Source of the DNA: a virus
Strand: one strand, 5' to 3'
Virus record (IMG/VR): IMGVR_UViG_3300012979_000178
DNA: 25,123 nt
In this document: positions 1-25,123 of the stretch, one piece after another
Position numbering within the stretch: position 1 is the first letter of the stretch
Layout: each line of letters opens with the position of its first letter
Program-made: the position numbers and the translations under genes
Notes under the pieces: generated by a model
The model's database searches: none
What the model was told of the DNA's origin: nothing
The model's input: the letters and a program-made list of their open reading frames with translations, nothing else

Positions 1-8504: not shown

Positions 8505-9400
8505 TGAAATTTTTTGTTGATTTTGAAGCAAGTATGGAAAATGAATGTATTATCTCTATTGGTGCAATTAGTGAAGAAGGTCATGAATTTTCTACCTTGG
8601 TAAAACCTTCAAAAGAAGGAGAAAAAATCGGTGAATTTGTAGAAAAATTAACTGGAATTTCAAATAAAGATTTAGAAACTGCTCCAACAGCAGATGAAGC
8701 ATTTTGCGCCTTTTTTGATTGGATAATTACAATCAATTCCAATGGCGCACCTAATTATTACTTTTATGGAAAAAATGATAAAAGTTTCTTAAATAATACT
8801 GTCAAATATATGACAGATAATAAAGCAATTATTTTTATCTATTCTATACTGGCATCATATACTGATTATACAACTATTGTTAATAAACATTATAGTATTA
8901 GTGGTATTGGTCTTTTTAAACTTTATAGAGGATTGAGTTCTGATATTGAAACTCAACGACACGACGCTCTTGAAGATGCCACTATGTTAAAATGTGTTGT
9001 TGAGAATTTAAAAGATATAAAAATTGAAGTTCCTGAAACTTCAAAAAGAAAACCTATTTTGTATAAAAAGTTAGAAGACAATCCAGATTTTGTTTGTTCA
9101 AATTTTGTTAATAAAAAATTTTGTCCTCCTATCTTCTATGAATGGCCCTCGGATAAACTTTTAGCAGATACTCATGCAGATGAAAATAATTGGCTTATTA
9201 AATGTAGCTTTGGAGATCATACTAAATATTTTGATTGTATTGATACTGCTGTTATTTGGGTCATCAAATATTTAAGCAAAGGCATGAGTTGCAAACGTAA
9301 AGAAGATGTTGAAACAGTAGCTAAAAAAATTCATAATGCTGTAATTAATAATGTAAAACATTATTCTATGTCCTGGGAGTACAATAAAAAGGAGAATTAA
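8504..9400 (+). CDS. DEDDh (DnaQ/RNase T-like) 3'-5' exonuclease domain with a C-terminal Cys/His-containing extension
   Basis: Exo I motif FFVDFEAS and Exo III motif HDALEDA (H-x4-D) are present. The layout LTGI...L..AP resembles the epsilon-subunit proofreading exonuclease. Confidence 0.7.
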   Translation: MKFFVDFEASMENECIISIGAISEEGHEFSTLVKPSKEGEKIGEFVEKLTGISNKDLETAPTADEAFCAFFDWIITINSNGAPNYYFYGKNDKSFLNNTVKYMTDNKAIIFIYSILASYTDYTTIVNKHYSISGIGLFKLYRGLSSDIETQRHDALEDATMLKCVVENLKDIKIEVPETSKRKPILYKKLEDNPDFVCSNFVNKKFCPPIFYEWPSDKLLADTHADENNWLIKCSFGDHTKYFDCIDTAVIWVIKYLSKGMSCKRKEDVETVAKKIHNAVINNVKHYSMSWEYNKKEN

Positions 9401-9402
9401 AT

Positions 9403-9915
9403 ATGATATTAATATTAATTTTAGCAATAGTTTTTATTATTTTTCTAATCTGTGGAATTATAAGTGATAGCGATTATGGTAATCATATCGTTGTAAATGG
9501 AACTGAAATTTCTTTTAAGACATTTGAAGCTATGTACAATATTAAACCAGAGGCTTGGGAATTAGAAAAAACAAGAATTGTATATAAAAAGCCACATTAT
9601 ACAACTTTAAGTAGAATCGATGGTACCCCATATAAAATGTGGATGCATAATGATAAATATTATTTTTTCTTTAGTTTTCGAGATTATTGTAAATATAGAA
9701 AATTTTTATCTCGATTAGAAGATCTAAAAATTCAAAAAGCTGAATATGAAAAAATGAAAAAAATTACAGATTGTTTTAAAGAAGATATAGAAGAATATAA
9801 AAAAACGCATGAAGAAGAAGTTGTAAAAAAACTTAAAGAAATTAATCAAATAGGCTATGAAATTAAATCCAATGACGGCACAAATTATTTTTGTTTAAAA
9901 AGGAGAGGAAAATAA
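9403..9915 (+). CDS. N-terminally membrane-anchored hypothetical protein
   Basis: RBS GGAG. The N-terminal 20 residues are hydrophobic. Confidence 0.55.
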   Translation: MILILILAIVFIIFLICGIISDSDYGNHIVVNGTEISFKTFEAMYNIKPEAWELEKTRIVYKKPHYTTLSRIDGTPYKMWMHNDKYYFFFSFRDYCKYRKFLSRLEDLKIQKAEYEKMKKITDCFKEDIEEYKKTHEEEVVKKLKEINQIGYEIKSNDGTNYFCLKRRGK

Positions 9916-9995
9916 TGTATAACGCTTATGTGACCACTTTAAAAAACGTACATAAACATCCTAATACCTTTTAAAAACATTTTAATGTAAAAAAT

Positions 9996-10042
9996 TTGGA
10001 CAATAGAATGTATTTATCCTTATTAAAAAATTAAATATAATA
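9996..10042 (+). promoter_or_regulatory. putative sigma-70-like promoter (TTGGACA ... TATAAT) upstream of 10077
   Basis: A -35-like TTGGACA with TATAAT at 10037-10042. The spacing is imperfect. Confidence 0.3.
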
Positions 10043-10076
10043 GAAAAAATATTTATTTTTAAAGGAGAAAATAAAA

Positions 10077-10811
10077 ATGCCTGAATTAAATTTAGCTGGA
10101 TCAAAAATAGGATTTTGGGATGTCTTAGAAAAAGATAGTGAAAAATCTAAAGAAAAACATTAGAGTTATTGGAAATGTAAATGTAATTTATGCGGAAATA
10201 TTTATTCTGTTAGAGGTTCAAGTTTAAATAATGGTCAAAGTCAAAAATGTGGAACCTGTTCTCGTTCTTACAATGTAAAAGATGAGACTGGGCAAAAATA
10301 TAATAAATTAACAGTTTTATATAAAACAGAGTCAAAAAATAATAGAGTAATGTGGAAATGTCGATGTGATTGTGGAAATCATATTGACGTAAGTGGAACT
10401 GATTTAAGGACTGGTGCAGTTAAATCTTGTGGAAAATGCCCAGGAAAAGAAAGCTTAGGAGAAAAATTAATTAGAGAAAAATTGACTCAATTTGGAATTG
10501 ATTTTATCCAAGAATATACTTTTAAAGATCTTATTTTTGAATCTGGTCATTATGCACGTTTTGATTTTTATATACCCTCTCATAATTATATAATAGAATT
10601 TGATGGTATCCAACATTTTAACTATGATAATAACTCTTCTTGGAATACAGAAAAAAATTTTTTAGAAACAAAAAAACGAGATAGTATAAAGAATAATTAT
10701 TGTTTTAATCATAATATTCCAATAATTAGAATTCCTTATGATTATAAAGAGGAGTTAACTGCTTTTGATTTAATTCCTCAAACTTCTAAATTTTTAATTA
10801 AGAAAGGGTGA
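10077..10811 (+). CDS. triple zinc-ribbon (W-x-C-x-C-x-CG ... SCGxC repeats) plus C-terminal DUF559/Vsr-like PD-(D/E)xK endonuclease domain; one in-frame TAG at 10161
   Basis: RBS AAAGGAGAAAAT and ATG at 10077. The frame is continuous with track ORF 10350..10811 apart from the TAG. The C-terminus reads FDFYIP..IIEFDGIQH ... RDSIK...NIPIIRIPY, which fits the DUF559 pattern. It is paralogous to 12336..13187. Confidence 0.6.
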
Positions 10812-10817
10812 AAAATA

Positions 10818-12248
10818 ATGTCAACTCATTGTGGATATGTGGTAAATATTAAAGAATTAAGACCTCACTCTAATGCAGATAAACTTCAAATAGCAACTTT
10901 TTTTGGTAATGATACTTGTGTGGGACTTGATGTAAAATTAGATGATATTGGAATTTATTTTCCCTCTGATTTACAACTTTCTGTAGAATTTTGCGAACAG
11001 CATAATCTTGTTCGCCGTAAGGATGACAGCGGTAACAACGTTGGTGGATATCTTGATCCCGACAAAAGAAACATTCGCACTATAAAACTTCGTGGTGAGA
11101 AGAGTGATGGTCTATTTATGCCTCTTCAGTGCCTCGCTTATACTGGCATTAATCTTGATGACCTTAATATTGGAGATCGTATTGATATTGTAAATGGGCA
11201 TGAAATTTGTAAGAAATATATCCCTCGCTCCAATAGACGTAAAGGTTCTTATTCCGAGGGCAATAAGACTCGTAAACATAAAGTTCCTGTTGCTCCGCTC
11301 TTTGCGGAACACGCAGATACAGAACAACTTGCTTATAATCTTAATGCCTTTAAAGCGGGCGACCAAATTGAAATTACTTTAAAAATGCACGGTACTAGCC
11401 ATCGTGTTGGCTATCTTGAAACCCTTCAGGGATATAAAAGAACATTTGCGGATAAAATTTTCCGGCGTGAAGGTACTCCAGAATATAATTGGGGTTATGT
11501 TGCTGGAACTCGTAGAACTGTTCTCGAAGATTATAATGGCGGTTATTATGGCAGCAACGAGTTTAGAGAAGTACATACTAAATTTTTCAATGGCAAACTT
11601 TGGAAGGGTGAAACTGTATATATGGAAATTGTAGGTTTCACTAATGATGGTACTCCTATTATGTCCAATTGCGAAAACAAAAAATTAAATGATAAAGATT
11701 TTATTAAGCAGTATGGAGATATTACCGTCTTCTCTTATGGTTGCGATCCTGCTGGATATACAGAACTTCCTATGAAAGATACTGGATTGCCTTATGGCGC
11801 AGTAGTTTCTGTTCCAAAATCAGAAATTTACGTATATCGTATGACTATGACTAATGAAGATGGTAATATAGTAGAATACACCCCTGACTTTATGAGATAT
11901 CGTTGCGAACAGATGGGCGTTAAAACTGTCCCTGTTCTTTGGAAAGGTTTTATTCCTTATACTATAGATGATGTTGAATCTGCCATTCCCGGTCATAGAA
12001 TTATACTTAAAGAAGGAGAAAGTGCCGGAGAATGGATTAAAAATGTTGCCGAGCAATATTACGATGGTCCAGATCCGGTTGGTAAGACTCATACTCGAGA
12101 AGGCGTTGTAGTAAGAATTATAAATCGTCCTAAATTCTGTGCTTATAAGCACAAAAATCATTCATTTAAGATGGTTTCTGGAATTATTACTGAGGCCGTT
12201 GCGGATAGCAATATTGAAATTAGCGAAGATATTTTAGCAGAACTTTAA
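10818..12248 (+). CDS. RNA ligase (Rnl2-type nucleotidyltransferase motif KMHGTS) fused to an N-terminal EMAP/Myf-type tRNA-binding OB fold
   Basis: The N-terminal VVNIKELRPHSNADKLQIATF matches the tRNA-binding-domain signature (HPNADKL). Motif I is K-x-H-G-T-S, as in T4 Rnl2 (KIHGTN). There is a GC jump at about 10985. Confidence 0.75.
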   Translation: MSTHCGYVVNIKELRPHSNADKLQIATFFGNDTCVGLDVKLDDIGIYFPSDLQLSVEFCEQHNLVRRKDDSGNNVGGYLDPDKRNIRTIKLRGEKSDGLFMPLQCLAYTGINLDDLNIGDRIDIVNGHEICKKYIPRSNRRKGSYSEGNKTRKHKVPVAPLFAEHADTEQLAYNLNAFKAGDQIEITLKMHGTSHRVGYLETLQGYKRTFADKIFRREGTPEYNWGYVAGTRRTVLEDYNGGYYGSNEFREVHTKFFNGKLWKGETVYMEIVGFTNDGTPIMSNCENKKLNDKDFIKQYGDITVFSYGCDPAGYTELPMKDTGLPYGAVVSVPKSEIYVYRMTMTNEDGNIVEYTPDFMRYRCEQMGVKTVPVLWKGFIPYTIDDVESAIPGHRIILKEGESAGEWIKNVAEQYYDGPDPVGKTHTREGVVVRIINRPKFCAYKHKNHSFKMVSGIITEAVADSNIEISEDILAEL

Positions 12249-12265
12249 AGTCTTTGTGGGTATTT

Positions 12266-12302
12266 TTGATTAATTTTAAAGTCTTAAATGGCATAATATA
12301 AT
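12266..12302 (+). promoter_or_regulatory. promoter (TTGATT ... TGGCATAATATAAT) upstream of 12336
   Basis: An extended -10-like TGGCATAAT/TATAAT. It is flanked by an 11-bp direct repeat TTTAAAGTCTT. Confidence 0.4.
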
Positions 12303-12335
12303 GAAAGAAAAGTATTTTTAGAAAGGATTTATATT

Positions 12336-13187
12336 ATGCCATTTAAAGATAGAACTAATATAAAATATGGAAAATTAACTGCAAAAGAATATTTAGGTAA
12401 AAGTATGTGGAAATGCATTTGTGATTGTGGTCAAGAAAAAATCGTGTATGGAGGCCACTTGGAAAGTGGTCATACTTAGTCATGTGGTTGTATTCGTCCT
12501 CCAAGAACTAAATTATATGGACAAAAATTTGGTAGATTAACAGTATTAAACTGGGAAGGAAACGGCAAGTGGCGTTGTCAATGCGAATGCGGAAATGAAG
12601 TATTGGTTCAAACCGATAATTTAAAATCTGGCAATACCAAATCTTGTGGCTGCTTACAAAAAGACAAAGCAAGTGACGCATCATTCATTTCTCTTGTTGG
12701 TAATCGTTATGGAAAACTTTTAGTAATTGAACGAGTAGAAAATAATCGTTTTGGACATGTATGCTATCGCTGTAAGTGCGATTGTGGTGGTGAAACTATT
12801 GTTGATGCTACAAACCTACGTAATGGCAATACCAATTCCTGTGGTTGTATTAAATCCAAAGGAGAAATGATTATCAACAACTGGTTACTAGAACATAATT
12901 TCGATTTCCGCAGTCAATATTCTTTTGACGATTGTATTTTATCTACCGGCCGCAGACCTTTTTTCGACTTCGTTTTATTCAAGAATGATAAACCATATCT
13001 TGTGATAGAATATAACGGCCGCCAACATTACGAAGTAACCGGCGGATGGAACACAGAAGAGCAGTTTGCTAAAACACAACGCCGTGATAGCGAAAAACTA
13101 CAATGGTGTGAAGATAATCACTATCCAATATTGATAATAAAATATGATGAAGATATTGAAAAAATATTGGAGGAAAGATTATTATGA
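12336..13187 (+). CDS. paralogue of 10077..10811: triple zinc-ribbon plus DUF559/Vsr-like endonuclease; one in-frame TAG at 12477
   Basis: RBS GAAAGGATTTATATT and ATG at 12336. It is in frame with track ORF 12603..13187 and shares the repeat pattern W.C.C.CG...N(T/S)(K/N)SCGC. The C-terminus reads FFDFVLF...LVIEYNGRQH...RRDSEK. Confidence 0.6.
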
Positions 13188-13198
13188 GGAATTCCTAA

Positions 13199-13485
13199 TG
13201 AAATGTAATCGTTGCATAAATAAAAATACTGAATATTGCGAAACTTGTATTGACCATCCCAAATGGGCAAATAGACCTAAACAATCTAATTTTCAATTAT
13301 ATAAACCCACTTGTCCATTTGGATATAAAGATTGTATTAATGACCCCGCATATATTCTATGGAGTGATCCAGAATGGTATAAAGAATTATATAATACTTT
13401 ATCCCCAGAAGAAGCCGCAAAAGAAGAAGATGGAAGTTGCGGCTTATGCGATATGGGAAGTGATTATGATGATGAAGACAAATAA
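13199..13485 (+). CDS. Cys-rich small protein with an acidic C-terminus
   Basis: An ATG follows the previous TGA, preceded by a weak GAGG. There are CxxC clusters and a DYDDEDK tail. Confidence 0.45.
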
Positions 13486-13501
13486 AAAGGAGAAATAAAA
13501 A

Positions 13502-13618
13502 ATGAAACTTGACAAGACCTATATTGAAAATCGAATTGCTAATCTTGAAAGAAATTATACTCAAAATATTAATCTTATTAAAAAGTGGAAGCGTTATTTG
13601 CGCAGATGTGAGAAGTAA
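13502..13618 (+). CDS. small basic 38-aa protein
   Basis: Strong RBS AAAAGGAGAAATAAAAA. It ends at a TAA immediately before a terminator. Confidence 0.4.
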   Translation: MKLDKTYIENRIANLERNYTQNINLIKKWKRYLRRCEK

Positions 13619-13620
13619 GA

Positions 13621-13652
13621 AAAAGCGGGATATTCCCGCTTTTTTGTTTTTT
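13621..13652 (+). terminator. rho-independent terminator
   Basis: Stem AGCGGGA / TCCCGCT with a TAT loop, followed by a T-run. Confidence 0.8.
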
Positions 13653-13675
13653 ATAAATATTTATGGTATAATAAA
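13644..13675 (+). promoter_or_regulatory. conserved promoter copy 6 (-35 TTGTTT, extended -10 TGGTATAAT)
   Basis: Motif match upstream of pncA. Confidence 0.65.
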
Positions 13676-13695
13676 ATAAAAAAGGAATAAAAATA

Positions 13696-14253
13696 ATGAA
13701 GATTGTAATTGTTGTTGATTTACAAAATGATTTTATTACAGGCTCTCTTGGTTCCACCGAAGCGCAGGCTATTATTCCAAATGTAAAAGACCATCTGCGG
13801 TCATTAGATGAAAAAGATCATGTAATTTTTACCATGGATACTCATTTTGATGACTATCTTGAAAGCGGTACTTTGGAAAGCGAAAAGCTTCCCATTAAGC
13901 ATACCATTAAAGGAACTGATGGTTGGCTAATTTTTGAAGATTTAACCTCTTTGCCTCCGGGACCGCAGACATTGGCACCAAAGCAGACTTTTTGCTCTTG
14001 GGATTTTGATAGTGTTATTGTAGACGAAGTTTGTAATTATCTTAAAAATAATGAAAATCTTGAAAAAGATCTAGAATTTGAAATTTTTGGAGTTTGTACT
14101 GATATTTGCGTTGTTTCTATCGCCCTTTATCTAAGATCTTTTTATCCTAGTGTTAAAATCACTTGCCTTAAAGATCTTTGCGCGGGCTCTTCTCCTGCGG
14201 CACATGAAGCTGCTTTGACTGTTATGAAATCTTGTATGATTGATATTACGTAA
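13696..14253 (+). CDS. pncA: nicotinamidase (PncA), isochorismatase family
   Basis: N-terminal VVDLQNDF, a conserved Lys region (IKHTIKGTDGW) and GVCTDICV carrying the catalytic Cys. Confidence 0.75.
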   Translation: MKIVIVVDLQNDFITGSLGSTEAQAIIPNVKDHLRSLDEKDHVIFTMDTHFDDYLESGTLESEKLPIKHTIKGTDGWLIFEDLTSLPPGPQTLAPKQTFCSWDFDSVIVDEVCNYLKNNENLEKDLEFEIFGVCTDICVVSIALYLRSFYPSVKITCLKDLCAGSSPAAHEAALTVMKSCMIDIT

Positions 14254-14267
14254 ACGGAGGAATGATT

Positions 14268-15176
14268 ATGCCAGTACATGACGATCTTGGAACTCGCATG
14301 AAAGAGTTCTATGAACAAGTCCCACGTTTTCGATTAACTAGAAGAATGCCCGTGGTAATTAGACTCGACGGGAAATCCTTCCACACCTTTACACGCGGTT
14401 TTGAAAAGCCATTTGATGAAGTGCTTGGTAGAGCGATGCGAGAGACTATGAAATATCTTTGTGAGAATATTCAGGATTGCGTCCTTGGATATACTCAATC
14501 CGATGAAATTACTTTAATTCTTGTTGACTATAAAGAATTAAATAGTTCTGCTTGGTTTAATTATGAAATTCAAAAAATGTGTTCTATTTCTGCTTCTATG
14601 GCAACTATGGTATTTAATAAATTTTTTGAAAAAGAAGTTAATAAATGGACAAACCAAGCTTTTCCAACTGATTATTTAGGATATAATACTGGGAAAATTT
14701 CAGTTGCTGATATTGAACTAAAAGGTACTTATATAAAATCTCTCAATAAAGGCGCAATGTTTGATTCTCGTTGTTTTAACATTCCAAAAGAAGAAGTAGC
14801 CAATTTGATCTATTGGCGACAACTAGATGCTACGCGTAATTCTATTCAAATGGTAGGTCAAGCTAATTTCTCTCATAAAGAACTTCAAAATAAATCTTGT
14901 AATGATATTCAAAATATGCTTTTTGAAAAGAAAAATATTAATTGGAATGATTTCCCAACTCACTTAAAACGTGGCTCTTGTTGCGTTAAAATAGAGACTT
15001 CTACTGTTTTTGCTATCGAGCATGAAGACGGTACTGTTGAAACTGGTGCCGTTGAGCGACCTCATTGGGAAATTGATCTGGAAATTCCGATCTTCAAAAA
15101 TGAAGGACGAGAATATATTAATCGTCGTATTCTTTATAAAGAAAAGCCTGAAACAACTATTGCTTATATTAATTAA
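14268..15176 (+). CDS. Thg1-like protein (TLP), a 3'-5' nucleotidyltransferase acting in tRNA 5'-end repair or addition
   Basis: VVIRLDGKSFHTF...KPFD...DCVLGYTQSDEITL matches the Thg1 core (VVRLDGRNFHRF...AYGQSDEYSF). The start was chosen at 14268 because its spacing to GGAGG is better than for the ATG at 14262. Confidence 0.75.
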   Translation: MPVHDDLGTRMKEFYEQVPRFRLTRRMPVVIRLDGKSFHTFTRGFEKPFDEVLGRAMRETMKYLCENIQDCVLGYTQSDEITLILVDYKELNSSAWFNYEIQKMCSISASMATMVFNKFFEKEVNKWTNQAFPTDYLGYNTGKISVADIELKGTYIKSLNKGAMFDSRCFNIPKEEVANLIYWRQLDATRNSIQMVGQANFSHKELQNKSCNDIQNMLFEKKNINWNDFPTHLKRGSCCVKIETSTVFAIEHEDGTVETGAVERPHWEIDLEIPIFKNEGREYINRRILYKEKPETTIAYIN

Positions 15177-15180
15177 AAAT

Positions 15181-15219
15181 AAAATCCTCTTATATTTTAA
15201 GAGGATTTTTGTTTTTTAT
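15181..15219 (+). terminator. rho-independent terminator
   Basis: A 12-bp stem AAAATCCTCTTA / TAAGAGGATTTT followed by a T-run. Confidence 0.8.
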
Positions 15220-15244
15220 AAAAAAATATGATATAATATATATA
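15209..15244 (+). promoter_or_regulatory. conserved promoter copy 7; near-identical to copy 3
   Basis: Sequence TTGTTTTTTATAAAAAAATATGATATAATATATATAGAAAA. Confidence 0.7.
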
Positions 15245-15271
15245 GAAAATAAAAAAAAGGAATTTATAAAA

Positions 15272-15433
15272 ATGAATCTTGATGATACAATTAAAAGAAT
15301 AAAAAGCGATGTTGCCGAGATTAGTTCTAAAATGATGACTGGAAAAACTATTGAAGAACAAGTTAAAGAAATTGTACTAAAAGATAGTGGTAAAAAAGTA
15401 AAAAATTCTATTATAGGTAAAAATATAAAATGA
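15272..15433 (+). CDS. small 53-aa hypothetical protein
   Basis: RBS AAAAGGAATTTATAAAA and ATG at 15272, which is in frame within track ORF 15209..15433. Its TGA overlaps the next start. Confidence 0.4.
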   Translation: MNLDDTIKRIKSDVAEISSKMMTGKTIEEQVKEIVLKDSGKKVKNSIIGKNIK

Positions 15434-15960
15434 ATAATTTTCAAAAATTTTTTGGTCACTTACACACAGTAAATAAACATCGCTTTATAGTTTGTAAACT
15501 ATGCTTTAAATGCGGTTTATATTGGCAAGGACTTACCCATGATCTTTCTAAATATTCGCCAGTAGAATTTATCAATGGTGTAAAATTTTATACTGGAAAA
15601 GCCTCTCCTCATCTTGGTGAACGAAAAGCATATGGATATAGCAAGGCTTGGTTAAATCACAAAGGACGCAATAAGCACCATGGAGAATATTGGCAAGATA
15701 TTGGATCAGATGGATTTACTCATCCCATTGATATGCCAAAAAATTATCTTATTGAAATGATTTGTGATAGAGTCGCGGCTTCAATGATTTATCTTGGAGA
15801 AAATTATACAGATAAAGCACCTTTGGAATATTATCAAAGCCATAAAGATGAAAATCAATTTAGTGATTATACAAGATTTTATTTAGAAGAATATTTAACA
15901 AATATCGCTAATTATGGTTTTGATGCTGCTATGAAGAGTAAAACTACATATAAATGCTAA
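15430..15960 (+). CDS. small HD-domain-like phosphohydrolase
   Basis: H...H (GHLHTVNKH), then THDLSK about 28 aa later, then HHGEYWQD...D. This fits HD motifs I-V. Confidence 0.55.
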   Translation: MNNFQKFFGHLHTVNKHRFIVCKLCFKCGLYWQGLTHDLSKYSPVEFINGVKFYTGKASPHLGERKAYGYSKAWLNHKGRNKHHGEYWQDIGSDGFTHPIDMPKNYLIEMICDRVAASMIYLGENYTDKAPLEYYQSHKDENQFSDYTRFYLEEYLTNIANYGFDAAMKSKTTYKC

Positions 15961-15987
15961 CTATTAAATAAGCTAGGAGAAAATTAA

Positions 15988-16440
15988 ATGAAACTTGAAA
16001 TTGATCTTGATCTTAATAAAATTGACTATGATTCTATTAATAAATAGATAAAACAAAAAATTGAAGATTTAGATATTGCTAATGTTTATACTATTGATGA
16101 TAGAATTAAAAATGAATTAAATGCTCAGATTAGCCAAGTAATTAATGAAAATATGTATCGAAATTATTGGTCTAATACATTAGATAATAAAACCGAAGGA
16201 CATATTCAAGACGAGCTAAGAATTCTCATTAAAGAAGCAATAACCCCATCAGTGAATAATGTTTTTAATAAAATTTCAGAAGAAGAAATAGAAAAAATGA
16301 TTTTACATATTCTTCCGAAAGCATTAGTTATGCTACTGATAGATAATCTTAAAGGTTCACTTTATTCTTTACAAAATGACCAAACCTACTTAATGGAATC
16401 AGTTATAGAAAATCATATAAACCGTAGATTAAATAGATAA
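15988..16440 (+). CDS. hypothetical protein with one in-frame TAG at 16045
   Basis: Strong RBS AGGAGAAAATTAA and ATG at 15988. It is in frame with track ORF 16153..16440. Confidence 0.5.
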
Positions 16441-16454
16441 GGAAATTAATAATT

Positions 16455-17690
16455 ATGATGAAACTTTCTCCTATTATTACTCATCTTACCGATACTGACC
16501 TTTATAAATTTACTATGTTACAGACTATGTTTCATAGACATACAAATCTTAATGGCACTTATCTTTTTAAATGCCGAAACGCAGGAGTTAAATTTACCAA
16601 AGAAATGATGGATGAGATCAATGCGCAGATTGATCATCTTTGTACTTTGCGCTTTACAGATGAAGAACTTGATTATCTTGGCTCTTTACGCTTTATTAAG
16701 CCTGATTTTATTGAATTTCTTCGCATTTGGCATCCTTTGCGCAGATATGTAAATTGTTATATTTATGATCATCCGGGATGTCCAGATGAAGGAGAACTTT
16801 TTGTCGAAGTTCATGGTCCACTCTTTAACACTATGATGTTTGAAATTTATCTTCTTGCTATTGTAAATGAAGTATATTTTCGTATGAAGTATAATTATCT
16901 TGACCTCATTAATGGCGCGAGAGAAAAACTTTACCACAAACTTAGCGGATTTAATCATTTTGATGAAGAAGGCAATAAAGCCCCTCTCTATACTTTTAAA
17001 TTTGCGGAATTTGGTACCAGAAGAAGATTAAGTCGTGAATGGCAGGATTATGTAATGAAAGAACTTATTGCTACTGGATATTGCGCCGGTACCTCTAACG
17101 TATATCTTGCTATGAAATATGGTATCAAAGCAATTGGTACTTATGCGCATGAATATGTTCAGATGTTTCAGGGTATTCCCGGCATTCAGCTTGCTTATAC
17201 CAACAAAGCCGCTCTTGAAGAATGGTTTGAAGAATATCAGGGCGACCTTGGAACTGCATTGACTGATACTCTTGGCACTGATATTTTTCTTCGTGATTTT
17301 AATAAACTTCAAGCTATGTGTTATACCGGAGTACGTCATGATAGTGGAGATCCTTATGAATGGGGCGAAAAGATTATCGAACACTATCTTAAACTCGGCA
17401 TCGACCCCAAAACCAAAACTCTTCTTTTTAGTGATAGTCTCGATTTTGAAAAAGCACAGGCAATTTATGACCATTTTAATGGGCGTATTAATGTAAGTTT
17501 TGGTATTGGTACTTATCTTACTAATGACACAGGAGTAAATCCCCTCAATATCGTTATTAAACTTCAGTATGTAAATGATCATCCAGTAGCAAAATTAAGC
17601 GACGTAGAAGGCAAAACTATGTGCCAAGATGAAAATTATGCTAATTACTTGGCACGCGCAGTTAATTATAGATTAGAAGAAGGTATTTAA
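16455..17690 (+). CDS. pncB: nicotinate phosphoribosyltransferase (PncB)
   Basis: It tracks E. coli PncB closely: TDLYKFTM, FGTRRRLSREWQ, GTSNVYLA, GTYAHE, RHDSGDP.EWGEK, GIDPKTK.LLFSD, FGIGT.LT, PLNIVIKL, PVAKLSD. Confidence 0.9.
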   Translation: MMKLSPIITHLTDTDLYKFTMLQTMFHRHTNLNGTYLFKCRNAGVKFTKEMMDEINAQIDHLCTLRFTDEELDYLGSLRFIKPDFIEFLRIWHPLRRYVNCYIYDHPGCPDEGELFVEVHGPLFNTMMFEIYLLAIVNEVYFRMKYNYLDLINGAREKLYHKLSGFNHFDEEGNKAPLYTFKFAEFGTRRRLSREWQDYVMKELIATGYCAGTSNVYLAMKYGIKAIGTYAHEYVQMFQGIPGIQLAYTNKAALEEWFEEYQGDLGTALTDTLGTDIFLRDFNKLQAMCYTGVRHDSGDPYEWGEKIIEHYLKLGIDPKTKTLLFSDSLDFEKAQAIYDHFNGRINVSFGIGTYLTNDTGVNPLNIVIKLQYVNDHPVAKLSDVEGKTMCQDENYANYLARAVNYRLEEGI

Positions 17691-17691
17691 T

Positions 17692-18204
17692 ATGAATTTC
17701 ATTTTTCGAGGATTCGAAATAAATCCAAAAGGCAAGGAAAAAATTTATATCAACAATAAAGAACTTCTAGGTGATTGGCACGAAGGATATTTTACTCGAT
17801 ATGCGAGAACTGCTGTCGTAGGAGTCCCTGTAATTGAAACAGAATGGGATAGTTATGTTATTGATGAACGAACCATTTGTCCTTGCCTTTCTTATATTGA
17901 TTCTAAAGGAAAACATTTTGGTCATATGGACATAATCACTTGTATTGACGCAAATGATGAAATTGATAAATTTTTACTTCAATGGAATAGTGAGGGACAA
18001 GAATTCCAAGTTATTTTCTTAAATTGCCAAGAAAAATTATATGGAACTAATACAAGCTATTTTATTAGTTTTGATTTTTTTGATTGGGCTGAATTTGTAG
18101 CAAACGTTCTTCAAAATATCCACGGAATTTATAAATCTATTGAAATAACTAATAATGCTTTTTCTGATCCTAATTTTTTTAAAAAAGGAATTATTCCGTG
18201 GTAA
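17692..18204 (+). CDS. hypothetical protein translationally coupled between pncB and nadM
   Basis: Its ATG lies 1 nt after the pncB TAA. I recognised no motif. Confidence 0.6.
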   Translation: MNFIFRGFEINPKGKEKIYINNKELLGDWHEGYFTRYARTAVVGVPVIETEWDSYVIDERTICPCLSYIDSKGKHFGHMDIITCIDANDEIDKFLLQWNSEGQEFQVIFLNCQEKLYGTNTSYFISFDFFDWAEFVANVLQNIHGIYKSIEITNNAFSDPNFFKKGIIPW

Positions 18205-18236
18205 TAATAAATTAAAAATCAAATGAGGTATAATAA

Positions 18237-18800
18237 ATGTTTGGAGCAATTTTGTTTAGGGCACAGCCCTTTCACAATGGACATTTGCATATGATTAAAA
18301 CTGCTTATGCCGATTGTAAAAAATTTGGTATAGATTTATATATTTTTATTGGTAGCGCAGATAAATATGGTACTAAAAGAAATCCTTTACCTATTGAGCT
18401 AAGAAGAAATTTAGTAATTAATTCTTTAAATGAATATTTTTCTGAAGAAGAATTAAATCATATTTATGTATTTACTCTTGATGATCTTAGCGATGAAGCA
18501 AATAACACTTACGCTTGGGGAGATTATTTATATATTAAAATGTGTTCTAAAGCTAATGATCCAGAATTTATTTTTTACTATAGTGATAAACCTTCTATTG
18601 TGTTAAGTTGGTTTGCTCCAGATTTATGTAAAAATATAATGTATAAATTTTTACCGCGTTATCATACAATTAATGCTACTGCAATAAGAGAAGCTATTAT
18701 TGATAATGAATTTTGTCCTAATTGGTTGGAATATGATATACCAGAAACGGTAATAGCAGAATACAATACTATCAGAGAATATTTATTGGAGGCTATTTAA
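18237..18800 (+). CDS. nadM: NadM-type nicotinamide/nicotinate mononucleotide adenylyltransferase (cytidylyltransferase fold, HxGH)
   Basis: FRAQPFHNGHLHMIK and IFIGSADK...NPLP match archaeal NadM (GRFQPFHKGHL; IGIGSAQ). Confidence 0.75.
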   Translation: MFGAILFRAQPFHNGHLHMIKTAYADCKKFGIDLYIFIGSADKYGTKRNPLPIELRRNLVINSLNEYFSEEELNHIYVFTLDDLSDEANNTYAWGDYLYIKMCSKANDPEFIFYYSDKPSIVLSWFAPDLCKNIMYKFLPRYHTINATAIREAIIDNEFCPNWLEYDIPETVIAEYNTIREYLLEAI

Positions 18801-19531
18801 TGAAAGATTTAGTGCAAGATATAATTAAATGGATTAAAGAATATTTTGAAATGTCCCCTCCTAATACAAAAGCAGTAATTGGGATTTCCGGAGGCAAAGA
18901 TTCAACCATTGCTACTGCGCTTTTGGTTGAAGCCTTAGGTAAAGATAGAGTAATTGGAGTACGAATGCCCCAGGGTGTTCAATCTGATATTGATATGGCT
19001 AGAGAAGTATGTGATTATTTTGGTATTGAATCTTATGAAATCAATATTGGAAATATTTGTGAAACTTTATATCAGACTATTGGAGAAAATTATAAAGAAA
19101 ATCCAGTAGTTTCTACTAATACTCCAGCAAGAATACGTATGACTATTCTATATGCTATTGCTGGAATGTATAATGGTAGAGTTGTTAATACTTCAAATGC
19201 TTCTGAAATTTTTATAGGTTATTCAACTAAAAATGGCGATGGCGCAGGAGATTTTAGTATTACACGCGATTTTACTGTAAGAGAATTAAAAAAAATCGGT
19301 TATTATCTTGGACTTCCTAAAAAATTTATTGACAAAATTCCCGAAGATGGAATGAGTGGTAAGACTGATGAAGAAAAATTAGGTTTTTCATATGAGGTAA
19401 TAGATGATATTTTGATGTATAATGAATTTCCTGATGAAGCTCTTACCCAAAAGATTACTAATTTATACACCAAAAATTTACATAAAATTTCTCCAATGCC
19501 ATATTATTATAATAAGGGGTATTTAGAATGA
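18800..19531 (+). CDS. nadE: NH3-dependent NAD+ synthetase (NadE)
   Basis: PP-loop GISGGKDS; overall NadE-like. The start overlaps the nadM stop. Confidence 0.85.
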   Translation: MKDLVQDIIKWIKEYFEMSPPNTKAVIGISGGKDSTIATALLVEALGKDRVIGVRMPQGVQSDIDMAREVCDYFGIESYEINIGNICETLYQTIGENYKENPVVSTNTPARIRMTILYAIAGMYNGRVVNTSNASEIFIGYSTKNGDGAGDFSITRDFTVRELKKIGYYLGLPKKFIDKIPEDGMSGKTDEEKLGFSYEVIDDILMYNEFPDEALTQKITNLYTKNLHKISPMPYYYNKGYLE

Positions 19532-19977
19532 TTAATAAATTTGAAGGAGATTATGAATTTTTAAGTAATTTTTTCTTTTCTCCTTTTTCTTTTAAAGGAA
19601 TTGAATATCCAACTAATGAACATTTCTTTCAAGCTATGAAAACTGTTGATCGAAATCTTCAAAAAGCAATTGCTCAGGCGCCAACCCCGGGTAAAGCTAA
19701 AAGATTAGGACGTCAAGTAAATTTAATACCGGATTGGGAAACTATTAAAGACGCCGTAATGTATCAAGGACTAAAATTAAAATTTTCTGATCCAATTCTT
19801 AAAGAAAAACTTTTAGCAACAGGAAATGAAAAATTAGAAGAAGGAAATTGGTGGCATGATAATTTTTGGGGTAATTGCTACTGCCCAAAGTGTAAAAACA
19901 TTGAAGGGGTAAATAAACTTGGCAAATTACTTATGCTTCTTAGAAAGGAGCTAAAAAATGAACAAAGCAACACGTAA
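19528..19977 (+). CDS. NADAR (YbiA-like) domain protein
   Basis: F.G.Y.FLSNF..S.F...G..Y.T.EH.FQA.K...AK..GR...W, which is the NADAR pattern. ATGA overlap with nadE. Confidence 0.75.
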   Translation: MINKFEGDYEFLSNFFFSPFSFKGIEYPTNEHFFQAMKTVDRNLQKAIAQAPTPGKAKRLGRQVNLIPDWETIKDAVMYQGLKLKFSDPILKEKLLATGNEKLEEGNWWHDNFWGNCYCPKCKNIEGVNKLGKLLMLLRKELKNEQSNT

Positions 19978-20233
19978 ATGGCACATTTGGGATTCACCAA
20001 AAAAGAATTTACCTTTATGCTGGGATGGACAAGTTTTAGTTTTTGATACCAAAGAATCTGCTATAGATTTTTTACATTCTGCTATTGCCCATCAAGAAGA
20101 TTTAGATAAAGAATTTGATAAAGCAATTATTTCTTGTGGTTTAATTAATCCTATTAATCCAACTATTAATGCAACATATAAACGAATTAAATATAATTCA
20201 GATTTTAATATAATTTATCTTGAAGATATTTAA
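19958..20233 (+). CDS. hypothetical protein of 91 aa
   Basis: RBS AAGGAG. It is the last gene before the terminator. Confidence 0.5.
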   Translation: MNKATRKWHIWDSPKKNLPLCWDGQVLVFDTKESAIDFLHSAIAHQEDLDKEFDKAIISCGLINPINPTINATYKRIKYNSDFNIIYLEDI

Positions 20234-20235
20234 AT

Positions 20236-20270
20236 GTAAAAAGCTCTAATTGATTAGAGCTTTTTTGATT
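20236..20270 (+). terminator. rho-independent terminator
   Basis: Stem AAAAAGCTCTAAT / ATTAGAGCTTTTT. Confidence 0.8.
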
Positions 20271-20300
20271 TTCTTTTTTTAATATGTTATAATATATATA
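20266..20300 (+). promoter_or_regulatory. conserved promoter copy 8 (-35 TTGATT, TGTTATAATATATATA)
   Basis: Motif match. Confidence 0.7.
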
Positions 20301-20322
20301 CAAAATAAGAAAGGAAATAAAA

Positions 20323-20580
20323 ATGTTAGGAAGTCCTCATTTTATTGAAGATTGTTGTGTTTGGTCAAAAGAAAAACTTGAATCAATGAAAACTCGACAA
20401 CTTTTAAATCATTATCGCTCAATTTATTCTTGGGGAGGATATAATTGGTTTCCTGAAGATTATCAAGCCAAACGAGAATATCAAAAACAAGTTAAAGCGA
20501 TACTTTCTACAAGAGAACACATTCCTAATAAATTAGAGAGTAAAATGATAAGAAAAGAAAAGATAAAGAAAGGAGTATAA
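20323..20580 (+). CDS. hypothetical protein of 85 aa
   Basis: RBS GAAAGGAAATAAAA. Confidence 0.5.
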   Translation: MLGSPHFIEDCCVWSKEKLESMKTRQLLNHYRSIYSWGGYNWFPEDYQAKREYQKQVKAILSTREHIPNKLESKMIRKEKIKKGV

Positions 20581-20585
20581 TAATT

Positions 20586-21275
20586 ATGGCTGTATATGCT
20601 TTATCTGACTTACATGGTAATAAAGAATTATTTAAAAAGGTTAAATCTTTTTTAAATGAAAAAGATACAGTATATTTTCTTGGGGATGCTGCTGATAGAG
20701 GTCCTGATGGTTGGGAACTTATTAAAACAATTTATGAAGACTCTCAATTTATTTACGCTAAAGGCAACCACGAAGATATGCTTGTAAATTCTATTAAAGA
20801 ATTCTGTGAAATGAATTCCAAAAGTGGAGATTGTGATTTACTTTTTTACAACGGCGGTAAACAGACCTTTAATGCTTGGCGTAAAGATGGGGCAAAGAAG
20901 AGTTGGGCTACCAAGCTTGAAAAATTACCGGCTTGGCTTGCTTATATTAATACTAAAGGTCAGCTTATCAGTATGAGTCATGCTGGTTTTACTCCAAAAC
21001 CCAACGAATTTCCTTCTCATAGTGATTTAATGTGGAGTAGAGATCACTTTCTTGATGATTGGGATGAAGAGGTAAAAAATTGTATTATTGTTCATGGACA
21101 TACTCCTATTCTTTTTCTTGCAGAAGATTTAAAAATCAAAGAAGAAGAACTTGAGCTTAAACCGTTATGGTATTGTAATAACAAAAAGGTTTGTATTGAT
21201 TTGGGCGCGCATATGACTAATGCCACAACTCTTTTAAATCTTGATACATTTGAATATTATTTGTTTCAAGTCTAA
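20586..21275 (+). CDS. lambda-PPase-family metallophosphoesterase (Ser/Thr phosphatase or polynucleotide 2',3'-phosphatase type)
   Basis: Motifs SDLHGN, GDAADRG, GNHE, W.RD and HGHT are present. The architecture resembles lambda PPase and the CthPnkp phosphatase domain. Confidence 0.8.
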   Translation: MAVYALSDLHGNKELFKKVKSFLNEKDTVYFLGDAADRGPDGWELIKTIYEDSQFIYAKGNHEDMLVNSIKEFCEMNSKSGDCDLLFYNGGKQTFNAWRKDGAKKSWATKLEKLPAWLAYINTKGQLISMSHAGFTPKPNEFPSHSDLMWSRDHFLDDWDEEVKNCIIVHGHTPILFLAEDLKIKEEELELKPLWYCNNKKVCIDLGAHMTNATTLLNLDTFEYYLFQV

Positions 21276-21285
21276 TAATTAATTT

Positions 21286-21321
21286 TGATTTTATATTATA
21301 AAAATGTTATAATATATATAT
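21286..21321 (+). promoter_or_regulatory. conserved promoter copy 9
   Basis: TTGATT, 17 nt, TGTTATAATATATATA. Confidence 0.7.
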
Positions 21322-21342
21322 CAAATGAAAAGGAAATAAAAA

Positions 21343-21816
21343 ATGAAAAAAATTTATTTACTTTGTGGTATTCCCGGTTCAGGAAAAAGCACTTGGGCAA
21401 AAAGCCAACTTGATAATAAATCTGTCTGGATTTCAAGAGATCAGATAAGATTCTCTATGGTTTCAGAGTCAGAAGAATATTTCTCTAAAGAAAAAGAAGT
21501 ATTTCGAGAATTTATTAAAGAAATTAATTTAGCAATTAGAAATAAAAATTTTGATAATATTTATATAGATGCAACACATCTTAACACTATAAGTAGATAT
21601 AAAGTTTTGGATAAAATTGCTTTAAAAGATGTTGATGAACTTAATATTATTTTCTTTAATACCCCTTTGAATATTTGTCTCGAAAGAAACTCTTATCGTT
21701 TTGGAAGAGAAAAAGTACCAGAAGAAGTAATTAAAAAAATGTATAAAACTGTTGTTCCTCCTCATCTTGATGATAAATATTTATATAATAATATTATAGT
21801 AAAAGGAGATGAATAA
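21343..21816 (+). CDS. pnk: polynucleotide 5'-kinase, a P-loop domain of the T4 Pnk kinase type
   Basis: LLCGIPGSGKST (Walker A), RD (catalytic Asp region), and a C-terminus with LERNSYRFGREKVPEEVIKKMYK that resembles T4 Pnk ([22 protein letters not shown]). Confidence 0.8.
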   Translation: MKKIYLLCGIPGSGKSTWAKSQLDNKSVWISRDQIRFSMVSESEEYFSKEKEVFREFIKEINLAIRNKNFDNIYIDATHLNTISRYKVLDKIALKDVDELNIIFFNTPLNICLERNSYRFGREKVPEEVIKKMYKTVVPPHLDDKYLYNNIIVKGDE

Positions 21817-21819
21817 ATA

Positions 21820-21855
21820 TTGATTTGGCTTTGTAGCGATTGGCATTTTAATTAA
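21820..21855 (+). pseudogene. 11-codon remnant of a metallophosphoesterase N-terminus ((M)IWLCSDWHFN*), duplicated downstream at 22864
   Basis: A TTG start 11 nt after AAGGAG. The peptide carries the MPE motif I (D-W-H) and is nearly identical to MAIWITSDWH at 22864..22893. Confidence 0.4.
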
Positions 21856-21922
21856 AATGCCGGTCAAAACACAATAAAATATTTAGAACAATTTTCTAAT
21901 TTAATTAAGAGGTGATGTTAAA

Positions 21923-22861
21923 ATGTATAGTGTATATAAAATTACCAATATTATAAATTAGAAAAATTATATTGGTTCAAGTATTAGACCTGAAAAGCGT
22001 TGGAAAGAACATATTAATAATGCTAATAACCCAAATTCATAGGCATATAATTATCCGTTACAATGTGCTTTTCGAAAATACGGAATTGAAAATTTTAATT
22101 TTGAAATTTTAAAAGATGATTTTAATACTCAAAGTGAAATGACAGAATATGAATAGTTAATGATTATTTTTTATGATTCATTGAATAATGGGTATAATCA
22201 AACTTTACAAACAAATTAGAGTGAAATAGCAAAAGAAAATTTAGAAAAATATTTATAGACAATTCGTTGTAAATGTGCTAAAATAGATAAAAATAATAAT
22301 ATTTTAGAAATTTATAATTCTTATCATGAAGCTGCTAAAAAAAATGGAATGGATCCTGATAATTGTGCTAGTTCAATTAGAGATGTTTGTAAAGGAAAAA
22401 CTTCAAGTGCTAAAGATAAATTTATTTTTCGAGATTTAGATGCTAATGATAATATAATTATTTAGCCGTTTAAACCCTATAAAGGCAAAAAAGCAATAAT
22501 TGGTATTCATATAGAAACAAAAGAAGAAATTTATTTTAATTCTATTAGTGAAGCAGCTAAAATATTAAATACAGATCGTTGGAGTATAACCCAATGTATA
22601 CAAGGAGTATCTCGATACTCCAAAGTTAAAAACTATATATTTAGAGAATTAGATTAGAATGGCAATATTGTAGAAGTTGAAAATTCCATAGAAAATATTT
22701 TACAAAAATATAATTAGACAAATCCGGAAATAAATGGTGAAAGACACACTTTTAAAGACTGGTGTAAAATTTATGGAATTTCTGAAAGTTCTGTTAGAAA
22801 AAGAATAAAAAAAGGAATGGGTGTTGTAGAAGCAATTACAACCCCAAAAGAGAGGTGATTT
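21923..22861 (+). CDS. GIY-YIG homing endonuclease (I-TevI/Seg-like) with 8 in-frame TAG codons
   Basis: The N-terminus VYKITNIIN*KNYIGSS...EKRWKEHI corresponds to the GIY-YIG and RWKEH motifs (compare I-TevI IYQIKNTLNNKVYVGS...EKRWKRHF), followed by NGYN. The frame is continuous for 313 codons apart from the TAGs. It ends at the TGA at 22859. Confidence 0.7.
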
Positions 22862-22863
22862 TT

Positions 22864-23429
22864 ATGGCAATCTGGATTACTTCAGATTGGCATTAGTTTA
22901 TTTTTGCCATGACAGAGAATTTATCTGGGGTCCAAGGCATTTTAATTCTGTTGAAGAAATGAATGAAACTATTGTAGATAGACATAATTCTTTGGTTCTT
23001 CCAGAAGATGATGTATATGTATTGGGCGATTTGATGCTTAATGATAATGAAAAAGGTATTGAATTAATTAAGCGTATGAATGGTAAACTTCATATTGCTA
23101 TTGGAAACCATGACACAGCACCAAGAATTGAATTGTATAAAACTTTACCGAATTTAGTAGATATTAATTACGTTCACACATTTAAATATAGAAAATATAA
23201 TTTCTATTGTTCTCATTATCCTACATTAACAGGAAATCTTGAAGCTGAATCGCTTCATCAAGTAGCAATTAATCTATATGGACATACTCATCAGTCGAGT
23301 AAATTCTATGAAGATAGACCATATATGTTTCATTGTGGTATGGATTCAAATGCTTGTTATCCTGTAAATATTGATTACATTATTGATAAGTGTAAAAATA
23401 AAGTGGCTGAATGCATTGAAATGCTTTAA
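22864..23429 (+). CDS. calcineurin-like metallophosphoesterase with a frame disruption after codon 10. It is a possible pseudogene, sequencing indel or recoding site.
   Basis: RBS AGAGAGG and ATG at 22864 give MAIWITSDWH (motif I D-x-H), then a TAG. The remaining motifs (GDLML, GNHD, GHTH) are in the -1 frame, which is track ORF 22887..23429. Confidence 0.55.
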
Positions 23430-23466
23430 TTAGTTCATTTAAAATTTAATATATAAGGAGAAAATT

Positions 23467-24906
23467 ATGTATCTTTATCTTATTCCAATTGCCGTTATTG
23501 CTGTTATTGTTCTCTTTTGCCTCGGTTATGTAAAGGCTCCTCCGGATCAGGCTTATGTAATTTCCGGGATGATGAAGAAACCTCGTATTCTAATTGGACG
23601 AGCAGGTTTTAAAGTTCCTTTCTTTGAACGTCTTGACAAACTTGCTCTTGGTGCTATTCAGATTGATGTAAAGACTGCTAGTTCGGTTCCCACTGCTGAA
23701 TATATCAATGTAAGAGTTGATTCTAATGTAAATGTAAAAATTGGTCAGGCTCCTGAAATGCTTGAACTTGCTTGTCAGAATTTTCTTAATGTAAAGAGAG
23801 ATGTTATCAATCAGAAGATCAGAGATTTGCTCGAAGGTAATATCCGTGAAATCGTTGGTAGCATGAAGCTTACTGAAATGGTAAGTGATAGAAAGGCTTT
23901 TTCTGAAAAGGTACAGGAAAACGCAGTACCCGATCTTGCGAGATTTGGTCTTGAGCTTATTTCTTTTAATGTTCAGAATTTTGTAGATGATAATGGTGTA
24001 ATTGATAATCTTGGTATTGATAATGTAGAGCAGATTCGCAAGAAGGCTGCTATTGCTAAGTCTGATGCCCAGAGAGAAATTGCAATTGCTGAAGCTGAAA
24101 ATACTAAAATTGCAAATGATGCTCGTGTAAAGGCGGCTGAAGAAATTGCTGCCCGAGACAATGATCTTGAAATTAAGCAGGCGGCTCTTAAGCAGGCAGC
24201 TGATACTGAAAAGGCTCGTGCAGCAGCTGCTATGGCAATCGAATCTGAAAATCAGAATAAACTTAAAAATATTGCAGCTACGGATGCTGAAATTGCAAAG
24301 GCTGAACGCGAAGCCGATCTGAAGCAGAAAGAAATCGAACTGAAAGAATATGAACTTGACGCTCTTGTCCGCAAGCAGGCAGACGCAGATAAATATGCAG
24401 TAGAGCAGAAGGCAGCCGCAGAACTTGCTGTTCGTCAGAGAAAAGCAGAAGCTGAAAAGTTTGAACGTGAACAGCGTGCAGAAGCTGAAAAGTTTGCAGC
24501 AATTCAGGAAGCAGAAGCAGAAAAAGCAAAGGCTGATGCCGCTAAATATGCCGCACTTGCAGAAGCAGAAGGTATTGCCGCTGTAAAGAAAGCTGAAGCA
24601 GAAGGTATTCGTGCTACTGGTATTGCAGAAGCAGAAGGTATTGAAAAGAAGGCAGAAGCCCAGAAGAAGATGGGTGAAGCTTCCGTTCTTGAAATGTACT
24701 TCCAGATGCTTCCGAACGCTGTAGCAAGTGCTGCCGCACCTCTTGAAAATGTTGGAAACATTACAATGTATGGCGACGGCAATCAATCTAAGCTCGTCGG
24801 CGACGTAATGAAGACTGTAAATCAGGTTACCGAAGGTATGAAAGCTAACGGTATTGATATCGCGTCACTTATTGCTGGCGCACTCTCCAAGAAAGACAGT
24901 AAGTAA
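23467..24906 (+). CDS. floT: flotillin (FloT/YuaG-type SPFH/band-7 protein): N-terminal TM segment, SPFH domain, and an E/A-rich coiled coil
   Basis: RBS AAGGAG. It is collinear with B. subtilis FloT: LEGNIREIVGSMKLTEM...FSEKVQ...DLARFGLELISF; KQADADKYAVEQKAAAE; MLPNAVASAAAPLENVGNIT. Confidence 0.85.
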   Translation: MYLYLIPIAVIAVIVLFCLGYVKAPPDQAYVISGMMKKPRILIGRAGFKVPFFERLDKLALGAIQIDVKTASSVPTAEYINVRVDSNVNVKIGQAPEMLELACQNFLNVKRDVINQKIRDLLEGNIREIVGSMKLTEMVSDRKAFSEKVQENAVPDLARFGLELISFNVQNFVDDNGVIDNLGIDNVEQIRKKAAIAKSDAQREIAIAEAENTKIANDARVKAAEEIAARDNDLEIKQAALKQAADTEKARAAAAMAIESENQNKLKNIAATDAEIAKAEREADLKQKEIELKEYELDALVRKQADADKYAVEQKAAAELAVRQRKAEAEKFEREQRAEAEKFAAIQEAEAEKAKADAAKYAALAEAEGIAAVKKAEAEGIRATGIAEAEGIEKKAEAQKKMGEASVLEMYFQMLPNAVASAAAPLENVGNITMYGDGNQSKLVGDVMKTVNQVTEGMKANGIDIASLIAGALSKKDSK

Positions 24907-24914
24907 AAATAAAT

Positions 24915-24955
24915 AAGTAAGGAAGATTTTATTCTTCCTTACTTTGATTTTTCTT
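24915..24955 (+). terminator. rho-independent terminator
   Basis: Stem AAGTAAGGAAGA / TCTTCCTTACTT with a 6-nt loop, then a T-rich tract. Confidence 0.75.

Positions 24956-25123: not shown

Follow-up and report, generated by a model that had tools for sequence, protein, structure and literature searches.

Two genes, here called e1 and e2, bracket the RNA ligase gene of a virus (IMG/VR record IMGVR_UViG_3300012979_000178; the window is the whole stretch of 25,123 nucleotides that was analysed), and in all probability both are free-standing homing endonuclease genes, distinct from each other, that belong to one large phage family and are written in a code in which TAG is read as Gln. The initial annotation had already placed the ligase gene between the two endonuclease genes, and its coordinates for both reading frames proved correct once TAG is taken as a sense codon (Table 1; both frames are given with their one TAG each read through). 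Its suggestion that the genes resemble homing endonucleases is likewise supported by their patchy occurrence, by pairs of filled and empty sites, and by a conservation of e2 that exceeds that of its host gene.

Table 1. Positions of the two endonuclease genes, the ligase gene and associated features in the window
Feature	Position	Strand	Description
Ancestral 5' end of the ligase gene (relic)	9915..9974	+	MYNAYVTTLKNVHKHPNTF, then stop; pushed upstream by the e1 cassette
Spacer 5' of e1	9975..10076	+	AT-rich; TATAAT box 10036..10041; AGGAG ribosome-binding site; read off the sequence
e1	10077..10811	+	244 aa, ends with TGA
e1 domains			Two Cys-rich repeats (residues ~6-62 and ~70-122), then Vsr-like nuclease domain
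In-frame TAG of e1	10161..10163	+	Codon 29
RNA ligase gene	10818..12248	+	Host gene, presumed target
B-type ligase C-terminal tail	12170..12248	+	HSFKMVSGIITEAVADSNIEISEDILAEL, then stop; replacement tail moving with e2
Spacer 5' of e2	12249..12335	+	TTTAAA-16-TATAAT match 12275..12302; AAAGGA ribosome-binding site
e2	12336..13187	+	283 aa, ends with TGA
e2 domains			Three Cys-rich repeats, then Vsr-like nuclease domain (residues ~175-283)
In-frame TAG of e2	12477..12479	+	Codon 48
Variable slot 3' of e2	13188..13480	+	95-aa Cys-rich ORF 13198..13485

Only 6 nt separate the e1 stop codon from the ligase ATG, and 87 nt lie between the ligase stop codon and the ATG of e2. The ligase gene product matches PHROG 968 (E 5e-65) and scores 26.9 bits against Pfam RNA_ligase, just below the 27-bit cutoff. 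In the slot downstream of e2, relatives carry three unrelated alternative genes, and homology with all of them restarts at 13481. The neighbourhood as a whole is one of nucleic-acid repair and NAD metabolism (ligase, Thg1, AAA_33 kinase, metallophosphatases). A promoter-like region of its own had been attributed to each endonuclease gene, a claim that our analysis weakens. Both spacers contain a TATAAT box approximately 35-40 nt upstream of the ATG in AT-rich sequence, but a sigma-70 consensus scan called a site before e2 only and did not call the box before e1. Moreover, such sites were not found above chance (27 versus 19.8 +/- 4.1 in shuffled sequence), and the recurrent promoter motif of this phage is present in neither upstream spacer.

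Patchy distribution, displaced gene ends and a mosaic ligase gene

The relatives compared are related ligase loci (L-numbered), the close ones of which were obtained via protein-cluster look-ups; in scans of IMG/VR and JGI the nearest ligase was no closer than 67% identity. A gene of the family immediately precedes the ligase in 11 of 134 related loci and immediately follows it in 13 of 139, while approximately 90% of the related phages possess the ligase without either gene. Rather than being universally conserved at a fixed position, which had been named as an argument against mobility, the genes were therefore found to be patchy. Among informative loci, L162 carries e1 and lacks e2, L081 carries e2, and L164, L165 and L166 lack both. 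In addition, distinct lineages of the family (approximately 36-40% identity) occupy the upstream position in L024, L080, L092, L096 and L163, and the downstream position in L036, L041, L129 and L139. The presence/absence comparison that had been proposed as a check also provided a filled and an empty site in nearly identical surroundings: L081 and L165 are 96.5% and 97.0% identical in the two flanks, and in L081 an insert of 1131 bp, composed of a B-type ligase tail and e2, stands in place of 50 bp of the ligase gene.

Both insertions left displaced gene ends beside the ligase. In L081 the former tail (DMEEAEDIAKEEV, then stop) remains downstream of the insert, and displaced A-type tails likewise persist after the e2 orthologs of L091, L142 and L167, so that four relatives retain this trace. 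On the other side, a DNA alignment of the relic upstream of e1 to the e1-free loci L164 and L165 extends to approximately 9965 and matches the start of their ligase, MYNAYVTTLKNVHKHPNAD; the relic ATG overlaps the stop codon of a 170-aa gene, which is precisely the arrangement of the intact ligase ATG in relatives free of e1, and the displaced 5' end has also been kept in L162. The resident ligase gene is accordingly a mosaic, in which the 5' end up to approximately 10874 (diverged to approximately 11160) is linked with e1 and the B-type tail with e2. In all close relatives without e2, homology ends between 12169 and 12170 and ...FSFKCLEGIVKAEAE.PDIEEA... is encoded instead, whereas the B tail is carried by all close e2-positive relatives. 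The sequence of the empty sites is thereby split or replaced in the carrier, with breaks directly after CCTAATGC at approximately 9966 and between AAAAAT and CATTC at 12169/12170.

Across the wider set of loci the B-type tail is enriched beside downstream endonuclease genes (6/14 versus 7/112; Fisher p 7e-4). This is an enrichment and not an exclusive association, as 8 B-type loci are devoid of an endonuclease gene, and the e1-linked ligase N-terminus is not specific to carriers either, both N-terminal types being common without an endonuclease (59 and 54 loci). Since endonuclease-free genomes, too, contain the B-type tail and either N-terminal type, these ends of the ligase represent normal allelic variation that was co-converted, rather than special inventions.

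The divergence of e2 and of its host gene differs within the same genome pairs: e2 is 87-97% identical to its orthologs at the amino acid level (dS 0.33-1.33), compared to 65-86% for the adjoining ligase (dS 0.76-3.2), and by this measure e2 is younger than the gene it accompanies. The dN/dS of e2 against its orthologs is 0.03-0.08 along its entire length, with the codons 5' of the TAG included, and this purifying selection suggests that its function is retained. For e1 no excess conservation over the ligase was observed in distant genomes (62% versus 59-61%); here it is the relic and the patchy distribution that point to recent mobility.

Nuclease domain, repeat array and in-frame TAG codons

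The C-terminal domain had been described as a PD-(D/E)xK domain of the Vsr-like type, in agreement with both the motifs (FDF...IEFDGIQH...RD..K...IPIIRIPY in e1; FDF...IEYNGRQH...RDSEK in e2) and a fold comparison, which found a Vsr-like/PD-(D/E)xK fold; an AlphaFold2 model of P0001, which is 98% identical to e2, has a pLDDT of 89.9. Searches of all PDB sequences, both with single sequences and with a profile of 77 sequences, returned neither 3r3p nor Vsr at E<=10. Among 77 homologs, D211, E225, G228, H231 and D251 are invariant, K254 and Q230 are kept in at least 96%, and E177 is present in 70. The conserved E177, D211, H231 and D251 fit a composite E-D-x-H-D pattern, in which D51, H69 and D97 of Vsr would be the putative equivalents. 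The Asp of the E-x-D-G motif, found in 60/77 of the family, is replaced by Asn throughout the e2 clade (16/16), and catalysis by e2 could consequently be altered or reduced.

In contrast to the fold, the assignment to DUF559 was not recovered by Pfam, which gave no match for e1 or e2 at E<=1. The scores for DUF2726 (PF10881) were 18.3 bits for e2 and 14.3 bits for e1 against a cutoff of 24.7, and precomputed PF10881 matches exist in a minority of homologs, suggesting a kinship that is real but marginal. Many GenBank records, as well as PHROG 559 and 374, use the name HNH, which is a mis-annotation: no HNH Pfam model matches e1 or e2, their catalytic domain has the PD-(D/E)xK fold, and the label comes from profiles in which other nucleases are combined with the shared repeat array. 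e1 itself matches PHROG 559, 9084 and 7140 (E 1e-17 to 1e-38), and one source calls a homolog a 'very-short-patch-repair endonuclease'. e1 and e2 are homologous (34% identity, E 1e-31), and the view that they are paralogs holds as far as membership of the same family is concerned, but not in the sense of a local duplication, as closer orthologs exist in other phages (93% for e1, 98% for e2; the e1 ortholog in L162 is 99% identical). With 68,196 cluster representatives at E<=1e-3, the family is abundant, uncharacterised and often mislabelled HNH, and we found no cleavage assay in the literature for any family member that combines zinc repeats with a Vsr-like domain.

Of the three N-terminal repeats initially attributed to each protein, all three are present in e2, while e1 has only two W-x-C-x-C-x-C-G...C-G-x-C units. 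The full motif, W-x-C-x-C-x-C-G-x17-C-G-(x)-C, contains five Cys, which presumably bind zinc and whose positions are unchanged across 77 homologs. No Pfam or NCBIfam model matches the repeat, Pfam detected neither NUMOD nor HTH domains in e1 or e2, and Foldseek against the PDB gave no significant match, a resemblance to tandem Tudor/SH3-like barrels at E ~0.01-0.05 not being relied on. The repeat has no solved structure. It is a less unusual DNA-binding array than first proposed, since tens of thousands of proteins contain it and since phage homing endonucleases with tandem Zn-finger arrays have already been described, the families being CapR and DUF723 together with a third one from Pfam that is given as DUF4397 in the main text but as DUF4379 in the legend of a figure (PMC10448857). 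Like those arrays, the repeats of the e1/e2 family form 'beads on a string' of small Cys-rich domains in variable copy number (1-11 per protein) that are reassorted between differing catalytic domains, with AP2, HTH and helicase partners also seen. They differ from the CapR/DUF723 type in their five-Cys motif and in the missing Pfam or NCBIfam match, and from the published arrays (T5orf172 nuclease partner; PMC10448857) in being joined to a Vsr-like nuclease. A speculative idea, to which we give a rather low probability, is that the tandem repeats constitute a modular DNA-reading array, in which each bead would read a few bp through variable polar positions of a short helix (+18, +19, +21 and +23) and the number and order of repeats would set the length and sequence of the target.

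Six genes of the window carry TAG, among them all three endonuclease genes compared to 3 of approximately 30 other genes, and 7-8 TAGs occur in a tail-fibre-like gene and a GIY-YIG gene. Within genes of the family every stop codon inside the alignment is a TAG, and in 12 family genes of relatives it falls on the nearly invariant Gln of G-x-Q-H. Conserved alignments contain 145 TAG versus 31 TAA and 12 TGA; the residue facing a TAG of relatives is Gln in 17% of cases versus a background of 2.6%, and L081 has a TAG opposite a Gln of a window protein. The TAG of e1 has been kept in the orthologs of L162, L034, L042, L045, L062 and L151, including those that are 62% identical, and the site in e2 is AAG (Lys) in close relatives and TAG in L081 too. 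Both TAGs had been placed inside a repeat, aligned to K or N; in e2 the codon occupies a variable repeat position (K 435, Q 150, T 130 and N 105 in the family), and in e1 it precedes the Trp of repeat 1 by three residues. A suppressor tRNA was not found in the 25-kb window, and one each with anticodon CTA is present in the relatives L010 and L159. In view of these matches TAG most likely encodes Gln in this phage (genetic code 15). The group thereby resembles stop-recoded gut phages with code 15, in which in-frame TAG codons of structural genes are read as Gln (bioRxiv 10.1101/2021.08.26.457843; PMC9523058; PMC10607447) and with which it shares in-frame TAG for Gln and relatives with a suppressor tRNA-CTA. 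In Agate phages an intron endonuclease is TGA-recoded, and in-frame stops were proposed to delay the endonuclease to late infection (bioRxiv 10.1101/2021.08.26.457843); here, in contrast, the recoded codon is TAG and the endonucleases are free-standing, which adds such enzymes to the published idea of delayed expression.

Other explanations and related systems

An improbable alternative is that e1 and e2 are not selfish but have been domesticated as partners of the ligase, or are phage nucleases of general use, serving host DNA degradation, competitor exclusion, or RNA/DNA repair together with ligase, kinase and phosphatase. The repair and NAD neighbourhood and the strong purifying selection on both genes would suit such a role, and homing endonucleases can also serve as weapons when phages compete with one another. 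However, approximately 90% of the related phages have the ligase alone, separate lineages of the family have reached identical sites, e2 is younger than the host gene, and the relic gene ends record insertions; defence-system models were also unmatched, the single PADLOC match having 12.6 bits (E 0.005), and a defence-system identity was rejected. There is similarly little probability that the genes are what is left of former homing endonucleases near the end of the homing cycle, in decay or catalytically dead, with the TAGs as genuine premature stops. Translation with the standard code indeed shortens both genes (one to pieces of 47 aa and 194 aa, the other to 153 aa), the e2 clade has Asn at a usually acidic motif position, and 'immune' B-tail ligase alleles without an endonuclease would fit loss after fixation. 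Against this stand the use of TAG as a sense codon in this phage group, its presence at the catalytic-motif Gln, its excess over TAA and TGA inside conserved alignments, its retention in distant e1 orthologs, and the low dN/dS of e2 on both sides of the codon.

The least probable possibility is that the endonuclease genes reside in self-splicing introns or in inteins of the ligase gene, the relic 5' end being a true first exon. Homologs from other phages have been annotated as proteins of group I introns or are located within terminase genes, and an AATGC junction is common to the relic and the resident ligase, where splicing would be in frame. Yet no group I/II intron or other Rfam model matched 9700..13700 even at E<=1, a ribozyme core would not fit into the non-coding DNA around e1 (~100 nt and 6 nt), the resident ligase is equipped with a ribosome-binding site and an ATG of its own and with a complete N-terminus of a type native in 59 other loci, and e2 is located 3' of the ligase stop codon.

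As free-standing homing endonucleases, e1 and e2 have several known counterparts. With I-Bth0305I and the EDxHD family (PMC3239194, PMC2677866), they share a DNA-binding N-terminus, a Vsr-like nuclease C-terminus and an occurrence as phage genes, which in that family are intron-borne as well as free-standing (T4-type Hef). They differ in that even the 77-sequence profile detects no match to 3r3p (E>10), in a DNA-binding part made of tandem Cys-rich repeats instead of NUMOD/helix-turn-helix domains, and in a motif spacing (D...E-x-D-G-x-Q-H...R-D-x-x-K) that is of the DUF559/DUF2726 type and not that of the EDxHD alignment. The signature D...E-x-D-G-x-x-H is indeed shared with DUF559 (PF04480; structure 3hrl) and DUF2726, although e1 and e2 remain below the Pfam thresholds of both models. 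In their genomic behaviour the genes resemble the free-standing T4 endonucleases known for intronless homing and marker exclusion (SegF, SegG, MobE and others) and the ICP1-like 'HEG islands' (PMC2988022, PMC10448857), which are also patchy genes positioned at the borders of conserved genes or in the gaps separating them, show flank co-conversion, mark boundaries of genetic exchange, and include a conserved gene bracketed by two endonuclease genes. The T4/ICP1 nucleases are, however, GIY-YIG, HNH and T5orf172 enzymes and thus of different nuclease families, and the e1 and e2 cassettes differ in that they enter the coding sequence, supply substitute termini and leave displaced 5' and 3' relics.

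Proposed homing at both ends of the ligase gene

In the mechanism that we propose, the N-terminal Cys-rich array would recognise DNA and the Vsr-like nuclease would cut it. During co-infection with a related phage that lacks the gene, each enzyme would cleave the ligase gene of the rival near one end, e1 at approximately codons 17-20 (H-x-N-A-D motif) and e2 at approximately codons 450-455 (A-Y-K-H-K-N-F). These candidate cut sites are deduced from recombination junctions, which fall on the most conserved ligase motifs, where homologous crossovers are expected wherever the cut lies. Repair would then copy the endonuclease gene together with the adjoining ligase end from the carrier genome; the carrier allele would be protected since its target sequence is split or replaced, and the ligase would stay intact because each cassette brings a substitute terminus. 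The TAG codons probably limit the full-length endonucleases to the phase of infection in which TAG suppression is active.

In summary, e1 and e2 represent a known kind of mobile gene, of which they are a clean case, and the locus documents intronless homing in nature very cleanly: two unrelated lineages of one family settled at both ends of one gene, each brought a substitute gene terminus, and the displaced ends still adjoin. Since near-identical empty sites are available in metagenomes, candidate targets can be obtained directly and tested. A correct description of the family would improve phage annotation, the HNH label being widespread and a domain model for the DNA-binding repeat being absent. 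If the repeats do read DNA in a modular fashion, they would represent a programmable DNA-binding scaffold of natural origin, joined to a compact cleavage domain of the Vsr-like type, and the many pairs of filled and empty sites in metagenomes could reveal its recognition code.

Gene layout and the reading of TAG

The window is an AT-rich phage fragment (30.7% GC) in which the + strand carries essentially all genes. The two putative homing endonuclease genes, e1 upstream and e2 downstream of an RNA ligase gene, are fragmented under the standard code, and each forms one ORF with TAG read through, which confirmed the initial annotation of intact genes flanking the ligase. The ligase product scored 26.9 bits against Pfam RNA_ligase, slightly below the 27-bit cutoff.

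Features of the window
Feature	Coordinates	Strand	Details
Gene	159..635		2 in-frame TAG
Tail-fibre-like gene	646..2601		7 in-frame TAG
Promoter-like motif	2679, 3182, 5841, 8092, 15232, 20288, 21308		TTGATTTTC...AAAAATATGATATAATATATATA
~850-aa ORF	3216..5780		Major vault protein shoulder and repeat domains (Pfam MVP_shoulder E 1e-20)
e1	10077..10811	+	244 aa; TAG at 10161..10163; stop TGA; ribosome-binding site
RNA ligase gene	10818..12248	+	PHROG 968 'RNA ligase', E 5e-65
e2	12336..13187	+	283 aa; TAG at 12477..12479; stop TGA; ribosome-binding site
Hypervariable slot	13188..13480		95-aa Cys-rich ORF
Conserved 38-aa gene	13502..13618
Terminator-like hairpin	13619..13645		12-bp stem, then T run
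NAD-salvage and RNA-repair-type cluster	13696..19531 and 20544..23429		Isochorismatase/nicotinamidase-like, Thg1, NAPRTase, NMNAT-like, NAD synthase, AAA_33 kinase, two metallophosphatases
Gene	15988..16440		1 in-frame TAG
Third homing endonuclease gene	21923..22858		GIY-YIG and NUMOD (Pfam E 3.5e-8); 8 in-frame TAG

Judged from codon patterns, TAG is most likely a sense codon for Gln. When window proteins were aligned to related loci, 145 TAG were found inside conserved segments compared to 31 TAA and 12 TGA, all in-alignment stops within the endonuclease family were TAG, and Gln stood opposite the relatives' TAG at 21 of 122 window residues against a background of 2.6%. In 12 genes from 11 loci TAG occupies the Gln of the G-x-Q-H motif, a position at which 74 of 77 homologs have Gln. 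Likewise, e2 of the related locus L081 (97.5% identical) carries TAG at a window Gln position, and the TAG codon position of e1 is retained in 62%-identical orthologs. No tRNA genes were found in the 25-kb window; the relatives L010 (302..392) and L159 (221..295) each encode an amber suppressor tRNA (anticodon CTA), which ARAGORN labels 'Pyl'. The TAG pattern agrees with that of published code-15 gut phages (PMC9523058, PMC10607447).

All three window endonuclease genes contain in-frame TAG, compared to three among some 30 other genes (Fisher p 0.004), two of which, the neighbors at 159..635 and 646..2601, look structural (tail-fibre-like). Since the remaining 27 or so genes have none, in-frame TAG clusters in genes for structural proteins and endonucleases. 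In-frame stops were proposed to delay production of a recoded (TGA) intron endonuclease in Agate phages (bioRxiv 10.1101/2021.08.26.457843), and the presence of TAG in every window endonuclease gene fits this idea without proving it.

The initial annotation had also assigned a promoter-like region to each endonuclease gene. This assignment is weak, as the recurrent long motif that lies 30-40 nt upstream of gene starts, and is probably the main promoter class of this phage, precedes neither e1 nor e2. Within 9700..13700 a single terminator is convincing, the strong hairpin after the 38-aa gene. Elsewhere in the window, the vault-protein-like ORF is unusual for a phage, and the third endonuclease gene has the AAA_33 kinase-like gene on one side and on the other a metallophosphatase ORF, the 5' end of which overlaps the 3' end of the endonuclease gene. 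Genes of NAD-salvage and RNA-repair type cluster around the ligase locus.

A large repeat-nuclease family

The proteins encoded by e1 and e2 share 34% identity (E 1e-31) and thus belong to one family, as their designation as paralogs implied. However, they did not arise by local duplication but represent separate lineages, since each has far closer orthologs in other phages. The N-terminal repeat, W-x-C-x-C-x-C-G-x17-C-G-(x)-C, occurs three times in e2, as initially described, but only twice in e1. It matched no Pfam or NCBIfam model and gave no significant structural match. The C-terminal domain reached 18.3 (e2) and 14.3 bits (e1) against DUF2726 (cutoff 24.7) and did not match DUF559 in the Pfam search, and PDB sequence searches, including a profile, returned no match; the three compared structures form a single PD-(D/E)xK clade (PMC3424549). 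Across 77 homologs D211, E225, G228, H231 and D251 are invariant, and K254 and Q230 almost so. A caveat for e2 is that its clade has Asn throughout in the E-x-D-G motif, compared to Asp in 60 of the 77 family members.

PHROGs of both proteins (E 1e-15 to 1e-50) are labelled 'HNH endonuclease', 'homing endonuclease' or 'intron encoded nuclease'. Since an HNH motif is absent from e1 and e2, the 'HNH' label is a mis-annotation. Predicted viral structures sharing this architecture go under the names 'homing endonuclease', 'group I intron protein', 'restriction enzyme' or 'DUF2726'. This is a very large family: of 1.84 billion cluster representatives, 68,196 matched at E<=1e-3, and 2,554 still did at E<=1e-30, with 1-11 repeats per member; AP2, HTH and helicase domains were also found fused to the repeat array.

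Distribution, junctions and history of e1 and e2

Both genes are mobile. Among 160 loci with a ligase relative (57-67% identity), a family gene is the immediate 5' neighbour of the ligase in 11 of 134 cases and its immediate 3' neighbour in 13 of 139, bearing out the presence/absence polymorphism anticipated for selfish genes, and these positions are occupied by mutually distant lineages. In L163 the C-terminus of yet another lineage (1..289) immediately precedes the ligase start and overlaps with it. The window and its close syntenic relatives differ in combination: the window has both genes, L162 (ligase 95% identical to the window's at the amino acid level) only e1, and L164 (77%), L165 and L166 (both 72%) neither, while L081 (90% DNA identity) has e2, its e1 position lying outside the contig.

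In e1-free loci the ligase is abutted by a 170-aa upstream gene, and the alignment to the window extends until ~9965, 50 nt beyond the stop of that gene. Window positions 9915..9974 encode MYNAYVTTLKNVHKHPNTF followed by a stop, which is the ligase start of e1-free loci (MYNAYVTTLKNVHKHPNAD in L164) broken off after AATGC. The resident ligase has a different N-terminus, MSTHCGYVVNIKELRPHSNAD, and common sequence resumes at the same AATGC, with divergence from L164 remaining elevated to ~11160. This pattern, whose 5' relic is also present in L162, indicates insertion of the e1 cassette into the ligase frame around codon 18-19; a new 5' end came with it, and the old one stayed behind as a relic.

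On the other side, homology to all e2-free relatives breaks off at 12169|12170, with 26 ligase codons left before the stop, and resumes at 13481. The ligase ends in ...HKNHSFKM(V/I)SGII...EDILAEL in e2-positive and in ...HKNFSFKCLEGIVKAEAE.PD(I/M)EEA... in e2-free loci. In the cleanest filled/empty pair, L081 and L165 (flanks 96.5% and 97.0% identical), 50 bp are replaced in L081 by an insert of 1131 bp comprising new tail, spacer and e2, and the old tail end DMEEAEDIAKEEV, with its stop, persists downstream in L081. Displaced tails also lie 3' of the e2 orthologs in L091, L142 and L167. Because the endonuclease ORFs of L091 and L142 continue into the old tail (...NIEKVLEGIIKDTAAAPDMEEAQ...stop), the right junction can be located to a short stretch, K-(V/I)-L-E, in which endonuclease C-terminus and ligase match; these e2-type ORFs (L091 4523..5581, L142 6483..7466) have a ligase-derived C-terminus (...IEKVLEGIIKDTAAAPDMEEAQ...stop). 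The hypervariable slot following e2 holds three unrelated alternatives of 73-168 aa in relatives.

Within each genome pair compared, e2 shows much higher conservation than the adjoining ligase, with amino acid identities of 97.5% versus 85.8% in L081 (C-terminal 190 aa of the ligase only), 87.2% versus 73.0% in L167, 89.4% versus 65.1% in L168 and 90.4% versus 70.5% in L169. The lower synonymous divergence of e2 (0.33-1.33 versus 0.76-3.2) indicates that it spread between genomes more recently than these diverged, and its dN/dS of 0.03-0.08 indicates selection acting on the protein. The e2-linked ligase tail is enriched beside downstream endonuclease genes (6/14 versus 7/112, Fisher p 7e-4) and is also seen without one, a distribution that fits co-conversion of ordinary allelic sequence with later endonuclease loss. 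In distant genomes e1 is no better conserved than the ligase, and the case for its mobility consists of the relic and the patchy distribution.

L081 has a further endonuclease of this family (3012..3851) between its isochorismatase and Thg1 genes, which abut in the window (14253/14262); the adjacent Thg1 gene is 69% identical to the window's, compared to ~90% over the rest of the locus.

Proposed intronless homing and its precedents

Based on sequence comparison, the best reading of e1 and e2 is intronless homing. Each enzyme would cut ligase alleles lacking its own gene close to the respective gene end, and repair would copy the endonuclease gene together with the adjoining ligase terminus. 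The initial interpretation as homing endonucleases is supported by the patchy distribution, the filled and empty sites, the relics and the discordance between e2 and ligase. Both inner junctions coincide with the short motifs that are most conserved towards the ligase ends, H-x-N-A-D-x-L-Q and A-Y-K-H-K-N, and such conserved motifs are typical homing endonuclease targets. Because homologous crossovers would fall at the same motifs, these cut sites are putative. An intron origin was excluded as far as possible, since there is no Rfam match in 9700..13700, the non-coding sequence is too short and the ligase possesses a start of its own; no known defence-system model matched.

Every single element of the locus has a precedent: I-Bth0305I is an intron-encoded Vsr-like homing endonuclease with NUMOD/HTH DNA binding (PMC3239194), Hef a free-standing one (PMC2677866), and both phage homing endonucleases with tandem Zn-finger arrays and endonuclease genes bracketing conserved genes have been described (PMC10448857). 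As far as literature searches show, no characterised family with this combination of repeats and nuclease has been documented, nor has a locus with both ends of one gene replaced and both kinds of relic kept. The value of the locus lies mainly in its directly testable target sites and in the large mislabelled family to which its endonucleases belong.

Follow-up and report, generated by a model that had tools for sequence, protein, structure and literature searches.

A four-enzyme phage cassette predicted to rebuild NAD+ from nicotinamide via deamidated intermediates

The 25,123-nucleotide stretch of viral DNA analysed here (the window) carries genes for four enzymes, PncA, PncB, a NadM-type adenylyltransferase and NadE, which would together rebuild NAD+ from nicotinamide via deamidated intermediates and keep NAD+ available in infection. 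Judged from sequence, this reading is given a probability of about 0.6. The sequence-only reading had proposed that the four enzymes form a self-sufficient nicotinamide-to-NAD+ route, and the catalytic residues, the HMM scores and the synteny across 37 viral loci agree with it. Catalytic motifs are intact in all four enzymes. Every gene that had been named is present at its proposed position, with matches far beyond chance (Table 1). Directly observed are the identities of the enzymes, their catalytic motifs, the layout of the operons and the conserved co-occurrence of the genes.

Table 1. Features of the two operons and their flanks (window positions)
Feature	Position	Strand	Remarks
Hairpin terminator, ends upstream unit	13619..13645	+	12-bp stem, 5 GC pairs, then T run
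Extended -10 promoter motif ATGGTATAATAAA, operon 1	13663..13675	+	One of 8 plus-strand matches to ATDNTATAATAWA
PncA-type nicotinamidase, 185 aa	13696..14253	+	Nicotinamide to nicotinate + NH3; Pfam Isochorismatase 60 bits
Thg1-like 3'-5' nucleotidyltransferase	14262..15176	+	Shares the operon 1 transcript with PncA; no NAD enzyme; Pfam, phrog
Hairpin terminator, operon 1	15181..15209	+	
Extended -10 promoter motif ATGATATAATATA, operon 2	15228..15240	+	Match to ATDNTATAATAWA
53-aa ORF, first gene of operon 2	15272..15433	+	Stop overlaps DUF5662 start (ATGA)
DUF5662 protein, 176 aa	15430..15960	+	Candidate fifth module component
150-aa ORF	15988..16440	+	In-frame TAG at 16045; standard code gives only a 95-aa ORF, 16153-16440
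PncB nicotinate phosphoribosyltransferase, 411 aa	16455..17690	+	Nicotinate + PRPP to NaMN; NCBIfam, PDB
170-aa protein (u170)	17692..18204	+	Backbone gene; occurrence independent of NAD genes
NadM-type (archaeal-like) NMN/NaMN adenylyltransferase, 187 aa	18237..18800	+	Viral-homolog profile against PDB
NH3-dependent single-domain NAD+ synthetase NadE, 243 aa	18800..19531	+	TIGR00552, Pfam, P-loop
YbiA-type NADAR protein	19528..19977	+	Translationally coupled to NadE; Pfam NADAR, TIGR02464
91-aa ORF (u91), last gene of operon 2	19958..20233	+	89% identical in L030
Hairpin terminator, operon 2	20238..20265	+	Next promoter motif at 20284-20296

The best PDB matches of PncA are the nicotinamidases 3pl1 and 1im5 (Mtb, P. 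horikoshii), and its triad (D8/K96/C138) and metal ligands (D48/H50/H69) recur unchanged in 24/24 viral homologs. Together with the Pfam Isochorismatase match, these features bear out the nicotinamidase assignment; against the main reading counts the score on the NCBIfam nicotinamidase equivalog, just 17 bits where the cutoff is 174. The PncB assignment is upheld by NF003704 (500 bits, cutoff 379) and TIGR01514 (434 bits, cutoff 270), by the best PDB match 1yir (E 3e-94) and by the presence of the GTxAHE phospho-His motif. NadE is likewise assigned from TIGR00552 (176 bits, cutoff 64), Pfam (178 bits) and an SGGKDS P-loop. For the adenylyltransferase, NCBIfam NMNAT models are the top matches of the single sequence, at 47 bits versus a cutoff of 127; the single sequence is under every curated NCBIfam cutoff, which also counts against the main reading. 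When a profile built from 8 viral homologs (A3) was run against the PDB, the top 15 matches were all NMNAT/NadM/NadR (best 1f9a, E 4.9e-21). These matches, with the motifs PFHNGH and INATAIR, sustain the proposed NadM-type assignment. In two viral loci (L011 and L012) the NadM-type homolog is fused to an NrtR-like Nudix domain and a wHTH, and this fusion ties the subfamily to NAD/ADPR metabolism.

PncA would hydrolyse nicotinamide to nicotinate and NH3, PncB would combine nicotinate with PRPP to give NaMN, the adenylyltransferase would turn NaMN and ATP into NaAD, and the single-domain NadE would amidate NaAD with free NH3, consuming ATP, to yield NAD+. Sequence cannot tell NaMN from NMN preference in the adenylyltransferase; archaeal NadM accepts both (PMC3376133). 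We infer the order of the third and fourth steps from the comparative loci, which favour the path Nam to NA to NaMN to NaAD to NAD+, because a NadD-type enzyme occurs in the adenylyltransferase slot of relatives and is twice fused to NadE. The Francisella order, in which NadE would be an NMN synthetase (NaMN to NMN) and the NadM-type enzyme would then convert NMN to NAD+ with no NaAD formed, is considered unlikely. NadE has the short archaeal/Francisella-like form. Its scores with the F. tularensis NMN synthetase 3fiu (108 bits) and with P. horikoshii NadE (110 bits) are nearly tied, which counts against the main reading; classical bacterial NadEs give 66-86 bits. On the other hand, the orthologous NadE domains of L004 and L021 are fused to a bona fide NaMN-specific NadD, and the fused NadE domain is likewise near-tied between 3fiu and 2e18. 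The window NadE shares 43% identity with the fused domain of L021 and 33% with the Francisella NMN synthetase. At the positions of the proposed NaMN-favouring residues of the Francisella enzyme, which we take to be Tyr27 and Gln133, the window NadE has Pro and Gly, which also argues against the Francisella order. The pairing of NadE with a NadM-type rather than a NadD-type partner is as in Francisella (PMC3376133), but archaeal NadE paired with NadM acts as a true NaAD amidase (PMC3376133).

The two adjacent operons with a conserved promoter that had been proposed are confirmed, each having the same extended -10 motif and a hairpin terminator. The plus strand has 8 copies of the motif ATDNTATAATAWA, including those at 13663, 15228 and 20284, whereas chance predicts 0.53, and 0/100 shuffles matched this count. 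The phage's own repeated promoter would drive these two consecutive operons. Overlapping stop and start codons had been described throughout the distal genes; this stands at three of the five junctions, NadM/NadE (1 nt), NadE/NADAR (4 nt, ATGA) and NADAR/91-aa ORF (20 nt), and fails at the other two, where a gap of 1 nt separates PncB from the 170-aa ORF and a gap of 32 nt separates the latter from NadM, which has its own RBS. The interval 13696-19977 additionally holds Thg1, the 53-aa ORF, DUF5662 and the 150-aa ORF. The interruption of the module by the unrelated Thg1, 150-aa and 170-aa ORFs counts against the main reading. The cassette would sit in the phage's early, host-takeover region; its enzyme genes contain zero TAG codons and are therefore translatable with or without TAG suppression at that stage.

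The window belongs to a large phage of gut Clostridia-type hosts in which TAG is read as sense, and this is part of the best explanation. It encodes a T7 gp5.9-like protein, a PHA02142-type RNA ligase and a GIY-YIG/NUMOD homing endonuclease, has PHROG matches, and keeps its genes on a single strand throughout with a repeated phage-type promoter. The same NAD module was found on 24 plus 11 IMG/VR viral contigs; the IMG/VR relatives include contigs of up to 333 kb, and related contigs carry a phage DNA polymerase and Phage_VG64. A bacterial or plasmid origin of the window, or mis-binning of a fragment, with the genes being ordinary host salvage genes, is very improbable. PncA, PncB and NadE are indeed widespread in bacteria, none of the family matches in the window is to a virion structural gene, and megablast of the window against GenBank phages gave no match, but the phage-type genes, the one-strand layout and promoter, the sense TAG codons, the module on viral contigs and the phage genes on related contigs all speak against such an origin.

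Across the 37 related viral loci, PncA, PncB and NadE form a conserved core. Of 26 loci, 24 have a PncA homolog and 21 have NadE no more than 6 kb from PncB, and the association with NAD genes holds in 12/12 loci seeded with DUF5662. The place of the adenylyltransferase is taken by a NadM-type enzyme in 10 loci, by a separate NadD-type enzyme in six others (L014, L016-19 and L023) and by a NadD-NadE fusion in L004 and L021 (TIGR00482 157 bits, cutoff 112). The close relative L030, whose flanking proteins are 69-96% identical, lacks PncA, DUF5662, PncB, NadM and NadE altogether. L028 shares the backbone and retains u170, DUF5662 and a NADAR-like stretch, without PncA, PncB, NadM and NadE; the NAD enzymes are present in L032 and L010. 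Between near-identical phages the NAD genes come and go as one cassette, a finding that is new here.

The same relatives bear on the NADAR and 170-aa proteins, which had been placed in the pathway unit. NADAR reaches 94 bits in Pfam and 88 bits on TIGR02464 (cutoff 74), and matches YbiA (PDB 2b3w, E 2.6e-18); on the TIGR02464 and 2b3w matches it is of the YbiA type, and an assignment to the T4 AdfN or DarG1 type was rejected. The 170-aa protein has 10 homologs (54-97% identity), all in close relatives, and its AF2 model (pLDDT 47) is unusable. Thg1 (Pfam 108 bits; phrog_4717 298 bits) occurs in only 5/26 loci. It is improbable that NADAR and the 170-aa protein are functional pathway parts, with NADAR processing ADP-ribose or reversing guanine ADP-ribosylation within one counter-defence unit. 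Such a role would suit the overlap of the NADAR start with the NadE stop in the same operon, the recurrence of NadE-NADAR adjacency in L010 and L032, the occurrence of NADAR beside NAD salvage genes in other phages (PMC9503650) and the in vitro removal of guanine-ADPr by all tested NADAR types (PMC11125620). However, L030 keeps u170-NADAR-u91 at 83%, 96% and 89% identity without any NAD-synthesis gene, and L028 keeps u170 with its NADAR-like stretch (61%, seen by tblastn alone, with no intact gene called), so the proposed membership does not hold. NADAR is also present in only 4/26 PncB loci, u170 is limited to a narrow clade, and the adjoining genes of the backbone (RNA ligase, Thg1, phosphatase/kinase) resemble an RNA-repair set, another known NADAR context. 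On this comparative evidence, NADAR, the 170-aa protein and Thg1 are read as backbone neighbours outside the pathway.

DUF5662, possibly an HD-like metal hydrolase, immediately precedes PncB in almost all viral loci in which it occurs, while NAD genes are adjacent in 0/80 bacterial DUF5662 loci. This tight linkage to phage NAD genes is new here, and DUF5662 probably adds a further step. Among the small ORFs of this operon, the 53-aa ORF is called as a gene in L026 and is 88% identical in L028, and L028/L029 also have the TAG of the 150-aa ORF, where L036-38 encode Gln.

The description of the pathway as a distinct variant was overstated: pncB-nadD-nadE clusters of gut jumbo phages, with a counter-defence hypothesis, were published in 2024 (PMC11662467), and the cultured phage Phosso groups the same four enzymes (NadE, PncB, a PncA homolog and NMNAT) in a single cluster. 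The novelty of the cassette is modest. The literature search turned up no experiment testing a phage pathway of the PncA/PncB type.

We infer the biological role of the cassette from its biochemistry and context. Precedents are NARP1, NARP2 and NARP3, which act against defences that deplete NAD+ (10.1101/2024.02.11.579819; PMC13464706). In recycling nicotinamide to NAD+ the cassette would resemble NARP2, but takes four steps and more ATP, the route costing ~3 ATP and PRPP per NAD+; this cost above NARP2 is odd for dedicated counter-defence and counts against the main reading. The same biochemistry may instead serve metabolic provisioning, as an auxiliary metabolic gene set that raises or maintains NAD+ for phage NAD+ consumers (such as NAD-dependent DNA ligase or ADP-ribosyltransferases) or for a host poor in salvage, a purpose regarded as possible but doubtful. 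An NAD-dependent DNA ligase directly adjoins the module in L001 and L014, a neighbour that suits provisioning no less than counter-defence and counts against the main reading. NAD-jumbo-phages carry 15 types of NAD+-consuming enzymes and show complementarity of phage and host pathways (PMC11662467), NARP2-type salvage overproduces NAD+ also without a defence system, and the host pncA-pncB1-nadE operon rises in expression during infection by jumbo phage PA5oct (PMC7318152), which suggests that the route is in general demand. Against provisioning, the presence/absence polymorphism between L030 and the window, which are near-identical phages, is typical of conditionally useful counter-defence cargo, as is the location among early anti-defence-like genes (gp5.9-like), and PncA specifically captures nicotinamide, the direct product of NADase effectors. 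Provisioning and counter-defence are not mutually exclusive. Most likely, the four-enzyme cassette would recycle the nicotinamide set free by NAD+ cleavage, which could stem from host NADase defence effectors (TIR, SIR2, SEFIR) or from NAD+-consuming enzymes of the phage.

The PncA-PncB-NadM-NadE cluster of the window is no chance product and represents a well-supported module. In HMM searches, PncB and NadE score above the cutoffs of their families, while the assignments of PncA and the NadM-type adenylyltransferase, made with the other two in the sequence-only reading, are upheld by residues, profile comparison and gene context. The catalytic residues are retained in all four enzymes. PncB falls in a nicotinate-specific equivalog family, is the only phosphoribosyltransferase of the window, matches PDB entry 1yir (E 3e-94), and keeps the GTxAHE phosphohistidine motif; the PHROG nicotinamide phosphoribosyltransferase family gives a partial match of 84 bits. 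NadE is a single-domain protein without a glutaminase domain in which the SGGKDS P-loop (the PP-loop ATP pyrophosphatase motif) is kept. PncA fails the curated equivalog NF008623 (17 bits, cutoff 174) and is divergent, so that its assignment as a nicotinamidase rests on residues and synteny. Among solved structures, the nicotinamidases of M. tuberculosis and P. horikoshii come closest to it. The residues of the catalytic triad (D8/K96/C138) and the metal ligands D48/H50/H69, which align with D49, H51, and H71 of the M. tuberculosis enzyme, are invariant in 24/24 aligned viral homologs; the fourth M. tuberculosis metal ligand, H57, is not conserved in this alignment. An Asp/His/His metal site sets nicotinamidases apart from other isochorismatase-like hydrolases. 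The adenylyltransferase carries PFHNGH and INATAIR, which correspond to HxGH and ISSTxxR-type motifs. As a single sequence it stays under the NCBIfam cutoffs. A profile built from eight viral homologs has only NMN/NaMN adenylyltransferases among its top 15 PDB matches, led by MJ0541 (E 4.9e-21, full length) and followed by NadM-Nudix and NadR, and enzymes outside NAD metabolism begin with PPAT at E 7e-4.

The surroundings of PncB were compared in 26 loci, comprising 24 viral loci from a PncB-seeded IMG/VR scan (PncB 43-86% identical, contigs up to 333 kb), the Sinorhizobium phage Phosso, and the window. Of the 26, 24 have a homolog of PncA, and 21 have NadE, at a distance of no more than 6 kb from PncB. 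The adenylyltransferase is NadM-type in 10 loci. Among the related loci, L014, L016-19, and L023 have a separate NadD-type adenylyltransferase, L004 and L021 a NadD-NadE fusion (the NadD half of L021 being above the equivalog cutoffs), L011 and L012 a fusion of Nudix, NrtR winged-helix, and window-type NadM adenylyltransferase domains, and L022 a classical NadM-Nudix. The NadD-NadE fusion is a two-step NaMN to NAD+ enzyme. The conserved unit is PncA, PncB, NadE, and either NadD or NadM, which provides strong context for the divergent PncA and NadM-type proteins as probable enzymes of NAD+ synthesis. No NadD-type gene was found within the window, and its NadM-type enzyme presumably accepts NaMN, judging from the bifunctional archaeal NadM and from the NadD that takes the same slot in relatives.

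For the window NadE, the scores with P. horikoshii NadE (110 bits) and with the NMN synthetase of F. tularensis (108 bits) nearly coincide, and those with classical bacterial NadEs are lower. As a result, a Francisella-type order, in which NaMN would be converted to NMN and then to NAD+, has to be considered. The NadD-NadE fusions, and not specificity residues, were used to weigh this order. The window NadE is 43% identical to the NadD-fused NadE of L021 versus 33% to the Francisella enzyme, and the L021 domain gives the same near-tie. In archaea, moreover, NadM takes either NMN or NaMN, and NadE genuinely amidates NaAD (PMC3376133). The Francisella order thus appears quite improbable, and the classical order of NaMN to NaAD to NAD+ is favoured by these comparisons, with a probability of about 0.8.

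The 25,123 bp of the window have ~30% GC, and every real gene lies on the + strand. An extended -10 motif, ATDNTATAATAWA, has eight + strand copies, all intergenic, against 0.53 expected, and none of 100 shuffles contains as many. A sigma-70 consensus scan gave 54 matches versus 49.8 in shuffles and hence no enrichment, leaving ATDNTATAATAWA as the only significant motif. Its copies usually stand directly after a hairpin terminator and mark out short early transcription units. The eight copies and the terminators bear out the proposal of two operons under a conserved promoter. Operon 1 consists of PncA and Thg1, and operon 2 of a 53-aa ORF, DUF5662, a 150-aa ORF (u150), PncB, a 170-aa ORF (u170), the NadM-type gene, NadE, NADAR, and a 91-aa ORF (u91). 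The last genes had also been described as translationally coupled through overlapping stop and start codons. This is correct for NadM/NadE (1 nt overlap), NadE/NADAR (4 nt), and NADAR/u91 (20 nt) but not for PncB/u170 and u170/NadM, which are 1 nt and 32 nt apart.

Coordinates of the features in the window and, where a locus is named, in related viral loci.
Feature	Coordinates	Strand	Evidence or remark
PncA, isochorismatase family	13696-14253	+	Pfam 60 bits
Thg1-like	14262-15176	+	108 bits
DUF5662	15430-15960	+	126 bits
PncB	16455-17690	+	NF003704 500 bits (cutoff 379); TIGR01514 434 bits (cutoff 270)
170-aa protein (u170)	17692-18204	+	no family
HIGH-motif nucleotidyltransferase (NadM-type)	18237-18800	+	best models archaeal NMNAT, 47 bits (below cutoff 127)
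NadE	18800-19531	+	TIGR00552 176 bits (cutoff 64)
NADAR	19528-19977	+	Pfam 94 bits; TIGR02464 88 bits (cutoff 74)
RNA-repair-like genes	8504-9400, 10818-12248, 14262-15176, 20586-21275, 21343-21816, 22887-23429	+	scattered about the NAD genes
849-aa vault-domain protein	3231-5780		Major Vault Protein shoulder domain and Vault_3 repeat
105-aa gp5.9-like protein	6188-6505		T7 gp5.9 RecBCD-inhibitor family, Pfam 32.9 bits (cutoff 24.5)
Paralogous Cys-rich ORFs	10077-10811, 12336-13187		zinc-ribbon-like motifs
479-aa flotillin/SPFH protein	23467-24906		
ATDNTATAATAWA promoter motif	2675, 3178, 5837, 8088, 13663, 15228, 20284, 21304	+	phage-specific extended -10
Hairpin terminators	13619-13645, 15181-15209, 20238-20265		
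TAG-containing stretches	159-635, 646-2601, 2878-3051, 10077-10811, 12336-13187, 15988-16440, 21923-22858		
NadD-NadE fusion, L004	8020-9342		
NadD-NadE fusion, L021	11079-12539		
Nudix-NrtR-NadM fusion, L011	6041-7465		
Nudix-NrtR-NadM fusion, L012	7930-9384		
NAD-dependent DNA ligase, L014	4547-6676		
DUF5662, L034	7001-7522		

Reading TAG as a sense codon raises the coding coverage of the + strand from 76% to 89%, and some of the seeming intergenic gaps are coding sequence broken by TAG. The ORFs restored in this way include a 651-aa ORF with seven TAGs, a 311-aa GIY-YIG/NUMOD homing endonuclease with eight, and ORFs of 283, 244, and 150 aa with one TAG each (the two paralogous Cys-rich ORFs carry one each). 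The Pfam GIY-YIG match crosses three TAGs. In-frame TAGs within otherwise intact, homologous genes are the mark of a code-15-type phage. At the TAG positions, relatives mostly have Gln or TAG, and the small sample of 10 aligned non-stop residues, four of them Gln, weakly supports Gln as the residue that may be inserted. No tRNA, suppressor tRNAs included, was found in the window. TAG codons are absent from the four NAD enzymes, and one is present in u150, directly 5' of PncB. Since TAG is read as sense, code-11 annotation fragments genes of this phage lineage, and code-11 surveys may under-describe such modules in TAG-recoded phages.

A megablast of the 13-21 kb part against GenBank phages gave no match; the phage is known from metagenomes alone. 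The longest copy of the window DNA is 25,123 bp, and the others are a 23.7-kb and a 4.3-kb copy only. A bacterial origin of the window was considered and rejected. Scattered among the NAD genes is an RNA-repair-like set, composed of an RNase T-like exonuclease, an RNA ligase (PHA02142 OB fold), a Thg1-like 3'-5' polymerase, two metallophosphatases, and an AAA_33 kinase, and this set is kept in relatives without NAD genes. The paralogous Cys-rich ORFs have repeated 'G.T.SCGC' motifs and, at the C-terminus, a nuclease-type domain like DUF2726; both probably represent mobile genes of an endonuclease-like kind put in between backbone genes. The vault-domain protein, 77% conserved in the related locus L028, and the flotillin/SPFH protein at the opposite end of the region are both rare phage cargo.

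The relatives differ in which of these genes they carry. L030, whose flanks are 69-96% identical to the window, reads Thg1 … u170-NADAR-u91-u85-Metallophos-AAA_33-…-flotillin and has no PncA, DUF5662, PncB, NadM, or NadE. L028 (u170 61% identical) has u150-u170-DUF5662, a NADAR-like stretch (seen by tblastn only, with no intact gene called), and Metallophos, and is without PncA, PncB, NadM, NadE, and Thg1. L032 (PncB 95% identical) reads PncB-x-u170-NadM-NadE-NADAR, and L010 (PncB 74% identical) has all four enzymes in another order. Based on these contents, the NAD-synthesis genes are an accessory cassette of a variable early region, while NADAR and u170, as seen in L030 and L028, are backbone genes. 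The two had been counted as parts of the pathway, which is not borne out because L030 keeps u170-NADAR without any NAD-synthesis gene and L028 is similar.

The u170 protein has ten homologs (54-97% identity) in close relatives only. It has no Pfam or NCBIfam match, a weak match to phrog_8684, and no PDB sequence match even with a profile, and its AF2 model reaches pLDDT 47. The protein is predominantly beta-strand. Its ends, FIFRGF at the N-terminus and IIGNAFSNPELL at the C-terminus, resemble those of the YopX phage family, a likeness with no HMM, PDB, or fold support. The NADAR protein has the catalytic pair E31/K38, with the same spacing as E36/K43 of AdfN. It shows the marks of the YbiA subfamily as defined in PMC11125620, namely the fold, a catalytic Glu/Lys pair, and the acidic Glu of the last strand. 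Its best PDB match is E. coli YbiA, with which it aligns across the LEEG...WG segment. T4 AdfN (gp30.3) and DarG1, both DNA ADP-ribosylglycohydrolases, have the fold in common with it, and being an early phage gene is a further point of likeness; in contrast to the gp30.3 (His) and DarG1 (Asp) types, the window protein is of the YbiA subfamily and passes TIGR02464. An AdfN ortholog was rejected because of this YbiA type (Pfam Phage_30_3 gives 22.5 bits, cutoff 36), and the protein is not of the DarG1 type either (PMC11125620, PMC11257639). The backbone genes around NADAR resemble a set for RNA repair and host takeover, with the T7 gp5.9-like protein among them, and this protein suggests that the region forms an early block of genes for anti-defence and host takeover.

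NAD+ reconstitution by NARP1-3 is a recently recognised, broad counter-defence strategy (10.1101/2024.02.11.579819; PMC13464706). NARP2, which consists of Nampt and Nmnat (NadV/NatV of Vibrio phage KVP40; Osterman et al., 10.1101/2024.02.11.579819), is like the window module in being phage-encoded and accessory and in making NAD+ from nicotinamide, PRPP, and ATP by classical salvage chemistry with a NadM-family enzyme. However, NARP2 takes two steps via NMN, while the window would take four via nicotinate, NaMN, and NaAD, with amidation by NadE and a higher use of ATP. Counter-defence by NARP2 has been validated experimentally, whereas the window module is known from sequence. The NMN adenylyltransferase (NadM/NatV family) of NARP2 has its counterpart in the window, and Nampt (NadV) is missing, the phosphoribosyltransferase being PncB. 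Pfam scans of the window ORFs found neither Adps (a Prs-like ADPR-pyrophosphate synthetase) nor Namat, the marks of NARP1, and the PnuC transporter and NadR of NARP3 (PMC13464706) were not detected within the window.

The four-step route had been put forward as a distinct variant, but Preiss-Handler clusters have been published in gut 'NAD-jumbo phages' (e.g., pncB-nadD-nadE of Kuafu_71; Microbiome 2024), for which code-11 gene calls were used and an independent NAD+ supply and a possible counter-defence against NAD+ depletion were proposed (PMC11662467). These phages resemble the window in their gut-metagenome origin and in the clustering of pncB, nadE, and an adenylyltransferase, and L014, L016-19, L023, L004, and L021 show their arrangement exactly. 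The window differs from them in having a NadM-type instead of a NadD-type enzyme, PncA and thus nicotinamide instead of nicotinate as the input, DUF5662 directly 5' of PncB, and TAG as a sense codon. A NAD-jumbo phage is defined by a genome of >200 kb and a complete pathway; the window is a 25-kb contig with a complete pathway, and relatives that have the module lie on contigs of 130-333 kb. All four enzymes are also found in Phosso (PV764938), a cultured jumbo phage whose genes for NadE, PncB, a NadM-type NMNAT, Nudix, and a 'hydrolase' of the isochorismatase family, which shares 32% identity with the window PncA, lie within 6 kb. This four-enzyme cluster matches that of the window, but identities are only 30-32%, the genes stand in another order, the host is an alphaproteobacterium, and Phosso has a Nudix ADPR pyrophosphatase, no DUF5662, and no sign of TAG recoding. 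The nearest annotated phage with the window's PncA family is the gut phage phAss-1 (OQ749652) of the 'Caudoviricetes code 15 clade', which also recodes TAG to Gln and has a nicotinamidase (38% identity) clustered with a NadE homolog (39%). In place of PncB, its nicotinamidase is accompanied by Prs and by a gene with the annotation nicotinamide phosphoribosyltransferase. The phage is siphovirus-like and has 136 kb, and PMC10607447 gives no pathway analysis for it.

Outside phages, bacterial pncA-pncB-nadE operons (pncA-pncB1-nadE of P. aeruginosa) have the same families and chemistry, and archaeal NadM, which takes NMN and NaMN, pairs with an NH3-dependent NadE as in the window (PMC3376133). 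Unlike these, the window genes are phage-borne and under phage promoters, and their sequences are divergent, with PncA and NadM scoring under the cutoffs of the curated equivalogs. PncB is rare, being present in 16 of 50,697 GenBank phage records, and the window's PncA family in 7. No experimental study of PncA/PncB-type counter-defence, and no NARP4, was found in the literature, and the deamidated four-enzyme phage version has so far been noted by bioinformatics only. The variant features of the window are the nicotinamidase entry, NadM for NadD, the DUF5662 linkage, the cassette polymorphism, and the code-15 context.

The DUF5662 association is the newest lead of the locus. DUF5662 is immediately 5' of PncB in 12/12 DUF5662-seeded viral loci while the remaining genes move about, and this adjacency is found in three PncB clades (47%, 65%, and >70% identity). 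Besides the window, L034 and L036-L045 show this placement. L028, with DUF5662 and no PncB, is the single viral exception. The order in L034, a 174-kb contig, is adenylyltransferase-NadE-DUF5662-PncB-PncA with overlapping or abutting boundaries. DUF5662 is abundant in gut Clostridia MAGs (at least 593 matches), and none of the best 80 bacterial loci, from gut Clostridia, has NAD genes within 6 kb of it. In bacteria it most often neighbours an ECF S-component, whose sole match is a folate-family model, below cutoff, and no niacin link is therefore drawn. Over 25 aligned sequences (65-75% identity), H10, H37-D38, H77, H83-H84, and D113 are invariant, and the AF2 model is all-alpha (pLDDT 72), which hints weakly at an HD-type hydrolase; the HD-superfamily phosphohydrolases are marked by an HD fold and metal ligands of the pattern H...HD...H...D. 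DUF5662 has no PDB sequence homolog, and no mention of it was found in the literature. We consider it a probable functional partner of the NAD module.

Early in infection, phage promoters would drive the four steps. PncA would convert nicotinamide to nicotinate and NH3, PncB would convert nicotinate and PRPP (+ ATP) to NaMN, the NadM-type enzyme would form NaAD from NaMN and ATP, and NadE would produce NAD+ from NaAD, NH3, and ATP. The NH3 released by PncA would balance that used by NadE, at a cost of ~3 ATP and PRPP per NAD+. TIR, SIR2, and SEFIR NADases release nicotinamide, so that the module could recycle it as NARP2 does (10.1101/2024.02.11.579819). The presence/absence polymorphism and the place among early anti-defence-like genes would fit a counter-defence role. 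Simple NAD+ provisioning fits equally well; it is the published view of the NAD-jumbo phages (PMC11662467), and a NAD-dependent DNA ligase adjoins the module in L014 and in L001 (a 651-aa ORF downstream of NadE), where, as a phage enzyme, it would directly consume the NAD+ that the module makes. The two roles are not mutually exclusive. A further, unlikely reading takes PncA, DUF5662, PncB, adenylyltransferase, and NadE as a five-part unit, a deamidated 'NARP4' with a mechanism of its own, in which the Clostridia-derived, possibly HD-like DUF5662 adds a new post-NADase step. DUF5662 would then act on ADP-ribose, or on a product of cyclic-ADPR type, to yield a PncB-usable precursor, or degrade a NAD-derived immune signal.

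The core with its swappable NadD/NadM slot, the fusions, and the gain and loss of the cassette give a clean evolutionary picture, and natural gain and loss between near-identical phages offers ready-made isogenic-like pairs for function tests. The phage-only adjacency of DUF5662 to PncB, absent from bacteria, is a concrete way into a widespread family without a literature. If the 'NARP4' reading is true, the cassette would act in gut Firmicutes against defences of the Thoeris, SIR2, or DSR type.

Follow-up and report, generated by a model that had tools for sequence, protein, structure and literature searches.

To our knowledge, Thg1-family enzymes are the only known 3'-5' polymerases. The closest solved relative of the phage Thg1-like protein (TLP) described here is BtTLP of Bacillus thuringiensis (4KGK/4KGM), for which the roles and numbering of active-site residues have been established; Thg1/TLP enzymes have three conserved carboxylates, two of them metal-binding (D30, D75 and E76 in BtTLP; D29, D76 and E77 in hTHG1; PMC3701042). 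Like BtTLP, the phage protein has all the catalytic, activation-site and transfer-site residues, a methionine at the Met158 position and an xKNSIxM-type motif. In contrast, BtTLP has 245 residues, lacks a helical hairpin of ~40 residues, has a much shorter beta-hairpin and is chromosomal, not phage-borne. MaTLP of Methanosarcina acetivorans, solved with tRNA (5AXK-5AXN; PMC4820378), has the same fold as the phage TLP (E ~1e-15), and its 5'-nucleotide residues, elbow-hairpin arginine and anticodon-mode residues all have aligned phage counterparts. It differs in its low identity (~24%) and lacks the helical insertion; as modelled, the phage beta-arm is the longer one (two strands of 14-15 residues), and it is acidic. 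Eukaryotic Thg1 (human 3OTB, yeast 5XOX, Candida 3WBZ) shares the palm-like fold, three carboxylates and two-step chemistry, but is only 17-22% identical, carries HINNLYN where the phage protein has TRNSIQM, and adds G-1 specifically to tRNA-His.

Annotations of Thg1 in phages go back to 2013 (PMC3601020), and the assignment of jumbo-phage Thg1 to RNA repair had been made by 2021 (Iyer et al.; PMC7824862). Annotated examples (Bacillus phage Bc431v3 gp143, phage G gp378, Fusobacterium phage Fnu1 and Serratia phage BF; PHROG 4717) are of the same family and have the same predicted RNA-repair role (PMC3601020, PMC7824862). They are all <60% identical to the protein described here, BtTLP-like (~233-248 residues, by match length) and without the helical insertion, and none is reported beside pncA. 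In the literature on phage TLPs we found annotations only, with no activity, substrate or phenotype reported. Phage TLPs and their predicted RNA-repair role are thus already known and are covered by PHROG 4717, and what is described here is no discovery but a well-supported annotation within a known kind.

Two further sets of described systems are relevant. T4 Pnkp and Rnl1, and bacterial Pnkp/Hen1, follow the same logic, in which a phage mends tRNA damage inflicted by its host, and the window encodes a T4-Pnk-like kinase, an RNA ligase and metallophosphoesterases. They reseal breaks in the anticodon loop, whereas a TLP would rebuild 5'-terminal nucleotides, a different lesion and a different chemistry. 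The gut 'NAD-jumbo phages' (PMC11662467) carry the same Preiss-Handler type cluster (pncA, pncB, NMNAT-like, nadE) as surrounds the TLP. NARP1 (Adps/Namat) and NARP2 (Nampt/Nmnat; both bioRxiv 10.1101/2024.02.11.579819) and NARP3 (PnuC/NadR; PMC13464706) use other enzymes; the window has none of these three sets and encodes PncA, PncB, an NMNAT-like protein and NadE, the Preiss-Handler route. A Thg1-like gene inside an NAD cluster is not mentioned in PMC11662467, bioRxiv 10.1101/2024.02.11.579819 or PMC13464706. A phage major-vault-protein homologue and a phage Preiss-Handler cluster were also considered as novelties, and both are already published.

The window, by which we mean the whole stretch of 25,123 nucleotides analysed (IMG/VR record IMGVR_UViG_3300012979_000178), comes from a large uncultured gut phage that most likely infects gut Clostridia. 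Megablast of the whole window against sequenced phages found no close DNA relatives; the DNA matches there were to thg1 genes only (65-71%). The TLP gene and its parts are as follows.

14256-14260, + strand: Shine-Dalgarno GGAGG, read from the sequence, 7 nt before the TLP start codon
14268-15176, + strand: TLP gene, 302 residues, predicted 3'-5' nucleotidyltransferase
14361-14507, + strand: catalytic core motifs R32-L-D34-G, H39, T42, K47-P-F-D50 and S78-D79-E80, from a residue-by-residue BtTLP alignment
14622-14753, + strand: helical-hairpin insertion, clade-specific and fast-evolving, residues ~119-162
14976-15077, + strand: long beta-arm of two strands, residues 237-270, with the conserved R264-P-H-W267 at its end

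The open reading frame ends at 15176 and could start at 14262 or 14268. ATG 14268 is the better start because GGAGG lies 7 nt before it and just 1 nt before the alternative ATG; homologue N-termini, MPV(H/N)D, agree with this choice, so that the gene boundaries proposed in the sequence-only reading are retained. That reading had also recognised a Thg1-family protein from its motifs, and the assignment is far beyond chance. Pfam PF04446 (Thg1) matches at 108.1 bits (cutoff 29.2, E 3.8e-31) over profile positions 3-130 of 130, and PHROG 4717 at E 1.1e-88 and 298 bits, in two stretches parted by the insertion. BtTLP (4kgk) is 38% identical, with E 8.6e-59 for the single sequence and 3.5e-99 for the profile. 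The C-terminal domain Thg1C scores 22.9 bits, under its 26.3 cutoff, and the C-terminal half aligns throughout to BtTLP. Across 1101 gene pairs of the phage clade, dN/dS of the core is 0.05, which is very strong purifying selection.

The phage TLP is confirmed as a Thg1-family protein with an intact active site. All the motifs quoted beforehand were found: RLDG (residues 32-35, nt 14361-14372), FHTF (38-41), KPFD (47-50, nt 14406-14417) and SDE (78-80, nt 14499-14507), and the core residues line up with BtTLP R28/D30/H35/T38/K43/D46/S74/D75/E76 and are invariant or nearly so among both close and diverse homologues. The metal-binding carboxylates, whose absence would have spoken against the family, are all present: D34, D79 and E80 correspond to BtTLP D30, D75 and E76, are invariant in 34 close homologues (set A1) and are at least 90% conserved in 120 diverse homologues (set A2). 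Residues of the transfer site (R32, K103, R168 and E16; BtTLP R28, K99, R131 and E12), of the activation site (K47 and S78; BtTLP K43 and S74) and for base stacking (T42/L53/M195) are also present in the BtTLP alignment. The only fully invariant columns among the 120 homologues, which reach down to 39% identity, are R32, K103 and F165.

By sequence the protein belongs with the TLPs of the bacterial repair type, not with the eukaryotic tRNA-His type; the repair type is defined by templated mending of 5'-truncated tRNAs and inactivity towards intact ones. Its TRNSIQM motif corresponds to SKNSISM in BtTLP, and M195 aligns with BtTLP M158, where eukaryotes carry Asn. In the profile search BtTLP scores E 3.5e-99, whereas the Thg1 enzymes of Candida, yeast and human range from 7e-24 to 6e-20. 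Since HINNLYN is absent and identity to the eukaryotic Thg1 structures is 17-22%, the label 'tRNA-His guanylyltransferase' should not be taken as its function. The MaTLP residues that grip the 5' nucleotide of the tRNA, R136/N137, have R190/N191 as their aligned counterparts, which are invariant in the 34 close homologues.

Thg1/TLP enzymes form homotetramers (dimers of dimers). The AF2 model of the phage protein, as a monomer, is confident (pLDDT 95.6, pTM 0.89) when built on a deeper alignment; the 34 close homologues alone gave pLDDT 54. Foldseek returned 32 matches at E <= 0.001, every one Thg1/TLP, the best being 4kgm (target-normalised TM 0.94). The next family, Cas10/cyclases, appeared at E > 0.02 only, and no rival palm-domain family matches better, an alternative that the sequence-only reading had wished to see excluded. 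Onto this fold the clade adds two arms. The helical arm is modelled as helices 101-131 and 146-161 (pLDDT 94-98) and faces an alignment gap of 20 columns in BtTLP and 15 in eukaryotic Thg1. The beta-arm, with strands 237-251 and 257-270, aligns with the MaTLP beta-hairpin R198-R215 that binds the tRNA elbow, and its nearly invariant R264 aligns with the hairpin Arg R215. The helical-hairpin insertion and long beta-arm are new features of this gut-Clostridia phage clade.

Both arms evolve almost neutrally (dN/dS about 0.8) atop the highly constrained core. The helical arm comes in 32 types, its median identity is 31% where the flanks have 91-92%, and its dN/dS is 0.83-0.88; the beta-arm has dN/dS of 0.81. 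Positive selection was considered and is not demonstrated, since 31% identity is about the neutral expectation at a core dS of ~0.5; dN/dS there is about 0.8-0.9 and the alignment is unreliable. A diversity-generating retroelement was set aside as the source of the variation on account of the many length changes and of there being no reverse transcriptase among the Pfam matches in the window. No basic, RNA-binding character was found in either arm: the helical one is neutral, the beta one acidic with a median net charge of -3, and neither resembles a classical RNA-binding surface.

The TLP gene follows pncA, and the pair is framed by the elements below.

13619-13645, + strand: intrinsic terminator closing the upstream unit (RNase T ... 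RNA ligase ... HNH), a 12-bp G+C-rich stem followed by a T run
13644-13672, + strand: promoter-like site of the pncA-TLP unit, TTGTTT, a 17-nt spacer, TG and a perfect TATAAT (13667-13672)
13696-14253, + strand: pncA, first gene of the unit, nicotinamidase-type isochorismatase-family hydrolase, 185 residues
15181-15209, + strand: intrinsic terminator closing the pncA-TLP unit, a 12-bp stem followed by a T run

The sequence supports a two-gene transcription unit of pncA and TLP, and the co-transcription claimed earlier thus gains in silico support. The 14-nt gap between the genes holds no hairpin (z +1.05), and strong terminators stand on either side: the upstream one has dG -17.1 kcal/mol and z -4.4, the downstream one dG -16.0 kcal/mol and z -5.4, each with 0 of 200 shuffles equal, and an independent second scan agrees on the former. 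The promoter-like site is a consensus match only, of a kind no commoner in this A+T-rich region than in shuffled sequence. The pncA product matches Pfam Isochorismatase at 60.5 bits (cutoff 27). The nicotinamidase Asp-Lys-Cys triad (D8/K96/C138) and Asp/His/His metal site (D48/H50/H69) are present and invariant across 8 phage PncA homologues (set A3). The NCBIfam scan of this product gave no equivalog match, and its substrate specificity is therefore presumptive.

The wider surroundings comprise the following genes.

10818-12248, + strand: ATP-dependent RNA ligase with an N-terminal OB fold (DRB0094/PHA02142 type; PHROG 968, E 5e-65)
15430-15960, + strand: DUF5662, in the context of the NAD module
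16455-17690, + strand: PncB (passes TIGR01514, 434 vs 270)
18237-18800, + strand: NMNAT-like (match under cutoff)
18800-19531, + strand: NadE (passes TIGR00552, 176 vs 64)
19528-19977, + strand: NADAR (passes TIGR02464, 88 vs 74)
~20241-20262: next terminator after the NAD module
20586-21275, + strand: metallophosphoesterase (Pfam Metallophos), RNA end-healing candidate
21343-21816, + strand: Pnk-like P-loop kinase (Pfam AAA_33), RNA end-healing candidate
22887-23429, + strand: second phosphoesterase, RNA end-healing candidate

As predicted from these matches, the island around the TLP carries, besides NADAR, an entire Preiss-Handler NAD pathway together with genes for an RNA ligase, phosphoesterases and a Pnk-like kinase. 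The ligase and kinase to which the sequence-only reading had pointed are both present. The ligase scores 26.9 bits with Pfam RNA_ligase (cutoff 27), has the PHA02142 OB domain and a weak TIGR02306 match, and finds no sequence match in PDB; in PDB, the kinase matches T4 Pnk best (1ly1, E 4.5e-9), along with kinase domains of bacterial Pnkp. Genes for a ligase, a kinase and phosphoesterases are again found near the TLP in related phage loci and, joined by Tpt1 and PARG, in Lachnospiraceae genomes. Of 80 viral loci anchored on a TLP, only about 10-12 have NAD or RNA-repair genes <=10 kb away. The adjacent genes are for the rest small ORFs that vary from locus to locus; a conserved adjoining partner gene was rejected, the neighbour clusters in these 80 loci all being small and variable. 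We found no tRNA genes or Rfam families in the window, and a local link from the TLP to a tRNA substrate could therefore not be drawn.

TLPs occur in 156 of 50,697 GenBank phage records (0.3%), mostly of large phages, and in at least 563 loci on IMG/VR viral metagenome contigs. The earlier description as rarely seen in phages thus holds for isolates but not for large uncultured gut phages, in which the gene is abundant.

We consider it probable, at roughly 0.6, that the gene encodes an active bacterial-type TLP that restores tRNA 5' ends, likely as a counter-defence arm in gut-Clostridia infection. If it works as BtTLP and MaTLP do, the enzyme would bind tRNA short of one or more 5' nucleotides, activate the 5'-monophosphate with ATP or GTP and add the missing nucleotides 3'-5' by two-metal catalysis, templated by the acceptor stem's 3' strand, so that the stem would be full again. 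The TLP would be expressed from the two-gene unit with the nicotinamidase, inside the accessory island, and may be one arm of a counter-defence toolkit that spares the translation apparatus and the NAD+ pool; this is its most likely role because the island combines RNA-repair and NAD genes. The analysis shows the family, the intact active site, the fold, purifying selection and the layout of the operon; homology and gene neighbourhood are the grounds on which the enzymatic activity, the tRNA substrate and the counter-defence role are inferred, and any functional tie to NAD salvage would have the same grounds. The analysis identified no bacterial defence by which tRNAs would lose 5' nucleotides, and the damage to be repaired is therefore hypothetical. 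The physiological role of bacterial TLPs, which is still unsettled (PMC3701042), also counts against repair, as do the loose neighbourhood support (10-12 of 80 loci) and the acidic or neutral arms.

Instead of general repair, the TLP could add G-1 to phage or host tRNA-His that lacks it and so secure histidylation. Both BtTLP and MaTLP are able to do so (PMC3701042, PMC4820378). MaTLP can also bind in a second mode that depends on the anticodon (PMC4820378); the residues assigned to that mode, F174/N179/R188, align with F219/N225/K234, N225 being invariant and K234 nearly so. tRNA genes are frequent in phages of this size class, and several lie near the TLP among 60 related loci. However, none of these within 10 kb of the TLP is for tRNA-His, the window has no tRNA gene at all, and the eukaryotic HINNLYN motif is missing. 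Bacterial tRNA-His normally retains its genome-encoded G-1, so there is no obvious need for the addition, and we regard this function as unlikely. An origin of the TLP in Lachnospiraceae hosts or their mobile elements, with a cellular function and no infection-specific or counter-defence role, is less likely again. The closest cellular relatives are indeed in gut Clostridia genomes (up to 58% identity in isolates) with the same architecture, and the position of the TLP differs among phage genomes. Yet those 'cellular' copies themselves sit amid phage-like, restriction and RNA-repair genes, and the phage gene has a good Shine-Dalgarno and its own promoter/terminator frame (the promoter being a consensus match only), is retained in hundreds of viral contigs and keeps a core dN/dS of 0.05 within the phage clade.

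The position of the TLP could also reflect a link to NAD or ADP-ribose, in which it would act on RNA 5' ends, for example by rebuilding those of tRNAs or of further RNAs after removal of NAD-derived adducts or after damage by an NAD-consuming defence. This would explain its nesting in the NAD module and its co-transcription with pncA, in a unit bounded by terminators. The nesting, a new observation in the close lineage, consists of a TLP with pncA on one side and the phosphoribosyltransferase gene on the other, in the window as in L163, L164 and L165; in more distant lineages (L023/L025/L049, L110/L113 and L123) the TLP adjoins pncA in the opposite order. Tpt1 (NAD-dependent), PARG and NADAR genes near the TLP in bacterial genomes also favour such a link, as does a TLP-NUDIX fusion (P0133), the one informative fusion among long TLP homologues, the others being without a second Pfam domain. 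The arrangement is not general, however: PncA lies <=10 kb away in 10 of 80 TLP loci, and a TLP in 8 of 80 PncA loci (gathered with an alignment query, since a single-sequence query returned none). The L166 locus, 72% identical, has no NAD genes near, and in phage G the TLP and pncA genes are about 140 kb apart. Close-lineage synteny is inherited and so is not independent evidence, and the two genes may merely share an accessory, counter-defence region. We know of no Thg1-family chemistry that involves NAD, and we give this link little credence. Just as improbable, in our estimate, is a bolder form of it, in which the TLP would be coupled to the NAD/ADP-ribose module, for example rebuilding 5' ends after NAD-dependent defence damage or modification, and the arms would be an arms-race interface for specificity or evasion, not unconstrained loops.

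Restoration of tRNA 5' ends remains our preferred reading. With 32 arm types on one core, the phage clade offers a tractable natural set of variants. The phage RNA-repair repertoire now comprises anticodon-loop healing and sealing, CCA repair and tRNA replacement; if the TLP did counter a defence, the rebuilding of 5' ends would join it. The strong constraint on the core, within an island of RNA-repair and NAD+ genes, is circumstantial evidence that damage to the 5' ends of tRNA or another RNA is a genuine pressure when gut Clostridia are infected.

The TLP (Thg1-like protein) gene lies on the + strand, from 14262 or 14268 to 15176. We prefer the start at 14268, because GGAGG at 14256-14260 is 7 nt before this ATG and only 1 nt before that at 14262; every close homologue begins with MPV(H/N)D. 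The Thg1 core motifs proposed in the sequence-only reading (RLDG, FHTF, KPFD, SDE) are all found, and the protein matches Pfam Thg1 (108.1 bits, E 3.8e-31; gathering cutoff 29.2) and PHROG 4717 ('tRNA-His guanylyltransferase'; E 1.1e-88). By far the closest solved structure is the Bacillus thuringiensis protein BtTLP (4KGK/4KGM; E 8.6e-59 with the single sequence, 3.5e-99 with the family profile), followed by archaeal TLP and lastly eukaryotic Thg1. With 34 close homologues AlphaFold gave a poor model (pLDDT 54); a 120-sequence alignment down to 39% identity gave pLDDT 95.6 and pTM 0.89. All 32 significant Foldseek matches of the TLP model in the PDB are Thg1/TLP (top 4kgm, target-normalised TM 0.94), and Cas10 and cyclases appear only at E > 0.02. 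Thus, no other palm-domain family matches better and the conserved carboxylates align with those of BtTLP, both of which favour the Thg1-family call.

The functions of the BtTLP active-site residues have been described (PMC3701042), and we read their counterparts from an alignment to BtTLP.

Active-site residues of the window's TLP, with those of BtTLP in brackets
Carboxylates: D34, D79, E80 (D30, D75, E76)
Triphosphate of the incoming nucleotide: R32, K103, R168 (R28, K99, R131)
Salt bridges to BtTLP R28 and R131, transfer site: E16 (E12)
Activation step: K47, S78 (K43, S74)
Contacts to the activating nucleotide: H39, T42, D50, L53, M195 (H35, T38, D46, L49, M158)
Conserved in BtTLP, role incompletely studied: R184 (R147)

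All of these are invariant or nearly so within the clade of gut-Clostridia phage TLPs close to this one; across 120 diverse homologues only three columns are fully invariant, R32 and K103 among them. Where eukaryotic Thg1 has HINNLYN, BtTLP has SKNSISM and the window's TLP TRNSIQM; the latter also keeps the Met of BtTLP position 158, where eukaryotes have Asn. In the archaeal TLP-tRNA complex, R136/N137 hold the 5'-terminal nucleotide and the beta-hairpin R198-R215 binds the tRNA elbow (PMC4820378); these align with R190/N191 and with the long beta-arm 237-270, which ends in the nearly invariant R264. Since motif, Met and archaeal tRNA-contact residues align, the protein is, by sequence comparison, a repair-type TLP. 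The archaeal residues of an alternative, anticodon-dependent mode, F174/N179/R188 (PMC4820378), align with F219/N225/K234, and the tRNA-His mode may also be retained.

Two arms of the protein are variable. Residues ~119-162 are absent from all solved structures (a gap of 20 columns in BtTLP and 15 in eukaryotic Thg1) and are modelled as a helical hairpin, with an extended helix 101-131 and a return helix 146-161 (pLDDT 94-98). Unlike the window's TLP (302 aa), isolated-phage TLPs (~233-248 aa) lack this insertion. Among 119 homologues of at least 69% overall identity, median identity is 91% and 92% in the flanking cores and 31% in the helical arm; single linkage at 60% groups the arms into 32 types, all borne on a single core type. 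Flanks at least 93% identical accompany arms at most 40% identical in 2245 of 7021 pairs; the opposite pattern, with the arm more alike than the core, occurs in 14. These 14 pairs and mosaic genes (the arms of homologues P0010, P0084 and P0081 are at least 85% identical to those of P0001 and others, their N-terminal cores only 58-80%) indicate intragenic recombination. Over 1101 gene pairs, codon analysis put dN/dS at 0.05 in the core, 0.83-0.88 in the helical arm and 0.81 in the beta-arm. Arm variation fits near-neutral change plus recombination; these values do not demonstrate positive selection, and the arm regions align unreliably. Basic character was sought by net charge and found in neither arm (median 0 for the helical arm, -3 for the beta-arm).

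Co-transcription of the TLP gene with pncA, also proposed from sequence, is supported by the following features.

13619-13645, terminator, hairpin and T run (dG -17.1 kcal/mol, z -4.4, 0/200 shuffles as stable)
13667-13672, perfect TATAAT of a promoter-like site after the first terminator (TTGTTT, 17-nt spacer, TG)
13696-14253, +, pncA, 14-nt gap to the TLP gene
14268-15176, +, TLP gene
15181-15209, terminator, hairpin and T run (dG -16.0 kcal/mol, z -5.4, 0/200 shuffles as stable)

With strong terminators on either side, a 14-nt gap and no RNA structure at the junction (z +1.05), a single pncA-TLP transcript is predicted, separate from the remaining NAD genes, which extend to the next terminator at ~20262. 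PncA carries the nicotinamidase triad and metal site.

Genes in the neighbourhood, all on the + strand, encode in order a major-vault-protein (MVP) homologue, a gp5.9-like RecBCD inhibitor, an RNase T-like exonuclease, an OB-fold RNA ligase, an HNH endonuclease, PncA, TLP, DUF5662, PncB, an NMNAT-like protein, NadE, NADAR, a metallophosphoesterase, a Pnk-like kinase, a second phosphoesterase and an SPFH/flotillin protein. The ligase and kinase named in the sequence-only reading are both present, the kinase's best structural relatives being T4 Pnk and bacterial Pnkp. NCBIfam identifies PncB (equivalog), NadE and NADAR.

3231-5780, +, 849-aa homologue of eukaryotic MVP (PDB 4hl8, E 5.8e-17, residues 464-812; Pfam MVP_shoulder 74 bits), own terminator ~5785-5816
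6188-6505, +, small protein with T7 gp5.9-like RecBCD-inhibitor domain (Pfam 32.9 bits, cutoff 24.5)
12603-13187, +, TTG start, HNH/homing-endonuclease-like ORF (PHROG 559, E 3e-31), between RNA ligase and pncA-TLP unit, overlapping ORF 13144-13485
13696-19977, +, complete Preiss-Handler route from nicotinamide to NAD+ (PncA, PncB, NMNAT-like, NadE) plus NADAR
15430-15960, +, DUF5662 protein (Pfam 125.6 bits, H...HD-like motifs)
23467-24906, +, SPFH/flotillin-like protein, 479 aa

The TLP gene and the terminator that follows it split the NAD module into two transcription units. Given its enzymes, assignment to NARP1, 2 or 3 was rejected; it resembles the published Preiss-Handler clusters of gut jumbo phages (PMC11662467), the phages in this case being some 120-180 kb in size. 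DUF5662, which has no sequence relative in the PDB, repeatedly adjoins PncA and further NAD genes across several lineages of phages (L057, L073, L108, L116, L123, L163, L164), so that it may belong to the phage NAD module as a component not recognised before. The RecBCD inhibitor supports reading the region as an anti-defence island. The HNH ORF may be a mobile element, since its relatives are found at differing sites among related islands. The MVP homologue is kept in related loci (L001, L009, L063/L064, L163, L165, L167, L206, L213), and gut-phage MVPs are known from phages ct2Ri15 and ctOa11 (bioRxiv 10.1101/2023.11.10.566534); an SPFH/flotillin-like protein about 61% identical lies at the island's downstream end in L001, L069, L074 and L163-L165.

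The TLP family comprises 5696 clusters at 50% identity (E <= 0.001), at least 8000 homologues in 90% clusters and at least 563 viral contigs. Relatives occur in 156 of 50,697 GenBank phage records (0.3%), all below 60% identity, with hosts including Bacillus (46), Prevotella (15), Caulobacter (13) and Mycobacterium (11); among the matches listed (40 of the 156), nearly all are already annotated as tRNA-His guanylyltransferase. Almost all relatives in reference genomes (up to 58% identity in isolates) come from gut Clostridia, suggesting this host range for the phage. These copies share the protein architecture. Around them are phage-like genes, restriction genes and RNA-repair genes, among which are Tpt1, PARG, a P-loop kinase, a phosphoesterase and a ligase of the type seen in the window.

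The contig is also present as ENA and Logan assembly contigs. In close relatives (124-181-kb contigs) the TLP gene lies between pncA and the phosphoribosyltransferase gene.

Gene order in related viral loci
L163: pncA-TLP-pncB...
L164: pncA-x-TLP-DUF5662...pncB
L165: pncA-Prs-like-YqeY-TLP...NAMPT

The stretch between pncA and TLP in L165 (6675-7987) encodes phosphoribosyltransferase-family (Prs/Adps-like) and YqeY (GatB-like, tRNA-associated) domain proteins, and NAMPT in PncB's place makes this locus a hybrid of NAD routes. In L023, L025 and L049 the TLP gene is directly upstream of pncA-pncB, and a 72% homologue in L166 has an unrelated context. Within 10 kb of the TLP in 80 TLP-anchored IMG/VR loci we found PncA in 10, NadE in 10, ligase in 7 and kinase in 8; around 80 PncA-anchored loci, TLP occurs in 8 and NadE in 58. 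The TLP-PncA pairing therefore recurs in several arrangements and is not general, and a common accessory, counter-defence region accounts for it as well as functional coupling does. Two related phage loci, L014 (5164-5234) and L048 (3809-3879), each have a 71-nt element that ARAGORN reports as 'tRNA-???', its anticodon only two bases long (tg); it sits between tRNA-Ile(tat) and tRNA-Gln(ttg) and could be a degenerate or otherwise unusual tRNA. Near the TLP genes of L163 (5719-6021) and L166 (12594-12941, 13144-13869) are cREC_REC domain proteins, predicted to process cyclic ADP-ribose or cyclic phosphate (Iyer et al. 2021, PMC7824862), and a Gad2 anti-Gabija homologue.

The analysis establishes the protein's family, active site and fold, the selection on it and the structure of its operon. 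For activity, substrate and role we infer, with a probability of roughly 0.6 and as the best-supported reading, an active repair-type TLP that would restore lost 5'-terminal tRNA nucleotides by templated 3'-5' addition and that the phage would deploy within an island for RNA repair and NAD+ replenishment. Maintenance of tRNA-His G-1 seems unlikely: although the residues of the anticodon-dependent mode align, the eukaryotic HINNLYN motif is absent. The usual database label 'tRNA-His guanylyltransferase' should not be read as this protein's function. A function linked to NAD/ADP-ribose chemistry at the 5' ends of RNA is less probable still. Among ten long homologues the sole informative fusion is P0133 (452 aa, metagenomic), in which a NUDIX domain (Pfam 39.8 bits) follows the TLP at the C-terminus; it hints at a link with 5'-end pyrophosphate or NAD-cap chemistry. 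We consider it just as improbable that the TLP is a passenger gene.

Phage Thg1 was noted in Bc431v3 in 2013 (PMC3601020) and placed among phage RNA-repair functions beside NAD+ counter-restriction (Iyer et al. 2021, PMC7824862); our literature search turned up no biochemical work on any phage TLP. The identification in the window is correct, and phage TLP itself is already known in kind; what is new is confined to the variable arms specific to this clade and to the position of the TLP inside an NAD module.

Follow-up and report, generated by a model that had tools for sequence, protein, structure and literature searches.

A candidate ribosomal hop across a UAG codon in the metallophosphoesterase gene of a phage end-processing cluster

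In the 25,123-nucleotide stretch of viral DNA analysed here (the window), a small metallophosphoesterase (MPE) gene that follows a polynucleotide kinase gene is split near its 5' end by a homing endonuclease gene (HEG), and beyond the HEG it begins afresh with a ten-codon reading frame whose terminal histidine codon is followed directly by TAG, the remainder of the enzyme being encoded in another frame. On balance, if only just, we consider it probable from comparison of related alleles that peptidyl-tRNA-His hops 7-8 nt over the UAG, in the manner of a miniature T4 gene 60/mobA cassette. The features concerned are as follows.

21820-21855, + strand: stub of the resident MPE N-terminus, LIWLCSDWHFN and a stop, from TTG 21820
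21842-21861, no strand assigned: perfect 20-nt palindrome GGCATTTTAATTAAAATGCC, at the insertion's left-hand junction
21923-22858, + strand: GIY-YIG + NUMOD HEG, 311 codons, ending in TGA
22864-22893, + strand: MPE ORF1, ATG GCA ATC TGG ATT ACT TCA GAT TGG CAT (MAIWITSDWH)
22868-22889, + strand: hairpin CAAUCUGGA-UUAC-UUCAGAUUG, -17.9 kcal/mol, z -3.3
22894-22898, + strand: coding gap TAG TT, that is, UAG adjoining the take-off codon, then a 2-nt spacer
22899-22901, + strand: proposed landing codon TAT
22902-23429, + strand: MPE body (FCHDREFIWGPRHF ... ECIEML, stop TAA 23427-29), matching phrog_547 at 2.6e-42

The original prediction held that the MPE gene is interrupted by the HEG and resumes at 22864. 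The interruption stands, with the HEG lying in the 5' end of the gene, but 22864 proves to be a complete second start, preceded by the ribosome-binding site GAGAGG (22850-55) and leading only as far as the TAG at 22894-96, while the body (YFCHDREF...) is out of frame with ORF1 by 8 nt (TAGTT + TAT). The candidate take-off codon, CAT at 22891-93, is the last codon of ORF1 and specifies the catalytic histidine of DxH. The identical junction is present in an independent assembly (ENA ERZ27246411, 99.98% identity), and an assembly error is therefore excluded.

The body carries the motifs GD, GNHD, SHYP and GHTH, and belongs to a small family, phrog_547, separate from that of the phosphatase encoded at 20586 (see below). 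For a close relative, P0002, the predicted fold (pLDDT 96.8) has as its nearest solved structure Aquifex AQ665 (1XM7), which is without assigned function, followed by MJ0936, so that on this modelling the enzyme would be a small metallophosphoesterase of the AQ665/MJ0936 class, conserved as the downstream neighbour of the kinase. In 61 uninterrupted homologues D7, H9 and H12 are invariant, with zero indels between them (reading SD.HF.H). Characterised metallophosphoesterases such as lambda phosphatase and the Clostridium enzyme CthPnkp cannot do without the Asp and His of DxH (PMC2190708).

In all, 33 distinct MPE alleles, drawn from some 20 phage lineages, share this junction (His codon, TAG, 1-2 nt, YAY, Phe), whether an HEG is present or not. 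The take-off codon is CAT in 32 of these and CAC in one, and TAG follows in all, a constancy that holds by search design as all scan patterns specified TAG. The spacer after TAG is 1 nt in 28/33 alleles and 2 nt in 5/33; the window's TAGTT gap recurs in L246, L297, L298, L299 and L300, and the resulting 8-nt form is common to the window allele (WIN) and L297, L298, L299 and L300. The landing codon is TAT in 11 alleles, CAT in nine, TAC in eight, CAC in five and anything else in none; when it was left open in the scan, all real MPE matches had YAY there, while chance matches had arbitrary codons. With G-U wobble allowed, the anticodon GUG of tRNA-His can pair with exactly the YAY codons. Upstream of the junction, conservation of the frame-0 N-terminus is at the protein level, IW[ILVF]TSD[WL]H, with a synonymous GAT to GAC change seen, and 20 of 27 representative alleles lack any body-frame ATG, GTG or TTG ahead of the landing codon. 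Only a hop landing on YAY would restore the indel-free SD.HF.H, and by these observations the N-terminus must join the body.

Purifying selection acts on the body behind the junction. Every body is intact with its catalytic motifs, stops or frameshifts being found in 0/33, and L165 and L167, which share an HEG-free junction and the same flanks, differ at 20 nt but in only 3 aa (dN/dS 0.035); for L206 and L217, a pair with a common junction, dN/dS is 0.079.

Also specific to the junction alleles is a hairpin ending at the His codon. In the window its 3' arm consists of the codons just 5' of the take-off codon, and it can be extended by pairing AUG (22864-66) with CAU (22891-93). Its sequence is lineage-specific yet always complementary in all junction alleles, and it is absent from uninterrupted ones: mean MFE is -11.5 kcal/mol for the former as against -2.9 for 27 uninterrupted relatives, values of -20 to -23 (z -4 to -7) being reached in other subfamilies. 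In an a-priori test of arm complementarity the mean was 9.0/10 versus 6.7 (p = 3e-9), and the arms covary, for example TCCGACACAC/GTGTGTCGGA, GCTGACACCC/GGGTGTCAGC and TCTGATACGC/GCGTATCAGA.

Were the hop to occur, the ribosome would pause when peptidyl-tRNA-His occupies CAU and the A site holds UAG. The 3' arm of the hairpin (22864-22893) would then lie inside the mRNA exit path, and its re-zipping behind the ribosome would pull the mRNA forward; it has been suggested that mRNA pairing on ribosome exit drives bypassing forward (bioRxiv 10.1101/2024.12.09.627546). The tRNA-His would unpair, slide by 8 nt (by 7 in most of the other lineages) and re-pair with UAU (CAY/UAY elsewhere), and decoding would restart at UUU to give ...SDWH-FCHDREF..., an exact match to the uninterrupted homologues. 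There are, of course, observations on the other side. UAY landing codons (19 alleles) are no rarer than the fully cognate CAY (14), where maximal landing efficiency predicts otherwise, and short hops in E. coli are inefficient if unassisted. Because the window's own lineage reads TAG as sense, a suppressor tRNA would compete with hopping; the frame-0 read-through product at the window junction would be a 32-aa peptide.

The alternative that survives best, unlikely as we judge it to be, is a programmed frameshift, +1 at CAU-U-AGN, after which AGN and YAY would be translated to give SD.H-(S/R)-(H/Y)-F.H with two extra residues. Exactly +1 is what 28/33 junctions need; the C/T spacer variants in one cluster are synonymous AGC/AGT Ser codons; and +1 shifts are classically stimulated by a stop in the A site and by a 5' element drawing the mRNA forward (general background; review PMC5009743). 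The prfB (RF2) and antizyme shifts likewise pair an A-site stop, as the pause, with a 5' stimulator, and there is a formal likeness of pattern, NNU-UAG-N resembling CUU-UGA-C. At the "landing" position H/Y might be no more than a conserved aromatic residue and, His/Tyr being a conservative exchange, YAY there is compatible with a translated two-residue insert. Against this, the prfB/antizyme event is a one-base shift to an overlapping codon, which does not serve the 8-nt form: the window and its four diverged relatives would need +2 or -1, the U run, the one place where a -1 slip is plausible, is unconserved, L300 having TTTATTTCGG, and re-pairing of tRNA-His at AUU is impossible. The product would, moreover, lengthen the H9-x-x-H12 spacing that is invariant (zero indels) across the 61 homologues, and the constant YAY of the extra codon, which has no counterpart in prfB or antizyme, is left without a reason.

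Somewhat less credible again is independent translation of the body, whether through non-canonical or internal initiation or through termination-reinitiation following the ten-codon ORF, with the hairpin acting as an initiation regulator or as a terminator/attenuator between HEG and MPE, and with the N-terminal Asp missing or supplied in trans. The window hairpin does sequester the start codon and, with its U-rich tail, resembles and was flagged as a weak intrinsic terminator; in WIN a TTG precedes the landing codon by four codons, and L267 has an in-frame ATG. Yet the tail is not U-rich in most lineages, a canonical body-frame start is lacking in the 20/27 alleles already mentioned, the Asp and His that would be lost are invariant in the family and essential in the characterised enzymes named above, and the frame-0 N-terminus is kept as protein in every lineage.

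To appreciate the next possibility it is necessary to consider the cassette itself. On the proposed history, a mobile cassette would have entered the first codons of the MPE gene, bringing a leader, an HEG using TAG as sense, a replacement ribosome-binding site and the replacement N-terminus MAIWITSDWH; the resident N-terminus would survive only as the stub at 21820-21855, and the resident frame would resume after UAU, 8 nt out of register. That TTG 21820 opens the 5' end of an MPE directly after the kinase, as originally predicted, is borne out by its match to the N-terminus MIWLCSDWHFCH of uninterrupted relatives that are 86-90% identical; homology to these (beginning ATGATTTGGCTTTGTAGTGATTGGCATTTCTGCCAT) stops at about 21849. 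Elsewhere the equivalent stub is decayed and stop-containing (L190), frameshifted (L221) or absent (L063, L164, L165 and most other lineages), and by this comparison it is a dead scar. The palindrome was probably left by fold-back repair at the endonuclease break, similar junctions (CATTTTAAT/AAAATG) being seen in L206 and L221. The gap appears to lie where the endonuclease most likely cuts, and for that reason it probably confers on the allele immunity to its own endonuclease. The HEG contains eight in-frame TAGs, which had escaped the original prediction, and no other in-frame stops; they align mostly to Gln or Lys in relatives, their positions are conserved, with omega at 0.05-0.11, among WIN, L298 and L299, and in the window's lineage they are read as sense. 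Among the 8-nt alleles the HEGs show dS of 0.17-0.31 and are still under selection, and since the dS of the MPE (0.5-1.1) exceeds that of the endonuclease (0.2-0.3), part of the divergence of these alleles predates acquisition of the cassette.

It might thus be argued that the cassette simply broke the MPE gene and spreads by homing, its bodies looking intact owing to recent acquisition. Homing endonucleases are able to spread deleterious alleles, and endonuclease drive could carry a crippled MPE allele for a while, which counts against the hop; the lower divergence of the HEGs than of the MPE bodies in 8-nt alleles likewise implies horizontal spread. We nevertheless regard a dead gene as distinctly improbable: none of the 33 bodies has a stop or frameshift, the HEG is gone from L063, L164, L165/L167, L221, L244, L300 and most distant subfamilies (in L300 the catalytic half of the endonuclease is lost, with the junction and an intact MPE kept), the dN/dS values of 0.035 and 0.079 show strong purifying selection in HEG-less alleles, and the covarying hairpin and YAY constraint would be left without explanation.

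Removal of the 7-8 nt from the RNA, whether through editing or through cleavage and religation, perhaps by the phage's own kinase, phosphatase and ligase, is very improbable: the locus is rich in RNA end-processing genes, which is circumstantial, but no bacterial or phage mechanism is known to excise 7-8 nt from mRNA, some junction-allele loci have no kinase or ligase gene detected nearby, and the YAY rule indicates codon-anticodon pairing. Least credible of all, and contradicted by the comparative stub and junction data, is a self-splicing group I-like intron with the stub at 21820 as exon 1, for although phage GIY-YIG endonucleases are commonly intron-encoded, the sequence at 21838-21863 can be folded into a P1-like hairpin with U-G pairs and a U...G splice pair in L009 would on paper yield a perfect protein, an Rfam search gave no intron at gathering threshold or at E up to 10, the roughly 115 nt of non-ORF sequence is too short for a group I core, the window offers no splice pair giving the consensus protein, and the lineages whose stub is stop-containing, frameshifted or missing all carry the junction.

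The proposed hop has counterparts among known systems, the first being the T4 gene 60/mobA bypass cassette (Huang 1988; Bonocora 2011). In both cases an HEG lies inside an enzyme gene, the cassette carries a replacement copy of the displaced coding segment, UAG directly follows the take-off codon, the landing codon suits the same tRNA, there are mRNA stem-loops, the gap lies at the presumed endonuclease target, and some genomes have lost the endonuclease with the gap kept. For gene 60 cassettes, UAG after take-off, take-off and landing codons read by one tRNA, the homologous replacement segment and retention of bypass after endonuclease loss have all been described (bioRxiv 10.1101/2022.08.31.505936). 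There are also differences: the gap here is 4-5 nt (total shift 7-8) rather than 50 (20 in one clade); the target is a metallophosphoesterase rather than a topoisomerase, with no sequence similarity; the single conserved hairpin is 5' of the take-off codon and ends there, where theirs starts; the endonuclease is GIY-YIG, in a phage that reads TAG as sense; and take-off comes after only 10-25 codons, making a long nascent-peptide signal impossible and one of the gene 60 type unlikely.

That shorter natural counterparts with matched codons exist has been "long presumed" (PMC5009743). Synthetic E. coli "stop-hops" and +5/+6 hops (Weiss et al. 1987, discussed in that review) likewise have matched codons around a stop, with peptidyl-tRNA re-pairing a few nucleotides downstream, but are low-efficiency laboratory constructs for which no natural utilised example is known; the junction considered here is natural, conserved and frame-changing, with a dedicated hairpin. 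The mitochondrial "byps" of Magnusiomyces (Lang 2014; Nosek 2015, both cited in PMC5009743) are mobile short inserts with matched take-off and landing codons adjoining a slow A-site codon, but they are 27-55 nt long, GC-rich and mitochondrial, with no endonuclease gene.

The neighbouring genes that bear on what the MPE may do are these.

10818-12248, + strand: RNA ligase, candidate sealing partner of the healing enzymes; phrog_968 5e-65
14262-15176, + strand: Thg1-like protein (tRNA-His guanylyltransferase / tRNA 5'-end repair family); PF04446 3.8e-31, phrog_4717 1e-88
20586-21275, + strand: lambda-phosphatase-like binuclear metallophosphatase; PF00149 1.4e-12, 1G5B 4.3e-10
21343-21816, + strand: stand-alone Pnk-type polynucleotide 5'-kinase, ORF of 157 aa

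The kinase had been predicted to bear T4 Pnk motifs including the C-terminal block, and its best solved relative is indeed the T4 polynucleotide kinase domain (1LY1/1LTQ, E 4.5e-9), the 1LY1 alignment spanning the P-loop GxPGSGKSTWA, the RD..R motif and the RNS.R.G...VP..V...MYK block. It matches PF13671 (3.5e-16) and phrog_505 "polynucleotide kinase" (7e-26), and bacterial Pnkp profile TIGR04075 at 3e-11, under that profile's cut-off. A generic adenylate-kinase-like identity can be rejected, the top matches being T4 Pnk, PSTK, Capnocytophaga Pnkp1 and the C. thermocellum Pnkp kinase; Mre11/SbcD identity is likewise rejected for both phosphoesterases. As in T4 Pnkp + Rnl1 tRNA repair, an RNA ligase is present in a phage context, but the DxDxT (HAD) 3'-phosphatase domain is absent from the 157-aa kinase, and metallophosphoesterases would have to supply the phosphatase function.

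The predictions of a lambda-phosphatase-like gene at 20586 and of a ligase at 10818 held good. The former also matches phrog_246 (2.5e-33) and by eye shows the motifs DLH, GDAADRG, GNHE, SHAG and VHGHTP; the ligase falls marginally short of the PF09414 cut-off (26.9 against 27 bits) and under that of TIGR02306 (3e-11). A kinase-MPE pairing on the Pnkp pattern was correct as to adjacency, which is found in 29/38 related loci, the order PPase...kinase-MPE-flotillin being kept likewise. It is the upstream gene at 20586, rather than the downstream MPE, that by profile alignment is the homologue of the bacterial Pnkp phosphatase domain, because in the kinase-phosphatase-ligase profile phrog_8238 the kinase aligns to positions 1-140 and the 20586 protein to 188-346. 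Bacterial Pnkp (C. thermocellum Pnkp-Hen1; PMC2190708, PMC3675462, PMC3902929) thus shares with this phage a P-loop 5'-kinase, a lambda-phosphatase-like binuclear phosphatase and a ligase, but in this phage each is encoded by its own gene, the phosphatase preceding the kinase and the ligase lying 9 kb off, no Hen1 gene was seen within the window, and the extra, unrelated small MPE is the kinase's conserved neighbour.

The lambda-like phosphatase, Pnk-type kinase, small MPE, RNA ligase and Thg1-like enzyme may accordingly be viewed as one end-processing set, and a role for them in RNA/polynucleotide end healing is plausible given the RNA ligase and Thg1-like gene close by and the kept kinase-MPE adjacency. 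To our knowledge, decoding by such a hop is used by very few genes in nature. If the stop-containing gap is truly bypassed, a gene of a phage RNA-repair cluster would need a ribosomal hop.

The phage DNA is AT-rich, with every gene on the plus strand, and around the small metallophosphoesterase (MPE) gene that lies 3' of the kinase the order of features is as follows.

From 18800, + strand: NAD synthase, the first in the gene order around the MPE locus
From 19528, + strand: NADAR protein, followed by two small ORFs
20586-21275, + strand: lambda-phosphatase-like gene
21343-21816, + strand: kinase, 157 aa
21820-21855, + strand: 12-codon ORF (the stub, a dead MPE N-terminus)
21923-22858, + strand: GIY-YIG/NUMOD endonuclease ORF
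22864-22896, + strand: 10-codon ORF ending in TAG
Ending at 23429, + strand: phosphoesterase frame of 176 codons (the MPE body)
3' of the MPE, + strand: SPFH/flotillin gene

The original prediction read this region as an end-healing module with the domain logic of bacterial Pnkp, and much of it has stood up. The kinase aligns to 1LY1 over residues 1-137 (HMMER) with GIPGSGKSTWA, ISRDQIR, DATHLN and ERNSYRFGREKVP...MYK conserved, so that the T4 Pnk motifs, namely the P-loop (GxxGxGKS/T), the RD..R motif with its catalytic Asp and the quoted block RNS.R.G..VP...MYK with the Arg residues of RNSxR, can all be placed in that alignment. Among solved structures it comes closest to those of the T4 polynucleotide kinase domain (1LY1, 4.5e-9), PSTK, Capnocytophaga Pnkp1 and the C. 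thermocellum Pnkp kinase, while against PHROGs it matches phrog_505, polynucleotide kinase (7e-26); 21343-21816 is a predicted Pnk-type polynucleotide 5'-kinase. The C-terminal DxDxT acylphosphatase domain of T4 Pnkp is absent, the 157-aa ORF covering residues 1-143 of the 301-aa T4 enzyme. The lambda-PPase-like gene proposed at 20586 has the full lambda-phosphatase set of motifs (DLH, GDAADRG, GNHE, SHAG and HGH) and matches lambda phosphatase 1G5B at 4e-10. As to the Pnkp logic itself, the combination of kinase and phosphatase is borne out, but the Pnkp-type phosphatase is the upstream gene and not the downstream MPE, because the kinase and the 20586 protein fall on consecutive segments (1-140 and 188-346) of a single 737-position family, phrog_8238, a kinase-phosphatase-ligase fusion. 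The three domains are not in one polypeptide here but in three separate ORFs, the ligase predicted at 10818 being indeed an RNA ligase (phrog_968, 5e-65). TIGR04075 reaches 42 bits where its cut-off is 750, there is no Hen1-like match among the window ORFs scanned, and a Thg1-like gene lies at 14262-15176.

The gene-order comparison with relatives that had been proposed was made on 38 IMG/VR loci, retrieved by searching with either the MPE or the kinase, and the adjacency is conserved: in 29 of them the MPE comes after the kinase at a distance of up to about 170 nt, usually with a lambda-like phosphatase upstream and a flotillin gene downstream. Two of the loci (L001/L002, 2982-3933) have a tandem pair of Pnk-like kinase paralogues 5' of the MPE. 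A blastn search of 20586-23429 against deposited phages gave no match. An end-healing role for the module is reasonable but unproven, and the MPE is a candidate participant by its neighbourhood only. Two further genes of the early region in which the ligase, kinase and phosphatase genes also lie, encoding a DUF5662 protein (15430-15960; PF18907, 1.7e-36) and a nucleotidyltransferase-like protein (6492-7418; phrog_388), may be part of the same RNA-processing toolkit.

The MPE itself belongs to phrog_547, a family separate from the Pnkp-like phosphatase, and its calcineurin-like motifs (DxH, GD, GNH(D/E), H and GHxH) are invariant among 61 homologues. The AF2 model of a close relative (pLDDT 96.8) is an alpha/beta sandwich matching the MPE folds 1XM7 and 1S3L, the nearest structure being Aquifex AQ665 (1XM7, of unknown function), followed by the MJ0936 phosphodiesterase. 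Some uninterrupted homologues of 252-272 aa (P0019, P0021, P0023, P0029 and similar) are longer at the C-terminus by about 75 aa, a stretch with Cys motifs whose end reads ...KRDPPDGG(Y/F)YG. Uninterrupted relatives read M..IW.TSD.HF.H..., with Asp7, His9 and His12 invariant and no indels between them in all 61, and the uninterrupted allele of L302, a close relative of the window without the endonuclease gene, contains ...GATTGGCATTTCTGCCAT... at the sequence level. The window's gene has the DxH part in one frame and the remaining motifs in another. The TTG at 21820 was correctly taken as the 5' end of an MPE gene, its N-terminus being shared with relatives at 86-90% identity, which begin MIWLCSDWHFCH..., but the gene does not simply resume at 22864 beyond the endonuclease: a second complete start is found there (RBS, ATG, MAIWITSDWH), then a TAG, and the body lies 8 nt out of register.

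Scans for the pattern of this junction covered IMG/VR, JGI/ENA metagenomes and GTDB genomes, every pattern specifying TAG as the stop; in the first, a broad 15-nt pattern, chance matches predominated among the matches listed, and later patterns were more specific. The result is 33 distinct junction alleles in about 20 lineages, among them MPE subfamilies only 25-38% identical to the window's MPE. Each reads ...SD.H, TAG (as the patterns required), 1 or 2 nt, YAY and then F.H... in the shifted frame. The His codon before the TAG, termed here the take-off codon, is CAT in 32 alleles and CAC in one, the spacer is C (15), G (7), T (6) or TT (5), and the landing codon after it is TAT (11), CAT (9), TAC (8) or CAC (5); when the landing codon was left free in a scan, all real MPE matches had YAY and chance ones had arbitrary codons. 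The form with an 8-nt displacement is common to the window and four relatives (L297, L298, L299 and L300) whose bodies have 74-93% protein identity to the window's, and an independent ENA assembly has a junction identical to that of the window. Among bacterial and archaeal genomes the scan gave one real match, which lies on a small contig that had been binned with a Woesearchaeota MAG, all others being due to chance, while in the cultured, annotated phage homologues inspected (Phass-1, Stab23 and MT837973) the MPE is uninterrupted. In the library searched, no paper describes the element. Several distant alleles, of the L263/L272 type, have a strong Shine-Dalgarno-like AAGGAGG about 38 nt 5' of the take-off codon, inside the N-terminal mini-ORF, with a GTG in the third frame at proper spacing by hand analysis.

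Several observations bear on whether the two frames are joined. The body is intact in every junction allele, with its GD, GNHD, H and GH.H motifs, and it evolves under constraint: L165 and L167, which have the junction without an endonuclease gene and share syntenic flanks, show 20 nucleotide but only 3 amino-acid differences (dN/dS 0.035), and for L206 against L217 dN/dS is 0.079. The MPE gene is, on this evidence from sequence, functional despite the junction. In 20 of 27 representative alleles the body frame has no ATG, GTG or TTG before the landing codon, on which ground independent initiation in that frame is rejected, and since the bodies are intact and selected and D7, H9 and H12 are invariant, the frame-0 N-terminus must be joined to the body. 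That some recoding event does this we regard as probable. Between 10 and 25 residues precede the take-off codon, with no conserved peptide beyond the enzyme's own IWxTSDxH; that take-off would come so early in the chain is a difficulty for the hop. Public gene calls for L246, L298, L299 and L300 start at an internal Met (156-158 aa) or a fortuitous TTG, so that protein databases do not reveal the split structure; in practice, gene callers mis-annotate junction genes as N-terminally truncated ORFs.

The recoding event proposed is a hop, whereby the small-MPE gene of many phage lineages would be written in two frames joined by a jump of 7-8 nt over the UAG, with peptidyl-tRNA-His moving from CAU to the next YAY codon. 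Take-off and landing codons would suit the same tRNA, CAY to YAY, in 33 of 33 alleles, YAY being the exact codon set for the tRNA-His anticodon GUG given G-U pairs, although for the UAY landing codons (19 of 33, and so about as common as CAY) the match is at wobble level, needing a G-U pair at codon position 1. Formally a +1 frameshift fits the 7-nt alleles, but it cannot serve the 8-nt form, common to five diverged genomes, and is ruled out by that form as a general mechanism; moreover, it would lengthen the invariant H-x-x-H spacing and would leave the YAY rule without a reason. A landing on the second His codon (CAT 22908-22910) would delete the invariant H12 segment, and a -1 slip on the run of U, with TAG first read as Gln, meets the difficulty that this run is not conserved in L300. 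A group I or II intron is rejected, as Rfam gives nothing over 21700-23000 even with the E limit raised to 10, relatives have the "exon 1" stub in decayed form or lack it, and P1-like pairing by hand gave no splice pair in the window that restores the consensus; across the whole window no Rfam family reaches its gathering threshold. A single CAU-to-YAY hop, by comparison, explains all the variants and restores the consensus protein exactly, for which reason it is favoured: what is seen is best described as a conserved recoding junction associated with a homing-endonuclease cassette, for which a hop is the most likely mechanism, and a programmed 7-8-nt hop of peptidyl-tRNA-His has, in our estimation, slightly the better of an even chance of being correct. 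The Thg1-like gene belongs to the tRNA-His guanylyltransferase family, and tRNA-His is the tRNA proposed to hop (from 22891-22893), a correspondence that is probably a coincidence.

Further support comes from a hairpin that ends at the take-off codon. In the window it pairs as AUG-G-CAAUCUGGA-UUAC-UUCAGAUUG-G-CAU, so that the start codon is paired with the take-off codon and thereby hidden, and it is there weakly terminator-like. The 36 nt ending at the His codon have a mean folding energy of -11.5 kcal/mol in the window's family against -2.9 in 27 uninterrupted relatives, and distant subfamilies have stronger hairpins (-20 to -23 kcal/mol, z -4 to -7). In these subfamilies the sequence of the 5' arm differs from lineage to lineage but always complements the S-D-x-H codons, so that the N-terminal peptide is forced into odd forms, x-C-R or x-C-Q for instance. 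In a test of complementarity set beforehand, comparing the 10 nt that end at the C of the take-off codon with the upstream 43 nt, 24 junction alleles averaged 9.0/10, as against 6.7 for uninterrupted alleles (Mann-Whitney p = 3e-9) and 7.0 for shuffles; every lineage with the junction has the hairpin, with covarying arms and ending at the take-off codon, and uninterrupted alleles lack it. With UAG in the A site, the 3' arm would take up roughly the 10-12 nt upstream of the P site, the mRNA still inside the ribosome, and each nucleotide of forward slide would permit one more hairpin base pair to form, in the manner of a zipper, a geometry that, as deduced here, supports the hop. Exit-side mRNA pairing has been proposed to drive forward bypassing in T4 gene 60 (bioRxiv 10.1101/2024.12.09.627546), though the position of the junction hairpin is unlike that of the gene 60 take-off stem-loop.

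The ORF at 21923-22858 matches PF01541 (3.5e-8), PF22083 and PF07453. The window, L009, L190, L206, L257, L298 and L299 have it; in L297 it is truncated or altered at the N-terminus, in L300 it is truncated, and close relatives such as L302 lack it. By its domains and its patchy presence at a single site it is a predicted GIY-YIG homing endonuclease gene. Among the 8-nt alleles the endonuclease genes have dS of 0.17-0.31 and omega of 0.05-0.11, with TAG positions conserved, and L300 has lost the GIY-YIG half but kept the junction and an intact MPE. A first tblastn-based search of IMG/VR for the endonuclease gave only distant endonucleases in other contexts. The left junction of the window's insert, 21842-21861, is a perfect 20-nt palindrome, GGCATTTTAATTAAAATGCC, placed at the very point up to which the stub is homologous to the resident gene (CATTTTAAT/AAAATG stands at this point in L206 and L221). 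Because it ends the stub a few bases past the His codon, it suggests that the endonuclease cut near that point, after the His codon, and the palindrome looks like a fold-back repair scar at the break. The whole resembles the mobA/gene 60 cassette, both in having an endonuclease gene, a replacement N-terminus and a gap at the probable cleavage site and in retaining the gap where the endonuclease is lost (bioRxiv 10.1101/2022.08.31.505936; PMC5009743). On the widest reading, the hop element would have originated as the immunity half of such a cassette, spread in that role, and outlasted the endonuclease where this was lost.

The genetic code of the phage is also relevant. Frames with 1-8 in-frame TAGs occur at 156-635, 646-2601, 10041-10811, 12297-13187, 16380-17690, 17599-18204 and 21923-22858 (among long TAA/TGA-bounded frames, 7 TAGs in 646-2601 and 8 in 21905-22858), TAG terminates none of the long frames taken as genes, and endonuclease homologues have mostly Gln or Lys opposite the TAG positions; read from its genes, TAG is a sense codon in this phage. 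ARAGORN found no tRNA in the window, so the decoder of TAG is not encoded there. A six-frame ORF-coverage test, which is only indicative, gives TAG as sense clearly for the window's family and for L254, L251 and L267, with no clear signal in the other lineages. By the same crude test L272 rises in coverage from 0.52 to 0.93 with TGA as sense, and much coverage is likewise gained by the junction-bearing L261, L263 and L294 (IMG/VR 3300045988 and related contigs), which suggests that TGA-recoded phages also bear the TAG junction. Since TAG is sense in the window's lineage, a suppressor would compete with the hop; in TAG-reassigned phages hopping would then compete with suppressor-tRNA decoding and MPE synthesis would be confined to the early, standard-code phase of infection, though hopping as such an early-phase switch is speculation. 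The joint reading, of a widespread class of hopping driven by zipper hairpins, spread as the immunity half of an endonuclease cassette and serving in TAG-reassigned phages for early-phase MPE, seems to us as apt to be wrong as right.

Other features of the gene content deserve mention. The RNA ligase gene is flanked by two homing-endonuclease-like ORFs (10077-10811 and 12336-13187; phrog_559/374/9084), both with in-frame TAGs, Zn-ribbon repeats and a C-terminal nuclease domain; three endonuclease-type genes of the window thus use the reassigned codon, and the PPase, kinase, NadE and NADAR genes have no in-frame TAG. A nearly complete set for NAD+ salvage and synthesis is present, comprising an isochorismatase/nicotinamidase-like protein, nicotinate phosphoribosyltransferase, an NMNAT-like cytidylyltransferase-fold protein, NAD synthase and a NADAR domain protein (13696-14253, 16455-17690, 18237-18800, 18800-19531 and 19528-19977), which may be a counter-measure to an NAD-depleting host defence. 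The product of 3231-5780 is unusual for a phage: its 849 aa comprise shoulder and repeat domains of the Major Vault Protein (PF11978 1e-20, PF17795) and a long coiled-coil tail, and it has no PHROG match.

For the phages themselves, the conserved trio of lambda phosphatase, Pnk kinase and small MPE, together with the RNA ligase and the Thg1-like gene, makes up a split, Pnkp-like candidate RNA-repair toolkit belonging to TAG-recoded gut-type phages. As regards the junction, efficient natural bypassing is, to our knowledge, documented for essentially T4 gene 60 and its homologues and one yeast mitochondrial group. According to the field's main review, the existence of shorter counterparts whose take-off and landing codons match was long presumed, yet none had been found (PMC5009743), and the architecture seen in about 20 phage lineages would supply this missing class in a minimal form, consisting of a hairpin, a His codon, UAG, 1-2 nt and a YAY codon. 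Its alleles vary naturally in the length of the spacer, the landing codon and the sequence of the hairpin, which would serve mechanistic studies of mRNA refolding at the ribosome exit as a driver of forward sliding. With it a homing endonuclease would, for the second time and independently, be seen to travel with a "bypassable" immunity insert. If true, this would amount to a previously unrecognised and widespread class of programmed ribosomal hopping.

Follow-up and report, generated by a model that had tools for sequence, protein, structure and literature searches.

The question raised by this locus is whether a gene whose beginning occurs twice, and whose reading frame is broken within its catalytic motif, can still be translated into an enzyme. 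In the window, i.e., the whole 25,123-nt stretch of viral DNA analysed (IMG/VR record IMGVR_UViG_3300012979_000178), the motif-I peptide of a metallophosphoesterase (MPE) is encoded on both sides of a homing endonuclease gene (HEG), at 21820..21855 and again at 22864..22893. An earlier note on this DNA had drawn attention to the duplication, and both copies are indeed present; it took the structure for the scar of an event that had disrupted or rearranged the target gene, with programmed or TAG-dependent recoding and a sequencing indel as alternatives. Comparison with related loci points to a different reading, namely that a short programmed ribosomal hop probably restores the MPE, while the insert breaking the frame would split the endonuclease's own DNA target.

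Organization of the Locus

A mobile cassette of ~1.05 kb, placed after codon 10 of the MPE gene, makes up the locus. The cassette contains a GIY-YIG/NUMOD endonuclease gene, a ribosome-binding site of its own, and a replacement N-terminus, MAIWITSDWH. The features are as follows:

21343..21816, + strand, AAA_33 (polynucleotide-kinase-like) gene (Pfam AAA_33, E = 3.5e-16)
21820..21849, + strand, remnant of the native MPE 5' end, (TTG)IWLCSDWHF, severed by the cassette
21850..21922, + strand, cassette leader, containing the stop codon of the remnant ORF and the conserved motif TGCCGGTCAAAA (21858..21869)
21923..22858, + strand, GIY-YIG + NUMOD homing endonuclease gene, recognized by its Pfam domains and with its in-frame TAG codons counted
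22850..22893, + strand, ribosome-binding site GAGAGGTGA and replacement N-terminal segment (ATG..CAT = MAIWITSDWH)
22894..22901, + strand, 8-nt coding gap TAGTTTAT, identical in the window, L015, L031, and L032
22902..23429, + strand, remainder of the MPE, FCHDREF...CIEML, in the -1 frame, ending with TAA 23427-23429

The AAA_33 gene, which forms the left flank of the cassette, is undamaged in the window. The remnant ORF (21820..21855) reads TTG ATT TGG CTT TGT AGC GAT TGG CAT TTT AAT TAA, i.e., (M)IWLCSDWHFN*, and is ended by AAT TAA (21850..21855). In the closest HEG-less homologs, P0001-P0010, the MPE starts with MIWLCSDWHFCH, and the corresponding sequence in the HEG-less allele L016 is ATGATTTGGCTTTGTAGTGATTGGCATTTCTGCCAT. 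Among carriers of the same cassette the remnant is host-specific, MIWLCSDWHF in the window vs. MSIWITSDWHF in L032; the upstream peptide is thus the native N-terminus of the particular host and not a conserved micro-ORF, which the earlier note had considered. The left junction falls after CAYTT, with RTGYNGGTCARAAGTAATAAA then following, and is found again in most cassettes of the HEG family.

The HEG ORF extends from ATG 21923 to TGA 22856-22858 (311 codons). The second copy of the N-terminus had been credited with a good ribosome-binding site, and it has one, AGGTGA, overlapping the HEG stop codon. This copy runs from ATG 22864 to CAT 22893 and is followed by TAG 22894-22896, after which the MPE continues in the -1 frame, as had been described. 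The last codon, CAT 22891..22893, is the candidate take-off codon, and the 8-nt gap is composed of the stop TAG (22894..22896), the spacer TT, and a near-cognate candidate landing triplet, TAT (22899..22901); decoding would restart at TTT 22902.

Excision of 22894..22901 gives SDWHFCHD, in agreement with the earlier prediction, and the result aligns with the intact homologs without gaps. Along its entire length the joined 185-aa protein shows no gap against the 184-aa homologs, to which it is 86-92% identical, and from residue 1 it matches PF12850 Metallophos_2 (28.5 bits, cut-off 27) and PF00149 Metallophos (22.6 bits, cut-off 21.5). The DxH, GD, GNH[DE], H, and GHxH motifs share one polypeptide only when these 8 nt are skipped; the intact homologs compared all lack an insertion at this place in motif I.

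The Endonuclease and the Use of TAG

The identification of the interrupting gene as a GIY-YIG homing endonuclease inserted at the MPE 5' end rests on its Pfam domains and on the contiguous HEG-less alleles. The matches are to GIY-YIG (E = 3.5e-8; 34.1 bits, cut-off 22.6), I-HmuI_NUMOD-like (1.3e-6), and NUMOD1 (5.8e-5), both the GIY-YIG catalytic domain and a NUMOD-type DNA-binding module being present. The homologs number 392, and those sampled sit between kinase and MPE genes. A scan of IMG/VR with the single HEG sequence retrieved only 33%-identical relatives, and an alignment had to be used as the query. An exact-pattern scan of IMG/VR for GAYTGGCAYTAG... gave nine matches, all due to chance and in unrelated frames, and the search for phage relatives in GenBank gave three weak matches only, all in the flotillin gene region.

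In this phage TAG appears to be reassigned, multiple in-frame TAG codons being found in otherwise intact, homologous genes. The HEG has eight of them, exactly the number counted before, ORF 646..2601 has seven, others have one or two, and most genes have none. No tRNA genes were found within the 25-kb window. TAG recoding shows no link with the choice of stop in the insert, as TAG, TGA, and TAA are used in recoded and standard-code phages alike.

Mobility of the Cassette

A 52-nt junction including the 8 nt is identical, or differs by 1 nt, in four contigs (the window, L015, L031, and L032), whose HEG sequences differ by 3-7% and MPE bodies by 15-25%. The assemblies come from separate projects: that of the window, JGI 3300041727, ENA ERZ28436081, and ENA ERZ28633334. 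The occurrence of the same junction in L015, L031, and L032 with diverged flanks means that the arrangement is due neither to chance nor to assembly error. The sequencing indel suggested in the earlier note, or any artefact of assembly, is scarcely credible for an insert shared by four independent assemblies from different projects.

The distance from the left to the right junction anchor is 1047 nt in each of three contigs. Identity within the cassette is 93-97%, vs. 75-85% in the MPE body and 40-53% (ungapped) in the 60 nt upstream; identity at the level of the cassette reaches ~22936, and the co-converted tract includes ~22902..22936. The alignment with endonuclease-free relatives that the earlier note had proposed was carried out, and the HEG-less alleles of L016, L017, and P0001-P0010 are contiguous and have no insert. 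There is thus a presence/absence polymorphism at one site, with an element more alike than its flanks, as is characteristic of a homing endonuclease. In L015 the first 69 residues of the HEG are gone, yet both the insert and an intact MPE ORF are retained.

A Family of Short Stop-Containing Inserts

A survey of 45 HEG-linked loci yielded 34 distinct junctions, with 19 types of MPE insert and two further types. Across the 34 distinct HEG-linked MPE alleles the inserts are 4-8 nt long. In every type a sense codon is followed immediately by a stop (TAG, TGA, or TAA), 0-2 nt, and then a triplet identical, synonymous, or near-cognate to that codon, and the consensus protein picks up exactly after the insert; an in-frame stop opens the insert in 21 of 21 types. 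Examples are CAC TAG C CAC, CTT TGA CTT, and GGT TAG GT, together with CAT TAG TT TAT of the window. In the whole family the landing triplet is identical to the take-off codon in eight types, synonymous in six, and the same at two of the three positions in the remainder, with the exception of two 4-nt types (GGT/TGT TAGC), which match at one literal position only and obey the rule only if a third-position U/C difference is counted as equivalent. The landing triplet of the window, TAT, matches CAT at positions 2 and 3 only. When the analysis is confined to the 17 types whose landing triplet does not overlap the stop codon, all match at two or more of the three positions (joint probability 10^-14.4) and seven are identical, against 0.18 expected (permutation p <= 4e-5), both probabilities being too small because the insert types are not phylogenetically independent.

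The downstream MPE ORFs are intact in all 34 HEG-linked alleles (164-227 codons); the GD and GNH motifs are found in 34 and the strict GHxH pattern in 32. Every replacement N-terminus in the family has a start codon (ATG or TTG) and a Shine-Dalgarno sequence, and S-D-x-H is kept by means of synonymous codons (Ser TCA/TCC/TCT/AGT/AGC, Asp GAT/GAC, His CAT/CAC). The intact ORFs, the kept starts, and the synonymous S-D-x-H suggest selection on the MPE protein. The dN/dS ratio between HEG-bearing alleles was not used, since the divergence of the MPE is older than the arrival of the cassette and selection after insertion is not measurable in this way.

Inserts are confined to loci with a HEG immediately upstream and are missing from all 15 MPE loci that lack an adjacent HEG. 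A second, independent case is an unrelated HNH cassette that interrupts the AAA_33 kinase gene in both L016 and L031. It is laid out as remnant, HEG, new start, and CCT TAG CG TCT (an 8-nt TAG insert), and skipping of the insert restores the P-loop CGIPGSGKS. A scan of IMG/VR with the HNH endonuclease for further kinase cassettes gave distant relatives only and no other kinase case. A scan of the window and the loci for other stop-plus-matching-triplet breaks, in which L005 and L014 were inspected by eye, returned only ordinary gene boundaries or out-of-frame TAG beyond the MPE and kinase cases.

Proposed Mechanism

The homing cassette (~21850..22901 with a short co-converted tract) has entered the DNA for the metal-binding motif I (SDWHFCH). 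The insertion severs the first 10 codons of the MPE, and the cassette accordingly supplies a ribosome-binding site and a replacement N-terminus. A direct join of the MAIWITSDWH copy to the MPE would rebuild the HEG target, hence the interruption of the copy by 8 nt; in DNA, TAG TT TAT would split the target site and confer self-immunity. During translation, the stop codon in the A site would make the ribosome pause with peptidyl-tRNA-His on CAU. The tRNA would then unpair, move 8 nt, and re-pair on UAU, with the first codon position paired by G-U wobble and positions 2 and 3 paired as before. Decoding would restart at UUU and give the consensus enzyme MAIWITSDWH-FCHDREF...; such a short 'stop-hop' would be a form of translational bypass. 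The occurrence of the hop, its efficiency, and the blocking of cleavage by the insert are what we infer from these sequence relationships. For the cassettes as a whole, it is fairly likely that they constitute a large family of short programmed stop-hops found in nature, in which at least two unrelated HEG lineages place 4-8-nt stop-containing gaps in an invariant catalytic motif, and ordinary bacterial ribosomes skip them via peptidyl-tRNA re-pairing 10-16 codons after initiation.

As the nascent peptide has only 10 residues at take-off, an exit-tunnel signal of the T4 type cannot operate, and the efficiency of the hop may be low. A suppressor tRNA late in infection would rival the hop and lead to a 32-aa dead-end peptide, the phage reading TAG elsewhere. 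The hairpin predicted around the take-off site of the window falls short of significance (z = -0.9), and such a structure is not shared by the whole family; many variants have small predicted hairpins, the strong ones being those of the GGT/TGT TAGC types (z about -3), and a terminator-like hairpin at 22868..22889 is limited to the MAIW-type N-termini.

It is also worth noting, as a point against the hop, that in the window the landing triplet is near-cognate and not identical (TAT vs. CAT).

Alternative Explanations

The insert might be nothing but an immunity or repair scar, the MPE being dead in HEG-bearing genomes and its ORF intact through recent, repeated homing. Repeated homing into fresh alleles could preserve intact-looking downstream ORFs without selection; the same HEG protein, P0137, stands before MPE bodies that differ clearly between L037 and L038, which makes homing recent and frequent, and the window has a further MPE gene (20586..21275) of phosphatase type. 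A dead gene is nevertheless unlikely. It accounts neither for the in-frame stop at the insert start in 21 of 21 types (P about 0.075 each) nor for the match of the triplet before the resume point to the preceding sense codon. The start, the Shine-Dalgarno sequence, and the synonymous S-D-x-H are kept although the HEG lineages are only 55-80% identical, lesions further downstream are found in none of the 34 distinct alleles, and the truncated HEG of L015 is still accompanied by the insert and an intact ORF. The disruptive scar of the earlier note thus gives way to a structure with replacement start, ribosome-binding site, and downstream ORF intact in 34 of 34 alleles and with inserts that obey a strict rule. 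A conventional frameshift, either -1/+2 at CAU-UAG or, after decoding of TAG as Gln, a -1 slip on the U5 run 22901..22905, would give a product with two or three additional residues within motif I. TAG is decoded in other genes of the phage, a run of five U lies just 3' of the insert, and the 4-nt types (GGT/TGT TAG C) are akin to the RF2 +1 site, a single extra Ser being possible there. The stretch 22885..22905 has no X XXY YYZ heptamer, however, and re-pairing of CAU is impossible at both -1 and +1. Nor can a frameshift work in sister cassettes whose stop is TGA or TAA, in standard-code phages, or in the in-frame 6-nt types; it would destroy the kinase P-loop, leaves the duplication of the take-off codon unexplained, and finds no intact homolog with extra residues at this point, all of which makes it quite improbable. 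As to the recoding alternative of the earlier note, programmed recoding is what comes closest to the evidence, whereas the slippery-site frameshift does not stand, and neither does dependence on TAG, since sister cassettes use TGA or TAA, also in standard-code phages.

It is very unlikely that the downstream ORF starts alone, at TTG 22887, after the end of a 10-codon mini-ORF and yields an N-terminally truncated protein. Gene callers did choose this start for the relative P0006, which begins LALVYFCHD. Such a product would be without the motif-I Asp and His, the TTG arises simply from the succession of the codons GAT TGG, and the conserved replacement N-terminus would be purposeless; nor is the TTG a conserved start, as 11 of the 19 frame-shifting sister types offer neither ATG, GTG, nor TTG in that frame before the resume point. 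Hardly any weight can be given to a HEG residing in a self-splicing intron, or to removal of the 8 nt from RNA, with the remnant joined to the downstream exon. HEGs situated within coding regions are a usual feature of group I introns, and one family member is named 'group I intron endonuclease' in the database. Against this, Rfam gave no matches at the gathering threshold in the whole window, and a permissive search (E <= 5) of 21700..23100 gave three sub-threshold noise matches (SmY, mir-70, IS009). The ORF is flanked by only 73 nt and 43 nt, too short for a ribozyme core, and there is no G at any possible 3' splice site position. In the L036-type and kinase cassettes the insert is located 3' of the duplicated junction, so splicing of the remnant to the exon would leave it in place.

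Comparison with Known Systems

To our knowledge, efficient natural bypassing is known essentially from T4 gene 60 and its homologs and from one yeast mitochondrial lineage. Free-standing or intron-less homing endonuclease genes that split genes include MobE in nrdA of Aeromonas phage Aeh1 and the Seg and Mob genes of T4. As in these elements, a GIY-YIG or HNH gene lies here within or beside the gene of a conserved enzyme, with presence/absence polymorphism and co-conversion of the flanks; we know of no description among them of a duplicated N-terminus that has its own ribosome-binding site and is combined with a stop-containing mini-insert. If the present inserts are hopped, the N-terminal duplication would be a third way for a HEG to reside inside a gene, besides introns/inteins and split subunits.

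The byp elements of Magnusiomyces capitatus mitochondria are mobile inserts of 27-55 nt that are bypassed in translation. Both they and the present inserts are short mobile sequences in essential coding regions, apparently tolerated through skipping between matching codons beside a codon that is slow to decode. Unlike the latter, byp elements are longer, GC-cluster-like, mitochondrial, and without a tie to endonuclease self-immunity.

In T4 gene 60 a 50-nt gap guards against MobA, the bypass of this gap leading from GGA-UAG to GGA (Manning & Atkins, bioRxiv 10.1101/2022.08.31.505936). With the MobA/gene 60 cassette (Bonocora et al. 2011, as cited in bioRxiv 10.1101/2022.08.31.505936) the present loci share a homing endonuclease within a conserved enzyme gene and a nearby short non-coding insert travelling with it, whose proposed role is to break the endonuclease's own target with the protein unchanged; the HEG can be lost and the insert kept (here in L015), and a take-off codon is followed by a stop (CAT TAG in the window). 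The differences are that the gap is 4-8 nt and not 50 nt, that no signal set of the gene 60 type was detected and there is no consistent take-off stem-loop, and that the nascent chain has only 10-13 residues, too few for an exit-tunnel signal. Moreover, the target is an MPE or a kinase and not a topoisomerase, the endonuclease lineage (GIY-YIG or HNH) differs, there is no split into two functional subunits but a duplicate N-terminus supplied and the native one abandoned, and bypass is here a proposal. The locus of the window would therefore work like the gene 60-type bypass cassettes but is not a member of that group. If its inserts are hopped, bypassing would be a recurrent, evolvable route to HEG self-immunity that leaves an invariant protein motif unaltered, and hopping could be selected for where cis signals are nearly absent and the nascent chain has ~10 residues.

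Stop-hops between matched codons function in E. coli with synthetic constructs, and no natural in-frame stop hopping was known according to the 2016 review by Atkins (PMC5009743). In those constructs matched codons surround a stop, so that 9 nt give one amino acid (PMC5009743). The sister cassettes CTT TGA CTT, TCT TAG TCT, CAC TGA CAT, and CTT TAA CTA have exactly this arrangement, to which CAT TAG TT TAT of the window would add a 2-nt spacer and a change of frame. The synthetic stop-hops are engineered and of low efficiency, whereas the present arrangement is natural, recurrent, and apparently selected; if the hop is real, these cassettes would be the first family of stop-hops to come from nature. 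Genes of this kind would then be systematically mis-annotated as truncated by gene callers, as in P0006, P0011, and P0042, and the 19 or more natural variants, differing in stop, spacer length, frame, and landing match, would provide a ready mutational series for the rules of bypassing.

Architecture of the Locus

The most fitting description of this locus is a homing-endonuclease cassette that supplies a replacement N-terminus together with a short programmed coding gap, lodged in a metallophosphoesterase (MPE) gene. The window is AT-rich (31% GC), all its genes lie on the + strand, and the elements of the locus are as follows.

Elements of the MPE locus
to 21816, +, AAA_33 kinase gene, left neighbour of the cassette
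from 21820, +, upstream copy of the MPE start, TTG ATT TGG CTT TGT AGC GAT TGG CAT TTT AAT TAA, i.e., (M)IWLCSDWHFN and a stop
21923 (ATG) to 22858 (TGA), +, endonuclease ORF of 311 codons
from 22864 (ATG), +, replacement N-terminus MAIWITSDWH, with TAG at 22894 coming next
22894..22901, +, 8-nt insert TAGTTTAT, CAT TAG TT TAT type
to 23429, +, remaining MPE, continuing past the insert in the -1 frame

Element by element, the region reads as the earlier note described it, including the duplicated gene start and exactly eight in-frame TAG codons in the endonuclease; the interpretation given there is supported in part. The endonuclease ORF matches GIY-YIG, I-HmuI_NUMOD-like and NUMOD1 in Pfam, and a Shine-Dalgarno sequence, GAGAGGTGA, encloses its stop codon. 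Deletion of 22894..22901 (TAGTTTAT) does yield the contiguous protein that had been predicted: it has 185 aa, with Metallophos_2 and Metallophos matches that begin at residue 1, and aligns without gaps to 184-aa homologs at 86-92% identity.

Two minor features were seen within the cassette. A leader motif, TGCCGGTCAAAA (21858..21869; family consensus RTGYNGGTCARAAGTAATAAA), lies just inside its left end, at an equivalent position in most cassettes, and is kept among endonucleases just ~55% identical; possible roles are those of a promoter, a regulatory RNA or a recombination-site component. A 9-bp hairpin, CAATCTGGA-TTAC-TTCAGATTG (22868..22889), flagged by a terminator scan, lies within this N-terminus and stops 1 nt short of the take-off codon; it is present in MAIW-type cassettes (with a G-U-compatible change in contig L031) and missing from the MSK type.

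Native Start and Mobility of the Cassette

Among intact homologs the closest (P0001-P0010) start with MIWLCSDWHFCH, and in L016, a locus with no endonuclease before its MPE gene, the contiguous start ATG ATT TGG CTT TGT AGT GAT TGG CAT TTC TGC CAT stands immediately 3' of the kinase gene. The gene's original 5' end is therefore 21820..21849, cut after CATTTT. The identical junction, gattggcatTAGTTTATttttgccatga, with the same endonuclease, occurs on three more independent contigs, L015 (JGI), L031 and L032 (both ENA), and its left and right anchors are exactly 1047 nt apart in the window, L031 and L032. Between contigs, pairwise identity is 93-97% in the endonuclease gene, 98-100% in the 52-nt segment from the ribosome-binding site to FCHD, 75-85% in the MPE body and 40-53% (ungapped) in the 60 nt upstream, and identity at the cassette level reaches ~22936. 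The upstream remnant in L032, MSIWITSDWHF, is the N-terminus of that host itself. Read from these alignments, a conserved cassette between diverged flanks is what a homing element produces when it moves among diverged genomes. This pattern and the identical junction on independent contigs rule out a sequencing indel, one of the alternatives raised by the earlier note, as the source of the 8 nt; comparison at the sequence level establishes how the locus is built, that the cassette is mobile and that the insert is real and conserved.

The endonuclease of L015 (region 1..320) lacks its first 69 residues (only 70-311 remain), and both the insert and an intact MPE ORF are kept. An unrelated ORF at the contig start precedes this truncated gene; the cassette in L015 may be decaying, or the assembly may be chimeric. 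Its retention of the insert resembles the situation in T4, where, according to a bioRxiv preprint (10.1101/2022.08.31.505936), the gene 60 gap is retained after decay of MobA.

A Family of Inserts Following One Rule

The window endonuclease has 392 homologs. At all loci obtained by exact protein look-up, the endonuclease has the kinase gene on one side and the MPE gene on the other, as it does wherever scans of metagenomes and IMG/VR with an alignment query gave full-length matches. With a script, the reading frame of motif I (S-D-x-H) was compared with that of motif II/III (GD...GNH), and individual loci were checked by eye. SDxH[FL]xH is intact in 15 distinct loci with no family endonuclease directly upstream (L001-L014, L016, L017; tblastn-checked). 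Conversely, 45 endonuclease-linked loci, representing 34 distinct junction sequences, carry a short insert within motif I, of 19 types.

Insert types, written as take-off codon, stop, spacer and landing triplet
8 nt: CAT TAG TT TAT (window); CAT TGA GC CAT; CAT TAG AA AAT
7 nt: CAC TAG C CAC; CAT TAG C CAT; CAT TAG T CAT; CAT TAG C CAC; CAC TGA C CAT; GGT TAA A GGT
6 nt: CTT TGA CTT; CTT TAA CTA; CTT TAA CTG; CAC TGA CAT; CAT TGA CAC; CAC TAA CAA; TCT TAG TCT
5 nt: GGT TAG GT (stop overlapped by the landing GGT)
4 nt: GGT TAG C; TGT TAG C

In every type a stop codon stands directly 3' of the last consensus codon, the triplet before the resume point matches that codon, and skipping the insert restores the consensus with zero residues gained or lost. 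The insert ACT TAG CT in another MPE subfamily (locus L162) obeys the same rule, and so does CCT TAG CG TCT in the kinase gene of L016 and L031, which brings the types to 21. The landing triplet matches at two or more of its three positions in 17/17 types in which it is clear of the stop (joint probability 10^-14.4 under the window trinucleotide composition), with 7 identical triplets observed vs 0.18 expected and p<=4e-5 when landing triplets are shuffled among types; a stop triplet occurs in 21/21 types (chance 0.075 per type). The types are not phylogenetically independent and these exact probabilities are therefore too small, and the pattern, judged from the sequences compared, is far beyond chance.

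Insert-free MPE genes also occur beside a shorter or more distant endonuclease homolog, in L148-L150 (~2230) and L064 (2488); L148-L150 read SDYHYNHD, with TAT replacing TTT. These exceptions possibly reflect immunity by substitution or a degenerate endonuclease. In L005 a 36%-identical GIY-YIG homolog (2530..3426) lies upstream of the kinase, not the MPE gene, and both neighbour genes are intact.

A Second Cassette in the Kinase Gene

In L016 (3905..4575) and L031 (~830..1510) a TAG-containing HNH endonuclease ORF precedes the AAA_33 kinase at its 5' end. The upstream remnant ends in MKLKKVWLMCGIPHLGKT and two stops, and the new start reads ATG AAT ACT ATG TAT AAG AAG AAA GTT TTT CTT ATG TGT GGT ATT CCT TAG CGT CT GGC TCT GGA AAA AGC. 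The insert, of the 8-nt type CCT TAG CG TCT, lies within the P-loop, and the Walker A motif CGIPGSGKS reappears once TAGCGTCT is skipped. Thus, the two endonucleases, though unrelated and placed in different target genes, have one architecture in common. In the window, the kinase gene is free of both the HNH gene and the insert.

The kinase remnant is preceded (L016 3690..3900, L031 ~640..850) by a small zinc-ribbon-like ORF (MAKTYDTHRFFCIKCGQ... and ...KKLYCPHCK..., respectively) with an apparent frame change between its two CxxC pairs. The gyrB gene, contiguous in L015 (638 aa), is called in L016 (9828..10327) in two pieces, of 452 aa and a C-terminal part, ~500 nt apart, possibly owing to another insertion element.

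Probable Translation of the Two Halves and Rival Explanations

The downstream ORF is uninterrupted (164-227 codons) and has the GD and GNH motifs in 34/34 distinct endonuclease-linked alleles, 32 of which also show the strict GHxH pattern. No replacement N-terminus lacks a start codon (ATG or TTG) or a Shine-Dalgarno sequence. S-D-x-H is invariant across cassette lineages with endonucleases just 55-80% identical, and its codons vary (Ser TCA, TCC, TCT, AGT, AGC; Asp GAT, GAC; His CAT, CAC). By this comparison the 10-13-codon replacement segment is constrained at the amino-acid level, and it is functional only when joined to the remaining protein. It is possible that the MPE is dead and that frequent homing keeps the gene looking intact, but this does not explain why the inserts obey the rule of stop and matching triplet, or why start and N-terminus are conserved.

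Reinitiation is very unlikely: there is no conserved start codon, and the resulting enzyme would lack the first metal ligands. In 11/19 frame-shifting types no ATG, GTG or TTG precedes the resume point in that frame, and the downstream ORF is therefore not independently initiated; the TTG at 22887, from which a truncated MPE had been suggested to start, is a by-product of the codons GAT TGG. Conventional frameshifting is unlikely as well, since a slippery site is absent and the TGA, TAA, in-frame and kinase cases would not be served. The earlier proposal of programmed recoding comes closest to the evidence, in the form of a probable hop, and falls as regards slippery-site frameshifting and, given the TGA and TAA types, dependence on TAG. 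A self-splicing intron is excluded by the absence of an Rfam match, too little room for a ribozyme core, the missing terminal G and the location of some inserts downstream of the duplicated junction.

Proposed Mechanism

The left junction lies directly after motif I CAYTT(Y) in most cassettes and the inserts stand 0, 1 or 2 codons past the His codon; therefore, all lie within ~6 nt of the insertion point. On the simplest reading, the endonuclease would recognise DNA encoding S-D-x-H-F-x-H, presumably cutting there, and the cassette would insert at this site, bringing a duplicate N-terminus so that the enzyme is still made. That duplicate would recreate the target and is therefore split by a few bases, which probably block cleavage. 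Extra residues in motif I, found in no homolog, are apparently not tolerated, so only inserts that the ribosome can skip would survive. The ribosome would pause on meeting a stop codon in its A site, and the peptidyl-tRNA would unpair and re-pair with the next matching triplet, after which decoding would resume. In the window, peptidyl-tRNA-His would shift from CAU to UAU, pairing as before at codon positions 2 and 3 and through a G36-U wobble at position 1; the kinase shift, CCU to UCU, would have equal geometry. The 4-nt types could instead be RF2-like +1 shifts adding one Ser. Further weaknesses of the proposal are that the landing triplet in the window is only near-cognate, that a tunnel signal of the T4 kind would need a longer nascent chain, and that a hairpin tested across the take-off site in the window (UGGCA...UGCCA) was not significant.

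In T4, the same preprint (10.1101/2022.08.31.505936) describes the 50-nt gene 60 gap as guarding against MobA nicking, with bypass from GGA-UAG to GGA; the inserts presented here parallel it in combining a presumed protection from the endonuclease with a presumed translational bypass. They also parallel synthetic stop-hops with matched codons around the stop, which function in E. coli (Atkins review, PMC5009743), although here the arrangement is natural; according to that review, natural occurrence of in-frame stop hopping is not known. No description of such cassettes was found in the searchable literature. The rule, the intact halves and the association with the endonuclease follow directly from comparing the sequences, and the MPE cassette design is a new version of the T4 gene 60 principle, minimal in form and widespread; if experimentally confirmed, it would represent the first natural stop-hop family.

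TAG Recoding and Other Genes

In-frame TAG codons occur in a subset of genes (156..635, 646..2601, 10041..10811, 12297..13187, 16380..17690 and 21923..22858), seven in the 651-aa ORF at 646..2601, eight in the endonuclease and 1-2 in the others, and the phage therefore reassigns TAG. Most genes have no in-frame TAG and end in TAA or TGA. Residues aligned to the TAG positions of the endonuclease are polar and variable, frequently Q; no tRNA genes were found in the window. A suppressor tRNA would compete with the hop late in infection. As the endonuclease needs TAG decoding, one may speculate that the MPE is early and the endonuclease late.

Other genes of interest in the window
3231..5780, +, 849-aa protein with Major Vault Protein shoulder (PF11978, 1.1e-20), vault repeat (PF17795), then a long coiled-coil tail
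10818..12248, +, RNA ligase (PF09414)
14262..15176, +, Thg1-like tRNA-His guanylyltransferase (PF04446)
21343..21816, +, AAA_33 kinase
22864..23429, +, MPE
23467..24906, +, SPFH/flotillin protein

Paralogous ORFs on either side of the RNA ligase gene (10077..10811 and 12336..13187), each with in-frame TAG and no Pfam match, have repeats of CxCxCG-type Cys clusters and, at the C-terminus, a segment ...FDF..(I/V)EFDG.QH...K..RD..K, which we take to be a PD-(D/E)xK/Vsr-like nuclease; they are possibly further homing endonucleases. As a set, the RNA ligase, Thg1-like protein, kinase and MPE resemble an RNA/tRNA repair module, and the genes targeted by the endonucleases are the kinase and the phosphoesterase of this apparent module.

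What the first reader, a model, noticed from the sequence alone, without database searches (positions are those of the whole stretch)
23467..24906. FloT-type flotillin encoded by the phage; the second SPFH-fold scaffold in the window together with the MVP-like protein
This gene is collinear with Bacillus FloT, with an N-terminal membrane hairpin, an SPFH domain, an E/A-rich coiled coil and a C-terminal MLP..A..AAAPL block. It has its own RBS and terminator and elevated GC. Flotillins organise membrane microdomains. A phage copy could remodel host membrane platforms, for example for assembly or lysis timing, superinfection exclusion, or interference with membrane-associated defence effectors. 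The MVP shoulder domain is also SPFH-like, so two SPFH scaffolds in one phage is notable.
Basis: partly seen in the sequence, partly recalled or inferred. Interest (0 to 1): 0.55.

Follow-up and report, generated by a model that had tools for sequence, protein, structure and literature searches.

The report
Phage-carried flotillin membrane scaffold gene
A large gut or rumen bacteriophage carries an intact copy of flotillin, a protein bacteria use to organise and protect their cell membrane; many related phages keep it or swap it for a different protein of the same fold, so they appear to need a membrane scaffold of their own, for a reason nobody has tested.

Summary
Window 23467..24906 (+) encodes a 479-aa full-length flotillin: an N-terminal hydrophobic helix, an SPFH/Band_7 domain, an Ala/Glu-rich coiled coil and a Flot C-terminal domain. 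It aligns end to end with human flotillin-1/2 (E 3e-41). It has an AAGGAG ribosome-binding site (RBS) and a 12-bp hairpin terminator.

It is phage-encoded, not host flank. Every relative of at least 62% identity that I examined, except one bacterial locus (L026), sits in the same synteny inside 100-200 kb viral contigs.

New here:
- The gene is a self-contained RBS-ORF-terminator cassette at an insertion hotspot.
- In sibling genomes 94% identical in the flanks, a non-orthologous 323-aa SPFH protein (phrog_200) replaces it at the same breakpoints.
- dN/dS is 0.07-0.19.
- Phage flotillins fall into at least three groups, two of them next to flotillins of different Clostridia families.
- An MVP-like gene co-occurs, and lies 2.4-3.5 kb away in nine related loci.
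- The clade reads TAG as a sense codon in some genes.
- The raised GC is mostly amino-acid composition.
- The last 74 codons are a foreign module, or an assembly join.

Function is inferred only. I favour an SPFH cage that keeps the host membrane working during infection. This is a new member of a known kind, of moderate interest.

The parts
23455..23460 (+). Ribosome-binding site AAGGAG, 6 nt upstream of the ATG
   Evidence: Read directly. The same AAGGAG motif precedes the flotillin gene in all 13 clade-A loci inspected.
23467..24906 (+). Flotillin gene, 479 aa, no in-frame TAG, stop TAA
   Evidence: dN/dS is 0.07-0.19 for close pairs.
23470..23529 (+). N-terminal hydrophobic membrane anchor (aa 2-21, YLYLIPIAVIAVIVLFCLGY)
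   Evidence: Sequence. The AF2 model gives a single helix at aa 5-20, pLDDT about 80. Hairpin versus transmembrane topology is not decidable here.
23533..24072 (+). SPFH / Band_7 domain (aa 23-202)
   Evidence: Pfam PF01145 E 3.9e-20. This is the best-conserved part within the phage clade, 79% mean identity.
24073..24624 (+). Ala/Glu-rich coiled-coil region (aa 203-386)
   Evidence: AF2 helices 202-272 and 277-386. It aligns with the flotillin-1 coiled coil.
24577..24804 (+). Flot (PF15975) C-terminal flotillin domain (aa 371-446), including the QMLPNAVASAAAPL block
   Evidence: Pfam 34.5 bits against a cut-off of 27. It forms the second stretch aligned with flotillin-1 residues 311-416.
24681..25123 (+). 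Divergent 3' module: the last 74 codons of the flotillin gene, the terminator and the start of the next gene. Either a recombinant segment or an assembly join.
   Evidence: Nucleotide identity to the closest relatives falls from 93-100% to about 60% or less at about 24681 and stays low to the contig end. Amino-acid identity is 45% here against 95-100% upstream. GC3 is 0.45 against 0.25 in the rest of the gene.
24915..24952 (+). Intrinsic-terminator-like hairpin (12-bp stem, 6-nt loop) with a T-rich tail
   Evidence: Every clade-A locus has a strong hairpin plus T tract right after the flotillin gene, each with a different sequence.
22865..23429 (+). Metallophos_2 phosphoesterase (phrog_547), the conserved upstream neighbour. 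In this window its N-terminus is disrupted by an 8-nt insertion.
   Evidence: The 8-nt insertion is shared with L004 and absent from L001 and L002.
21343..21816 (+). AAA_33 kinase, a conserved member of the upstream Metallophos / kinase / Metallophos_2 run
   Evidence: Pfam E 3.5e-16. Syntenic in all clade-A loci.
3231..5780 (+). MVP-like (major vault protein-like) gene, 849 aa, the second SPFH-related scaffold
   Evidence: MVP_shoulder E 1.1e-20 and Vault_3 E 3.7e-7. PDB MVP E 5.8e-17. At least 15 of 27 IMG/VR MVP contigs also carry a flotillin. The two genes lie 2.4-3.5 kb apart in nine related loci.

Best explanation
SHOWN. The gene encodes a complete flotillin: membrane anchor, SPFH domain, coiled coil and Flot C-terminal domain. 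It sits on the genome of a large phage (about 140-200 kb, AT-rich, partly TAG-recoded) of gut or rumen Clostridia. It is a self-contained RBS-ORF-terminator cassette at an insertion hotspot between a phosphoesterase gene and a conserved downstream element. It is under purifying selection. In sibling genomes a different SPFH-family protein replaces it at the same breakpoints. Its nearest bacterial relatives are Oscillospirales flotillins.

INFERRED. The phage lineage captured a host-type flotillin. During infection the protein is made from the phage genome, inserts its N-terminal helix into the cytoplasmic membrane, and oligomerises through its SPFH and coiled-coil regions. This would give the cage-like membrane assemblies seen for flotillin, HflK/C, stomatin and prohibitin.

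MY COMMITTED READING. It acts as a membrane-homeostasis or resilience factor. It would supply the fluidising, complex-stabilising and damage-buffering role that host flotillins normally provide under the envelope-stress response. That supply would not depend on host gene expression, so the membrane stays energised and intact until programmed lysis. This would also blunt membrane-damaging abortive-infection effectors. It fits the gene's neighbours, which repair other kinds of defence-inflicted damage: NAD+ salvage, RNA ligase, Thg1 and a kinase/phosphoesterase pair.

The identity, the phage origin and the cassette behaviour are near certain. The physiological role is a minority-probability best guess; the confidence given here (0.4) refers to that role.
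For: Identity.

Phage context and synteny. A tail-fibre-like ORF with in-frame TAGs lies in the window itself. tRNA arrays and a tRNA(CUA) occur in related loci.

Selection: dN/dS 0.07-0.19. Flotillin identity across clade A is 62-91%, while the adjacent kinase falls to 31% and the adjacent Metallophos_2 phosphoesterase to 37%.

The SPFH function itself appears to be what is selected:
- L223 (flotillin, 3843..5433) and L221 (323-aa Band_7 / phrog_200 protein, 4398..5430) have 94%-identical flanks.
- More distant relatives carry another Band_7 gene elsewhere.

Phylogeny: phage flotillins fall into at least three groups. Clade A is sister to Oscillospirales flotillins in 80 of 100 bootstraps. 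Group B is nested in Lachnospiraceae flotillins in 99 of 100. Group C is a separate deep branch.

Gene company: the window carries PncA, NAPRTase, a NadD-like gene, NadE, NADAR, RNA ligase, Thg1, a kinase and phosphoesterases. An unrelated cultured T5-like phage, Vibrio phage KIT04, places its Band_7 'flotillin family protein' next to a Metallophos gene, RNA ligase, PRPP synthase and NAPRTase.

Literature:
- B. subtilis floA and floT belong to the sigma-W envelope-stress regulon, which is triggered by stressors including phage infection, and flotillins and YdjI fluidise and protect the membrane (PMC8581546).
- FloT (YuaG) oligomerises and is tethered by its N-terminal hydrophobic segment (PMC4312047).
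Against: There are no expression, localisation or phenotype data. The argument from neighbouring genes is weak:
- Another gut phage (csAssE-Sib) has its flotillin inside a replication module.
- The closest relatives of the window lack nearby lysis or defence-related membrane genes.

The gene is dispensable in part of the wider group. Several relatives have no SPFH gene at this site.

No PADLOC model matches it. That says nothing about counter-defence in either direction.

The C-terminal domain is the most variable part in phages (47% mean identity, against 81-86% in the bacterial groups compared). This could mean partner-specific adaptation rather than a generic housekeeping role.

The viral status of the contigs rests on IMG/VR classification and gene content. 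No capsid or terminase gene lies in the stretches I could read.
Confidence: 0.4

Rival explanations
1. Partner-sequestering cage, on the HflK/C model. The phage SPFH assembly encloses or regulates a particular host membrane protein, most plausibly the FtsH protease or another quality-control or secretion machine. This would stabilise phage proteins or redirect host proteolysis.
For: The fold search returns the HflK/C-FtsH complexes 7wi3 and 9cz2, and QmcA, at E about 1e-11. The alternative cassette also hits phrog_11227, labelled 'protease', over its coiled-coil region. The fast-evolving, mosaic C-terminal module would suit co-evolution with a partner. HflK/C control of FtsH and lambda CII stability is textbook knowledge (my own knowledge, not tested here).
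Against: No protease, NfeD or other partner gene is linked to the cassette in any lineage. Two non-orthologous SPFH proteins substitute for each other, which argues against a highly specific partner interface.
Confidence: 0.15
2. Dedicated counter-defence. The scaffold specifically neutralises membrane-disrupting abortive-infection effectors (pore-forming or depolarising), completing a toolkit that also restores NAD+ and repairs tRNA.
For: The window is dense in repair-type genes: NAD salvage, NADAR, RNA ligase, Thg1, a kinase, phosphoesterases and a hit to a PHROG family labelled RecBCD nuclease inhibitor. The same company recurs in Vibrio phage KIT04 and in phage groups B and C. Presence or absence at a hotspot is typical of accessory genes of this kind.
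Against: This is purely associative. There is no PADLOC or known anti-defence homology. The context in csAssE-Sib differs. Strong conservation of the whole host-like architecture fits a generic flotillin activity at least as well.
Confidence: 0.15
3. Control of lysis timing or superinfection exclusion. The scaffold changes membrane domains so that holin triggering is delayed, or so that DNA injection by competing phages is blocked.
For: In several clade-A lineages an amidase endolysin and a small protein with hydrophobic segments lie 2-5 kb downstream. In KIT04 the holin and endolysin lie about 6 kb upstream. The host dynamin DynA delays phage lysis by acting on the membrane (PMC8844932).
Against: The closest relatives of the window (L001, L004) have no lysis genes near the flotillin. 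Linkage is loose and inconsistent.
Confidence: 0.1
4. Joint cage system. Flotillin and the MVP-like protein act together to build a phage-specified, vault-like compartment at or near the membrane.
For: At least 15 of 27 MVP-bearing IMG/VR contigs also appear among the top 80 flotillin contigs. The two genes are 2.4-3.5 kb apart in nine loci spanning two flotillin groups, with the gene order reversed between them. Both belong to the SPFH-related fold family.
Against: In the window they are 17.7 kb apart with about 20 unrelated genes between them. Huge phages carry an MVP-like gene but gave no flotillin hit. Contigs of the sibling group in which the two SPFH cassettes alternate are absent from the pattern-limited MVP list. 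No interaction was tested.
Confidence: 0.1
5. The gene is not a functional phage gene: bacterial DNA, an assembly artefact, or a decaying passenger.
For: The last 440 bp of the contig diverge from the closest relatives, with the breakpoint inside the gene at a universally conserved motif. This could be an assembly join. One true bacterial flotillin (L026) nests inside the phage clade.
Against: The same intact ORF occurs in conserved synteny in dozens of independent assemblies. dN/dS is 0.07-0.19. An RBS and a terminator are maintained in every lineage.
Confidence: 0.03

Closest known systems
Bacterial flotillin FloT/YuaG (Bacillus subtilis) and the Clostridia flotillins
   Same: The domain order is the same: N-terminal hydrophobic tether, SPFH/PHB domain, Ala/Glu-rich coiled coil, Flot C-terminal domain. 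It is 51-57% identical to Lachnospiraceae, Oscillospiraceae and Ruminococcus flotillins. NF058507 is the only NCBIfam hit.
   Different: It is encoded by a phage and carried as a mobile cassette. It scores far below the FloT equivalog cut-off (232.7 against 700 bits). Its C-terminal module is hypervariable compared with the bacterial groups examined. There is no NfeD-type neighbour, although the Clostridia loci I inspected lack an adjacent one too.
Eukaryotic flotillin-1/2 complex (PDB 9bq2, 9l3g)
   Same: It aligns over the full length (E 3e-41) and these are the top structural matches (E 3.5e-20, 28% identity over about 450 columns).
   Different: The eukaryotic proteins form hetero-oligomers. 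From my own knowledge, they are lipid-anchored by acylation rather than by an N-terminal helix. Whether the phage protein forms a closed cage, and with what stoichiometry, is unknown.
Phage SPFH proteins of PHROG family phrog_200 (labelled 'lipoprotein'; Band_7 proteins noted in RaK2-like jumbo phages and others)
   Same: They have the SPFH fold, a membrane anchor and no known function in phages (PMC7760394, PMC13239085). A phrog_200 member occupies exactly the flotillin site in sibling genomes.
   Different: They are about 320 aa, prohibitin/HflC-like, and lack the Flot C-terminal domain. The window protein matches phrog_200 only weakly (E 2.6e-8).
Flotillin family proteins annotated in complete phage genomes: Vibrio phage KIT04 (LC487410.1) and phage csAssE-Sib (OR575929.1)
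   Same: They are phage-encoded flotillin-like proteins of 473 and 566 aa. KIT04's lies beside Metallophos, RNA ligase and NAD-salvage genes, as here.
   Different: KIT04's protein is only about 22% identical to the window protein over aa 17-316, and csAssE-Sib was not among the window protein's hits. KIT04's protein has no Pfam Flot domain hit. Phage families and hosts differ. I found no functional study of either.
Phage major vault protein homologues (bioRxiv 10.1101/2023.11.10.566534)
   Same: The window's MVP-like protein has the shoulder domain, cap-helix region and a vault repeat, and occurs in gut Caudoviricetes that the preprint links to Bacillota hosts.
   Different: I did not establish whether the preprint mentions a linked flotillin: my text search for that term failed and only its abstract and Results were read. 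Here the two genes co-occur and are often neighbours.

Membership tests
SPFH (stomatin/prohibitin/flotillin/HflK/C) superfamily | Band_7/SPFH alpha/beta domain detectable by profile and by fold | tested here: met
   Pfam PF01145 E 3.9e-20, 73.1 bits against a cut-off of 23.6. Foldseek hits to flotillin, HflK/C, stomatin, prohibitin, erlin and QmcA at E 1e-20 to 1e-8.
Flotillin family (reggie/FloT type) | Flot C-terminal domain (PF15975) following the SPFH domain and coiled coil | tested here: met
   PF15975 34.5 bits against a cut-off of 27, aa 371-446. Precomputed Pfam annotation lists it for all but two of the 120 close homologues shown.
Flotillin family (reggie/FloT type) | Full-length collinearity with structurally solved flotillins | tested here: met
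   Flotillin-1 (9bq2_B) E 3.1e-41: query 25-351 aligns with chain 6-333, and query 365-465 with chain 311-416.
Flotillin family (reggie/FloT type) | N-terminal membrane tether (a hairpin in YuaG/FloT, PMC4312047) | tested here: inconclusive
   A 20-residue hydrophobic segment is present and is modelled as one helix, aa 5-20. Hairpin versus single-pass topology needs experiment.
Flotillin family (reggie/FloT type) | Assembly into large homo- or hetero-oligomeric membrane cages or microdomains | not testable with these tools
   Only a monomer model could be made. The SPFH and coiled-coil regions that mediate oligomerisation in known members are conserved.
FloT equivalog (NCBIfam NF058507, 'flotillin lipid rafts scaffold protein FloT') | Whole-protein score at or above the curated cut-off of 700 bits | tested here: not met
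   232.7 bits, E 9.3e-69, best stretch aa 17-321. It is related to FloT but is not an equivalog.
SPFH-NfeD operon partners | Adjacent NfeD-family membrane protein gene | tested here: not met
   The upstream neighbour is a Metallophos_2 phosphoesterase, and the downstream gene starts with a signal-peptide-like hydrophobic stretch. No NfeD gene lies next to the cassette in any phage locus, nor next to the Clostridia flotillins I inspected.
Phage-encoded (not host-flank) gene | Embedded on both sides in conserved phage synteny across independent long contigs | tested here: met
   Supported by TAG recoding, homing endonucleases and a tail-fibre-like ORF. No capsid or terminase gene lay within reach.
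Known anti-phage defence components (PADLOC) | Match to a defence-system protein model | tested here: not met
   No PADLOC hit for the flotillin, the MVP-like protein, the kinase or the phosphoesterase.
Major vault protein family (for window 3231..5780) | MVP repeat, shoulder domain and cap-helix region | tested here: met
   MVP_shoulder E 1.1e-20 and Vault_3 E 3.7e-7. Rat and human MVP E 5.8e-17 over query aa 464-812. The N-terminal repeats were not individually verified.

The most novel reading that the evidence does not exclude
These phages deliberately build SPFH-type protein cages in the infected cell. A membrane-anchored flotillin (or a replacement SPFH protein) and a cytoplasmic vault-like MVP shell would act as one phage-specified compartment or shield system. 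It would sequester a host factor or protect the membrane from abortive-infection effectors. That would be a new class of phage counter-defence or organelle based on the SPFH/vault fold.
Probability: 0.1. Interest if true: 0.85.

Novelty: new member of a known kind. Interest (0 to 1): 0.5.

Why it matters
What bacterial flotillins do is still debated: raft scaffold, fluidity regulator or protease cage. A widespread group of large gut and rumen phages keeps a host-type flotillin under purifying selection. Phage flotillins also fall into at least three phylogenetic groups. Sibling genomes carry an unrelated SPFH protein at the same site. Together these points suggest that the generic SPFH scaffold activity gives a fitness benefit during infection. 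That offers a natural gain-of-function and loss-of-function system, sibling phages with flotillin, with the other SPFH protein or with neither, for asking what SPFH cages do to a bacterial membrane under stress. If the link to repair-type counter-defence genes or to the MVP-like protein is real, it would point to membrane protection or caging as an unrecognised phage strategy. If not, this is an ordinary host-derived accessory gene.

Tried and rejected
1. Near-identity search of the whole window against 50,697 phage records: no match. The source phage is uncultured.

2. Host-flank or prophage-edge origin: rejected on synteny.

3. GC elevation as evidence of recent horizontal transfer: rejected. 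GC1 and Ala/Glu content explain it, and GC3 is near that of other genes. dS above 1 between lineages shows long residence in phages. Only the last 74 codons have anomalous GC3.

4. Flotillin as a fixed core gene of the clade: rejected by the GyrB-anchored survey.

5. NfeD or protease partner next to the gene: none.

6. Defence-system homology: none.

7. Promoter scan: a TTGAAA-18-TAAAAT site at 23416..23445 exists. Promoter-like sites are no more frequent than in shuffled sequence (21 found against 18.4 expected), so it is not used as evidence.

8. Rfam scan of the window and three loci for the conserved element downstream of the cassette: no family.

9. tRNA scan of the window: none.

10. TGA recoding: no signal in clade A.

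11. Small 'phage' records for Enterococcus and Listeria with about 33% identical flotillins: unannotated 1.5-20 kb records, not used as evidence for phage flotillins.

12. The WIN-L010 dN/dS value (0.70) is unreliable. Its pN of 0.53 is inconsistent with the 76% amino-acid identity of the pair, so it was ignored.

13. The phylogeny is neighbour-joining on 97 sequences sampled by similarity to the query. Sister-group statements are therefore tentative.

14. A text search of the phage-MVP preprint for 'flotillin' and 'SPFH' failed on a term-length error and was not repeated.
Full report
WHAT IS THERE

Window 23467..24906 (+) is a 479-codon ORF with an ATG start and a TAA stop. AAGGAG lies 6 nt upstream of the start. 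A 12-bp hairpin with a T-rich tail follows at 24915..24944.

Pfam finds Band_7/SPFH (E 3.9e-20, aa 23-202) and the flotillin C-terminal domain Flot (34.5 bits against a cut-off of 27, aa 371-446). The only NCBIfam hit is the FloT model, but at 232.7 bits against a curated cut-off of 700. phmmer against PDB sequences aligns the protein over nearly its whole length with human flotillin-1 and -2 (E 3e-41 and 8e-35).

An AlphaFold2 model has moderate confidence: mean pLDDT 67.5, and 72-86 over most of the SPFH domain. It shows one N-terminal helix (aa 5-20), an alpha/beta SPFH domain, two very long helices (202-272 and 277-386) and a small helical C-terminal part. Its best structural matches are the flotillin complexes 9l3g and 9bq2 (E 3.5e-20). 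HflK/C, stomatin, QmcA, prohibitin and erlin follow. Major vault protein chains also match, at about E 1e-7.

'Hairpin' cannot be verified. B. subtilis YuaG was shown experimentally to use a hairpin although a transmembrane helix was predicted (PMC4312047).

IS IT PHAGE DNA?

The window is a whole 25,123-bp metagenome contig with no near relative among deposited phage genomes. The big protein collection holds hundreds of flotillins 72-91% identical to it.

I looked up four of them, on contigs of 142, 168, 175 and 184 kb. All lie deep inside the contig in one synteny. A Metallophos / AAA_33 kinase / Metallophos_2 run precedes the flotillin. In three of the four, NAD-salvage genes (isochorismatase, NAPRTase or NAMPT, NAD synthase; NADAR in two) lie further upstream. 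Small ORFs follow the flotillin, sometimes with PhoH and an amidase. GyrB lies downstream in all four. RNase H is called upstream of GyrB in three of them, GyrA follows GyrB in those three, and in two GyrA is split by a GIY-YIG endonuclease and followed by an NAD-dependent ligase.

A marker search over 105 loci showed that every locus with at least 62% flotillin identity has this synteny, with one exception. IMG/VR holds 227 viral stretches encoding relatives. Most of the best 80 lie on 100-200 kb viral contigs. Two 'MAG' hits at 62-63% identity (L027, L028) are mis-binned phage contigs.

The window itself carries several phage-type features:
- HNH and GIY-YIG homing endonucleases.
- Genes that match PHROG families.
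- A 652-codon ORF at its 5' end sharing a domain with annotated tail-fibre proteins and with an Oscillospiraceae phage.

Related loci carry tRNA arrays. I could not reach a capsid or terminase gene, because only 10 kb flanks are retrievable.

A SIDE DISCOVERY THAT AFFECTS GENE CALLING

Several gaps in the ORF map close if TAG is read as a sense codon. Plus-strand coding density in the window rises from 0.76 to 0.89. It rises by 0.06-0.18 in most clade-A loci. Reading TGA as sense adds only 0.01-0.03. Low-GC bacterial control loci gain less than 0.01 with TAG as sense.

With TAG read as Gln, window 21923..22858 becomes a full-length GIY-YIG/NUMOD homing endonuclease containing 8 in-frame TAGs. 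A related locus encodes a tRNA with anticodon CUA. The flotillin gene has no in-frame TAG and ends in TAA, so its boundaries do not depend on the code.

EVOLUTIONARY BEHAVIOUR

The nearest genuinely bacterial flotillins are 51-57% identical. They come from Lachnospiraceae, Oscillospiraceae and Ruminococcus, including the isolates R. flavefaciens YL228 and Dorea sp. 5-2.

A neighbour-joining tree of 97 sequences with 100 bootstraps gave three results:
1. Clade A. The window's phage clade is monophyletic together with one bacterial sequence, L026, in 91 of 100 replicates. It is sister to an Oscillospirales group in 80 of 100.
2. Group B. A second IMG/VR group is nested among Lachnospiraceae flotillins in 99 of 100.
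3. Group C. A third IMG/VR group is a separate deep branch in 100 of 100.

L026 is true bacterial DNA at 60% GC, flanked by RpiB, cytochrome c552, ResB/CcsA and FtsW genes. It is either a phage-to-bacterium transfer or the nearest sampled member of the donor lineage.

The three-group pattern suggests that large Clostridia phages captured or exchanged flotillins more than once. Sampling was by similarity to the query and the method is simple, so this is tentative.

Within clade A the gene is under purifying selection, with dN/dS of 0.07-0.19 for unsaturated pairs. It is better conserved than its neighbours. Flotillin identity is 62-91%, while the kinase falls to 31% and the Metallophos_2 phosphoesterase to 37%.

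Conservation is uneven along the protein:

| Region | Phage clade A | Bacterial groups compared |
|---|---|---|
| SPFH domain | 79% | 91-96% |
| Coiled coil | 70% | 87-91% |
| C-terminal 74 aa | 47% | 81-86% |

THE CASSETTE

I anchored a survey on the downstream GyrB gene, so that loci were retrieved whether or not they carry a flotillin. The flotillin turned out not to be universal.

In one group of sibling genomes (GyrB about 70% identical to the query), the site between the Metallophos_2 gene and a conserved 142-154-aa gene holds one of two things. Eight loci carry a flotillin. Four loci carry a 323-aa protein that is Band_7 (E 4.3e-27) and matches PHROG family phrog_200 over its full length (E 2.6e-46).

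L223 and L221 are 94% identical up to a point just before each gene's RBS. They are 94% identical again from just after each gene's terminator. Only the 1.6-kb flotillin unit and the 1.0-kb SPFH unit differ.

Two other related genomes (L214, L215) have a homing-endonuclease-like ORF interrupted only by in-frame TAGs at the site. More distant relatives have nothing there. Some of those carry another Band_7 gene about 9 kb upstream of GyrB.

All 13 clade-A loci I inspected keep an AAGGAG RBS and a strong hairpin plus T tract around the flotillin, with unrelated hairpin sequences. The gene is therefore a self-contained expression cassette at a hotspot. Two non-orthologous SPFH proteins are interchangeable there. 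This is the best evidence that the SPFH scaffold activity itself is what these phages use.

THE WINDOW'S OWN COPY IS MOSAIC

Up to nucleotide about 24680 the window is 93-100% identical to its closest relatives over most of the gene (one internal stretch is 73-88% identical to L004). From 24681 to the contig end identity drops to about 60% or less. The last 74 residues are 45% identical to those of L001 and L004, against 95-100% for aa 21-405. GC3 is 0.45 in that module and 0.25 in the rest of the gene. The best match anywhere for the module is 67%.

The breakpoint sits in the universally conserved KKAEAQKKMGEAS motif. It is either natural recombination that swapped the C-terminal module, terminator and downstream gene, or a metagenomic assembly join 440 bp from the contig end. 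Read mapping would decide.

THE GC ARGUMENT

The gene's GC is 0.417 against 0.30 for the rest of the window. GC1 is 0.62, reflecting 18% Ala and 10% Glu. GC3 is 0.28, close to the MVP-like gene and NAPRTase at 0.25-0.26. Apart from the 3' module, composition gives no sign of recent foreign origin.

THE MVP-LIKE GENE

Window 3231..5780 encodes an 849-aa protein with MVP_shoulder (E 1.1e-20) and Vault_3 domains. It matches rat and human MVP at E 5.8e-17.

Co-occurrence and spacing:
- IMG/VR has 27 contigs with relatives of 56-73% identity.
- At least 15 of these also appear in the truncated top-80 flotillin list.
- In seven clade-A loci the MVP-like gene ends 3-3.5 kb upstream of the flotillin.
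- In both group-C loci it starts 2.4-3 kb downstream of the flotillin.
- In the window the two genes are 17.7 kb apart.

Pfam Band_7 itself hits the shoulder region of the L022 MVP-like protein (E 1.1e-9). Huge phages of 462-735 kb also carry a 38%-identical MVP-like gene but gave no flotillin hit.

Phage MVPs have already been described in a preprint (10.1101/2023.11.10.566534). I did not establish whether it mentions flotillin, because my text search for that term failed. A functional link remains unproven.

WHAT IS KNOWN ABOUT PHAGE SPFH PROTEINS

Literature searches found SPFH-domain proteins noted in RaK2-like jumbo phages, where one was detected in a virion proteome, and in other phages. 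Their function is explicitly described as unknown (PMC7760394, PMC13239085). I found no functional study of a phage flotillin.

Two complete phage genomes carry annotated 'flotillin family proteins':
- Vibrio phage KIT04 is T5-like. Its Band_7 protein lies beside a Metallophos gene, an RNA ligase, PRPP synthase and NAPRTase. This is the same company as in the window, although the phage is unrelated.
- Phage csAssE-Sib has its copy inside a replication module, after a transmembrane protein.

HOW IT MOST LIKELY WORKS

Shown: a complete, selected, independently expressed flotillin on a phage genome, interchangeable with another SPFH protein.

Inferred: it anchors in the cytoplasmic membrane of the infected cell and oligomerises into SPFH assemblies, as all characterised family members do.

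The role I favour, at roughly 0.4, is membrane homeostasis. In B. subtilis, floA and floT are in the sigma-W envelope-stress regulon, which is triggered by stressors that include phage infection. Flotillins and the related YdjI fluidise and protect the membrane (PMC8581546). A phage that shuts down or outlasts host expression could profit from supplying this function itself. The surrounding genes mostly undo damage: NAD+ salvage, NADAR, RNA ligase, Thg1, a kinase and phosphoesterases.

Rival readings are a cage that regulates FtsH or another specific partner, dedicated protection against membrane-acting abortive infection, control of lysis timing or superinfection exclusion, and a joint system with the MVP-like protein. 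None is excluded. The interchangeability of two different SPFH proteins argues against a very specific partner. The fast-evolving C-terminal module argues for some partner or self-assembly specificity.

VERDICT

The finding is real and correctly identified. The protein is a new phage member of the flotillin family, not a new kind of system. Phage flotillin genes are already annotated in databases, though unstudied.

This analysis adds the clade-wide distribution, the cassette swap between two SPFH families, the multi-group phylogeny, the recurring proximity to an MVP-like gene, the mosaic 3' end, and TAG recoding in the host phage.

Interest is moderate (0.5). It would rise sharply if the SPFH and MVP proteins were shown to act as a phage-built cage or as membrane counter-defence.

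Noticed in passing
window 159..635, 646..2601, 10077..10811, 12336..13187, 21923..22858; related loci L001, L004, L214, L240: In-frame TAG codons appear to be read as sense (code 15-like recoding) in a subset of genes. With TAG as Gln, a full GIY-YIG/NUMOD homing endonuclease (8 TAGs) and a 652-codon tail-fibre-like ORF (7 TAGs) are restored. Plus-strand coding density rises from 0.76 to 0.89. A tRNA with anticodon CUA lies in related locus L240 at 8362..8458. Standard ORF calls therefore miss or truncate these genes.
   Followed up: partly
window 22865..22900 (start of the Metallophos_2 gene 22887..23429): An 8-nt insertion (ATTAGTTT) after about codon 10 frameshifts the N-terminus of the phosphoesterase and removes its first metal-binding motif (SDWH). 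The same insertion is in L004 from an independent assembly. L001 and L002 are intact. It looks like a real lineage-specific disruption rather than a sequencing error.
   Followed up: partly
window 24681..25123: The last 440 bp of the contig diverge from the closest relatives (about 60% or lower nucleotide identity, against 93-100% just upstream). This stretch covers the flotillin C-terminal module, the terminator and a new downstream gene that starts at 25005 with a signal-peptide-like sequence (MMKKLLSLLLALTLTVSVAFA). The breakpoint lies in a conserved motif, so it is either recombination or an assembly join.
   Followed up: partly
L001 ~11480..11560, L004, L005, L008, L010, L012, L015, L016, L027, L214, L221 ~5470..5520, L223 ~5470..5520 (not present in the window): A conserved GC-rich element of about 60 nt ending in ...CC(C/T)ATAGCAAATTTTTT... 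occurs in the 13 related loci listed, lying between the flotillin/SPFH region and the conserved 142-154-aa gene and immediately after the cassette terminator where that was checked. The downstream breakpoint of the flotillin/SPFH cassette swap lies at its start. It has no Rfam match. It could be a promoter or regulatory element, or a recombination site.
   Followed up: partly
L221 4398..5430 (also L225, L227, L241) versus L223 3843..5433: A 323-aa Band_7 protein of PHROG family phrog_200 replaces the flotillin at identical breakpoints in sibling phage genomes whose flanks are 94% identical.
   Followed up: yes
window 13696..20233: A near-complete NAD+ salvage set lies here: isochorismatase/nicotinamidase-like, NAPRTase, a NadD-like cytidylyltransferase-fold protein, NAD synthase and NADAR. 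A Thg1-like gene (14262..15176) lies within the stretch and an RNA ligase (10818..12248) lies just upstream of it. Together they look like a block of damage-repair or counter-defence-type genes.
   Followed up: no
window 6188..6505: A small ORF matches PHROG family phrog_6234, labelled 'host RecBCD nuclease inhibitor' (E 7e-10, aa 12-47 only).
   Followed up: no
L256 (Vibrio phage KIT04, LC487410.1) 6941..15014: An unrelated cultured T5-like phage has a 473-aa Band_7 'flotillin family protein' followed within 7 kb by a Metallophos gene, an RNA ligase, PRPP synthase and NAPRTase. This is the same gene company as in the window.
   Followed up: partly
L022 5596..12486; L023 9884..16325: In a third, deep-branching group of viral contigs the flotillin lies 2.4-3 kb upstream of an MVP-like gene. 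In L022 the shoulder region of that gene is hit by both MVP_shoulder (E 1.1e-19) and Band_7 (E 1.1e-9), and an RNA ligase follows. L023 also has a 9-gene tRNA array.
   Followed up: partly
L026 7983..9512 (uncultured Clostridiales RUG166, 60% GC): A genuinely bacterial flotillin, flanked by cytochrome c552, ResB/CcsA and FtsW genes, nests inside the phage flotillin clade at 65% identity to the window protein. It is either a phage-to-bacterium transfer or the closest sampled member of the donor lineage.
   Followed up: partly
H11-H13 (LR756500, LR756501, LR756503; uncultured huge phages, 462-735 kb): These carry a 38%-identical full-length MVP-like gene, so vault-protein homologues extend to megaphages. 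No flotillin hit was seen in these records.
   Followed up: no
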